Positions 1 to 64,000 of a stretch of DNA of 64,000 bases are shown here, one piece after another. The translations under genes and the position numbers were made by a program. The stretch is taken from contig JBHGNT010000012.1 of assembly GCA_043228905.1 (NCBI GenBank), forward strand, positions 13,516,001-13,580,000, written 5' to 3'. The DNA is from Azolla caroliniana. Its lineage: Eukaryota; Plantae; Polypodiophyta. A model generated the notes under the pieces. That model did not search any database. It was not told the origin of the DNA and was given only the letters and a program-made list of their open reading frames with translations. Each line of letters begins with the position of its first letter. Position 1 is the first letter of the stretch.

Positions 1-224
1 TTGGCATCATCACTATGTCCACCATCCATTTGTAATGCATAGCCAATGGGTAAGTCGGATGAAGTCCATCTCGATGGCGAATATTCAAAAACATTTGACA
101 TTCCTTACATGTTTCCACATAAGCTGCTACATCTTTGTAGATGCCCGGCCACCAATATTTCTCCTTAAGCTTTGCAAACGTAGCCCATATTCCTCGATGG
201 CCTGCAAAAACACTATCATGAAAT

Positions 225-2480
225 TCAGACATTAGTTTTGGTTGGTCTTCTAGCTTGCAGACAACTCTCATCGGAGTCCCATTCCTTTTTTGCATGCCTC
301 CAAAGAGCTCCATCCTTAAGGAAATACTTGTATGCCTTCTTCCGAATTCGATGGAAGCCTTTCGTCGACCATGATACATCTTTTTGGAGAGAACTCAAGT
401 ATTTCCCGATCTCCACGACTTCGCCTTCGTAGTCCTCTTCTATGAAAGTAGTCAACACCCGAGCATAGGAACTTGCAAAGAAATCCAAGCCAACATCATC
501 TTCATCAGAATGTCGATCATCTTCTCCGTCGTATCTCGCTCGTGATAGCATGTCTACAACGACATTACGCTTCCCAGCTACATGACCGATCTCCGGGTTG
601 AGTGATTTGATATATGCAATCCAACGCAACATGGCAATATCCGGTGTATTACAACCAGATATCATACCCAAATTTGGTAGGCAATCAGTCTCAATTATGA
701 CTTCTGCTCCAATAAGGTAATCATGATCAGATTTGATTGCCGAGACGATCCCCCATAGCTCCCTCTTCACTTGGGCATACCTTCTTTGCCTGTCACTTAA
801 CACTTTCGCGCCAAACCGAATTGCATATCGGTTGCAATCTTCATCTTCTTGGTTGATAACCCATCCAATTCTGATTGGACTAGTATCCACAGTCACAAAA
901 ATGGGCTTGCCGTATGAATAGTCCGCTTTCCGTAATGCAGGTGCCTCCATCAATAATTTCTTCAGCCTTCGGATGACGATTGTATGCTCGCTCGTCCATT
1001 CGAACATCCGCTTCTTCTTTAGTAGACCATATAATGGCTCAGCAATGTGGGCGTAGTGTGGAATCAAAATATGATAAAACGCACATGCTCCAAGGAACCT
1101 TCGAACCTCCATTTGGGTTACACATTCTTCTTTCATGTCTTGGATTGCATTCACCTTGGATGGTGAAGGCTTCCGACCGTATGCTCCACACAAGTGACCT
1201 ACCACCAGGATCTCCGGTTGCCCGAATGCGGATTTTTCTCCCGAAAATGTCAAATTCGCATCTTCGAGCCTTTGGAGCACCTTCCCGCAATCTTTCATAT
1301 GATCCATGACAAACTTTCTACATCCATCCTTATCTTTTGATTCATCCTTCTCTTCATCCGAACATCCTTTTATCGGAATATCATCTAAGAATGGCATCGT
1401 GATATCCGGGATGCAATCCTTCAAGACCTTGTTGATGGCATTCACCATATGAGCCACCGAGTTCGTTGCGCCTTGAGGTAAGGTACACATCCGCATCAAC
1501 CCGATTGGAGTTCTCATGGTTGTAATGTCACGACTGTCGACCGCCAACTAGAATTGATAGTAGCCAGAGTAGAGATCGCCGATGGAGTAGATGGACCGGC
1601 CCGCAAACGCCTCGGAAAATTCATCCACACTCGGACCGATTCCAGCATTCCGAATTGTCACCTTGTTGACGGGTTGAAGATCTTGAATGAATCGCAACGA
1701 TCCATTCTTCTTTGGCTCCGTGAACCACCTATTAGAATAAGGAGCATTCGACGGTTCTAGAATTCCCATCCTAACCTTCTCCTTTAAGAGCTCGATCAGC
1801 TTCGGTAGGTGTGCTCTCGGAACCGGTATCGGTTTCAAATTCCAAGGCACATGCGGCACCGTGAAGATCACCATCGGTTATACCGTCCTTGGATTAGCAC
1901 ACCCGATTTCTTGTGGGAAAAACGTGAAAGCCTTCCCATGTCTTTCAAGCATTCCACGAAACATCCGCTCCTCTTCAGGGAGGAGGAAATCCTCCCTTCC
2001 AACTCGTAGCTTTCCCTTCGTCTCTTCCGTGAAGATGTGACCAATTGTATTTGGGTTCCTTAAGCTTGGATCTTTTGCAACTTCCTTCATCTTTTGCCAA
2101 CTATCTTCCGGTAGCGGAACTGCAACTGGCTTGATCTTCCTATCCATGGTTTTATATTTTGTGTTGACTTCGGCTTCCTCTATCAAGATGCCTCAATGAT
2201 ATTCATCGATGATAGTATACATGTTGACGGAGTTAACCGAAATCACATGTTGATGGTGAGGATAGCTCAAATCCACGACTTCCTCGATTTCGCCGATGGT
2301 GTCATTAAATGAGGCTTCCTCCAGAATATATGACACGAATTCTTCCTCTTTGATTATGCTTTCTTCTTTCAGCACCTCCTCGAAGTCTTGTATCTGACAC
2401 TTTTCCTTCTTGTTGAGTAGTCTAAGTTTGCATGCGCCGCCAGGTGTGACGCATGTTGCTTCTCCTTGCAATCCACGCAC
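225..2480 (-). pseudogene. Element 1 pol: reverse transcriptase and RNase H, broken by in-frame stops
   Basis: ORFs 2193..2480, 1878..2186, 1548..1874 and 225..1547 share one frame; motifs LPQGATNS, FLDD, VTVDTS, ELWGIV, ETDC. Confidence 0.93.
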
Positions 2481-2545
2481 TTTGCTTCCTTGTGGGGACT
2501 TATGATTGCTCGGACTAGTTGTGCCCCATGCTTCAATAGTCCGCT

Positions 2546-4762
2546 TTAAAAACCTGAGGATTCGTCTCCAAGGCTATCTCGGTTCCTTTCATGATTAGCT
2601 CGCACTGTCAGGAATTGAACGGATCTTTTACTATCAAGACTCTTGACGCGCGCGAAGGCTGCTCCATTATCGAACACCTTGGTCTCCATCCGGGACGATG
2701 TTATATATGGTTGTCCTAGGATGACGGGATGTGAAGCCGAGTCTTGCACGAAGAAGTGTTGATCAATCTCTACATCCCCGATCGTGACTTTAACGTTGGG
2801 GCAAGCTCCGTACAAGTCCTCCATAGCCTTCGTCGCCGCTCGAATCTTCCATCCGTGCTTTGTATTAATCGGCCATCTTCCTTTCTTGTAGAACTCGGTC
2901 GACATGAGGTTGATCTCTGAGCCATGGTCAATCAAAGCGACCACGGTCTCTTTCTTCTCCCCAATCTTCACCGGTGTCTCCGTTGTCGCTCTTGCCCAAT
3001 GAGGCCGCGAGTAATGGCTATCCGCCACCACTTCTTCTTCTTCCTCCTCTTCCGATCTTGCCATGGTTATGGCACTTGTTTTCACCTCCTCTTCATCAGA
3101 TTGTTGCCACTTCCTTTTAATAAGGTCCACGATGGTATCATGGAACTCCTTCTTTGTGATCCCAAGTAGCTCTCTCAAGGTAAGGTCGACATGACTATCT
3201 AAAACCTTCTCCTCAAGGACCTTCCGCAAGTTAGTTGTTTGTTCTATGTCCGACCTTAGCTTGTAAGTCAGTGCCACTCGTTCTTTTCCTTTCTTCGTTG
3301 ATTCTTCGACTTCCATCTGAGCAGGTTGGCTCGATCCACCAGGCTTCATGTTTCTTTCACCAATCTCTTTTCTTGGGATAGGTTGGGGTGGCCCTTCTTT
3401 CCCTCCGTTCCTTGTGTTAGGTCGCTTTGATGTGCCATCTTCTTCACCGGTTCTCTTCCTCTTCTCTTCGACAAGGGCTTCATAGGTGTCACACACAACC
3501 TCCGCAAAGCTTGTGTTTTCGTCGATTGGATCTGACCATCTGGTACCTCGTCGCACGTTTCGGTCAGCAAGTTTTAGATCCTCGGAATTGATTTTGCCTT
3601 TTTCTTCGCACTCGAAGACCGTTGGCCAAAACCCAACTCCTGGCTTGATCATTTTAAAATTCTCTTTTCCAACTCGTATCCCAGCCGAAGCGGCATAGTG
3701 CATAGCCTCCACATGCCTTGCATCTTCTTCTTCTACAATCTTTTTCAGCCCACCTCTTCTGAAATTCACTCGTAGTGGCTTCCGGGTCTCGCTCGAGTGA
3801 ATCATGTTGCCGTCCAAATAGACGACATTCTTGCGGATCGCATCTTGCAAGTCAACACATTCCCTTCGTGAGTGTTCAAAGCTATCGCACCACACACATC
3901 TATACGCTTCTTTTCCCTTGGGCCCGCGTCAACGTAAGTTGGCTAACGATACCGCTTCAAACTTCTTGGAGAGCTCTTCGATTATAGACTCCACCATTGC
4001 TTTCTTATCGAAATTGTTGAACGGCTTGTTAGACTCGATCGTAAGAGGTGCCTTCCTCCACTATTGTGGATTCTCCATATCAGTTTCCTCTTGCCGTTGT
4101 TGACGCTTATCAAGACGGCTACAAGCCTTCTTCACTACCGCCCAGTCCGCTACCAAGCCACTAGGTCGTGTTTCATCCTCCAAAAAGTTACCCAATTCAT
4201 GCCGATCTTTCACATCCACTGCCTTCAAGAATAGTAGGACTTTATCTCCATCAAGAACTTGTTGATCAACACTCGGAATTCGGTTATACTTCTGGTCGAA
4301 TTCGGCATATACTCCAGATGCACACATATTCTTTCCTTTCTTCTCAATCCAAGACATCAGCGTATGTTGAGTCATCTGTGATGCGTCTTCAAGCATGTAT
4401 TCAGCGAGAAGCGCCTTTTCGAACTCCGCCCAAGTTGCATGCTCGTTTTGAATCTCCATGACGTGCTCGCGGATCCCTGGTTCCATCACACGTTTGAAGC
4501 CAGAAATTTGTTTGAGATCATTGACATCCCTTTGTTGCATCTCATTCCGATAGGTAGCAAGAAAATCTATGATGTTCTTGCCACTAAATTGTCCGGCTAT
4601 CTCAACCGTACGATCAACAGCTTTGTCGATTAGAGCTTCTCGATCTCTCACCTTCAGCATGTATTCCACTACGGACACCATGCCTTTCGTTAATTCCTCT
4701 CCTTGAGTTCCACTTGTGGAAGCCATTGTTGCACTTGATATCCTCCCTACCGCCTCTTTCAC
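2546..4762 (-). pseudogene. Element 1 gag and aspartic protease
   Basis: gag ORF 4061..4762; knuckle-like CxxCxxxxHxxxxC at start of 2546..3895; protease motif ALIDHGSEINLM and ILGQPY. Confidence 0.9.
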
Positions 4763-4775
4763 GTCGGGTTCACCA
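4759..4775 (-). promoter_or_regulatory. Primer binding site, tRNA-Trp type (TGGTGAACCCGACGTGA)
   Basis: 4 nt inside the LTR; complementary to the plant tRNA-Trp 3' end as I recall it; same motif at 18919..18935 and 63154..63170. Confidence 0.8.
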
Positions 4776-4779
4776 AAGA

Positions 4780-5891
4780 TGTCGCGAAAATACGACGAGG
4801 ATACGTGAACTTTGACGCAGGACCCCGGGGCCTTCGACCGGAAGATATCAGATTTGTATGATTATATTAAACAATTAATACAAAATGATAAAGATTCACA
4901 AATTTCATTAATAAAGGGAAAGAAAGATTACAATTAATCCCAAGATTGGGATTAAAAAAATTTGCTAATGGAGATGACTAGAGTAATAGATTAGAAGAAA
5001 TGAAATATGGATTTAATTAGAATATTAGGATTTTTAGCATCAATTCAAAAATTAGGGTTTTTGAGTTATATGGCTTTGATTAGGAAATTAGGGTTTATGA
5101 CTTCCGTAAGGAAATTTAGGGTTCTTGGCTTCAATAAGATAAGAGAGCTCCGAAGGAAAAGAAGAACAATATAATATGGAGAGAGCCTATCAGTATAGGA
5201 AAAAAAATGGAATTATATATGGAGTTCCTCGTTGATCATATGCCTCCACTTTTTGTTGCATGGCCTCTACTTTTAGTTGCATAGCTTTTCTTTTCGTTGA
5301 ATCTATTTTTAGTTGCATGCGACCGTCCACTTGACCTTTACTTTAGTCTCTTTTACCTTTCTTTAAATAGCCACATGATCCTTTTGTCCGTTTGATTTGC
5401 GTCCAACCTCATACGGTCGCCGGTTCCGCCCGATCGCCGAATCCCTCGTCGGCCGGTTCCGGTTCCGGTTCCAGTTTGCTTGCCGGTTCCAGTTTTGGAT
5501 TTGCTTACCGGACCCGTTTTCTGGATTTGCTTACTGACCGGTTTCCAGATTTGTGTACTGGCCGGTTTCCGGATTTAGGGAATTTGGCCACCATCATCCA
5601 TCATGACAAAGTGGCCAAAGTGCTCTTAGAACAAATGAAAAATGAGGGAGCTCAAGGTGCTTATATAGCCAGGGCCTTAAGTTTCCTATCTATGTGGGAT
5701 AGTTCTAATTTCTCTATCTTCTTGACAAACTTTATTTTCACATAACTTGATATGTATTTCTCCATTTTGTATATAGTAAAATACATTTGGAAGCTCTTGA
5801 GTATATCCATCTTTCTATAGTAAGCTACTAATCTAATCTATAATAATTATTTCATTATTTTTTTACATAGTGTGTGAAGATTCACACGACA
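4780..5891 (-). repeat. 5' LTR of element 1
   Basis: TG...CA ends with 5-bp terminal inverted repeat; adjacent PBS; CCGGTT-rich repeats at about 5420..5575. Confidence 0.85.
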
Positions 5892-7433
5892 ATGGATTGA
5901 AGCAAGCTCCCCGACAATGGAACTGGAAGTTCGACTCCTTCATGACCGACCAAGGGTACCACAAGACGCAAGCCGACCACTAGGTGTTCCTGAAGAACTT
6001 TGATGGAGGAGACTTCCTAATACTCATGATGTATGTTAACGACATGCTGATGTCGAATGGGACCGTATCAAAATCGTGATGTTGAAGAAGACCTTGAGGA
6101 GATCCTTTTGAATGAAAGATATGGGTCTGACGGGGTAGATCTTACGGATGCACATAGTCCAGGACTGGATGAAGAAGCTATTGTGGCTGTCAAGAGAAGT
6201 ACATGACAAAGGTGCCTTAAAGGTTTAGCATGGCGGATGCAAAGCCAGTCGGGTTGACACTTCCGAAAAACTACAAGCTGTCCGGGAAACAAAACCCGAA
6301 GACAAAGGCGGAGAAATTTGAGATGACGAAGGTACTATATTCCTCAGTAGTCGGAATCCAAAAATACGCAATGGTGTGTACCTGAAAGCAGTTGGAATGG
6401 TTAGTCGGTTCATGATCAATCTGAGAAGAGAGCATTGGGCAACGGTCAAGTGGATCCCCCAGTACCTGAAAGGTACCTCAAGCATGTGCCTCTGATTCGG
6501 CTCAGGTAAATCTCTTTTTGAATGCTTTACTGATTCAGACATGTCGGTTGATGTAGATACCATCCGGTCCACATCAGGATACGTCATGACCTATGCAGGG
6601 GGAGTCGTATTGTGGCAATCGAGACTGTAGAAATCTACGGCACTGTTGACAAAGGAAGCGGAGTACATGGAGGTTATATAAGCTGGCAAGGAAGTAATCT
6701 GGATGAAGGAATTCATCGGATGGTTCACATTTGGATACGTCATGACCTATGCATGGGGAATCGTATCATGGCAATCGAGCCTGTAGAAATCTATGGCACT
6801 GTTGACAACGAAAGCAGAGTACATGGAGGTCATAGAAGCTGGCAAGGAAGTAATCTGGATGAAGGACTTCATCGAAGAGCTGGGAATCAACAAGAGGAAT
6901 TCTGACTCTACTGCAATAGTCAAAGTGTTATCCACCTTGCAAAGAACGTGACCTACCACTCCAAGACCAAGCAAATCTAGAGAAGATATCACTGGCTCCG
7001 GGAGAGGGTAGAAGACAAAGACTTTGGTCTGACGAAGGTCCACACAAAGGAGAACGTGTCGAACATGTTGAGCAAGGTGTTGTCGGTTGAGAAGCTAGAC
7101 GTGTGCTGGGGACAAATCGTATTGACAAGGCAACCCATGTCATAGTGAAGGGGGAGTTTGTTGGGAAATTGGTCCCTCCAGATGGAAACTGGACGAGCCG
7201 GATCCGGTGTCAACCAGCAGTAGGAACATATTAGTATTCCTCATTGTAGTATTCCTCTCTTCTATAGTGATCCTATTCAAAGTTTGTGAACTCCCGTGGT
7301 TTTTCCTCTTGAGGTTTTCCACGTTAACATATAGTGTAGTCTCATTCCTGTGTAAGATATTAAACTCTACTTTCTTTCTTGCTTCTTCCGTTGTATGTTT
7401 GGATCTCAGTTGTGGCCGAGAATGATTCTTGAC
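5892..7433 (+). mobile_element. Ty1/Copia remnant: RT 3' half, RNase H, PPT and 3' LTR (about 7159..7433)
   Basis: Reads GLKQAPRQW..KFDSFMTDQGY and RNase H homologous to Copia H; PPT GAAGGGGGAG at about 7147; LTR starts TGTTGGG; about 160-bp tandem duplication in RNase H; LTR end approximate. Confidence 0.85.
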
Positions 7434-7525
7434 AAGTCGAACAATAGCATTCAACTGAACAGACTCAACAGAGATAAGCATCGACAACGACATATCCAGT
7501 CGAACATGTTCCAAAAGCCACTATG

Positions 7526-7913
7526 TGTCATGATATGGCAAGATTCGAACCCATGACTTTATGTTACATGGGTCGAGCCCTTGCCATTAGACTATACATT
7601 GTAATACGAAGGATATTACTTTCATTTATTATTTCACTATAGAAAATTGATGTATATTCCAGATATCTCTAGAACATTCTAGAAACTTCAAGAGTACTCT
7701 TGAAATTACTATATAAGGAGGCACAAGGAATTATTTCGAACCAAATCGGTTCAACGCCAGTCTTAAGCCTCCGAGCTATCCTTGTATATTCTTTCTACAT
7801 AATATATCTTTTGTCATCATCATTCTCTCTCTCTCTCTCTCTCAAGTGTTCTACACCCTCTTTTCCTCTTAGTACCAATCTTCATCTCTTCTATCTCAGT
7901 ACTATTCCTGACA
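7526..7913 (+). repeat. 5' LTR of chromovirus A
   Basis: TGTCA...TGACA ends; TATA box at 7710; high similarity to 33704..33970; right end inferred because the partner LTR is truncated. Confidence 0.8.
7531..7600 (-). other. Degenerate tRNA-like segment (Pol III A/B boxes) inside LTR A
   Basis: Minus strand reads TAGTCTAATGG (A box) ... AAGTC ATGGGTTCGAATC (B box); anticodon arm not intact. Confidence 0.65.
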
Positions 7914-8029
7914 GTTTGAACCTATTTCCTCTCCTTCCTCCTCTTCCTTTTATCTTCTTACTTCTCCCTCCCTTCATACTAATCTCTTATTCCTCTTTTC
8001 TCTTATACTATGGCCACTATTAGCACTCA

Positions 8030-9500
8030 AGAATATCAATCCGTTTTCCCGGAGTTGCAATTCTTGAAAGAGAAGTTTCTCGTATTGGAACAAGAAAATC
8101 AATGATTGTCGGGGGATCTTCAACAAATCTCCTTAGAGAAGCAGAAAACGCAACAATAACATGGGGAACTAGTGTTACGTGTGCAACAGCTCAAAGCGAC
8201 CATTGTAGCATTGCAACAAGAAGGACCAAGTATGCAAGGGATTCATAAAGAACCCAAGATCGGCCTTCCTATGAAATTCGATGGAACGTGATCACGGTTT
8301 AGAGGATTTCTTAATCAGGTACGATTATTCATTCAAATGCATCCTTTCCGATATCCCACCAATGCATCACAAGTGAGTCTAGTAGGCACGTTGTTAAGTA
8401 GCTCAGCTTTGGCATGGTTCGTTCCATTGTTAGAAAAGGAATCTCCATTACTAAACAATTTTGAAGAGTTTATAATTAAGTTTAAAGCCTCTTTTGGAGA
8501 TATTAATAGCATCAGGACAACAATCAACAAAATCCAACAATTACGTCAAGGTGACCGTCCAACCTCTGCATACGTTGTAGATTTCCTTCTACTCACCTCC
8601 GATATCCCCTGGGATGACCAAGCATTAATGGAGCAATTTCAATATGGCCTACATACCAATGTCAAGGATTTACTCTTGACCTTCCCCGAAAAACCAAAGT
8701 CATTGATAGAAACAATCAGTCACGTAGTACGATGCGATAACCACCTCTTTGAACGACGTTCGGAACGGCGTTGTAGCAAAGCCTTTCCCAAAGGAGTCAT
8801 TTAATACATCTCCAACAAATACTCCGACTCCAATGGAAATCGACATGACACATCGTCGTGGACCACTATTATAGATCACAGTACTAATGTAAGCTTAAGA
8901 TAAGGATAATGAAAAGATAGATAGAAAGGAGAAAGAGAAAGAAGGGTGCCGATCCACCCGACCACCCCCGAGCGAAGGGATCGAGACGGACTCGAGCCTC
9001 GATCGGCGTCCCATACCACCGCCGTGGCGTCGAGTCGTACCTGGTGCTGGCGCGCTCGCTACAAGAGTTGACCCACCACACGAGCAGAGTCTCGATGTAG
9101 TCAAAAGATGATCAAATGAGGGTAGCTAGGCCTCTTATTTATAGCGATACCCAAGGCCCCCAGGCAAGTTCACACTTGACCTAATGGTTGTCTCAATCCC
9201 GAGGATTAAAAGTAATCCTCCCCTTCTTTACACTCTCATTTAACCCTCACACTTATCCACGTGTATAGAATACTACGGTAAATTCTTACCACGGGATATT
9301 ATATGGTCATGCCCGTAACAACCACTAACGGAAGAAGAAAAGCAGCGACGCCGGCCAAATTAGTTATGTCTTTATTGTGGTGGAACAGGGCATATTGCAG
9401 TGAACTATCTAAAACCGAGTCTATTTCTCTTGGTGTGTCTGATAGTCCTAATAGCCCAAGCCTTTCAAACAAATTTGAAATCCTTAGTCAACTAAGAGAA
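8030..9500 (+). pseudogene. Chromovirus A gag (Retrotrans_gag type with zinc knuckle)
   Basis: PMKFDG, ALAWF, LRQG, RGPLTEEEKQRR and LYCGGTGH motifs; split by insert 8869..9320. Confidence 0.85.
8869..9320 (-). mobile_element. Truncated B-family LTR with filler DNA, flanked by 7-bp duplication ACCACTA
   Basis: Similar to 9550..9997; ACCACTA at 8862..8868 and 9321..9327; gag frame resumes after it. Confidence 0.85.
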
Positions 9501-10029
9501 GAGTTAAATGATTAAGTCCAGCCAAAATAGGAGCCGTTTGGTTGGACAATATTAGAGATATGAACTAATGTAAGCAAAGGATAAGGATAAAATATAGATA
9601 GAAAGGAGAGAGAGAAAGAAGGGTGTTGATCCACCCGACCATCCCCGAGCAAAGCGATCGAGACAGACTCAAGCCTTGATCGGCGTCCCATACCACCGCC
9701 ATGGCATCGGGTCGTACCTAGTGTTGGCGCACTCGCTACAATAGTTGATCTACCAAAAGAACAGAGTCTCGACATAGTCAAAGATGAGGAAATAAGGGTA
9801 GCTAGGCCTCTTATTTATAGTGATACCCAAGGCCCCCAGGCAAGTTCACACTTGGCCTAATGGGTTGTCTCCATCCTGAGGATTAAAAGTAATCCTCCCC
9901 TTCTTTACACTCTCGTTTAACCCTCACACTTATCCACGTGTATAGAATACTACGGTAAATTCTCACCATGAGATATTATATGGTCATGCTCGTAACATAC
10001 CCCCTCCCCCCCTCTTTAAAACATTGTAC

Positions 10030-10571
10030 TCTTGCAATGGAAAGTTAGGGAAGTTAGTTTGAGAGTATTTTCGCGTTCCCATGTGGCATCTTTTATTGAT
10101 TTATCCAGCCATTTTATTTTAAATTCTCGGATTTCTTTAGTACGTAATATTTTGTTTTAACATCGAGAATTCTTTCTGGTACATGTGGTTTAGAAGATAA
10201 TTCTTCAGAAGTAACCAAAGTTTCAGTTGTAGCTATATTGTCGCCAGAACCTAGAAGTTCTTTTACACAACTCACATGAAAAACTAGATGAATTTCAACA
10301 CCATCGGGAAGAGCAAGACGATAGGCTGATGACCCAATGCATTTGAGGATTGTATAAGGTCCACAAAACCATGGGGCTAAGTTATCGCACTTACCCTTAA
10401 ACAATGTCTTAGAATTCTGAGGTACACGTAAAAATATCTTCTGTCCAGGGTTGAATACACAAGGTTGCCTATGATGGTCGGCATAAAAACGCGCTCTATC
10501 TTGAGCTGTTTTTATATTATCTCGTGAAATATGCAACATATCTTGCATATCTCGAAGAAAGTTTTGCGTAC
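10030..10571 (-). pseudogene. Element B integrase C-terminus and chromodomain-like tail
   Basis: GPY motif (CGPYTIL), AYRLALP, HLVFHVS, PERILD. Confidence 0.85.
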
Positions 10572-11042
10572 TGTTACCGATTAGGAACACTGTGTACGGT
10601 TAGTCCTTCGACCTAGACCTCAAGGTGACTGCGTTGCAAGGAATGGTACCATCGCACCATATTACATAATGGGATACTTCCCCATATCCTAGTAGCGTAT
10701 AAGGGAGACGGCTACAACCGAACTCCTTAGGAAGTGCATTTAGTATCCACACTTACGCCTACACCTTTACGATTATAGTCCGCCACAGAGAACAAAGAAC
10801 ACAGTAGATAAAACCACAAAATATGCACAGAAATCAGAGAAGATAGTATTCTATTAGAATAAGGCTCTATGCATCAAAATTACACGCTACCTCTTATAAA
10901 GGATTTCTGCCCTTTATATACCCAAGATCTTTTAGCCGTTCACGCTTCCCGCGTGAACCGTTACATATGTTTCTTTCGGTTTTACTATATTCTAATATTC
11001 CTGCGCTTCTGTCCATAGGTTACTATTCCGGCGGACAACACC

Positions 11043-11058
11043 TGGCACGCCTGTGGGA
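11043..11058 (+). other. Inverted PBS-like site TGGCACGCCTGTGGGA at the PPT position of element C
   Basis: 2 nt from the 3' LTR; shares TGGCACGC with the canonical PBS on the opposite strand. Confidence 0.7.
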
Positions 11059-13543
11059 TAGTGCCATGGCACATTGGACCCACCCCTTTAATCTTCCTCC
11101 AAAATGGCCCGGATGTTTGGTTTCGCCCGATCTCCTGGTCCGGGGACGCCGTAGTATCCGTAGGCGCGTCGTTGCACGGTTCCATGTCTTGTACGTGTTC
11201 GGTGGGGCTTTCCATGGTGTTAATGTCCCCTTGTGTGGGCGGTCCGGGCTGTGATGGCTCATCCGTCTGCGGACTCTCAGGAGGTTTAGGCTCTGTCCTG
11301 TCCGTAACTTCCTCCGTGTTACCGGCCGTAGTTGTACACTCTGATGAATGGGGTTGAGGTTCGTCTTGTTCGGCGGTCTCCCTTTCCGGTATCGCGAGGG
11401 GCTTTGCTCGTTGTTCCGTGCTGCCTACCATAGTTGCTATTTCGGGTGACGTGGGTTGACGTTCGTCTTGTTCGACAATATCACTTACTAGTATCGCGAT
11501 GGAATCCTCCTTTCGTCGCATGCTTCCGGCTTGCACGATTTGGTCAAAGATGTCCTCCTAACTTTCACCAAAATCATCTAGTAGCTACGCGAGTTCCTCC
11601 GAGTGTTGGTCTGCTAGTGTGCGATAATCCTGCGCTAGGTCCTTGCGTACTGCCGCAATGCTTTCCTCATTGAGTTTGTAGAAACCTCGGTCGTCTTTCC
11701 TTCGGTTCTCCTAGTCCGCCCGGTAAGTATGCAACTCTACCGCTTGTGCAGCCCAGGCCATCCAGCCTTTGTCTAGCGTTGCTTGTAATTGCGCCGTAAA
11801 CCTCTCTCGATTTGTTTGAAGAAGTATGTGCATGTTGTCGATTATTGCTTGGCAGCGGTTGTGCATTTCTTCCACAGTTTTCTTGAGGTTTTCAATTTCT
11901 TGTTTACTGACCGCCACTGCTTCCTCCTAATTGCTCCTCATTCCTGCCCATAACTAAGACTCCTTTGAGTGTAATTCCTCCAGCTTTCCCATTTCATTGT
12001 TCAGGCAGATTTCGACCTGATGCCTCACCTCCTGTTCCTGTACAAGTTGCTCGTCGAACCACGCTTTCTTCTTTTCCAATAATGCCCGGAGTCCCGTGAT
12101 CACCGTTTCCGATTTCTGCGCTTCCTTCCGTAGTTTGGAGTTTTCCTCTTTCATGCGAGTGTGCTCTACTGCATCCGCTTCGAGTCTCTCTGCAAGGGCC
12201 TTCATTGCCTTTCGGCCTTTGGCCCGGATGTCCTTTTCTCTGTCAGAGGATTGACGAAGTTCGGAGCGGAGGCGGTCAATCTCGGATTCCGCCAGTTGCA
12301 CGACCCTCTTTGCTTTTGAGGCAATGGCGGTCTGGGCTTCAACCTCTTCTCTCAGGGACTGGGCCTCGGCGGTGTTGTCTATTGGTCGACATGCCTACTA
12401 CGCCGTAGTTGCATTACATTCCAACTCTGTGATGCGTTTGTTTGCCTTTTGTTGCTTAGCTTGGGTTTGTTTAACCGTTTTCCAGAATTTTTTATTATTA
12501 ATCACCATATCCTTTGCGCCAATACGGACCTTAGGTAGTTCCCTATGAACCTCGACGAGGGTCGCATTTAATGGGGGTAGTTCAATTCCCATTCGGCGTA
12601 TCCCGACATTCTGCAGTCTGCCTACTCTTGCTAGCGACCCCTCATCATCGCTTTCCGTCGTTTGTGTTAGCGCGCGTTCAATCATTTGTTGTTCCGCATG
12701 CTCCTCGGCCATTCGTTGTGAGACTTTTATTTGTTGCGTTGCCAAAAATTCCATGAGTTCGTAAGTAGTTCCGAACTATAATAGTGTGCCGAACTCATGG
12801 GTTGTGTCCGGAATGTCCGGATACTTCAAGACCTCGCTTTCCACCGTAAATACGCCTTTCGATCGGTCGTGGTTCCCAGATTATTTCGAAAGTGGTGTTG
12901 GGTTCCGTAACTACAGAACTGTCGACCACGGCGGTCCTCTCTATGGCCGTGAGTGTGTCTTTACCTAATCCGCGCCCATCTTTCCTGTCCAGCCTCCGAC
13001 GTTTCGGCCTTGGGCTTTCCTAACGTTGCTCAGCTTCCTGCTCCTATGGGGCTTCCTCCCTTCGCTCCGGCCGTTCTTCCTATGTTGTCCGCGTGCTAGG
13101 CTGGGCTGATTGGGGTTCATCCTCCCATTCCGTGGTGGCCAACTCCGCTAACCTCCGTTTCGTGGTACGTGGCGGCAACGTGGGTTTGCTGGGTTGTGGT
13201 GCGGGCAGACCTCGGGGTGGGAATAGTATCGTCAAATACTATTGTATGATTGGCCTTAGCTTTTTGCCGCCTTCATACGCGTGTAGGCCTTCCCGTAGCG
13301 TTGGTCCCGTAATGACCCCGAAATTGACCGCGCGTCCTTCAAAGGTATCAATGATGATGCCTACCTTCTGCTTTGGCATCCCATAGGCATTTACATGCAC
13401 GCATCCAACTTCCAACAAGAACTTGGCTATTTCGCGAAAGAAGGGATCGGGGATTTCTTTCATCCTGTATGCCTTGGCAGATGCCGAATATGCCCCGAAA
13501 TATCTCTGCAAGGTTTCCGCAGGAGGAATGTCGAAATGTCTTT

Positions 13544-16500
13544 AACACCTTTGCATTCACAAGTGGAAGGATTGCGCATTCCACTTATAGATTCCTTTTA
13601 TAATCTTGCGATTTTAGAAAATTTCCAAAAACTTGATACACTAGTATCACATGTTTTAAATAGCATGTAAATTTTGCTAATTTTTTGAGATTTAACAAAT
13701 TTCAAAATGATAATTTCTAGAATTGAATAGTTTAGGGATAATGTTTAAATGTTGATGGTTTGCAGATATGAAATGTAGTTAACTTAAAGAAAATCACAAT
13801 TATGGTCAACTCAAGGCACAAGTTAAGATTAATGGTTTCACCGTCTTGAGAAGATTAAGGTTACATCTATTGTTAGACTTGAAAATGTTTTAAGTATAAA
13901 AGGTAATATTGCAATCCTTAATGTCATCATCTATAAATTAGTGGTCATTAACATCCATAAATTCACAACTCAAGAAATGTAGACAATATTTATAAACAAT
14001 TTTCATAAATCCACAACTCCTAAAATGTAGACGATATTCATAAATTGTCAAACTTTAGATGTGAACATTAATATATCAATTTGAACATAACACATAGTTA
14101 TCAAGGTATCTACAATGTTATAATCTCCTTCCTTATAAGAATTCCCCTTCAAAATTTGTGAAGTAAATGGCATTTGCAAAGTTCAATTACCATCAACACA
14201 ATTATTAATGGTTTTCTTCTAATAAATGAAGCACATATTTACCATAAGTTATCTTGTTGTGCAACATACATCTTTAAAAAACCTCTTTTATTTGAAAAAC
14301 AACAAGAGTTTTAAACATGAACATGATATGTTGTATTAAATTGACATAAAAAATAGAGTTTTCATCATAACTCAATACAATATATTGAATTCATGTTCAA
14401 AGTTTTTTTACCGGATTTAAAAAAATAATAATAATAATAAATTAAGCTTGAGTTCATAGAAAAACCAGATTTTTCATCACAATTCAATACAATGTATCGA
14501 GTTCATGTTTAAAGTAATTTTTTCTAATTTTTAAAAAAACATTTTCAATTTGTTTCAAATTTTTTTATTTTTTTTCAAATTTTTTATTTTTATTTTTTAT
14601 TTTTTATGGAAAATATAATAATTTTAAACATGAACTCGATACATTGTATCGACTTGTGATAAAAACTCTGGTTTTTTCATCACTTATTAAAGCTCCAAAA
14701 CAAAATTCTAAGACAGAGACGAAATTAGTACTAAGAGAGAAATATTAGTATTAAGAAGAATTTAAGGTGTAGAACACTTGAGAAAAGAAGAGAGAGAGAG
14801 TGTGAGAGAGAGAGAGAGGGACTGAGAGGGAATGATGATGACATGAGTTAATCTACAGCGTATCGAGTTCATGCGTATCGAGTTCATGTTGAAAAGCTAA
14901 CTTTTGTACATGAACTCGATACGCCTTTTCAACATGAACTTGATACGGCGTATCGAGTTCATGTTGAAAAGCTAACTTTTTTACATGAACTCGATACGGC
15001 GTATCGAGTTCATGTTTAAAGTTTTATTTCGGATTTTTTTTTTAAATAATTACATTTTTTCCTATTTTATTTTGGTATTTTGTTTTTTTTTCTAAAAAAC
15101 TTTAAGGTTTAATAAGTGATGAAAATAATATTTCATGTATTACAATGTATGGTCTAATGGTCAAGAGCTTGACCCATGTAAAGTTTTATTTCGGATTTTT
15201 TTAAAAAAAAAATTACATTTTTTCCTATTTTATTTTTGTATTTTGTTTTTTTTCTCTAAAAAACTTTAAGCTTTAATAAGTGATAAAAATAATATTTCAT
15301 GTATTACAATGTATGGTCTAATGGTCAAGAGCTTGACCCATGTAAAGTTTTATTTCGGATTTTTTTTTTAAATAATTACATTTTTTCCTATTTTATTTTG
15401 GTATTTTGTTTTTTTCTGAAAAACTTTAAGCTTTAATAAGTGATGAAAATAATATTTTATGTATTACAATGTATGGTCTAATGGTCAAGAGCTTGACCCA
15501 TGTAGCATAAGGTTATGTGTTCAAGTCCTACCATATCATGACATGAACTAAGCTAACTTTTTTACATGAACTCGATACGCCTTTTCAACATGACCTCGAT
15601 ACGTCGTATCGAGTTCATGTTGAAAAGCTAACTTTTTTACATGAACCCGATACGGCGTATCGAGTTCATGTTTAAAGTTTTATTTCGGATTTTTTTTTAA
15701 AAATAATTACATTTTTTCCTATTTTATTATGGTGTTTTGTTTTTTCTCTAAAAAGAAATTGAGCTTTAATAAGTGATAAAAATAATATTTTATGTATTAA
15801 AATGTATGGTCTAATGGTCAAGAGCTTGACCCATGTAACATAAGGTCATGGGTTTGAGTCCTACCATATCATGACATGAAAAGTTTAATTTTGGATTTTT
15901 TTTTTTAAATAATTACATTTTTTTCTATTTTATTTTGGTATTTTGTTTTTTTTTCTAAAACAAAATTGAGCTTTAATAAGTGATGAAAAAACCAAAGCTT
16001 TTATCACAAGTCGATACAATGTATCAAATTGATGTTTAAAAAATAAAACAAAATCAATAAAAAACTATAAAAAATTGAAAAAAACAAAATTGAAAACAAT
16101 TAGAAAAATTACATTAAGCATGAACTCAATACATTATATCGAATTGTGATGAAAATTATGGTTTTCTAGATGAACTCAAGCACAATTTATTATTATTATT
16201 ATTATTTAAATCCAGTAAAAGAAACTTTGAGCAAGAATTCAATACATTGTATGGAATTATGATGAAAACTCTATTTTTTACATCAACTCGATATAACATA
16301 TCGACTTTATGTTTAAAATCTTGTTGTTTTTGAAATAAAAGAGGTTTTTTAAACATGAACTTGAATCGTACTAAAATGTTTGTTTTAACAAGAGAAAAAG
16401 ATGCATATCGATAGTGCAAACAAGTATGTTGTACAACAAGATACTTTATGGTGAACATGTGCATCATTGATTAACAAAAAACTATTAATAATTGTGTTGA

Positions 16501-17402
16501 TGGTAATTGAACCTTACAAATGCCATTTACATGGTCCATAAAGTGTTTGCGTGGTTCTTAATCACTACTTAATGTTAATCTTTATAGTTGGAACGAAGGA
16601 TTACAACACAAGTATAACTCAGATGACAAGGAAACTTGCAAGAACTCAAGATGGGGATATTAATAGCTACACTTGTAGATGGCCATGACCTAGGGTACCA
16701 ATTCTGCATTGGTAAAGTTTTGGACGTGATGATGTATTAAACGTTTGTAATACATCTATCATTGACATTAATGAGGTGGATATCATTATGTATGACTTTA
16801 CACAAACAGAAGTTGGATGTATAAGGACAACAATGATATGCATAATAAAAGAGATATTAGCAAGTCTAGAAGATATCTCAGATTGAAGGCGAAGAAGATT
16901 TATTGCACAAAATTTGGAGATACCATTTGGTGAACACAATGATTTGATTGGTACATGGGAAGATGAGGAGGAAGAGTCACAATTGTATATTATTTATAGT
17001 AGTGATTCTCATGAAAAGAATCATGATAGTCATGCAAATAACTCCCAAATGTATTTGTTGTGCAACTATATGCAACAAATTTAGACAACATTTTATCGAA
17101 TGGAATAAAAACGTCCATTGTTTTGAAATATTCTACTTTGATTTCTTTAAGATCTAAAAACTTATTAGTTGTCATTTTTCTTTAAAAATCCACAAAGTTA
17201 CTTTTCATATTTTACCCAAATTTGGCATTTTTCAATTTTACCAAATGGTGAAATTTTCAACTTTTTCATCAAGTTTTGGAGAACATGTGATACTAGTATC
17301 AAGATGTTTTGTGAAATGGCAAAAAAAACCCCAAAATCAAACGGAATATTCCTTATCCTTCCACTTGTGCGCGATCCTTCCACTTGTGAACGCAAACGTG
17401 TT
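13544..17402. mobile_element. Non-autonomous TIR DNA transposon, 4-bp TSD CTTT, superfamily unresolved
   Basis: TIR AACAC(C/G)TTTGC(A/G)TTCACAAGTGGAAGGAT; subterminal inverted CTTGATA..CTAGTATCACATGT; CTTT at 13540..13543 and 17403..17406; AT-rich; excision restores the host ORF. Confidence 0.85.
14163..16530. repeat. Foldback structure: about 500-bp inverted arms around palindromes and about 165-bp tandem repeats
   Basis: 14163..14690 is the reverse complement of about 15970..16530; palindrome CATGAACTCGATACG-G-CGTATCGAGTTCATG; tandem units from about 15015. Confidence 0.8.
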
Positions 17403-17640
17403 CTTTCTCCGAGAGATGACAGGTCAAGCTTCTTCCGGATTGATGAGTTGGTGACCGTGTCTATATTAAGTTTCCTGGCGATGTCCAGGGCTTCAGGATG
17501 AGCGGGTGCCTCGGCAACTTTGATGTATCCATCCAAGCGCTTTTCGACGAGCCATCTACACAAGGCGGCAGAAATAGGGATCGGCATTGTAGGAGGGTGA
17601 GACTTGTGGATAGTAGGTCAGGTATGCTGACTATGGCAAA

Positions 17641-19945
17641 CTTGACCCTAGAAACTCTTAACAAAGGAAAGACCCTCCACAAAATGGTATACCCTAACGA
17701 CTCAAAATGGCCAACCCGATACAAGAGACCCCTCGCTTTCTTTTATGGCCCAAGGAGGGAGGACCGTTACAATGTGGGATCAATACTACCCGTTTTTCTA
17801 TACATTGTTTCCTACTATACATGTGCACATGTTGCACACCACCGACTTGCCCTATTTCACCCCAGTTTCACACTATAGCTGGAATTCTTCACGACATCCG
17901 CCCCCACCAAACCGCATGTCCACTGGTACGTGCCAAGTTTGGAAAAGGGTGAGAGATTTCGGCGTCGATGATTAACCGGGTCCTCTGTCTTACCAGCACG
18001 CGTTGGCCTCGCCGGTCTAAACAATCGGCTCCGGTTTCTTTTTCATGTTTGCCTCTACGTAGGCTAGTTCGACCCGTCGATAGGTCATTCGCCGCGATCC
18101 CGTAGTGCGCGCACTTCCCGTTGGCCTCGCCGGTCTAAACCATTGGCTCCGATTTCTTTTTCGTGTTTGCCTCTGCATAGGCTAGTTCAACCTATCGATA
18201 GGTCATTCGCCGCGATCCCATAGTGTGCGCGCTTCCCGTTGGCCCTTCTTTCAACCGTATGCATGCTTCTCGTCCCTTCGGATACACGGTGTCCTCTACC
18301 CGAGGAGCACCCGTGATGGCCCGCTTGGCCTCCGTCGACCGCTTGGCTAGTCGCTCCGTCATCATCTTCAAGTTCAATCCCGATGGCCTCCCGTTCCGCT
18401 CGGTCGATCGACCTAACGAACAACAGGACTTTGTCCGCCCCCACCAAACCTTGCTCCCGCTCTGGGAGCCGAGCAAACCGTCGCTCGAACTCTAGGAACA
18501 CCTTAGTTGCACCCCGGTGGGTCTTCGCCGATGCCACCCACTGGTTGAAGCCGCGCCATCCCTAGCTCTTCCTTCATCCTCCATATGCCTGCAGGATCGC
18601 CTCTTCGAAGGCCTCCCATGAACTATGAGCTTCCCGGAGCTCCTTTACATCCTCGTGCATGCGGACGGCGACGACCCGATAGAAGAACTCCAGCCTCAAC
18701 GCCTCGTCTATGTCTCGCTCCTCCATTTCCGCGTTGTAGGCTTCCAAGTAGAATGGGACTTTGTCCCCGTTAAAACGGCCGACTCTTTCGACCACTCGCT
18801 CAACCGCTTGTTGCGCCGTCTCCCTTCTTGTTGTTGCTCGTCCAAACTCCCTCACTGCTTCGACAAAAAAGTTGCATGAAGTCTTCTTCTTCCAACTCTA
18901 TTCTCCCTTGCCGCCCTTTCACGTCGGGCTCACCAAAGATGTCGCGTTGCTACGCGTGTGCGTGTAGAAGGGACGGGACCACAAGGATCTCAGACGAGGG
19001 AGAAAAGGATGCCAAGAACCCTAAACCGGAGGCAACCGAACACGAGAGAGAGAAGGAGATAGAAAAGAGAGAGAGAGCATGCGTGCGACACTGACTCTTA
19101 TGCATAGGAAACAAGGTGCTATGCTCCCGACACCACCAAATACACCAATATGAACAAACTGATACGAGTATATATATTACAAGGGGAAAAGATACAACCC
19201 CGACTCGAGCCGGGCTACGCTCAAAAGAAAAGAAGCTAACCCTAAGAGAGCCTCGCCGCCATGGCTGCCGCGCCCAACTTCTCAAGAAAGAGAAGAAGAA
19301 GAAGAAGAAAAATAAGTTACTGACCCTAGAAACTCTTAACAAAGGAAAGACCCTCCACAAAATGGTATAACCTAACGACTCAAAGTGGCCAACCCCATAC
19401 AAGAGACCCCTCCCTTCCTTTTATAGCCCAAGGAGGGAGGACCGTTACAATGTCGGATCAATACTCCCCGTTTTTCTATACATTGTTTCCTACTATACAT
19501 GTGCACATGTTGCACACCACCGACTTGCCCTATTCCACCCTAGTTTAACACTATAGCCGGAATTCTTCACGACATCTGCCCCCACCAAACCGCATGCCCA
19601 CCGGTACGTGCCAAGTTCGGAAAAGGGTGAGAGATTTTGGCGTCGGTGATTAACCGGTTCCTCCGTCTTACCAGCACGCGTTGGCGTCGCCGGTCCGAAC
19701 CATTGGCTCCGGTTGCTTTTTCGTGTTTGCCTTTGCGTAGGCTAGTTCGACCCGTCGATAGGTCATTCGTCGTGATCCCGTAGTGCGCGCACTTCCCGTT
19801 GGCCCTTCTTTCGATCGTATGCATGCTTCTCGTCCCTTCAGATACACAGTGTCCTCCGTCCGAGGAGCACCCGTGATGGCCCGCTTGGCCTCCGTCGACC
19901 TTCGCGTTGTCCCGGTTCTTGTTCCGCACTGATCTCCCGGAGTGT
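17641..19945 (-). mobile_element. Non-autonomous Gypsy D, tandem arrangement (partial LTR - internal - LTR - partial internal)
   Basis: LTR 18940..19574; LTR fragment 17641..17896; both followed by the same PPT-side sequence; tRNA-Trp PBS; gag fragment 18187..18855 homologous to element 1 gag. Confidence 0.82.
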
Positions 19946-22900
19946 TGTGCAATTTGGTATCCCAATCCATTTTGTTCTCATTGACTATCTTTTTGAGGAT
20001 AGTTTGTAATGTTTTGTTCGTGGATTTGGCCAAGCCATTTGCCTGTGGGTAATACAACGTACTCTTTTTGTGGACCACGGCATAGTGTTGGGTCAGTTCG
20101 CTGATGACCGTATTCCGAAAGTGACTCCCTTGGTCACTAATGAGCTCAATAGGGCAGCCAAAACAACACCAGATATGTTCGTAAAGGAATTTCGTCGTGA
20201 TTGTTGTGGTATTTTCACGTAGTGGTTTTACTTCTACCCACTTTGTGCAGTAATCTGTAGCCACCAGGATATACTTATTGCTAGTTCGGGCAGCCACCAG
20301 GGTAAAGGGTCCCACAAAATCCAGCCCCCACTTTTGGAAAGGATCCAACGGCAACACTGGTGGATGTGGCATTCTCCCAGCTGTTGTGGGCCATTTGTTG
20401 GCATAAATCGCATTGTTTCCAATATTCATACGCATCCTTTTGCATAGTTAGCCACCAAAGTCCTGCTTGCCAGACTTTCCGGGCCGTACCATTGCCCGCA
20501 TAATGTTCACCCGCCGTACCACGGTGAGCTTCACGTAAAACCACTGCCTTCTCATCTTGCCGTATGTCGCGCCTCTAGATGCCATCACTACCTTTGTGAT
20601 ATAGGACGTCTTCTACTAAACCGAAATTACGACTCCGGATGCCCAACCGTTTTTTCTCGTTTGTCCTTAATTGTGGTGGCGGTAACCCCATGATCAGAAA
20701 GTAGGTCATTTCCATCAACCACCGATCCAGAAAAGTCTTTTCTGTTCTTGTTGCTAAAGTTGCTATACACAGGATGTCCACATCCGGAAAGTTGTCATCA
20801 TCTTTTTGTGCCATTTCTCCACTATCTAATCTGCTCAAGAAATTTGCCAGCGCGTGTTGTGTACCCGATCGGTGCTGAATTACAAAATCGAATTCTTGGA
20901 GCAACAACATCCATTTAGCCAATTTTCCTGTTAGTGCCCAATTCCCCACTAGATATAGCAATGTCGTATGATCCACGTGAAACGTGAATTTTCGCCCTAG
21001 TAGATAATGTCGGAATTTATTGATGTTGTATATCATACCCAACGCTTCACGTTCCGTTGTGGAATAGTTACGCTCAGCCGTTGATAGTTTCCGACTGGCA
21101 TAGTACACTGGTCGGTACAACACACTACCTATTGCTATATCCGAGGCATCCACAAACGCGTGAAATGGTTTCGCCCAATCTGGTGGTTGTACGACTGGTG
21201 CCTGTGTCAGCATTATTTTTAGCGCATCATACGCCTTTTCTTCCGTTGTTGTCCACTTGAAAGGAGTATGGTGGACGGCGGCATGTAATGGTGTGGTGAA
21301 ATCTGCCAAATAGTGTATCATCTGATTGTGCCATCGTATTTGTCACCGATTGAGTGCTTTGGCATTTGTCGACATCTTTGCGTGAGTAATCGCGGAGATT
21401 TTGTTTGGATCAACCGCTATCCCCTCCTTACTGACTAGGTGGCCGAGGAGGGCCCCGCTTGTGATGTCGAAGGGGCATTTGGCGGGATTCAGGCTTAAGC
21501 TTGAAGTTCGGCAATGCTCCAGGGAAAGCTGTATATGCGTAAAATGTTCGGCTGCTGTCCCATACACCACAAAATCGTCTAAAAAGACCTGCATGAAGGC
21601 GGGTATATATTCCCCAAAAATCTTCGTGATTGTCTGCTGAAATGTAGTCGGCTCCGTCTTTAGCCCGAACATCATGACGACCGTGACATAGACTCCCTAG
21701 TCCGTGATAAACACCGTCTTCTCTTGGTCGTTGGGGTGCATGCATACTTGATTGTACTCACTGAAGCCATCCAGAAAGCTGTACATGTCATGCCCTGCGA
21801 CATCATCCAGTACATTGTCGGTGAAAGGTAAAGGGAACGCGTCTGTAATGGTTACGACGTTCAATTTCCAGTAGTCCACGCACACACGTATTTTGCCATT
21901 TTTCTTTGGTACGACTACTATCGGGCTTAGCCATGTAGCTTGCTTGACTAGTCGAATGAATCCGGTGTTAGGAAATTTGTCAATTTCCTCTTTTACGCGA
22001 GCCACATAATTTGGATTCATGCGATATCGACCCTGCTGGACTGGTTTCGCATCAGTCGCTAAATTGATCTTATGTTGATAGAACTTTGGATCTAATCCCT
22101 TCATGTCCTCGTGGGACCAATCAAACACATCTTTATACTTCCTGAGCAGTGCTATCATCGCCTCTCTCTGATCCGGTAGTACCTCTTTTGCAATGGAGAG
22201 GAATCGGGGTTTTGACGTCGTACCTACGTTCACTTCTTCTAGGGCTGAGGTAGCGACTCATCATGAAATTTGCATTTCCCTCTCGAATGCCGCCCATGCT
22301 CAGCTTAATTCTAATATCGACTCTAGATCTGGTTCATAAGCCTCGTCGTGGAGCGCAGTAGGCGTGGCGTAATCCGCCGTGGTTTCTATTACGTCGAATT
22401 CGAATAGCGAAATGATTCGGGAGTGCTCGTCGAGGTATGCTTCTAATTCTGTATCATCTACCCCATCTAGCATATTTATCTCTTCCGCGTATAACAGTGT
22501 TATCCCCTTGGGTTGTGTCGCCATTTCCTTTGTGGGTACGCGAACCTTGGTGCGTCCGCGTCGAAAACTGATGCACTTATGTTGCCAGCTCTGTTTGATA
22601 TTCGCCGAACGGTCTGCCAAGCAGCATAGGATACGCTCCTGGGGCGTTGAGGGCGAGGACTACCGCCGAGATGTCAAAGAGATGTCCGCCGATGATGATG
22701 CCTAATTTTCGGATTAAGCCTAAAGGCCTTATTGAGCGGGTATCCACCATGCGAAGCCAAAACGGGAAAGCTTCCCATTCTGAAATTCCCAATTGTTTGC
22801 ATGTCTTTGCGCTAATTACATTGACGCTAGAGCCTCCGTCGATTACGCATCTTGTAATTTCCTGACCGTGTAATACCAACTTAATAGCTGGATTGTGGAG

Positions 22901-24733
22901 ATCCACCACCGTTGGTCCGGCGCTAGTGTCCATAAAGTTGGCGGAGATGCTTACCCGAGGTCTGCCTGTTATGCGATCCTCTACGGCTTGGCAGAACCGT
23001 GGAACTAGTTTAAGTAGCTTCTCCATGGTCAGTGTTATTTCGCAGCCTACCAGTGCTTGCCATATGGGATCCGGAGATATTACGTCTTCCTCCAATGGCC
23101 CAACATTGTTCGTGGACTCCTGCCGCATGCAATCTGTATATGCCACGTTTGCTTTTTCGAGCCATGCTTGGGCCGTCTGACGTATCTCATCTTGCGCGGC
23201 CCAATCAGCATTTTTCGTTTGTTGTCTTGTCGTAACTTGTTGAACATCTGCCATAATCGTATTGACAGTGGGGCCCTTGCTCTTGCGGAGTGGACATTGA
23301 GTGACATAATGTCCGGCCTATTGGCAAACAAAACAATGGACGCTGGATTCGCCTTTCTCGGCAGCTGGTGGCGTGTTCCAATCCCCAGGTCTGACTTGCT
23401 CCTCCCGGTCTTTGTTCATTCTTCTAAAAGTTCGTGGTGGTTGTTGTTGGTCCCGGCATGGCTCCTAGTGCCGGTCATCGTGCGAACTTTCATCGTAACG
23501 TTGTTGGTCTATATACTGTCGATGTTTCTCGCGAGGCCCACTGAAGCCACCACGTTTGTTCGCCGGACGGTAGTTTTCATAACGTCTTCCTCCTTTATTA
23601 TATCTGTGGTTTCCCTGGTAGTCTTCGTCCTCCGGTACTTTTTCATCGGAATCGTTGTTATTCCGGCGATTCCGGTAGTGTCGGTCATCGCGTGGATTCT
23701 GATCCGTATACCGAGGTCGTTCTTCTTGGCGCCTTTGATCATTATGGCGAGGTGGTCGCTGTGTTTCTACGCTTCGTACTATGGGCGTGGGTCTATTCAA
23801 CATATTGTACTCACACTGCTCGACCGTGTGTGCTTTCAAGTGACAGATTGGGCAGTGGATTCGCATGTTGCATTCTACTGTGGAATGTCCAGAATTGAGG
23901 CAAATTGTACACTAGATTGCCTGGCAAAAATGTCGTTCCTCGTCCTGAGGTAACACTTGTCGTAATGAGGACATAGAAAACCTTTCCCCTTCTTCGTCCA
24001 GCTCGAGCTGCAACACTCGTTCAATGACCATATCAGTTATTTCTCCTTTCACGCCGTCCGTATCAGTCGTCCGTATCGGTCGCCGTAAGGCTGCCAGAAA
24101 TGTCTCCCAAGCCTCATCCTCTATCAGGCCCCATTCTAATTTCCGTCGCAGATTTTGGAAGAGTACACTAAAGTCCGCAACAATCTCGGCTGGCAACAAT
24201 TTGATTGTATAGAACTGCCCAAGGATTTCGCGTTGCGGCACCCTCCGATGAAAGAACCGTAGAAAGGCCGACTGTAGCTGGTCAAAGGTCGTGATTGCTG
24301 GTAGATCCATCTGCGAATGCCAAAACGCAGCTCTACCATCTAGCGTTAATCCAAACTCTGTCATTTTTTACTGATGCGCTACCTCTTCTGGAAGTCTCTG
24401 CGCCATGTGATTCGCATTCCAGACATTCAGGAACAGGCGAATGTGGGTTGCGGTGTTGGTTTCGCCGTTGAAGTGGGGATAGGAGAAGGCCATGTTGGAC
24501 GCTTCTTGCGTGTCGTCAGGGTATTTGGTGAGCGGGAAGGCAATTTTGTGGTCCCGACAGATATCACTGTGGTCATTGAGGCGCGGTTTTTGCCTTATGC
24601 TTTCCTCTGCCTGGCGTGTAATGGACCTTGTGACTAGTCGGTCGTGTCGTGTTGGTTCTTTAAGACGTCTACAGCTAAACATCCATTCGTCATTGTTCGT
24701 CTGCGAGAAGACACAGATCACCAAGCGTGCCAA
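19945..24733 (-). pseudogene. Element C gag-pol (gag, zinc knuckle, PR, RT, RH, integrase core)
   Basis: CPICHLKAHTVEQC; VIDGGSSVN; WLSPIVVVPKKNG, FLDD; FVDASD, EREALG; WGLDFVGP, SDQGSHF, PQANG. Confidence 0.93.
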
Positions 24734-25205
24734 ACGTGTTACCGATTAGGAACACTGTCTACGGTCTGTCCTTCGACCTAGACCTCAAGGTGACTGCATT
24801 GCAAGGAATGGTACCGTCACACTGTAATACGTAATGGGATACTTCCCCGTATCCTAGTAGCGTATAAGGGAGACGGCTACAACCGAACTCCTTAAGAAGT
24901 GCACTTAGTATCCGCACTTACGCCTACACCTTTATGATTATAGTCTGCCACAGAGAACAAAGAACATAGTAGATAAAACCGCAAAATATGCACAGAAATC
25001 AGAAAAGTTAGTATTCTATTAGAATAACGCTCTATGCATCAAAATTACACGCTACCTCTTACAGAGGATTTCTGCCCTTTATATACCCAGGGTCTTTTAG
25101 CCGTTCACGCTTCCCGCGTGAACCGTTACATGCGTTTCTTACGGTTTTACTATATTTTAATATTCTTGCGCTTTTGTCCGTCGGTTACTATTCCGGCAGA
25201 CAACA

Positions 25206-27816
25206 CGTACTTCGCAACTCATCATGATGTATATTAACATCAATTAGGGGTCGTGGCTAAAAACCATACATCAACATAAAAGGACTATATCCCGTCGATG
25301 TATGCTTGGAGCTGTTATAAGCAAACTCCAAAATTGGGAGACAACGTTCCCATTTTGTTGGTTTTCTAAAAACATATGCTCGAAGCATGTCCTCAATAAT
25401 TTGATTTACTCATTTTGTCTGTCCATCAGATTGAGGATGATCCGTGGAGTTCATGCTCAATGTAGTTTCTAATTTCTGAAAGACTTGCATCCAGAAGTCA
25501 CTAGTAAACTTTGGATCTCAATCACTCACGATATACATCGGTAACCCGTGAAAAAGAAATAACTCAGCAACGAATTGGTAAGCCAATTCAGAAGCTATTA
25601 CAGTGGTTTTCGTAGCAATAAATCTAGCCATTTTAGTTAGTCTATCAACCACAACCCAGATGGCATCATGGCCTTTTTGGGTACGAGGAAGGCTAACAAT
25701 AAAATCCATGGATATATTTTCCCACTTATTATTAGGAATGTCCAAGGGATGTAAAAGTCCTGCGGCTTTAAGTCACTCGGCTTTGTTAACCTGACATAGG
25801 TGACATTTAGTCACATAGCTATGTATGTCAGGATGCATCTTAGGCCAATAGAATTGAGTGGAGATGAGAACAACTGTACGATGTATTCCAGGGTGCCCCG
25901 TAAAGGGTGCATCATGGCAATAAAAAAGAATTCTGTTTTTGACCTCAAGAAAATCTGGAACACAAACCTTCCCATTACGATAGAGCAAACCGTTAGCAAT
26001 GTGGAAGTATTCCTTCGAGGATGTGGTGGTGTCCATTTCAACCTCAAAAGGTTTGGAAGGATCGGGTAAAAGTAGTGAAAGAGCCTTGCACACCAAGTCC
26101 TTGAGTCCCTTAAAGGAAAGGTCTAGTGTAGCATTACAAACAATAGGTTTTAGATACTTACGCATTTGACCTTTTACAATATCAGTAAACGACATCATCA
26201 ATTGGGAGTGATTACAAAGGGATTTTCGCAAAAACCCGACAAAACCAAGGAATGATTAAACTTCTCGAATATTCCGAAGAGTGGGCCAAAGCTTGATTTT
26301 CTCGATGAGAGAAGGATCAATTTCAACTCCTCGTTCAATTATGAGATGTCCAAGATGAGTAATTGATTTCTTCAAGAACTCACATTTTGAGATCTTCGCA
26401 TAAAACTATTTGTCACGCAATGTTTGTAAAACAAAGCGGACATGTTTAGCATGTTCTTGTAATGTACGGCTATAAACTAAAATATCATCCAAGAAAATAA
26501 CGACAAATTTTCCAAGTTGTTCTCGGAAAATGTCATTCATTTCCTCTTGAAATGCAGCCGGAGCATTGGTCAAACCAAAAGGCATAACCAAAAACTCATA
26601 ATGGCCATAGCGCGTACGAAATGCCGTTTTTGGAACATCGTCCTCACTTATACGAATTTGATGGTAGCCAATACGGAGATCAAGTTTCGTAAAATACCGA
26701 GCTCCGTGGAGACGGTCAATTAGATCGTCAACCCAGGACAATGGATACAAATTCTTAATCGTCACTTTATTCAAGCGTCGGTAATTAATACACATATGCC
26801 ATGTACCCTCTTTCTTTTTAACCAAGAGAACTGGTGCACCCCATGGAGATTTACTATAACATATATAACCCGTTCATAAATAGTCCTTAAGTTGCTTAAA
26901 TACCTCATCCTCTTCGGATCGACTTAAGCAATAAGGAGGTATACTTATTGGTGCAACGCCAGGTACAATATCTATACGATGGTCTATATTACGTTTAGGA
27001 GGTAACCTATCTGATAGTTCACTCGAAAAAACATCATGAGAATCATTTAAGATTTCATCAAGTTGTTGTTGTTCAAAATATGTTAATTTAACCAAGACAT
27101 TATCGATATTGTAAAAGTGAATGTCTGGATCAAGTACACAATAAAATAGAGTAGAACAAGACAACTCAGATATTCAGATGGAGAGGAAACAATCAAGAGG
27201 GTTTAACCAAGCCATTGACAAAACAAGCTATTCACCAATTGTCCCCTTCTAGACCCGATTTTTGGATTTGGGTTCTAGCATGGTGAAAATAGTCTTCTAG
27301 CGAAGAAAATTTCCTGCTAGAGAGGTTCATTAAAGCTTGAGGTGCCTCGGTTTGAGAGGGAGGTTGTAGAAATTGGCCCTTAAAAACTGTGACAAAATCT
27401 GTCCAAGTATCGGGCAATTTCCCCAAAGTTCGGAGCCCACGCCACCAGGCGACGGCCTTACCCCCTAGTTCTCGACCGACATATGCATTCTTCGTACTAT
27501 CTGGCGTGGGATAGAGCTCAAAATGAGACTCCCATCAGCCCAGCCACATGCAGATTTCTTCTTCGGTTCTTTCCTTTTTTTCTCCCGTAAATGGCTTAAC
27601 GACAAACGATGGTTCACCCTGTCGCTCATCAAGTCTATTAGTCTCACGTGCCTCAAGAGGACTTTGAGATTGCCGAAGTTCGGTCATCTGTTGAGCGGTG
27701 AAACTAAGGCATTGGGTTATTTGTGAAAAATACATCTCAATGGACATTTGTCCAAGAGGATTTCCTTGAGTTCCTTCTGCTTGAGTGGATGACATCGGGT
27801 CGTTATTTTGATCCAT
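25206..27816 (-). pseudogene. Element B gag, RT and integrase; protease and most of RNase H deleted
   Basis: VKPFTG gag; [26 protein letters not shown]; PFEVEMD joined directly to the integrase HHCC region; ISMDFIVSLP. Confidence 0.88.
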
Positions 27817-29699
27817 TCAATGGTTATTTCTGGCAAAGAAATAGGATAAGGTCAAAAAAATAGTCATAACATCATGTCATGATGTAAACATATCATGGGC
27901 AAACATTAATCGATATCATGATCTCACGTCAATACCCCTCTAGACGTATGAGATGAGGTTCAAGATCAGGTTACTATGGTAACACAAAGGTGTTTTAAAA
28001 ACCATGGGGTTGACAAATTAATGTCTTTCCTTGATCTCTATATTGATTTTTTCATGGCAGCTCCCCGAGGCTCAACCATGTATGTTCGCATCATGAATAG
28101 TTTATACACGAAAAAAATGTTAACAATAAACTATGTTTATGTGCCCACATATGTGGTTTCGACTCTTTAAGTCCTATTACGAGGACCCCGAAGTGCACTT
28201 AGACCTCAAGTCTAAACATGTGTTATAGTCATATGTATCAACGATGTTTTATGGTCTTGGTCATATTTGAACTCGAGACCTCGAGAACAATTGCATTAAA
28301 CACTTGAGCCAACCAAGTAGGTTGCTCTTCTTGAATGTTTAATGTTTCATGCGAATAAGAGATATGCGAGGCATTTGCCTATATATGTTTTCCTAAAAGA
28401 AACATATATGTCAAGAGTCCTTATTTCCCCCTCGTTTACAACAAAATAAGTTGGTACATTACCTAACCTCAAGTCTCGTAATTACGATGGCATACGCCAA
28501 AGTGCAAGCAACCTAATGGTCAAGCCAAATGAGCCCTCTTTTCGTAGTAGGCCCACGTGGCCCATCACATGGTTACGTCATTACGAATGCCTCTCGTAAG
28601 AATGATCTCATGGTGCCATCATATCCATGTAATGAGGGAGGGATGTTGGATATGTGTGTCATAGGAGCGACCTCATATGAAGTGGGTCAAGCCCTACGTT
28701 CTCACCGTCATTGTGGCTAAGATTGTTTCATTACGTAACGAAATTGATGTCACCAATGGGGATGTCAACAATAAAAATTTACATAGAAATCGAGGTATTG
28801 ACCTCATATGCAAACGTAACATATGTTTGTGAACGTAATACGTAATTGAGGTATTAACCCCGTACGCATACGACACTAATCACATATTAAATATATGTCA
28901 AATGAGGTATTGACCTAGTGCACATATGTAAACGTTTTATATAACCAATTAATTACCACTACAACATCATTGAATTAATGAAAAAAAAAAATTACATATG
29001 ACCATATACATGATTAGAAGGGAGAAGGAAAAATAGAAAACAAAATAAGAAAGATTACTGAAGTTCCTTTGTTGATCATTGTCTGGGTCAAGGCCAACCG
29101 CACATCGATCAATCACCATCCATCAAGAAGACAAAACCAACAAAAGAAACATTTAAAGAACATGAGCTCTGAAACCAACTATTAGAGATATGAACTAATG
29201 TAAGCAAAGGATAAGGATAAAATATAGATAGAAAGGAGAGAGAGAGAGAGAGAAAGAAGGGTGCCGATCCACCCGACCACCCCCGAGCGAAGGGATCGAG
29301 ACGGACTCGAGCCTCGATCGGCGTTCCATACCACCGTCGTGGCGTCAAGTCGTACCAGGTGCTGGCATGCTCGCTACTAGAGTTGACCCACCACAAGAAC
29401 AGAGTCTCGACGTAGTCAAAAGATAATGAAATGAGGGTAGCTAGGCCTCTTATTTACAGCGATACCCAAGGCCCCCATGCAAGTTCACACTTGGCCTAAT
29501 GGGTTGTCTCAATCCCGAGGATTAAAAGTAATCCTCCCCTTCTTTACACTCTCATTTAACCCTCACACTTATCCACATGTATAGAATACTACGGTAAATT
29601 CTCACCACGGGATATTATATGGTCATGCCGTAACAGATAACCCTAGATCTGTGTAGCCCATTAGTGGTTCCATTTCCTCTAAGCAAGTTAGCAATGTGT

Positions 29700-32600
29700 T
29701 CTTAGCTCAAGTAGTGGTTCGTACTAAAAGTACTGGACCTCCAGTACATGTCTTAGCACTATTAGATTCCGGAGCCAAGTCTTGCTTCATGGATAGGAAT
29801 CTTTCTCAAGCTCATCATAAGAAAACTTTCTTGCCCAGCATCTATAGTAGTTATTGATGGTCGTCCCATTGCTTCCGGAAAAATCATAGAGGAGTTAAAG
29901 ACGATTCAAGTTGTCCTAGATAACTTGGTGTGTGTAGTATCATTTAATATAATTAGTAGTCCAGATGATCCAATTGTCTTGGGGTTACCGTGGTTCAAAT
30001 TACATAACGCAGACATAGATTGGAGAACAAGAGAAATCCGGTATCGACAAATCCGAGGATGTACTCATAAGGACACAAGGAAGCAATGTTTGTCTTCGCG
30101 GTATCAGTAAAACCTTCCAACACTACTAAAGAGGAATCCCCAGTTCAACTTCTAAAGAAGTATCGTCAGTATGCCGATGTGTTCGATAAGGTACAAGCCA
30201 ATACGCTTCCTCACCACCGACCGTATGATTGCCCCATCGATTTACAACCGGGAAAAGAGCTACCATGGGAACCAATCTACAATTTGTCACCAACCGAGCT
30301 AGAAGTCCTTCGAGCCTATATAGAGGAGAATTTGGCAAACGGTTTCATTCGACATTCGAAATCTCCAGTCAGCGCACCCGTTTTCTTCGTCAAGAAAAAG
30401 GATGGATCACTTCGTCTCGTCGTTGACTACCACGGCTTGATTAAGGTCACCATCAGGAATAGGTATGCACTTCCCCTTATCTCAAGTCTTTTAGAACAGT
30501 GTTGCCCGCCGGAATCCTAACCGACGGACAGAAGCGCAGAAGTATTATAATATAGTAAAGCATTAAGAAACGAATGTAACGGTTCACGCAGGAAGCGTGA
30601 ACGGCTAAAAACCCTGTGTATATAAAGGGCAGAAATCCTCTATAAGAGGTAGCGTGTAACTTTGAGTGCAAGACGTTTTTCTAATAGAATCCTATCTTCT
30701 CTGACCTCTGTGTATATCTGTGTCTATCTGCGTGACAATCCATTGTTACTCTACTACGTTCTGTTTAAATCGTAAGTGTATGTAATCGTAGGTGCGTGTA
30801 CTAGTGCACGTCCTAAGGAGTTCGGTTGTAGTCGTCTCCCTTAGTCGCTACTAGGATACAAGGTGGTATCCCATTACTCCTTACGCGAAGATAATTCCTT
30901 GTAACACGGTCACCTTGAGGTCTACCTCGAAGGACTAAGCGTAGACAATGTTCCTAATCGGTAACAAACAGATCAATGGTGCAAGGTTCTTCACAAAGAT
31001 CGACTTATGAGGAGCATATAACCTCGTACGGATCCGACCAAGAGATGAATGGAAGACCGCATTCCGCACCAGCTATGGGCACTTCGAGTATACAGTCATG
31101 TCATTTGGTCTCACTAATGCACCAACAGTCTTCCAACACATGGCAAATGATATATTCCGAGATCTCTTGGATGTTTGTTTGATCATCTATTTGGATGATC
31201 TACTGGTTTATTCGAAGACCCAAGAAGAGCATGATTGTTATGTATTGTTAGTACTAAAATGGCTTTGAGAACATGGTATTTATGCAAAACTAGAATAATT
31301 TAGCTTCGAGTGCAACTAGGTGGAATTTTTGGGCTATGTCATCTCCTCAGAAGGCATCTCTATAGATCTAGATAAGGTCAAAACTGTGGTAGAGTGGCAG
31401 ACTCCACGTTCGTTGCGAGATGTGCAATGCTTTTTAGGCTTTCGAATTTCTACTGCAAGTTTATACAGGATTACTCAAAGCTTATTTTGCCACTCACACA
31501 GCTTACTAAGAAGGGGGAGTCGTTTGTTTGGTCTAAAGTAGTGGACATGGCTTTTGAGAGTCTTAAGAAGGCATTTACATCAGCTCCTATTCTAGCTCAT
31601 GTTGATCCGGCAAAATCATTTATCATTGAGGCGCTTTTGAGAGTCTTAAGAAGGCATTTACATCAGCTCCTATTCTAGCTCATGTTGATCCGGCAAAACC
31701 ATTCATCATTGAGGTAGACGCGTCGGATTTCGCCTTGGGTAGCATTCTTTCACAACAAGGCGATGATGAAAAGCTACATCCTGTGGCTTTCCACTCACGC
31801 AAGTTTAACGCCGCCGAAATCAACTATGAAATTCACGATAAAGAGCTATTAGCAATAGTGGACTCTTTTACGCAATGGAGGCCTTTTCTAGAGGGATCTT
31901 CTCATCAAGTCACCATATTCAGTGATCACAAAAATCTTGCCTGCTTCTAGAATGTTCGTCTATTAAATCGACGTCAAGGTCGGTGGGCCCAATCCCTCAC
32001 TTGTTTCGACTTCAAATTTACATATCATCCTAGAAAGCAACTAGGGAAGCCAACATTCAATAACCAAAAGCTAGTAATCCTGGGACCAGTACGACTACAA
32101 GCAACACGGGTTTTCGATATGCCATTGGATTCCCACATTATCAATACCATACGTGAGGAATTGAAGACAGATGTTTTCGCTCAAGCCATTTTAGCACAAA
32201 TTGACCCGTCTCAGGCATCTTGTCCACTATTGCAACAACTAGGTACAGATTATCAACAATTCGAATGTCATGATGGATTACTATTCTTTAAGAGGCTCTT
32301 GTATGTTCCTAATGGTTCTTGTCGCCTTCAAGTAGTCCAAAATTGTCATGACACATATACAGTTGGGCCTTTTGGTAGTACTAAAACATTGGATTTAGTA
32401 CAACGATCATTCTGGTGGCCCCATATGTGCCAATTTGTCGAACATTATGTTCAGACATGTGATACATGTTGCAAAGCAAAGATGCGAGGACATCATCCAT
32501 ATGGTTTATTGGAACCATTACCAATTCCAAGCAAGCCTTGGCAATCCATTGCTCTAGATTTCATCACAGATCTTCCGATTTCTAATGGATTCGATGCGAT

Positions 32601-33600
32601 CTTAACAATAGTAGATCGATATATGAATAGGGCCCATTTCCTACCATGTACTAAGGAAATCACTAGTGAAGAAACTACTGAAACTGTCATGCGTGAGGTA
32701 TGTCGGCATCATGGTCTCCCTGATAGTATCATCAGCGACCGTGGACCTCAGTTCGTCTCGAAATTCTGGAAGCACCTCTTCAAAATGCTCAAGCTCACTT
32801 GTAACCTCTTGTGCTCTTACCATCTGCAAACAGATGGACAAGCAGAATGAACGAATCAAACGTTGGAACAGTATCTTTCGTGTTTACTAAGCTATCACCA
32901 AGATGACTGGATGGATATTCTCCACTTCGCCGAATTTGCATATAATAACTCTTTCCATTCGTTGACTAAGGTTACACCATTTTTTGCTTATATGGGCTAT
33001 TATCCTCGGTGGTGTGTATTCGAAACTCTGGAGTTACCCACAAATCCTTGTGTAGAGGATCGTTTGGAGCAACTACGCAAGATACAGGTGGATTTATCTA
33101 CTCATTTACAACAAGCTCAACAAACACACAAGGATTATGCGGATTGTCATTGGCTTCCATCCAATTTTAACACTGCAAATCGGGTATGGCTATTACGACG
33201 ACACATCAAGACTACTCGCCCATGCGATAAATTGGATTATTGGCGATTAGGTCCTTTCCGTATTATCGGAAAAATTAATGATGTCGCTTTTCGTCTCGAT
33301 CTACCATCGCAACTACGAATACATCCGGTATTTCATAGTTGTCTTCTAGAACCCTATCAAGATAGCACTATCCCAAGTCGTATCAAACCACCTCCACCCC
33401 CGATCGAACTTGAAGATGGACCTGAGTACGAGGTTGCCGCCATCCTTGATTCAAAGATTCTTCGCAACAAGCTCTACTACTTGGTCGATTGGCTAGGATA
33501 TAGTCCCAACGAGCGTACTTGGGAACCAATAGAGAATGTGTCGACTGGCTAGGATATAGTCCCAACGAGCGTACTTGGGAACCAATAGAGAATGTGACCA
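29700..33600 (+). pseudogene. Chromovirus A pol: PR, RT, RH, integrase, chromodomain
   Basis: LLDSGA; [16 protein letters not shown]; YLDD; [16 protein letters not shown]; IALDFITDLP; EYEVAAILDS..YLVDWLGY..TWEP. Confidence 0.93.
30500..30966 (+). mobile_element. Solo LTR of C family
   Basis: Reverse-complement homolog of 10572..11040; TG...CA ends; TSD AACAG; TATATAAA about 120 bp in. Confidence 0.9.
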
Positions 33601-33703
33601 ATGCTTGTGCTCTTCTTGAAGGCTTCCATCGACAATATCCAAACAAATCGGGGTTCCCAATTCAAAACGACTTGTAACACTCGTCATTTTAAAGAGAGGA
33701 TAG

Positions 33704-33970
33704 TGTTATGATATGGCAAGATTCGAACCCATCACCTTATGTTACATGGGTCGAGCCCTTACCATTAGCCTATACATTATAATACAAAAGATATTATTTT
33801 CATTTATTATTTCACTATAGAAAATTGATGTATATTCCAGATTTCTCTAGAACATTCTAGAAACTAGGAGTACTCTTGAAAACACTATATGAGGCACAAG
33901 GCTTTATTTCGAACCAAATCGGTTCAACGCCAGTTTTAAGCCTCCTAGCTATCCTTGTATATTCTTTCTA
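33704..33970 (+). repeat. 3' LTR of chromovirus A, truncated
   Basis: Follows PPT; matches 7526..7797 then similarity stops. Confidence 0.85.
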
Positions 33971-33994
33971 GGTGAAAGCATGCGAGTGGAAACA

Positions 33995-34180
33995 ATTAGC
34001 TATGTCCTTGATATAGCTAATTAGCTATGCAAAAAGTTGTAACCATTGATAAATAGTCATTTTTGCAAAAAGCTACCATCGATAAATTAGCTATGCAAAA
34101 AGCTACCATTGATAAAAAGTCATTTTTGCAAAAAGCTATCGTCGGTAAACTAGCTATGTAAAAAGCTACCATTGAAAATA
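33995..34180. repeat. Short tandem array, about 30-bp unit (AAAAGCTACCATTGATAAA...)
   Basis: About six degenerate copies visible. Confidence 0.75.
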
Positions 34181-34339
34181 GTAGAGAGTTTTAATTATAT
34201 AAATGAGAACCATAAACGTGCAACATAAATTGATATGTGCACCATAAATTATATACCAAATTCCTAGGTCCATTATGCATGATCCTTTGCCAAATCACAT
34301 GGGTCATCTCTGATTGAGTATTTTGGCTTAGATTACTAC

Positions 34340-34970
34340 CACTATTGCTAAACCCTATTGAGTCCATTCCCCCATTGCTGCCATTCTACACTCAGTTATC
34401 GACACTGTGTGGTCCAAGTATCATCTGTCACTGATCGATCCGACAGAGTTCACTCCTCCATTGTCGTCATTCTACACTAAGTTGCCACCATTGTTCACTC
34501 CAAGCATCATCTACTAAGTTCACTCCTCCATTGCCGCCACTCTACACTCAGTTGTCGTTACTGTTAAGGTCATATATTGCTGCCAGTTTTTCATCCGACG
34601 GAGTTAACTCCTTCTCCACTACCGCCATTCTACTCTCAGTTGTTGTCACTGTGCATTCCAAGAATCATCTGCCATTGTTCGATCTAACGGAGTTCACTCC
34701 TCTATTGCCATCATTCTACACTTAGTTGTCACTACTATTCGGTCCTGGATTGCTGCCACTTTTCGATTTGACGGAGTTCACTCATCCATTGCCATCATTC
34801 TACACTTAGTTGCCACTATTGTTCAGTCGTGTATTGTTGCCACTTTTCGATATCCGAGGGAGTTCACTCCTTCTCCACTGCTACCATTGTATTCTCAGTT
34901 GCCGTCACTGTGTGTTCCAAGCATCATCTGCCACTGTTCGATCTGATGGAGTTCACTCCTCCATTGCCAA
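34340..34970. repeat. Degenerate tandem array of GAGTTCACTCCTCCATTGCC..CATTCTACACT units
   Basis: Motif recurs about nine times at 70-90 bp spacing. Confidence 0.75.
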
Positions 34971-34980
34971 CGTGTCGCGC

Positions 34981-35875
34981 TTGAGGGGGAGAATAATAGG
35001 TGGAACAGTCAGAGAGGAGAACAAAGGTAATGAGCTAGAGAAAGATCTAGTCAAAGGCAAGGAAGGGGAGATCCAAAGAAGAAGCCGAATTGACTGTTGT
35101 TGGGTTCTTCCCTCCTACATTGAGGAAGAGGTCCAAATAATGAGATGTGTATGTTGTAATGGGTTCAAATTAGTATGAAAAGGGCTCAAATAAAGTTTCT
35201 ACTTATAGGTTTTTTCTTAGGGGTAATAAGGGGTTTTTTTAAAACATAACCCTTATTATTACTATTTTTGTTTTTTGAGAATACACTAAAAAGAACATGG
35301 AGCAAGAAAGGAAAGAGGGAGAAGGATAGAAGATAGATGTAGAGTAGCCAGCTACTACTCTTGCCCCGATCGATGACCAAATGACCTCCGATCGTTTCCA
35401 AAGTTTAATGACTTGTTCCTAATACTATCTTCTTCAAATCCAACAGTTGGATTATTGTTTTTTTATCTCTCTATCTTCATAGATTTTACTCTTATCAGAT
35501 TTTATGAGTTTGTGAAATTTGCCCCTCTATGTGATGATTTGTAGAGATTTGTTGATCCAAGGACTTACCTTGAAGATTGTAAAGCTTTAATTTTGAACTA
35601 GAGATGAAAACCTCTTGTACACAGTGGATTATTGTTTATTAGTGGAATTTTGGTGCCGTTGTAAACGGTCCCGTGGTTTTTCCCCACATCGGGGTTTTCC
35701 ACGTAAATCTCGTGTCTCTTTGATCTTGTTAGTGTTCAGGTGTGGAGTTTCTTGCTGAATTGCTGTCAAGATTAGTTTTGGTTTTGATTACTATTTTCTA
35801 TTTTACAACACAAGTGGGGAAAAGATTTGTTAGCTTCCATGTGGAAGAGTGTTATTGTCTTGTGCTTCCCCAACA
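34981..35875 (+). mobile_element. Copia PPT and 3' LTR remnant
   Basis: TTGAGGGGGAG PPT; GTGGTTTTT...GGGTTTTCCACGT motif shared with other Copia LTRs here; ends CCCAACA. Confidence 0.6.
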
Positions 35876-36960
35876 AAAACTACCATTAGTTCTTACAAGA
35901 TGTAGAGTATTGGTTCATACACATCAAGCAGTGCTACTTCAGAGAATCTATTTAGGTGATTTGGAGAAGAATTCCACCCTTGAAGCAAAGTCAAAAGACG
36001 TCGACAAAGAGAAGAAGAAGAAAATGCATCAACATGAATAAATAAATGGGATGCTCTCTTTGCAATGAGAAGCTTGATACAAACGACTTCATATTGTGGC
36101 AAGTATGAAATTGCACAACTCCTTGTCACACAAGGATATTGCGCCGACATTGATGATGATGACATGGTCGACATATAAGCTCCAAGAACAACTATAAGAA
36201 GCATCGATTACATCCGATGCCCACAGCGGGCTAGTTGTGTGATGTACAATCTAGCATCATGTATGCACGATCCAAGAGAGATATTCAAGAGCAAATCCAA
36301 GAGAGATATTCAATGGCAAGATGCATGTTATCTAGCATCATATATACACACGATCACATACTTGACTACATACATGATGCAAAGATACTTGAGGCAGGGG
36401 CAAATAATCCAAGCGAGATGTTCAACGGCAACATCCAAACCCGCAACCCTCAACTACATCAAGAGTTAAACAGGATTGCTTCTTTGTACCAAAGGACACC
36501 GAATTTTGGGTTAAGATGTTTAAGGTATTTGAACGGGAATGTGTTTACAATATGACTGATGTAAACAAACAAAGAGGAATGTTGTATATGGGATCCCTGG
36601 TTTTCTTCTCGGAACCTTTTGGCCAGAGTCAACCTTTTGTGACTGTCAATCAATGAGGACCTTAAACTTTTGTTGTCATCCATAAGAACCAACAAGCAAA
36701 TTTTCCATCTGTGAATGTGATTCAGTTTCCTTGATGTGTAACAGGGTTGATGGCCCAAGCAACTACTAGTATTCTCAGCACACCTTTCACATCATCACAG
36801 GTATTTGGAGCTATCAAAAGAGGGAATAACATCCCACATATTATTTTAGGGCATCATTTTTCGCTTCGTCATGTATTTGCATCTTTTTCAGAATGCTCCA
36901 TTCCCGACAAAAATACAAAATGAATAAATACTCCCCACTTGTATCAAACCACACACCTGA

Positions 36961-39876
36961 TTACTCATTTTGTTTGCGAAGCTCCTTTACTCTCATAGAT
37001 TCAATCTTTTCTGCATCTTCTTGCCTACCAGAAGCTGTATAAATATTAGCCATAAGTACATACGCTGATGCAAGATTAGTATCCAGCTGTACAGCCTCGT
37101 TAAATGCTATTTCCCCAATGTTCACGTTTGCCCACTTGCTACAAGCACCCAATAATGCAAGCCAAACTGAAGGTTCCTCACATGATGGCATTGAATTAAT
37201 TACTGACATTGCCTTGTCAAATTGACCCGAACACCCAAAAATCACAACCATGCAAGAATGATGCTCTGTCTTTGGTGCTATGCCATACTCTTTACTCATA
37301 TCCTCATAATACAGTTGGGCAATGTCTGATTTGCCTGCGTGCCGGCATGCGTTCAAAACACTTAGGAAAGTGACCTCGTTAGGTGAGAAACCTTCCCTTC
37401 GCATGCGTTCGAAACAGATTATCGCCTCCTGCCAATGCCCCTGTTCAGCATATCCTGCAATTAGTGCAGACCAAGAAACTACATCCCGAACATGAAGTTC
37501 TTCATGCACTTGCCGTGCCTTTGACAAAAACCCACATTTGGCAAACATATCTACCAAAGCAGTTCCTAGCATAATACTTTTCTCCAATAAACCAACATTA
37601 ATAATCTCAGTGTGAATTTGTTTTCCCTTGTCAATTGCTCCTATGCTACCACAAGCTTTCAGAACACAAGTAAAGGTGATCTCATCTGGAGTGAGACCCT
37701 CTTTCTGCATCTGTACAAAACATTTCAGTGCCTCGTGACTTTGACCCCCTGATGCATACCCTGAAATTACTGCATTCCATGAGACAACATTTCGAACAGG
37801 AAAATCATTAAGAACTTCCAAGGCTTTAGAAGGTGCCCCACATTTTGCATACATATCCACCAAAGCATTGCAAAGAGTGATATCCTTCCCGAACAAGCTT
37901 CTATCCACCAACTCATCATGGATTTTCATACCCTTGTCAATAGCTTGTATGCTGCTACAGGCCTTCAAAACCGAAATAAGGGTGACCTCGTTAGGAGAGA
38001 AACCTTCTCTTTGCATCTCTTCAAAACAATTCAGCGCTTCGTGACCTAGCCCCTCATCAGCATAGCCTGCGATTAATGCAGACCAGGAGACAACATCTCG
38101 AAGAGGGAGCTTTTCAAACACTTCCTGTGCTTTTGCAAGTGCACCACATTTGGCATACATATTCACCAAAGAAGTACCAATGACTCTGTCTTTCTTTAGC
38201 AAACCCTTTGCTACTATCTGTTCATGAATCTCTTTTCCCTTGTCAATAGCCCTTGTGTTGCCACAGGCCTTCAACACACAAGCAAATGTCACCTCATCTG
38301 GAGAAAGACCCTCTTGTTGTATGCTTGCAAAACAATTTATAGCTTCATTACTTTGCTCATGTTGCACATACCCTGCCATCAGAGAATTCCAGGAGACTAT
38401 ATTTCGAGTAGGAAGTTCTTCGAGTGTTTTCCGTGCTTTCACAAGCACACCACATTTGGCATACATATCCACTAAAGCATTGCCCAACATGATGTTTTTA
38501 CCAAGAATGCCCTTCTGGACAATCTCTTCATGAATTTGTTTGCCCTTGTCAATGGCTCCAACGCTTCCGCAAGCCTTAAGAATGCAAACAAAGGTCACTT
38601 CGTTTGGAGATATGCCCTCCCTTTGCATCCTTCTGAAACAGTCAATGGCTTCAAGGCACTGGCCTTCTTGAGCATATCCTGCAATAAGTGTAGACCAAGA
38701 AACTACGTCCCGGACAGGAAGTGCATCAAGCACTAGTTGTGCCTTTGCATGCATACCAAATTTGACATACATATCCACCAAAGAATTTCCAAGAATTGTT
38801 GCAGTTTTCTTCAACAATCCTCGATTAACAATCTCATTGTGAATTTGCTTTCCTTTATCCATAGACCCTGTTGTACCACAAGCCTTCAAAATGCATGCAA
38901 ATGTCACCTCATTTGGTGAAACACCTTCCCTTTGCATCTGCGTGAAACAGTTTAGTGCTTCGTGACACTGCCCTGCTTGAATGTATCCTGCAATCAGCGC
39001 TGACCAAGATACTACACTTCGATCTGGAATTGCTTTGAGCACTCGTTCTGCTTCTGAAAACATGCCACATTTGGCATACATGTCCACAAGGGCATTGCTG
39101 AGTGCAACATGTTTGTCAAGCAAGTTCCTCTCAATGATCTCATCATGAATTTGTTTGCCCTTTTCAATGGCACTAACATTGCCACACGCCTTCAAAATAC
39201 AAACGAAGGTGACCTCATTTGGAGAGATACCTTCCCATTGCATCTGATAAAAACAATCGATCGCTTCATTACCCTGGCCAGCTTGAGCATACCCTGCAAT
39301 CAGTGCAGACCAAGAGATGACATTACGGACTGGAAGCTCTTCGAAAACATTCTGTGCTTTAGCAAGTAAACCACATTTTGCATACATATCCACTAAACCA
39401 TTTCCAACCATAACACTTTTTTCCACCATACCCTTTTGCAATATCTCGGCATGAAGCTTCTTGCCATTAGCAATGGCTCCTATGGAACCACAAGCCTTCA
39501 AGATGCAAATGTAGGTGACCACATCTGGCGATATTCCCTCTCTTTGCATCGTTTCCAAACACTCGACAGCTTCATGACCTAGTCCTTCTTGAGCATACCC
39601 TGAAATTAAAGCATTCCAACAGACAGAATCCCGAAAAGTAAGCTCTTCAAGGACATTTCGAGCTTTAGGGAGCTGGCCGCATTTTGCAAACAAATTGATT
39701 AGACTGCAAGCAATGTGAGGGCTTCTTTGGAGCAACCCCTGCTTCAGAATATGAGCATGGAGTTGAGAGCCTTTGCAAATATCCCTCGTCTCAGCCGAAT
39801 TCTTCAGTAACTGAAGAAGACTAGGTTCTATCTGACAAACTTGGGTCATCATGCCATTCACCTGCAACCCATTCAT
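36961..39876 (-). CDS. PLS-class pentatricopeptide repeat protein, E subclass (organellar RNA-editing factor-like), no DYW domain
   Basis: Intact intronless 971-aa ORF; eight P motifs (xxSWxALIxGY) in about 102-aa P-L-S triplets, then P2-L2-S2 (FLSVLNACRHAG), E1 (VWLALLGAC) and E2 (AYVLMANIY). Confidence 0.96.
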   Translation of the reverse strand: MNGLQVNGMMTQVCQIEPSLLQLLKNSAETRDICKGSQLHAHILKQGLLQRSPHIACSLINLFAKCGQLPKARNVLEELTFRDSVCWNALISGYAQEGLGHEAVECLETMQREGISPDVVTYICILKACGSIGAIANGKKLHAEILQKGMVEKSVMVGNGLVDMYAKCGLLAKAQNVFEELPVRNVISWSALIAGYAQAGQGNEAIDCFYQMQWEGISPNEVTFVCILKACGNVSAIEKGKQIHDEIIERNLLDKHVALSNALVDMYAKCGMFSEAERVLKAIPDRSVVSWSALIAGYIQAGQCHEALNCFTQMQREGVSPNEVTFACILKACGTTGSMDKGKQIHNEIVNRGLLKKTATILGNSLVDMYVKFGMHAKAQLVLDALPVRDVVSWSTLIAGYAQEGQCLEAIDCFRRMQREGISPNEVTFVCILKACGSVGAIDKGKQIHEEIVQKGILGKNIMLGNALVDMYAKCGVLVKARKTLEELPTRNIVSWNSLMAGYVQHEQSNEAINCFASIQQEGLSPDEVTFACVLKACGNTRAIDKGKEIHEQIVAKGLLKKDRVIGTSLVNMYAKCGALAKAQEVFEKLPLRDVVSWSALIAGYADEGLGHEALNCFEEMQREGFSPNEVTLISVLKACSSIQAIDKGMKIHDELVDRSLFGKDITLCNALVDMYAKCGAPSKALEVLNDFPVRNVVSWNAVISGYASGGQSHEALKCFVQMQKEGLTPDEITFTCVLKACGSIGAIDKGKQIHTEIINVGLLEKSIMLGTALVDMFAKCGFLSKARQVHEELHVRDVVSWSALIAGYAEQGHWQEAIICFERMRREGFSPNEVTFLSVLNACRHAGKSDIAQLYYEDMSKEYGIAPKTEHHSCMVVIFGCSGQFDKAMSVINSMPSCEEPSVWLALLGACSKWANVNIGEIAFNEAVQLDTNLASAYVLMANIYTASGRQEDAEKIESMRVKELRKQNE

Positions 39877-40020
39877 TCACTATTTTTGTACGGACAAAGG
39901 TTTGTGAATAAACATGGATCAAACTGAAGTGATGGGGAACAAGATCAAAACCAGAATTCTTCTGGGGAGAGGAAATGGTGGAATACACACACGTCTCCTA
40001 CACATACATAGATAGCCTAA

Positions 40021-40486
40021 CAATCGGCGACGGTTCGGTTCGAGAGGGTCAAAACCAATCCGGTTTGAAACCAAACCATTTAAAATTTTTGAAACCTGAA
40101 CCAAACCAGGAAACCATTAAACCGAACCATTCTAAAACTTTCCAACCGTTAAGCCATTAAACCAATAAAACTGCAGTTTTGTGGTTCGGTTTTCAGCTTA
40201 GGTCAAATTTTAAATTTTAAATTTTTAAATATTTAAAATATTTCATTATTTAAAATTTCAAAATTTCAAAGAATTTCCTATTAAGGCATGAAAATGAAAA
40301 GATTGTTTAAAAACTTCTTCTTCTTCTTTTTAAATTTAAAAAAAATAAAAAAACCGTTAAACCATGGTTCTAACTGTTGAAACTGAACCGAACCGTTAAA
40401 ACAAACCCGAACCTAACTGAATCCTTTAAACCATTAAGCCACGGTTTCGCAATTCGGTTCGGTTCAAATCAAACCGTTGCCAATTA
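40021..40486. mobile_element. MITE, hAT-like (AAACCG/CGGTTT-rich)
   Basis: Imperfect TIR AATCGGCGACGGTTCGGTTCGA versus reverse complement AATTGGCAACGGTTTGATTTGA; AT-rich core; TSD not resolved. Confidence 0.65.
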
Positions 40487-40700
40487 TTACACATACCTAT
40501 GAGTAACATTTACAAGGCCTAGGTTCTTTGCATGAGAAGTTGATTGTGCCTAACCATAGTACGTAATATACTCGAATGTATTGGCAAACATTCTTTTTTA
40601 TACGAATGCAAACAAATGCGTATGCTATCAAAACATTCTTATGTTTTTTTACACTTTTTACCTGAACTTTCTTACCTTCAAATAAAAATTACCTTATAAT

Positions 40701-41108
40701 TGTTAAGAGATCAAGCTCAACTTAGTTTAGTTATTTCGTCAACCATGTAACTTCGTATTACCTAGATAGAATCTAGTTAGGAGTGTTGACTATAACGCCT
40801 TTAATAGGACCTTGTACTTAAGTGGGATCCACTCCTAAGTACATTTAATATAGGACTTACACCTTAGTACCTATATTCTACTCAAACATGTGCACCTTTG
40901 CACATGAGATGTATATATACCTCATTGTGGGTATTTTTGTATTTTGATGATGATAATGCTAATTTAATATAGAGTTAATCATCCCCCATCTTGTGTTGCT
41001 CATAAGTGTATCTTCCTCTCTCTCTTTCTCTCACACACATACACACACATATCACATAATCTTCCGCTTATCAACTAATCACATCATTAGGTACTAATTA
41101 ACCCTTGA
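40701..41108 (+). mobile_element. Solo LTR, E family
   Basis: Starts TGTTAAGAGATCAAGCTCAAC like 63414; inverted homolog at 41787..42221; right end degenerate. Confidence 0.7.
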
Positions 41109-41229
41109 TTAATTACTTACATAATTCTTTACAATAATAAATAATGAATACAAAAGTATGGTATTTACCATACATAATTCAAGGGTGTTTACCATACTCA
41201 AACGATTGAAACATTCTCGAATGTGAATG

Positions 41230-42370
41230 CACATACGGTTCCATACTATGTGTCTGACTTTCTCGAGGATATGCAACCCTTGGTGCTCTCGACAAACAAT
41301 GTGCACATGTGCAGTTCCAAGAGCCACAAACTAAGTTGTGGTTATTTGATACAATTGTCACACCAACTCTTCTCTATGGAGTAAAAACCTGGGGATCGAG
41401 TCTTAACAAGGCCAATCATTGGAAACATTTAGAGAGACCATTAGTGTCAATGATTGCCCGCATGATAAGGAGCAAAGCATTGGTGCCCCATGATATAATC
41501 CGAACAGAGATTGGAGCACCACCTATTATCACCGAAGCATTATTTCGATCAGTGAGATGTATCCAACGTCTTTAGGAGCTCCCGAAACGAAGGTACCCAA
41601 GGTTGGCACTTATGTCATCAAGGCATTTGGTTGATATTGGAGACATCCATTGTTGGTATGTTGAAATGCAGCAATGGTTTGAGTCACATGGCATGAGTAT
41701 AAATGCACTACCCTAGTTCTAGTGTATAGCTTGGACTCTCCCCATCTAAATATGACCAAAGTGGAAAAGAATAGAGTGATCCGAACTGTTAAGGATTAGG
41801 TAATTAATTAAGGAATAATTATTACCTAATTATGTGATTACGTAGCGGAAGATTAAGTGATATGTGTGTGTATGTGTGCGTGAGAGGAAGAGAGAGAGAA
41901 GTACACTTATGAACACAAAAACAAGATGGGGGATGATAAAGTATATTAAAAGATAAATATCATCAAATACAAAAATACCTTCAATGAGGTATATATAGGT
42001 TTCATGTGTAAGGGTGCACATGTGTTAGGAGAATATAGATACAACGTGTAAGTCCTATATTAAATGAACATGGAGTGGTGGATCTACAATGTATCCCACT
42101 CGAGTACAAAATCCTATTTAAGGCTTTATGGTCAACACACTAACTAGATTCTAGCTAGGTAACTACTAAGTTACATGTGTTAACTAACTAACTAAACTAA
42201 GTTGAGCTTGATCTATCAACACGAACTTATATTACAAACTGGGAAACCAAGATAACATGCATCAGCCCCAAATTATCACTTGATACAAAGATGGTCGACT
42301 ACAACACACACTTCTTACACACATGAGATGATGGATTCATTATCAGGCCACCTTATATGGACATACATCT
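41230..42370 (+). pseudogene. LINE (RTE-like) ORF2 3' remnant
   Basis: KLWLFDTIVTPTLLYGVKTWG resembles the region after non-LTR RT; split by a solo LTR; boundaries approximate. Confidence 0.65.
41787..42221 (-). mobile_element. Solo LTR, E family
   Basis: TG...CA ends; perfect TSD CGAAC. Confidence 0.88.
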
Positions 42371-43047
42371 ATCCTATGTGTTTAATGAGTGTTAGTGTTA
42401 AATTACTTGCTATAGCCCTCAAAAACAACTCTATTATGCGATTTGTACCTCTCTTTTAAACTCTATTACTACTACTACAAATCGTCCCTTGGTAGTCTTC
42501 AATTGGTCAAGTTTCTTTGCAAGTTATGCTTCCTTTTCCTCATCCAAATATCCATCATCTTCAATTTCCATGCTCAACCCTGTTATTGTTTTCTCTATCT
42601 GAAGGCACTTGGATTATAAAAACCATTTAAAATTTTTATTACACAAATAGTTTTTGAAGTTACTTTGATTATATCACATTTAAACACAAACAAATAGACA
42701 AAACCAACTAAATCATATGAAACTTACAATTTGGTTTGGGACATATAGGAAATGCACTCCGAAAACGTTTTCTTACGTCGAGGAGAAAAAGTTACTAGCC
42801 ATTTCTAAAGTGTAGTTTTTAAACTTAATTATACAATCCTCTTCCTTGTGAATAATTCATCAACAAAATAGAGCTACATTACTCATATGCCATGATCACA
42901 TGAAAAAGATCATTAAAAATCACTCTTAGGAACAACAAAGCAACGCATTAAATGTTTATGACAAAAGAGAAAGTAGTTTATTTAAGCCCATGACATCTTT
43001 CTTCCATTTCTGGAACACATCTTTAATAGAGCTATATTTGACGGTTT

Positions 43048-44719
43048 TGTTAGGCAAATATCTAAACGTGAACCTGGCTGAATGGTAGGTCATAGTCAAG
43101 TTGTCCGGTTCAGACAGAAATGCTAGTTCACAAACTTTCTATGGATACACACACAAAGTAAATAGTACAACAACATGAAATCTGACACAAATATTTTACG
43201 TGGAAACCTTGATAGGGAAAACCACAGGATCCCACAAACTCCAAAAACAGTTTCATTATATTGAGTGCTTACAACAAATTTCTTCCCTAGTCAACTAGGG
43301 GTATTCCAAAGTTCTATCTGGCCACAACTAGATGCAAAACCTTTGTTTGTATACAGATGGATAACAACAGAGAATAGGTGAAAAGAAAACAACAAAGGAC
43401 AACAGAGCATGTAGCGTAGAGATGTCAACCTTAAAGGTCGGATCCATGGACCGATGCTCAACACAGATTTGGTCTACGCTACTATGTACACCTTCTTCGT
43501 CTCCTTTGTCTTCTTCAACACACACTCACAAGCTTGATGCTCGTCTACTCTACTCTATGTGTTCTATTTTGTTCAGCATAACTTTAACATTGTTTTTGCC
43601 CTAACTATATTTATACTCATATATACATATATGAGTATTTTTAAATATAGCCCCAAATCAACTTCAACCGAATTGGCTATTAGTCAACAATTAGGCTCGG
43701 CCGAGTCGACTATCAACCGATTCGGATGGGGGCTAAATTCTGCTCTTATTTCTAGTCGGCTCCTAATAAGCTTTCATCTCTCAGCCGACCAACCGACTCT
43801 TGGTACATAGGGCACATCCAATTCTTGGCAAGACAACTAACATCCAGTCAGCTCACTAATATCTCAATATACACTATCTGACTCCCACTGGACAATCGGC
43901 TTGTGGCTAGTTCTCAGCTGATCTGCTCTAAGCCAATCCGACTCTTTCCTCAACAAACTCCCCTTTCACTCCTAGAGGGGGAAGTGTACCAAACCTATCT
44001 TCTACCACCATGCTTTTAGTTTGTCCATAGATAAAACCTTGGTTAACATGTCAGATCCATTTTCACTTGTATGGATCTTTACAAGAGTGAAATCCCTTTC
44101 ATCCACCTTCTCTATTAGCCAATGATATCTCCTCTGGATATTCTTGGTTCGAAAATGGTAGGCAACAGTCTTTGCAATGTGGATGACACTCTGATTGTCA
44201 GAGTGATACTGCACTCTTGCTTGGAATTGGTAATGGCTCGAATAAACCATACGGATGACGTCAGGCATCTTTGCTCTGCAACATGTATCACATGTTCAAA
44301 CATAGCCTTCAACAAATCTTTAGAGATGGGGCCACCAAAAAGATCGGATTACTAAATATGTATCATGACAATTTTGTACGACTCAAAGGCGAGATGAACC
44401 ACTAAGAACATGCAAAAGATTTTTAAAGAAGAGTAATCCATCATGCCCTTTGAATTGCCAATAATCCGTACCTAATTGTTGTGACCGCAAACAGGATGCT
44501 TGGGCAAGATCAATTTGATCTAAGATATCTTGAGCAAAGACATATGTCTTCAGATCTTGACGTATTCTATCAATAATGTTGGAATCCAATGGAGTATCAA
44601 AAACAAAAGTTGCTTGAAGCCATGTGCTACATGTGTATCCTTCATCATCCAGTCGATCGACTGATATCAGGTTCAATCAAACTTTCGAAACGTGTCGTAC
44701 ATCTCTCAACACAAGTCTA
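43048..44719 (-). mobile_element. Copia remnant: 3' LTR (about 43048..43955), PPT, RNase H end, post-protease fragment, embedded chromovirus fragment
   Basis: HFRTKNIQRRYHW..ENGSDMLTK; NLISVDRLDDEGY; PPT TGAAAGGGGAG; left LTR end approximate. Confidence 0.78.
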
Positions 44720-45120
44720 TGTCATGAACGGGTGGAATGAGGCTAAGTACTAAGAGAGAGCGAGAGCATAAGCAAGATCACAAGATTGTCATGGACAAGT
44801 AGACGAGGTTCAATATTAAGGGATAGCAGGAGAGAGAGCATAGACAAGAGAACAAGCAAGAGAGAGAGAGAGAAAATAAACAAATGAACAAGAACTGAAT
44901 TATGCTTTCGTAACTAATGTTGTTCACCTTGATTATAATCAAGGTGCACCCCAATATTTATACAAGAATGTGGAGGTATGCATGAAAACTAGAAGACTTC
45001 GAGAGTGCATGGAAACTTCTAGAGAGTGCATAAAGATGCATTCTCTAGAAGGTTCTTGAAAGTTCTAGTGATCAATCTATAATGAAATAAGTTGAATCTT
45101 ATACAATACAATAATGCATG

Positions 45121-45191
45121 ATGGATGTAGCTCAACTGGTAAGGTTGCCCAATAAGACTAGAAGGTCATGGGTTCAACCCCCACCATTCGA
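45121..45191 (+). other. Degenerate tRNA-like segment inside LTR F, antisense to the element
   Basis: TAGCTCAACTGGTAAG A box, AGGTC variable loop, TGGG-TTCAACC-CCCA T arm, TGGATG/CATTCG acceptor-like pairing. Confidence 0.7.
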
Positions 45192-47723
45192 TGTGGCATC
45201 CTGTCTACGACATTATCCTCCCTCTAAGGCCGCCTCCTAGGACCTGCGGTCGGTTTCTGTGGATAGCGTTCATGAAATGCTCGAACTATGTCCATGGCAT
45301 GCTTGAGATGGTGTGTCGGCTCCCATGTTGCTTCGGAGATCAGGTACCCTTTCCAGAGGACAAGGTATTGAGGCTGGTGATAGAAGAGATGAGAGTCGAG
45401 AATTTGGTTGACCTCATATTCTTCTCTAGTTGAGAGCTAGATTGGTGGTGGAGGAGAAGGCTGTTGACTGGGGATTTCAGATATATGGTGCAGTTCTAGA
45501 AGGGAGACATGGAATACATTATGAATATGGAAGTGGGATGGTAGCTCTAAGAGGACAACCATGGAACCAATGTTTCTCGATGATTCGGAAAGGGCCTAAC
45601 TTCTTGTAATCAAGCTTCGGACATGGAATACATTATGAATACGGAAGTGGGATGGTAGCTCTAAGAGGACAACCATGGAACCAATGTTTCTCGATGATTC
45701 GGAAAGAGGGCCTAACTTCTTGTAATCAAGCTTCGGACAAGGACGAGCGGTTGCAATATTGCGAAGGAGAAGCCAAACAAAGTCACCTAGCTCGAACCGG
45801 GGAGCATCTAAGCGAAGACGGTCAGGTTGCTCCTTGTAGCGTTCGCCAGTGAGGGTGAGATCCAAGGAAAGATTGCAATGTACATCCTCCAAGAGACGTG
45901 CTCGGTCCTCTACAGAAGGATTGACAGAGTCTTAGGGAAGCGAAATGTTGAAGCAGGGGTGGAGACCGTAGTTTGCGACAAATGGAGTAACTCATGTAGA
46001 TGCATGCAGAGAGTCATTGTAGGCGAACTTGGCAAGTGGGAGACGGTCAACCCGGCGAGAGCACCGCAAGGCCAGAAATCGGAAACAAATTATGGTCCTC
46101 GATCAGAAGTGATATCATTCGGGAGTCCATGTAGTCGAACCACATTTTTGAAAAATAAAATCGGATGTCTCCTCTCCGGTAATGGTTTTGGCACATGGAG
46201 AAAAATGAGCCATCTTGGTGAAGCGATTGGCCCTGATGAATACCAAGTCATAGCCACCAACAAAAGGAAGGTCAATGATGAAATCCATGGAAAGAGAGGC
46301 ACAAGGCCGGTTGGGGATGGGGAGAGGGTGAAGGAGACCATTTGGTCGATGATGAGATGCTTTAGAGCGAGCACAAATGTCACATGATTTAACGAACTCG
46401 TTGACTAATTACCATGGTTGTGGCCACCAGTACCCTCGAGATACCAACTCCAAGGTTTTCGCAACGCCAAAATGACCAACAATTGGATCATCGTGACACT
46501 CGTGAGGCACCCTGGTCCACCAAGGACCTTTTGGGACATACAAAAGATTATCCATCTTGTAAAACGAGGTAAATCGGGCCTTTTGGGTTTGTGGGAGGGG
46601 TTTGTGATACTTGCCTTGACCTCTGTGGCAAACTTGTCAGTCATAGTGGCTTTTGCTATTTTCTTGAGTAAAGAGTCATCCCGGAGCAAGCAAGTCGTGA
46701 AGTTCTAGAATTGGTCATGCTTTAACAAACTCTGGGACTACTGAACATAGGCTTCATCCTCCGGAGTGAGCTTGAACTCAGACCGACAGGATAAGACATC
46801 GGCCATCATGTGTTGAGCACCGGGTCGAAAGATTATCTCAAAATCATAGTATGCTAAGAAGGTTGAACATCGCGCCTGTCTATGATTTAAGGTTTGTGTG
46901 GTAGAAAAGTTTATTAGATTTTTGTGATCGGTAATCACTTGGATACGGTGTTGTGCCCTGGCTAAATAGGGTCTCCATTCTTCAAAAGAAGCAATAATAG
47001 CGAGAAGCTCCTTGTCATATATGGGGTAGTTGATTTCTGAGGCCGTGAATTTGCGGGAGTAGTAAGCCACTAGGTGAAGCACACCGACCTCATCTGGCTG
47101 GGAGAGGATCGCCACAATGGTGAAATTGGAAGCATCCATTTCGACTTAATAAAGCTTAGTGGGGTCAGGATGTAAAAGGACTGGTGCCATAGTAAATGCT
47201 TGTTTCAACAAGTCGAATGCATTTTGTGTAGTTGTTGTCCATTCAAAAGTAGGATCCTTGCGGGGAAGAATAATGAGAGGTTGTGCAATCACTGAGAATC
47301 CTTTGATTTGCACATCTCGTACCCGATTTGAGACAACCCACTCTTGGATAGTCTTGACTTTCTGTGTGTCCATTGTGATTCCCTATGTCGAAATGATAGA
47401 CCCAAGAAACTCTACAGAAGTATGATCAAATTCACATTTTTCACTTTTAGCATAGAGTCCATGTTTGTGAAGTTTGGCGAGGACTAACTTGACATGTCAA
47501 GTATGCTCCGTGATGTTTGAAGAGAAGACCAAGATATCATCTAGATAGATCACAACAAAGTGATCTAGATATTCTCGGAAGATGTCATTCATCATATGCC
47601 GAAATATTGCACGAGCATTAGTGAGACCGAAACGCATTACCTTATACTCGAAATGACCGTAGCACGTTCTAAAGGTTGTTTTCCATTCATCTCCAGGTTT
47701 GATCCAGACGAGATTGTATGCTC

Positions 47724-48392
47724 TGTTGGGAATATGTCCCTCCAGTGGGAGGAAGAGCCGACTGTTCGGAAAGCCAACTGTCGAAGGGTCGAAAACAGAG
47801 TTTGACTGTTATTACTATTATGGTAATAGTAATGATGATGTTAGGAAACATGTCACTCCGGATGGGGAGAAAAATCCGATCGTCAAGAAAGCCGACAATC
47901 GAGGAGCCGAGTTGATGAGGGACTCGGCCAAGGCCGAAACTAGAATTGTGTATATAGCCAACTCGGGAGACTATACTTGTAAATAGTCTAAGTGTGCGCC
48001 CCATGAGGGCTATGTATGTAAATAGACGGAAGTTGCGTAAGTATATATGCAACTAGGGAAAACTTTTAGGTAAGAACAGAGTTAGATCTGTAGTGTGTAG
48101 GAGAGCGAGAGAGAGAGAGTGTGTGTGAGCTGCGCCATAGCTGTGTGAGTAACAACAGACGCGAAGAGCCCTGTGCGGCTGATACACTCGATAGAGTGTT
48201 GTATTCCTCTCGGTGTTGTATATCCACTTTGTATAGTGAAGATTTTGTTCACCCGTGGTTTTCCTTGTTTTAGGGTTTCCAGGTAAATCTCTGTGCACCA
48301 TTGTTCATCTTGTCTTTCAGGCATTTCTGTAAATTGTATTTCAACGCGTAGTTTGTTTATTGTGATTTATATTCCGCAATGATTTCTCAACA
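47724..48392 (+). mobile_element. Solo Copia-type LTR
   Basis: TGTTG...CAACA ends; perfect TSD TGCTC; interrupts F RT. Confidence 0.9.
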
Positions 48393-48767
48393 TGCTCCCT
48401 TTAGGTCAATCTTAGAGAAGATCCGCCTAGTTCGGAGTCGATCCAACAACTCTGGGATGAGAGGCAGTGGGTAGCGGTTGTGAACAGTAATCTTGGTTAG
48501 ACCCCGATAGTCGATGCAGAGGCGTAAGGAGCCATCTTTCTCTTTCACAAACAAAATAGGAGCTCTTGGTGGTGATTTTGAGGGTTGAATAAAACCCTTT
48601 TCAAGGTTCTCGTCGAGATAAGTTTGGAGTTCCTGGAGTTCTAGTTCCGACAACCCATAAATTGGGTCAAAGGGAGGACTGACACCTACTTGTAGATCGA
48701 TCAAACAGTCCTAGCGTCGATGCTTAGGCAAGTGATCAACATTCATTTTCTCAAACACGTCCCTGAA

Positions 48768-50235
48768 TGTTACAGGCACGACCATATAATATTCTATACA
48801 CGTGGATAAGTGTGAGGGTTAAGCGAGAGTGTAAAGAAGGGGAGGATTACTTTTAATCCTCGGGATTGAGACAACCCATTAGGCCAAGTGTGAACTTGCC
48901 TGGGGGCCTTGGGTATCGCTATAAATAAGAGGCCTAGCTACCCTCATTTCATCATCTTGTTGACTACGTTGAGATTGTGTCTTGTGGTGGGTCAACGCTT
49001 GTAGTGAGCGCGCCAACACCAGGTATGACTCGACGCCACGGCGGTGGGTATGGGACGCCGATCGAGGCTCGAGTCCGTCTTGATCCCTTCACTCGGGGGT
49101 GGTCAGGTGGATCAACACCCTTCTTTCTCTCTCTCCTTTTTATCTAGATCTATGTTTTATCCTTATTTTATGCTTACATTAGTTCATGTCTCTAACAGTT
49201 GGTTTCAGAGTCTATGTTCTAATGTTTCTTTTGTTGGTTTTGTCTACTTGATGGATGACGATCAATGAATGTGTGGTCGACCTTGGTCCAAACAACAATC
49301 AACAAAGGAATTTCGGTAATCTTTCTTGTTTTTTTTGTATTTTTTCTTCTCCTATATATGTAATTGTTTTCATTAATTTAATGATGTTGTAGTGGTAATT
49401 AATTGGTTGTATAAAATGTTTACATATGTGCACGAGGTCAAAACCTCATTTGACATATAAATAATATGTGATTAGTGTCGTATGCGTATGAGGGTAACAC
49501 CTCAATTGCGTATTACGTTCACGTACATATGTTACGTATGCGTATGAGGTCAATACCTCGATTTCATTGTAAATGATATGTGTTTGGTGTCGTGTGTGGA
49601 TGAGGTCAATACCTCAATTGCGTATTACGATTAACCCTTATTTCTGGATGTTTCGTGTGTGTAGAAGCTACATGCCTCGATTACGTGTCTCAATTTCATC
49701 ATATGTTGGCTATTTGATGTTACGATTTTTTTTAATATACGCATATGTGGTCACGTGTATACGTATTTGATTGTATATATGTGATAAATAAACATATGTG
49801 TATATTTGATATTACGTGATCTTTATATTGAATGTTTTCCTTTTCAGGGAAAGGATCTTGGCGGCCGTCCTCACATTTTTGTGAGAATGGCGTTGTCACA
49901 TCCCTTTTTTCAACAATTTTTTATTGTTGACATTCCCGTTGGTGACTTCGATTTTATTACGTAAAGAAATGTCTATAGCCACAATGATGTTGAGAACGTA
50001 GGGCTTGACCCACTTCATGTGAGGTCGCTCCTATAACACACATATCCAACATCCCTCCCTTGTTACATGGATACGATGCCACCATGAGATCATTCTTACG
50101 AAAGGCATTCGTAATGACGTAACCATGTGATGGGCCACGTGGGCCTACTACGAAAAGAGGGCTCATTTGGCTTCACCATTAGGTTGCACTTTGGCATATG
50201 CCATCGTAATTACGAGACTTGAGGTTAGGTAACGT
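48768..50235 (+). mobile_element. B-family copy: 5' LTR 48768..49197, PBS and leader, interrupted by G
   Basis: Reverse-complement homolog of about 28460..29635; PBS TGGTTTCAGAG at 49200. Confidence 0.88.
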
Positions 50236-51173
50236 TGTCGTGCCTCTCGGCTCCGGATCGTTGTGTGAGTCGGGTGGGAACCACTGAGGTTTTGGACTAG
50301 GACAAAGAAGAATACAATATAAGGCTAGTTATAAATAGGTAGAAAGAGAAGTAAGAAATAAAACTTGTGAAACCCACATGTTTAGTGTATTTAATCAATA
50401 TTTAGATTGTAAGAAAGAGAATCTTTATGATAAACTCGTGAATCCCACGAATATATTAGATTGATCAATCCTTGTGAAATAATCAACAACATCATACATC
50501 TTTCTCTCCTCCTTATATAAGGATGGAAGAGGCTAAACATAGCTTCATGCTTTTTCTAAAGTGTTTATGCACACTAAATGTGCATGAGTTGCCTTTTACA
50601 CTATGCTTTTATTTCCTAAATATAGTGCTCATGCTCGCTAGATGTGCATGAGTAATTTTTTATTGGTGTACATTTTTCTTATAAATAAAGTATTCACGCA
50701 TTCTAAAAAAGCATGACTTACCTTTTAATAAAGGTAGGCGTAAATAAAGGTCTTATACGTATTAAATCTATATTTAAAACACTTAGGATAACTTAGTACA
50801 ATAGTAAGGTTGGGGTCTGTCTATGTGGAGATATAGGGTTCGAATTTTGCCCTATGCATGTAACAATCATTTCTTCTATTTATAAATTTGTCTCTTCATC
50901 CGGTCAGAGACTCTCACCGGCCTTCTTTATCCGGCTCTTGCCGGTTTTGCTTGATCCGATTCTTACCGGGTCTCCTTACCAGGTCCTCTTTGCCGGTTCC
51001 TCCTTCATTCGGTTCTCACCGGTTCTCCTTACTAGGTCCTCCTTACCGGTTCCTCCTTGTCCCATCCGGAGGAACAAAAATGCAATTTTCACGTAGTGTG
51101 CGAATTACACTACGACACTCTCCCCCTCCAAACCCGCACATCCTCTGGTATGTGCCGAAGTTCCCGATGCTCA

Positions 51174-54100
51174 TTATTCGCCTTCATCCGTAGCACTCTC
51201 CGATTCTCCCCTTATGTCGACTACGAGTTGAAGTTCACTTTCTTCGCTTTCCGCATCACCGCGATCTTTGTCCGGTTGCTCCTCGTTGTTGGTCTTGTCT
51301 AGGGTTACATAGGGTTCGTCGTCAGTCCACTTCTTGAATATCTTTACCCGTTTCCCTGCTATAGGCACTCGTAGTATTGTTCCATCCAACTCGGAAAGTC
51401 GGTAAGTTCCGTTGTCGAAAACTTTCCGAACCTCGTATGGCTTGAACCACCTTTTCGTGAACTTCCGTATCGTTGTATGTTGATGATCCAAACTACTATT
51501 ATAGACAATCACCCAATCTCCTTCTTCAATCTTCCGTGGTCCTAGTCGGTGCTTTGTGTCGAACATGCTTTTGTTCCGGAATCACGCTTCTTGTTGTTGA
51601 CGTGTTGCTTCCGCTATGGCTTCTGGTCTTCCCTCTAGTTGTCGTATCCAGACTGCTAGCAGTTCTTCCCGGTTCATCTCTTCCTTCCACGGTAGCACTG
51701 TCCATGTCGCGATCGTGGTTTCCGTCAGCATTACCGGTTCTTGTCTGGTCATAAGTTTTGTCGGCATATAACCGGTTATGGAGCTATGCGTCGTCCGATC
51801 CGCCCATAGTGCATACGGGAGCATATGCGGCCAATCCTTCACCCTTCCGTTGCATGCTTTGGCAAGTGCTTTGACGATCGGACTATGTCCTCGTTCGATT
51901 TTCCCGTTGGCCTCCGGATTGTATACCGTTGTTAGTGTTAACCGAACTCCATGTTTGGTAATGAATTCCCTAGCTTTATCAGAGTCGAGTTCTCCCCAAT
52001 CCGCAATCACTTGTCCTATGCACCCGTACCTACAAAACACCTCCTCCAAAAGAAATTGGCATACCGCAGAACACGTTTTCCGTCGTAGCGCCCGACCTTC
52101 TACTTGGTTTGTGAGATCTTCCCGAGCTAACACCAAGTACTTATTTTGTCTGATCCCGGTTGGCATGGCTACAATGTCGACCATCCATTTGAAGTTGATT
52201 GTTGGTGAGAATGTCGAATGTAACTCATCTCGGTGTCGAACTCCGGAGTAGATTTGACACTTCTCGCAGTTTTACGTGAGCTCCGCTATATCTTTGTACA
52301 TATTCTTCCACCAATATTTTTGTTTGATTTTCACAAAAGTTGCCCATGTTCCTCGATGTCCAGCCTAATCGGATTCGTGAAACTTGGACATTATCCGGTT
52401 TCGTTGCTCTTTCATCCTGACTACCCGAAGTGGTATGCCATCCGGTCTTTTTGGCTCCCTCCATATTAATCCATTTTTCAAGAAGAACTTTTGGACTTGC
52501 CTCTTCTTCCATTGGATCTCGGCTCTCTTCTCTTTATCATCCAATGGTTCCTCAATCTCTTGTAGCACCTTCCTGATCATCAAGCTTTCTCCCTCGTATT
52601 CTTCTTCTCGGAATTCTTAGATTATGTTTACTCGGCATATGTGCTCCGAAGCAAAGTAGTCTTCAAAAACTTCTTCATTATCGGATTCAGCTATGTCGTC
52701 TCCGAACTGAGCCCTTGATAGCATATCCGCTACCGCGTTGTCTTTTCCGGAGATGTGTCCTACGTCCGGGTTAAGTGACTTAACATATGCAATCCATCTT
52801 AGCATAGCCACATCCGGTATCGTGCAACACTGCATCATCCCGAGTATCGGAAGACAATCCATTTTGATCACTACTTCAGCTCCGATCAAATAATCTCGAT
52901 CCGATTTGATTGCTGACACGACTCCCCATAATTCTCTTTTGACTTGTGCATATCCGCGTTGCCTTTCGTTGAGAACCTTTGCTCCGAATCGGATCGGATA
53001 TTGCAACCTATCCGAGTCGGCTTGATTGATGACCCATCCGATCCCGGTTGGACTTGTATCAACCGTTACTATGATCGGTCGCTCATAGCTCGGCTTCTAA
53101 AGTGCTTTAGCCCTCCGTAGTGTTTTCTTGAGCTTCTTCATGGCTTTGGTGTGTTCCGGTTTCCATTTGAACTTCTTCCCCTTCTGCAATAAGTGATAGA
53201 GTGGGTCCGCAATATGTGCATAGTGCGGAATCCATATGTGATAAAATGCACAAGCTCCAAGAAACCTTCGGACTTCGGATTGTGACTCGCATACTTCTTT
53301 CATAGCTTGAATTGCATCGATCTTGGTTGGTAACGGTCTTCGGCCGTAGGGCCCACATAGATGTCCGACTACCAATATCTCTTCTTGCCCGAATGCCGAT
53401 TTCTCCCCGGAAAGTGTTAGGTGCACATCTTCTAACTTTCGAAGCACTTTCTCGCAATCACGAATATGGTCGACTACGAACTTTCGGCATCCCCGATCAT
53501 CCATAGTTTCATCTTTTTCTTCTACCGTGCATCCTTTCATCGGAATGTCATCTAGGAACGACATCGTTATCTCTGGAATGCAATCTCGAAGCACCTTGTT
53601 CATCGCGTTCATCATATGTGCAACCGAGTTTGTCGCTCCTTGTGGTAGTGTGCACATTCGGACTAATCCTATCAGTGTCCGCATGGTAGTGATGTCTCGG
53701 CTTTCCATGACTAGTTGGAATTGGTCATACCATGAGTATAGGTCTCCGATGGAGTATATCGCATGGCTGGCAAATGCTTCCGCAAATTCGTCCACTATCG
53801 GACCGACTCCGGAGTTCCGGATCGTGACCTTGTTCACCGGTTGCAAGTCATGGATAAATCAGAGTGACCCATTCTTCTTCGGAACCGTAAACCATCGATT
53901 TGAGTACAGAGCGTTTGATGGCTATAGAATCCCCATCGCCACCTTCTCCTTGAGCAAGTCGATGATTTTGGGAATATGCGCCCGCAGCACCGGAATCAGC
54001 TTCAGGTTCCATGGCACATGGTCAATCGTGAAGATCACCATCGGCTCCACTATCTTCGGATCAATGCACCTTATCTCCTTCAATGTGAATGCAAATGCTT

Positions 54101-55941
54101 TCGCATGTTGTTCCAACATCCCACGTAATCGTTCTTCTTCATTTTGTAAAAGGAAACCACCTGCACCGATCCGAAGTTTCTTCTGGGTCTCATCCGTGAA
54201 GGCATGTCCAATATCCACGGACTTCCGAAGTGTCGGATCTCCTGAGACTTCTTTCCTCTTTTGCTCGCTATTGGCGGGTAACGGTCCAGCGACCGGTTTC
54301 ACTTTCTTCTCCACGGTCTTGTATTTCGTACCTACCATTGCTTCTTCTTTGCGGAGCGCATCCGGCCCCATGTTCGCAATGATCTCTTACATCTCGACCA
54401 ATTCCACCGGGACTACCCAGTCTCCTTGGCTTTTATCCTCCACAAGCTCTTCAAGTCGTTGTAGCGTGCTCCCATAGAACACTTCTTCGACTACCCCCAC
54501 GATTTCTTCGTCTTCTTTTATTATTGATGAAGAACACAACTTATCCTCTACTTTTTGGTATTCTTTCTTCTTTCATCCGGTTATGGCCATGTACATAGAT
54601 GTCCCATCCAGACCGATTCGTACTTGTTTTGCTCCGAGAGTTTTCTTCCTATGTGGGGTATCAGGGCTTCTCGGACTATCACTTCCCCACTCCGCAACAA
54701 TCCTTTCTAAAAATCCATCCTTGTTTGGGACAAGAGCTCTCTCTTGTTCCTTTCATGATTTGCCGGCACAGTTAGGAATTGGACGGATTTCCCTCCGCTT
54801 TGGCTCCGAATTCGTGCTAAAACTGCACCGCTATTGAGCACCTTTGTCTCCATCCGTGAAGCCATGATAAAGGGTTGCCCGAGGATCACGGAATGTGAGA
54901 CATCGTCTTGTATGAAGAAATTTTGGTCAATATCGACATCCCCGATCTTCACCGTCACATCCGAACATGCCACAAATAGATCTTCCGTTGCTTTAGTGGT
55001 TGCCCGGATCTTCCATCCATGATTAGTGTTTATAGGCCACTTTCCCTTCTGGTAGAACTCCTTGGACATCAAATTGATCTCCGATCCGTGATCAATCAAT
55101 GCTAGCACGGGCTCTTTGATGTTGTCGATTCGGACCGGAGTCTCCGTAGTTGCACGTGCCCAATGTGGCCTTGTGTAGTGGGAATTCGGAATTTCGTCCC
55201 CCACTTCGGTGTCATTCATCAAAACCGTGTTCGCATTTACCCTTGGAGCGTTCTCCTCCCTACTTTGTCTTTTTCTCTTCACGAGATCCACAAGAAGATC
55301 ATGGAACTCCTTCGCTATTCCGAGTAATTGCCGAAGTGAAAATTCCACCCGGCTATTGAGGATTCTCTCCTCGAACACTTTTTTCAAGTTCGTTTGTTGT
55401 TCGATGTCCAAGGTGAGTTTGAATGCCGGAATTGTCTTTTCTTTCCCCTTGAGTTCCAGGTTTTAGGTCTCTTTGATGGTCCGGCCGCATCGTCCATGCG
55501 CTATTGTTTCTCGTCTACATACACCTCATGCAATTGGCATAGGGCATGTACACTATTCTGATCAACGGGGCAGTCCCATCCCGTAGCTTCTCGAATTCTT
55601 TCCGTGGTGCTTCAGATATCATTGGAATCGGTTTTCTTGGGGTTTTCTAACACTTCTGGCCAAAAAGACGTCTTTGCTCTCGATGACTCCCCGACACGTA
55701 TTCCCGCGGTTGTCGCATAATTGCTTTTCGCCGCTATTTCCTCCTCGAGGACCTTCTTCATGCCGCCTTTCCGGAGGTTCGGTCGGAGTGGCTTCCAAGA
55801 GTCCATAGAATGGATCCGATTTCCCTCGTAGTAGATAAGATCCCGTCACAACGCCTCCTTGTGCTCGTCACAATGCCTCCGATCATGTTTGGTGCTATCG
55901 CACCATATGCACCGACGGTCCATATACTTGGAGCTTGTGGG
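51174..55941 (-). pseudogene. G gag C-terminus, PR, RT, RH and integrase
   Basis: CIWCDSTKHDRRHC; ALIDHGSEINLM; LPQGATNS, FLDD; VDIVAMP, NPEANGKIER. Confidence 0.93.
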
Positions 55942-58900
55942 TGACGAGAAATATGCAGAATAATCTCTGGCCACAACCAAAGCGTAGATCACTTGATGAC
56001 AATCAAGCACAGAAGAAATGGGAATGGAGGTAAGTACACAAACAGAAAGAGAATACACAGGATGTTAATGTGGAAAACCCTGAGAGGGAAAAAACCACGG
56101 GAGTCCACAGACTCCAAACTATCACTATGTCAAGGAGTACAACAGGGAGAACAGAGGTAACGACCTCTTGCTCACAATCTTCCCATGGCAGCGGTTACAA
56201 CAGAGACATGCTCTGTATCGCTCTCTCTCTCTCTCTCTCTCTCTATACCGTCGTTACACCAAAAAAACTATACAACGATAATAACAACAACTATAATGAT
56301 GATCTATAAACATTGTTTTCCCTAGGTCACATTTATACTAATATGACATTAGGACTATTTGCATCATCCGGGTCTCATTGGGCCTGGATCATCCGGTTCT
56401 TACCGGGTCTTCCTTGCCGAGTCTTCGTTTCGCATCCGGAGGGACCGAGATCCTAACAAACTCCCCCTTCACTCCGGCATGGGATGCCTCGTCAATCCGA
56501 TACGCTTCCAGCATGTGTTTAGCTTGTCAAGCATCAACACCTTGGTCAACATATCCAATCCGTTCTCCTCCGTGTGGATCTTCATCAGCACGAACTCTCG
56601 GTCTTCTACTCGGTCCCGAATCCAGTGGTACCTCCGCTGGATGTGCTTCGTCCTGGAATGATACGTTGCGTTCTTCGCAAGGTGGATGGCACTTTGACTG
56701 TCACAATAGAGCCAATATTCCTCTTGCCAGATCCCTAGCTCTTCGATGAAGTCCTTCATCCATAGTATTTCCTTGCTGGCTTCCACAACCGCCATGTACT
56801 CCGCTTCCGTGGCTGACAACGCAACCGTCTTCTGCAGCCTCGATTGCCACGAAACAGTTCCCCCTGCATATGTTATGACATATCCGGATGTTGACCGACT
56901 GGTATCCGCATCAGCCGACATGTCTGAATCGGTGAAACCGTCAAGTTGGGGTTACCGGGGCCAAATAGGCATATGGTATATCTTCATCATATCCGCCTTC
57001 TCTACCTTTGTCTTCGGGCTTTGCTTACTGGATAGCCTGCAGTTTGCCTGAAGTGTCGATCCGACCGGTTTCTCATCTGACATGTTGAACCGCTGAAGCA
57101 CCTTTGTCATGTACTTCTCTTGTGACAGCCACAATTGCTTCATTGGCCGGTCCCGGATGATATGCATCCCCAACATCTATCTTGCCGGAGCCAAGTCTTT
57201 CATTGAGAAGGTCTGGTTCAGGGCCTTCTTCAGCATCCGTATCTTGACTTGGTCTTGTCCGACGATCAACATGTCGTCCACGTACAAGAGGAGTATCAGG
57301 AAGTCTCCACCTTCGAACTTCTTCACAAATACGCAGTGATTGGCCTGCAACTTGTGGTACCCTTGATCAGTCATGAAGGAGTCAAACTTCCGGTACCATT
57401 GCCGGGGAGCCTGCTTCAACCCGTAGAGGCTCTTTTTTAACCGGCAAACCAGGTGCTCCTTCCCTTTCCTCACAAATCCCTCCGGTTGCTGCATGTAGAT
57501 CTCCTCTTCGAGGTCACCGTGGAAGAACGCCGTCTTCATGTCTAACTGCTCTACCTCGAGGTCCATGCTTGCCGCTATGCTCAACACCGTCTGGATGGAA
57601 GTCATCTTTACTACCGGGGCAAATATCTCGTCGAAGTCCACGCCCTTCTTCTGCTGGAACCCCTTCACCACGATCCTGGCTTTGTACCTTGGAGGGTTGC
57701 CGACATCTCCCGGTTTCAACTTGTACACCCACTTGTTTCGAAGTGCCCTCTTTCCTTTCGGCAACTCCACCAATTCATACGTGTGGTTCTCATGCAGGGA
57801 ATCCCTCTCGTCCTACATGGCACTCAACCACTTGCGGCTATGGGTGTCATCTTTTGCTTCTTCGAAGCTTTCCGGCTCCCCCTCATCGGTCAGCATCACA
57901 TGTTCTGCATCCGGAAATCTCCGGGGGGCCCTTCTCTCTCTGAGAGGATATCTCCGTCTTTGGCTTTCGGCAACCGGCTCCTCTATTTGTTCTTCATCCG
58001 AATCTGATTCGGGGTCTGGGCCAGTTCCGGTTTCACCTTCCTCTACTTCTTCTTCGGCCGGTTCGGTATCCTCACCATAACCAACTGGTTCCTCGAGTGT
58101 CAACCGGCTCTTAGCCGGGTGGGTCCGAATCTCATTAGAGTTCATTATCTTCTTCTCCGACTCCCAATCGGCAATAGTCTTGTCCTCCATGAAGATAATA
58201 TCTCGGCTCCAGAAAACCTTTTTGTCAATCGGATCCCACACTCGGTAGCCAAACTCATCATCGCCATATCCGAGGAATATGCATGGCCGGGTCTTTGGAT
58301 CCAACTTTCCTCTCCGGTCCTTAGCAACATGCACATACTCGACACACCAGAACACCTTCAAATGCCATTAGGACACTTCCTTACCGGTCCACACCTTTTG
58401 CGGCGTGTCTGCATCCAAGGGCACTAAGGGTGATCTGTTTGTCACATACGTCACTGTCGACAACGCCTCAGCCCAAAACGTCTTGGGTAGTTTAGCATGT
58501 GCTAGCATACTCCGGACCCTCTCCATTATTGCCTGGTTCATCCTCTCGGCTAGCCCGTTTAGTTCCAACGTCTTCGGCACGGTAAATTCGAGCCGAATTC
58601 CCTTCGAGCAGCAGTACTCCTCGAATTGCCCCCAATATTCCCCTCTGTTATCTGCTCGAACCGCCTTTAGCTTCCGTCCGGTTTCTCTTTCCACTCTTGC
58701 GTGAAGCTCCTTGAAGACGGATAACACCTGATCCTTCGTCTTCACTGGTGTGGCCCACAGCCTCCTGTTGTGGTAATCTATGAACGTCACAAAGTACTGC
58801 GCTTTGGCATGGGACTTCGTGTCCACTTGACACACATCGGTATGCACCAACTCCAATGGTGCATTACGTCTCATCGGTGTCCTTGATTGGAAGGAGGTCC

Positions 58901-61007
58901 GGTTTTTCTTATCGGCTAGGCAGTCAGTGCACCTCTCAAGATGCACATTCTTCACCGGAATGAGGTTGTCATTGGCAAGCCTCTTCACGCTCATGTGACA
59001 CAGTCTCTTGTGCCATAGCTCACCGGCAGTGTCGGAAGCCACGTTCACTTCTTCCGGGCATAACCGGGCATTCATCAGGTACAACGTGTTGACCTTCCGG
59101 GCTCGAGCCACTATTAGGCTCCCTTTGTTGAATTTCATGACTCCGTTCTGGATGCTACTTGTGTAGCCTTCATCATCTAGCCGACCGACTGATATCAGGT
59201 TTAGTTGAACCTCCGGAACGTTTCAGACATCCTTCAACAACAGTTTGCATCCGGTTGGTTTTGTCAACCACATGTCTCCTATGCCGACAATTCGGCATGT
59301 ACCTTCATTCCCCATCTGGACACAACCGTGATCACCGGCTATGTAGGATGAGAAGCATTTCCGGTCCGGGGTAAGGTGGAACGACCCATGTTGTCTCTTC
59401 GCCGGCAAGGTTCAACTCACTCTCCTCGGTGATGAGCATCAACTCTTCTTCACTTGCCGCGATTGCCATCGTTCCCTTCCGGTCTTTACCGTTCTGGTCC
59501 GGTGTCTGCTTCAAATCGGTACTGTCGGTTTCCTTGTCTTTTCGGAAGTGCCAACAGTTCTTCTGGAAGTGTCCTGGCTTGCCGCAGTAGAAGCAAGTAG
59601 GCCTCCCCCTTGACTTTGACCGTGTCCCTGACTTTTCCCGGTTCTAGGGACTACGGTTCCTTTGTCTTCCGCGTTCCAATTTGGTAAGGAGCGCTTTGGA
59701 GTCGGAGCTCGTATCCTTGTCTTTCTGATACGCCTCCTCATCTAGCAAGCTCGACTTCACTCTTGCTAGGGATAATCATTTCCCTTCTGGCCCGTCGTTG
59801 CCCAAAGTGACAACCAACGTCTCCCAACTATTTGGGAGGGAACCGAGCAGGAGTAGTGCTAGTACCTCATCGGCGAGAGGTACTTCCAATGATGTTGCTT
59901 GGTGGATCAGCCCCTGCAAGGCATTCATGTGCTCCGCCATGCTGGAGCCATCTTGGTACTGGAGTCTTACTAGCTTCCGAAATACCGAAAGTTGATTAAC
60001 AACATTTTTGTTCTGAAACATAATGCCGATCTTCTCCCAAAGCTCACGAACCTTGCTCTCTTCATTGAAGTTGTTGTGTAGACTCATGTCGATGAAACAC
60101 TGTATGTATGTCATTGTCTTCATGTGCATCACCTCCCATATCGTGGCATCGATTTAGTCCGGTCTCTTGTCCCCGAACTGAACCGGCAACCAAAGATCTT
60201 TAACCACGAGCATGTCCCTCATCTTCGACTTCCACACTGAGTAGTTGGGGCCGGTGAGCTTGAACATGCCTCCCAACGAATCGTCCATTTTTTTGTGTCA
60301 TTTTGCTCTGATACCAGTTGACGAGAAATATGTGGAATAATCTCCGGCCATAACCGAAGCGTAGATCACTTGATGACAATCAAGCACAGAAGAAATGGGA
60401 ATGGAGGTAAGTACACAAACAGAAAGAGAATACACAGGATGTTAATGTGGAAAACCCTAAGAGGGAAAAAACCACGGGAGTCCACAGACTCCAAACTATC
60501 ACTATGTCAAGGAGTACAACAGGGAGAACAGAGGCAATGACCTCTTGCTCACAATCTTCCCCTGGCAGCGGTTACAACAGAGACATGCTTTGTATCGCTC
60601 TCTAACTCTCTCTATACCGTCGTTACACCAAAAAAACTATACAACGATAATAACAACTATAATGATGATCTATAAACATTGTTTGCCCTAGGTCACATTT
60701 ATACTAATATGACATTAGGACTATTTGCAGATATAGCCCCAATGGGCTCTCAGAAACATATCTACATATATGTCCCTTCATCCGGTGACAGGTTCTCACC
60801 GGGCCTGCAACATCCGGTTCTTACCAGGTCTTCCTTGCCGGGTACTCGTCATATGGTTCTCACCGGGTTTGCATCATCCGGTTCTCACCGGGTCTTCCTT
60901 GCCGGGTACTCGTCATCCGGTTCTCACCGAGTCTGCATCATCCGGTTCACACCGGGTCTTCCTTGCCGGGTCTTCGTATCCCATCTAGAGGGACCGAGAT
61001 CCTAACA
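55942..61007 (-). mobile_element. Full-length but disabled Ty1/Copia H inserted in G gag
   Basis: LTRs 55942..56458 and 60319..61007; TSD GTGGG/TTGGG; PBS TGGTATCAGAGC 60305..60316; PPT from 56461; order gag-PR-INT-RT-RH. Confidence 0.95.
56469..60288 (-). pseudogene. Copia H polyprotein with stops and frameshifts
   Basis: LLLGSLPNSW gag; LWHKRLCH, LVHTDVC, NGLAERMN integrase; YKARIVVKG, YVDDML RT; YCDSQSA, RTKHI RNase H. Confidence 0.93.
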
Positions 61008-63150
61008 TTGGGATGGTCATCTGACTTCATTACCATCGCGATTTTCAGATTCTCCATTTCTTTCAGCAACTGCTCCACCGTTGTTTCATCGATTCCCTTC
61101 TCGGTTGTAGTCTCCCGAGCCCTCGGTTGATGGTCTTCCAATCCGAATCTCGGTTTCGGAATTGGTTCTAAAACCCTCTTTTCTTCGCTAGCAAGCCATT
61201 GCCCCCTCTTCGTGTATCGTGCGATGATATCCCGCACGCTTTCCCATGTTTTGGTGAGGCCACCCACTCTCATTGGTCGTGTCCTCCAAAAGCACTCCAA
61301 GATCTTTCTGGTCCCAGATGTCCATGGCTCATAGGAACATGATCACTTTGTCCGGTGCGAGGATAGCTTGATCTCTCGCAGACAACCTCCCGAACCAACT
61401 TTCGAATGACGAAAACACATCACGGACCTTCATCCCTCTTTTCTTCGCTAGCAAGCCATTGCCCCCTCTTTGTGTATCGCGCGACGATATTCCGCATGCT
61501 TTCCCATGTTTCGGTGAGGCCACTCTTAGTGGTCGTGTCCTCCAAAAGCACTCCAAGATCTTTCCGGTCCCCGATTTCCATGGCTCGTAGGAACATGATC
61601 AATTTGTCCGGTGTGAGGATAGCTTGATCTCTCACAGACAACCTCCTAAACCGATTTTCGAGTGACGAAAACACATCGAGGACCTTCATCCCTCTTTTCT
61701 TCGCTAGCAAGCCATTACCCCCTCTTCGTGTATCGCACGACGATATCCCGCACGCTTTCCCATGTTTCGGTGACGCCACTCTTAGTGGTTGTGTCCTCCA
61801 AAAGCACTCCAAGATCTTTCCGGTCCTGGATGTCCACGTAGGAACATGATCACTTTGTCCGGTGCGAGGATAACTTGATCTCTCGCAGACAACCTCCTGA
61901 ACCGATTTTCGAATGACGAAAACACATCGAGGAACTTCATCCCCTTATCCAGTTTTTCCACCCAATCTTCGAATCCCCTCCTCGTTGCCTTGGTGGAGTC
62001 CTCGATGGTGAACGTGATCTTTAACGTCTCTTCAAATGCCTACCACGTCGGATATTGCTGCCGTATGCTGTGGATACTCCCTTGAAGCTCGTCAGTCACC
62101 ACCCGATTGAAGGATGTCACTTGCAGTCCTTCTGAATCCCTCACCGTAACATTTCCGCCTTGTAATCTCGTAAATATCGCGACACGTTGTCGCGTTGTTA
62201 CGCGTGTGCGTGGAGAAAGGCGGGACCACGGGGGTCTTGGACTAGGGAGTGACGGAGCATAGGAAGTCGTACTTCACCGTTTCCGGGGCATCCCAAAAGC
62301 ACACCGGAGGCAACCGAAGGGAGAGAGAGAAAGAGAGGGAGCGCGCGCTTGACACCGACTCGCGCACGCACACGCACACACACACACACATGCTGACCTG
62401 ACTCACGCCCTTATGTACAGGCAACGCAGGAAAGGGGAAGCGCCCGACACCAATAGAGACACGAATATGCACAGACAGACGCAAATGTAAGTATTACAAG
62501 GGAAAGAATGCAACCCCGGCTTCGAGCCGGACCATGGTAGGGTAGGTTACAGCAGTAGTTTGCTGCCAAGCCGCCATCCGGGAAGCTCTCGGGCTCGTCA
62601 CGCGGAGCGGGGTCTTGCACAGGAGACCTAGTAGAGACAACCCTCAACGGTCGACTTCCCCGCCAAGAAGAAGAAGAAGAAGAAGAAGAAGAAGAAGAAG
62701 AAGAAGAAGAAGAAGAAGAACTAACTCTAAACCTAACGGTATACCCTCTAACACAAAACGGGCAACCCTTTCACAAAGGGCGCTCCCTTGCTTTTATAGA
62801 ACAAGGAGAGGGATGCGTTACAATGTGGGATAAATCTCGACTTACATGGGATCGTCTGTCCCGACTTGACTACTCTTCAGCACCATAAAGGCACCCTCGT
62901 TATTCACACTAAATGTACAAGGGTGAGCACACATGCTGCACCCCGCCGATGTAGCCAATGTTTCCCGGTTTCCGCCTCTAGCCGAAATTCTTCACGACAA
63001 CGTCTTTCCCGTTAAATTTCCTGTTCCGTTGCACGAGCCGCTCTACTGCCGCCGCAATCTCCGAGACCGCGTGTTGTTCTTGTTGCATCCGCTCAAACAT
63101 CGCCATCATGTTGTTAGTCCCCGGTTGATTTTCCATCTCCTTGCCACCCG
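61008..63150 (-). pseudogene. G gag N-terminal part with about 257-bp triplication and solo-LTR insertion
   Basis: KFNGKDV|SRYLRDYKAEM rejoined across the insertion; repeat unit seen at about 61181, 61441 and 61697. Confidence 0.85.
62188..62999 (-). mobile_element. Solo LTR related to D family, 4-bp TSD ACGT, containing (AAG)n microsatellite
   Basis: Ends match LTR D (TGTCGCGTTG..., ...TTCACGACA); ACGT at 62184..62187 and 63000..63003; AAG run about 62665..62720. Confidence 0.9.
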
Positions 63151-63413
63151 GTTTCACATCAGGTTCACCAATTGTGTCGTGCCTTTCAGCTTCGGATCGT
63201 TGTGTGAGTTGGGTGGGAACCATTGAAATTTTGGACTAGGACAAAGAAGAATAGAATATAAGGCTAGTTATGAATAGGTAGAAAGAGAAGTCAGAAATAA
63301 AACTTGTGAATCCCACGTGTTTAGTGTATTTAATCAATATTTAGATTGTAAGAAAGAGAATTTTTATGATAAACTCGTGAATCATCGAATATATTAGATT
63401 GATCAATCCTTGT

Positions 63414-64000
63414 TGTTGAGAATCAAGCTCAACTTGGTCTAGTGTGTGAACTCACCTTGAGAGTGAAGAGACACCTCAACGGTCAAGAGTCACCATTATG
63501 TCACCACTTTGTATTCTAGCATTTAGTATGAGTCATAGAATCATATTCTATGACACATAACTTATGAGCTTTCACATTCCCCATGCTCCATGAGCCTTGT
63601 AGTTAATGAAGAGAGAGGGTGACTACATAAAGCACCCTCCTCCCATCTTGTATAATGTTGAGTCTTTCTCCTTTGTTAATATACTTTTAACCTTGCGTAT
63701 TCTCTGTGTTTCACTCACTCTCTCTCTCTCTCTCTCTCTTACACACACACATAACTCACATCTCTTCCGCCTCACAAGAATCAATCTCTTGATTCTTTAC
63801 ATGGTATCAGAGAGATTTGGTAGCTTGATCTAGCCCATTCGCCTCATCGTGATCGTGTGTTGTGCTCTACGCCGACGACCAAGAACCGGCTCATAGCTAT
63901 CGTAGCTTCGCTACATAGCTCGCATTCGAAGAGAGAAGAAGAAGAAGAAGAATCGACATAATGAATATTCAAATGGGGAGCGCTCTCCCTACTGAGAAGT
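63414..64000 (+). mobile_element. E-family LTR element, 5' LTR 63414..63801 with tRNA-Met PBS; continues beyond window
   Basis: TGTTGAG...TTTACA followed directly by TGGTATCAGAG; interrupts G 5' LTR. Confidence 0.85.

What the first reader, a model, noticed from the sequence alone, without database searches (positions are those of the whole stretch)
7526..7600. Antisense tRNA-derived Pol III module at the start of the chromovirus A LTR
Seen: the first 75 bp of both A LTRs (also about 33709..33778) read on the minus strand as A box TAG(T/G)CTAATGG ... B box GGTTCGAATC with tRNA-like spacing and a scrambled anticodon arm. Known: Cassandra TRIMs carry 5S-derived promoters in their LTRs, and I recall tRNA-derived LTR segments being reported for non-autonomous elements; TFIIIC boxes can act as insulators. 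Inference: a protein-coding chromovirus carries an outward-facing Pol III promoter or boundary in U3, possibly shielding it from silencing.
Basis: partly seen in the sequence, partly recalled or inferred. Interest (0 to 1): 0.7.

Follow-up and report, generated by a model that had tools for sequence, protein, structure and literature searches.

The report
Outward tRNA promoter in chromovirus LTRs
A whole branch of protein-coding plant jumping genes keeps the two promoter boxes of a tRNA gene, back to front, at the outer edge of its terminal repeats while the DNA around them changes freely, which likely means the elements recruit the host's tRNA-gene factor TFIIIC, most plausibly as a fence against silencing.

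Summary
Confirmed, and wider than reported. Both LTRs of a self-priming chromodomain Ty3/gypsy element (7526, 33704) carry an antisense A box and B box 32 nt apart. It is no tRNA: ARAGORN and Rfam give nothing and the cloverleaf model scores E 0.42. A sequence-only model built from host tRNAs ranks it first in the window (E 6.6e-5), and its six best hits are all LTR 5' ends. Among 25 divergent chromovirus LTR clusters, 20 have the antisense box pair in the first 130 nt, against 0 of 25 in sense and 0 of 23 in the next 130 nt. Boxes and spacing are kept; fold, anticodon arm and terminator are not. An unrelated non-chromovirus gypsy family has it too. Best reading: a TFIIIC-binding, tDNA-type element selected in transposing lineages, probably a chromatin barrier (0.5). 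Against this, inserted copies lose the boxes at the background rate, and binding and transcription are untested. Main rival: a Ty3-like tRNA-binding site in the genomic RNA. Closest known: Helenus TRIMs, which are non-autonomous. This scan earlier noted box-bearing LTRs in fungal genomes.

The parts
7526..7913 (+). 5' LTR of element A (388 bp, TG...CA)
   Evidence: ends fixed by genome copies that share the terminus and by PPT/flank change
7584..7594 (-). A box of the tRNA-derived module
7555..7559 (-). tRNA variable-loop motif (positions 44-48), one base off the AGGTY seen in most families
7542..7551 (-). B box, exact match to the core pattern, 16 nt from the LTR end
7535..7587 (.). family-specific long imperfect hairpin overlapping the module
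   Evidence: z -4.8 and -4.6 on the two strands; not general across families
7710..7716 (+). TATA box of the predicted Pol II promoter
   Evidence: sequence; kept in most copies shown
7743..7754 (+). predicted 5' end of genomic RNA that serves as self-primer
   Evidence: complementary to the PBS, 11 of 12 here, 12 of 12 for the PBS of L017
7916..7927 (+). self-priming PBS, 2 nt after the LTR end
8292..8804 (+). gag fragment (Retrotrans_gag, Ty3_capsid)
30338..31265 (+). reverse transcriptase fragments of element A, split by a solo LTR at 30499-30966
31951..33552 (+). integrase, SH3 and chromodomain (stop codon at 32848-32850); aromatic-cage residues present
33691..33703 (+). polypurine tract
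33704..33970 (+). 3' LTR of element A, cut short by another insertion; 91.9% identical to the 5' LTR over 273 nt
33720..33772 (-). A box (33772-33762) and B box (33729-33720) in the 3' LTR
45128..45180 (+). same module, antisense, in the 3' LTR of a different chromovirus family B (element on minus strand, LTR starts 45212)
   Evidence: (22.1 bits, E 0.0003)
50793..50845 (+). same module, antisense, in the 3' LTR of non-chromovirus gypsy family F (element on minus strand, LTR starts 50865)
   Evidence: E 0.0065
15805..15865 (+). module in a family-A-type LTR fragment (LTR nt 1-106) inside a foldback element
15473..15532 (+). second such fragment

Best explanation
The first 70 bases of this chromovirus LTR are a worn tRNA-gene promoter facing outward that many related families have kept, and it likely binds TFIIIC and so likely acts as a chromatin barrier between host flank and the element's own Pol II promoter. 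Shown: tRNA origin, antisense orientation, position at the U3 edge, conservation of boxes and spacing across families, loss of fold and terminator, self-priming PBS. Inferred: the B box anchors TFIIIC; the A box at fixed distance would place TFIIIB in the AT-rich U3 inside the LTR, upstream of the Pol II TATA box, keeping that stretch open. Inferred: because the 3' U3 is copied into both new LTRs, every new insertion gets the site at its outer 5' edge, and only copies that stay transcribed leave offspring, so selection acts on transposing lineages and not on dead copies. Any outward Pol III read-through would be a by-product.
For: Antisense A+B with at most 3 mismatches in 20 of 25 LTR clusters (<75% identity), 0 of 25 in sense, 0 of 23 in the next 130 nt, 14 of 500 shuffles; gap 33-34 in 14 of the 15 best. 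Independent of that pattern, a host-tRNA sequence model hits the LTR 5' end antisense at E<=0.5 in 17 of the 25 (one search read against LTR starts). Integrase-chromodomain identity to element A in these families runs from 44 to 85%. Pairwise identity among 19 representatives: B box 0.64, positions 44-48 0.67, D-loop end 0.56, against 0.30 anticodon arm, 0.30 and 0.33 acceptor strands, 0.34 upstream. The pattern is that of a promoter: T54 and T55 unchanged in 22 of 22, G53 19, A58 21, while 57, 59 and 60 vary as the consensus allows. Structure is not kept: median folding z -0.5, T-stem and acceptor pairing no better than swapped halves (270 and 104 of 1000). A family with long open pol frames keeps an exact B box 6 nt from the LTR end with a degenerate A box, like B-box-only ETC sites; tRNA genes and ETC sites are TFIIIC-dependent heterochromatin barriers (PMC12409998, passages).
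Against: No occupancy or chromatin data. In inserted copies the boxes decay at background rate: family A non-CpG departures B box 0.029, A box 0.052, rest of U3 0.039; B-box CpG 0.53 against 0.52 and 0.43; family B alike. So most copies were methylated through the box. Family F has the module without a chromodomain, and Selaginella SM-Tcn1 lacks it by eye (PMC2864245 supplement S3), so it is neither tied to chromodomains nor needed by all Tcn1 elements. 5 of 25 clusters have no good pair, and L217 has a decayed module beside a protein identical to L214. Conservation of positions 44-52, outside the core B box, is not explained by TFIIIC binding as I know it. Most clusters come from metagenome contigs of probably related hosts, so they are kin, not independent origins.
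Confidence: 0.5

Rival explanations
1. The module works in the genomic RNA, where it reads as the complement of tRNA T and D arms just after the PPT, and binds a host tRNA for packaging, dimerisation or circularisation, as the U3 half of the bipartite Ty3 primer site does.
For: Ty3 has such a U3 segment pairing with the T and D arms (PMC5371799, passages); Drosophila Gypsy has a second, 3' site (PMC1635307, abstract). Family A can pair 19 contiguous nt with host tRNA-Arg(TCG) if G-U is allowed; 32 of 74 departures from the nearest tRNA at 44-61 are G-U compatible against 11 reverse transitions. Explains conservation of 44-52.
Against: The element self-primes. No link to one tRNA: mean longest run 14.6 against 14.7 for column-shuffled modules, 196 of 300 (tRNA set incomplete, 20 anticodon labels, some pseudogenes). 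T54/T55 never become C (0 of 44) though G-U would allow it, while position 60 is C in 6 of 22. A58 is kept although it is normally methylated and cannot pair (recalled). A fixed tRNA-like gap is not needed for pairing.
Confidence: 0.17
2. The product matters: Pol III makes an outward or antisense small RNA (hairpin, miRNA-like or silencing decoy), as in foamy-virus U3.
For: Both boxes and spacing kept; AT-rich DNA upstream; strong hairpins in families A and B. Foamy viruses make Pol III miRNAs from U3 (PMC3993851, passages).
Against: Only 4 of 19 families fold with z<-2 on the antisense strand. No conserved terminator: a T4 run lies inside the LTR in 5 of 20 and none within 300 nt in 5 of 20. 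Transcripts from the 5' LTR would run into arbitrary host DNA.
Confidence: 0.14
3. TFIIIC or TFIIIB is recruited for another purpose: a landing pad for Pol III-targeting elements, or nuclear positioning of the element.
For: Same sequence evidence as the best explanation; earlier scan notes report such targeting in a fungal genome (unchecked).
Against: In 30 loci found with the module alone, none shows a foreign insertion at LTR nt 75-110; one tandem duplication breaks at nt 115. Nor do the 3 full family-A starts in a 400 kb sample.
Confidence: 0.11
4. Neutral relic of a tRNA or tRNA-headed SINE captured once in an ancestral LTR.
For: Background decay in inserted copies; a short two-headed tRNA-like repeat with a family-B-type head exists in the genome and could be a donor.
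Against: Boxes and spacing survive while spacer and flanks fall to about 0.3 identity and proteins to about 50%.
Confidence: 0.08

Closest known systems
Helenus / TRIMp3 (Kojima 2024, PMC10886601; parts 1-4 of 6 read, plus a term search)
   Same: tRNA-derived sequence in the LTR, conservation centred on boxes A and B, no working tRNA, His/Thr-like remnants.
   Different: Helenus is non-autonomous, 311-1263 bp, tRNA-primed, and the promoter is proposed to make the element's own RNA. Here the carriers encode gag-pol, self-prime, keep a Pol II TATA box, and the module points away from the element. The paper argues autonomous partners must use Pol II; it notes in passing that other Repbase LTRs resemble tRNA parts but does not analyse them, and does not state orientation.
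Cassandra TRIMs (as described in PMC10886601)
   Same: Pol III internal promoter in a plant LTR.
   Different: 5S-derived, non-coding, transcribes the element.
Tcn1 clade of chromoviruses, Tf1/Sushi group (PMC6317226 and PMC2864245, passages; supplement S3 of the latter read)
   Same: gag-RT-INT-chromodomain order, aromatic cage, self-priming, 5-bp target duplication (L018/L026, one mismatch).
   Different: No tRNA-like LTR segment in the passages seen; SM-Tcn1 lacks it by eye.
tDNA barriers and ETC (extra TFIIIC) sites (PMC12409998, passages; PMC2040200 and PMC8136502, search listing only)
   Same: A/B or B-only boxes next to silent chromatin.
   Different: Those are host loci or SINE copies; here the site would be carried by an autonomous element for its own benefit, and binding is untested.
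Ty3 bipartite primer-binding site (PMC5371799, passages)
   Same: U3 of a Ty3/gypsy genomic RNA complementary to tRNA T and D arms.
   Different: Ty3 pairs with its own primer tRNA; this element has no tRNA primer and matches no single tRNA.
Foamy-virus U3 Pol III miRNA cassettes (PMC3993851, passages)
   Same: Pol III boxes in U3 of an autonomous retroelement.
   Different: Defined hairpins with terminators and shown products; neither is conserved here.

Membership tests
Tcn1 / Tf1-Sushi chromovirus | Ty3/gypsy order with C-terminal chromodomain | tested here: met
Tcn1 / Tf1-Sushi chromovirus | aromatic-cage chromodomain | tested here: met
   Tyr, Trp, Tyr at the cage positions read by eye; positions recalled from HP1
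Tcn1 / Tf1-Sushi chromovirus | self-priming PBS instead of tRNA PBS | tested here: met
   (sequence complementarity only)
Tcn1 / Tf1-Sushi chromovirus | RT/INT placement with reference Tcn1 elements | not tested
Helenus / TRIMp3 | tRNA-derived A and B boxes in the LTR | tested here: met
Helenus / TRIMp3 | short, non-coding element | tested here: not met
   gag, RT, INT, chromodomain; LTR-to-LTR distance 6350 bp for L018/L026
Helenus / TRIMp3 | tRNA-type PBS | tested here: not met
   self-priming PBS
Helenus / TRIMp3 | Pol III promoter able to transcribe the element | tested here: not met
   module is antisense and exits the LTR after 16 nt
tRNA gene | cloverleaf fold | tested here: not met
type 2 Pol III promoter / tDNA barrier | A box, B box, tRNA-like spacing | tested here: met
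type 2 Pol III promoter / tDNA barrier | TFIIIC occupancy and barrier activity | not testable with these tools
   needs ChIP/CUT&Tag and reporter assays
type 2 Pol III promoter / tDNA barrier | Pol III transcript | tested here: inconclusive
   only poly(A) raw reads from a related organism, 17, 21 and 5 reads laid
Ty3-type 3' tRNA-binding site | U3 complement of T and D arms | tested here: met
   19-nt G-U-tolerant run with tRNA-Arg(TCG) for family A
Ty3-type 3' tRNA-binding site | match to the element's own primer tRNA | tested here: not met
   no tRNA primer; no link to one tRNA
foamy-virus-type Pol III small-RNA cassette | conserved hairpin with terminator | tested here: not met

The most novel reading that the evidence does not exclude
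Autonomous gypsy retrotransposons of at least two deep lineages have domesticated a tRNA-gene promoter as a portable, outward-facing TFIIIC barrier at the LTR edge, letting elements that land in silent chromatin keep their Pol II promoter open, and seeding thousands of TFIIIC sites through a plant genome.
Probability: 0.4. Interest if true: 0.82.

Novelty: new variant of a known kind. Interest (0 to 1): 0.64.

Why it matters
How chromodomain retrotransposons stay active after inserting into silent chromatin is open. A conserved TFIIIC site at the exact boundary between host DNA and the LTR promoter gives a concrete, mutable candidate. It would also be a plant example of TFIIIC acting as a barrier, extend tRNA-derived LTR modules from non-coding TRIMs to coding elements in the opposite orientation, and imply a large mobile pool of TFIIIC sites (1635 to 3246 first-look candidates for family A alone; rough counts). 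If the rival holds, a self-priming element would still bind tRNA through U3, which is also unexpected.

Tried and rejected
Functional tRNA: rejected. Chance motif: rejected. Module as primer for reverse transcription: rejected, the PBS matches the R region. Hairpin as the selected feature: strong in families A and B only. Single tRNA ancestor: not resolved; His, Thr, Arg and Ile score alike, Arg(TCG) best over 44-61 for many. Landing pad: no breakpoint cluster. Protection of inserted copies from methylation decay: not seen. Expression: laying three poly(A) runs and one contig set on the LTR and on L103 gave few reads, mostly 85-95% alike, no start or end pile-ups; uninformative for a short non-polyadenylated RNA. 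A+B scan of a 400 kb sample: 15 hits against 1-6 in 20 shuffles, several but not all traced to LTR starts. Rows dropped: of 80 metagenome loci 21 gave no usable 3' LTR and 2 (L208, L262) were dropped by eye as doubtful; conservation tables use 19 or 22 of 25 representatives chosen on box score, so box values there are partly circular, whereas the variable-loop motif (14 of 25 exact, chance 0.0016) and one search are not. The B-only label of L225 is probably chance. Viral contigs and prokaryote genomes were not scanned.

Full report
Observation. The minus strand at 7594-7542 and 33772-33720 holds an A box and a B box 32 nt apart. The first lies at the start of a 388-bp 5' LTR (7526-7913), the second at the start of a truncated 3' LTR (33704-33970), 91.9% identical over 273 nt. 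ARAGORN finds no tRNA in the window and Rfam no tRNA match at E<=10. A cloverleaf model from 12 host tRNAs scores the module at 11.6 bits, E 0.42, but the same alignment as a sequence-only model ranks it first, E 6.6e-5, and all six hits with E<=0.02 are LTR 5' ends. So it is tRNA-derived and no longer tRNA-shaped.

The element. Gag follows the 5' LTR; RT, integrase, SH3 and a chromodomain precede the PPT and 3' LTR, with other elements nested between. The PBS begins 2 nt after the LTR and is complementary to the LTR's own R region about 30 nt below the TATA box, 12 of 12 in L017. This is the self-priming arrangement predicted for Tcn1 chromoviruses of non-seed plants (PMC6317226, passages). 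The host is a land plant (PLS-E PPR gene; 523 Mb); non-seed is an inference from the element type. This copy is broken.

How far it extends. In the window, family B (another chromovirus) and family F carry the same antisense module at their LTR start. Family F has a tRNA-type PBS, no chromodomain hit, and an RT only 25-29% identical to the chromovirus RTs. Three other gypsy LTR families in the window gave no hit. A chromodomain search of the genome added more families; one with open frames near 1199 aa keeps an exact B box 6 nt from the LTR end and only a degenerate A box. A metagenome scan returned 80 related loci; 57 gave usable 3' LTRs, which with 6 own-genome LTRs form 25 clusters below 75% identity. 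Twenty of 25 have the antisense pair with at most 3 mismatches (one of them the B-only family), 0 of 25 in sense, 0 of 23 in the next 130 nt, 14 of 500 shuffles; 22 of 25 have a B box within one mismatch. The host-tRNA model finds 17 of the 25 at E<=0.5. Carriers are spread over the integrase tree, down to 47% identity (many inner branches weak). These hosts are probably related, so this shows long retention, not repeated origin; family F suggests a second capture or an LTR-end exchange.

What is conserved. Among 19 representatives, pairwise identity is 0.64 in the B box, 0.67 at the variable-loop positions, 0.56 at the D-loop end, and 0.30-0.34 in the anticodon arm, acceptor strands and upstream flank. 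The gap is 33-34 nt to G53 in 14 of the 15 best. T54 and T55 are invariant in 22 of 22 while 57, 59 and 60 vary as in promoters. The variable-loop motif, not part of my search pattern, is exact in 14 of 25 against a chance of 0.0016. Fold is not kept: median z -0.5, and stems pair no better than swapped halves. There is no common terminator. Selection is on linear motifs at fixed distance.

What speaks against protection. In 30 family A and 19 family B copies the boxes depart from their column majority as often as neighbouring U3, and the B-box CpG has changed in 53% of A copies, like other U3 CpGs. These are old copies, 90-93% alike; neutral decay after insertion is expected even if the site matters in active copies, but it shows that the box did not keep methylation out for good. 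RNA data were uninformative.

Mechanism. The B box is the high-affinity TFIIIC anchor and the A box sets TFIIIB position; tRNA genes and B-box-only ETC sites are TFIIIC-dependent barriers (PMC12409998, passages). Facing outward, the module would put TFIIIC on the outermost 70 bp and TFIIIB inside U3, upstream of the Pol II TATA box at LTR nt 185. That geometry fits a barrier or open-chromatin aid for the element's promoter (0.5; inferred). The Ty3-type rival arises because the genomic RNA reads as the complement of tRNA arms right after the PPT (PMC5371799). Family A can pair 19 nt with tRNA-Arg(TCG), but there is no link to one tRNA over shuffled columns, T54/T55 do not use the G-U freedom, and the element needs no tRNA primer (0.17). 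A functional Pol III RNA lacks a conserved fold or end (0.14). A landing pad, suggested by earlier scan notes on a fungal genome, shows no breakpoints in 30 loci (0.11). A neutral relic does not fit the between-family pattern (0.08).

Novelty. tRNA-derived LTR promoters are described for non-autonomous Helenus TRIMs (PMC10886601). Six literature searches returned no paper describing a conserved antisense A/B module in autonomous chromovirus LTRs; the library lacks most subscription papers and Repbase notes, and the Helenus paper mentions unanalysed tRNA-like LTRs, and its supplements were not read. Five .doc supplements of PMC2864245 could not be read. Earlier notes of this scan report box-bearing LTRs in fungal genomes and none on this sequence. 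Verdict: a real feature, a new variant of a known kind, with function untested.

Noticed in passing
L137:4436-4640 and 1585-1786; L022:1259-1459; L002:1822-2009: A roughly 200-nt repeat sitting in (CT)n tracts, including the CT tract of family A LTRs; in L137 it carries two convergent tRNA-like A/B heads, one close to the family B LTR module. L226:554-625 (+) and 841-904 (-) show a similar convergent pair. Possible donor or derivative of the module.
   Followed up: partly
window 14163-16530: Foldback (MITE-like) element with long terminal inverted repeats, enclosing family-A-type LTR fragments that all end at LTR nt 106 and 164-bp tandem repeats.
   Followed up: partly
window 50236-55462 and 63175-63413: Non-chromovirus gypsy family F: DUF4100 gag, 631-bp LTR, tRNA-type PBS, RT far from chromoviruses, interrupted by a copia element.
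   Followed up: partly
L031, L039, L048, L049; G000:C9:17.78-17.83 Mb and 19.69-19.71 Mb: Long tandem arrays of tRNA genes (Lys-TTT, Ile-TAT, Arg-TCT, Gly-GCC) with many decayed copies.
   Followed up: no
window 36961-39876 (-): Open 971-codon PLS-class PPR gene with E motif amid nested retroelements.
   Followed up: no
L101-L112: Chromovirus family with long open pol frames whose LTR begins with a perfect 8-bp hairpin enclosing the B box.
   Followed up: partly
window 33971 onward; L157; L150: The same insertion end interrupts family A and family F LTRs in three places, possibly a DNA transposon.
   Followed up: no
L309, L327: Further A/B-box modules followed by AT-rich simple repeats, not traced to an LTR start; possibly a tRNA-headed SINE.
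   Followed up: no
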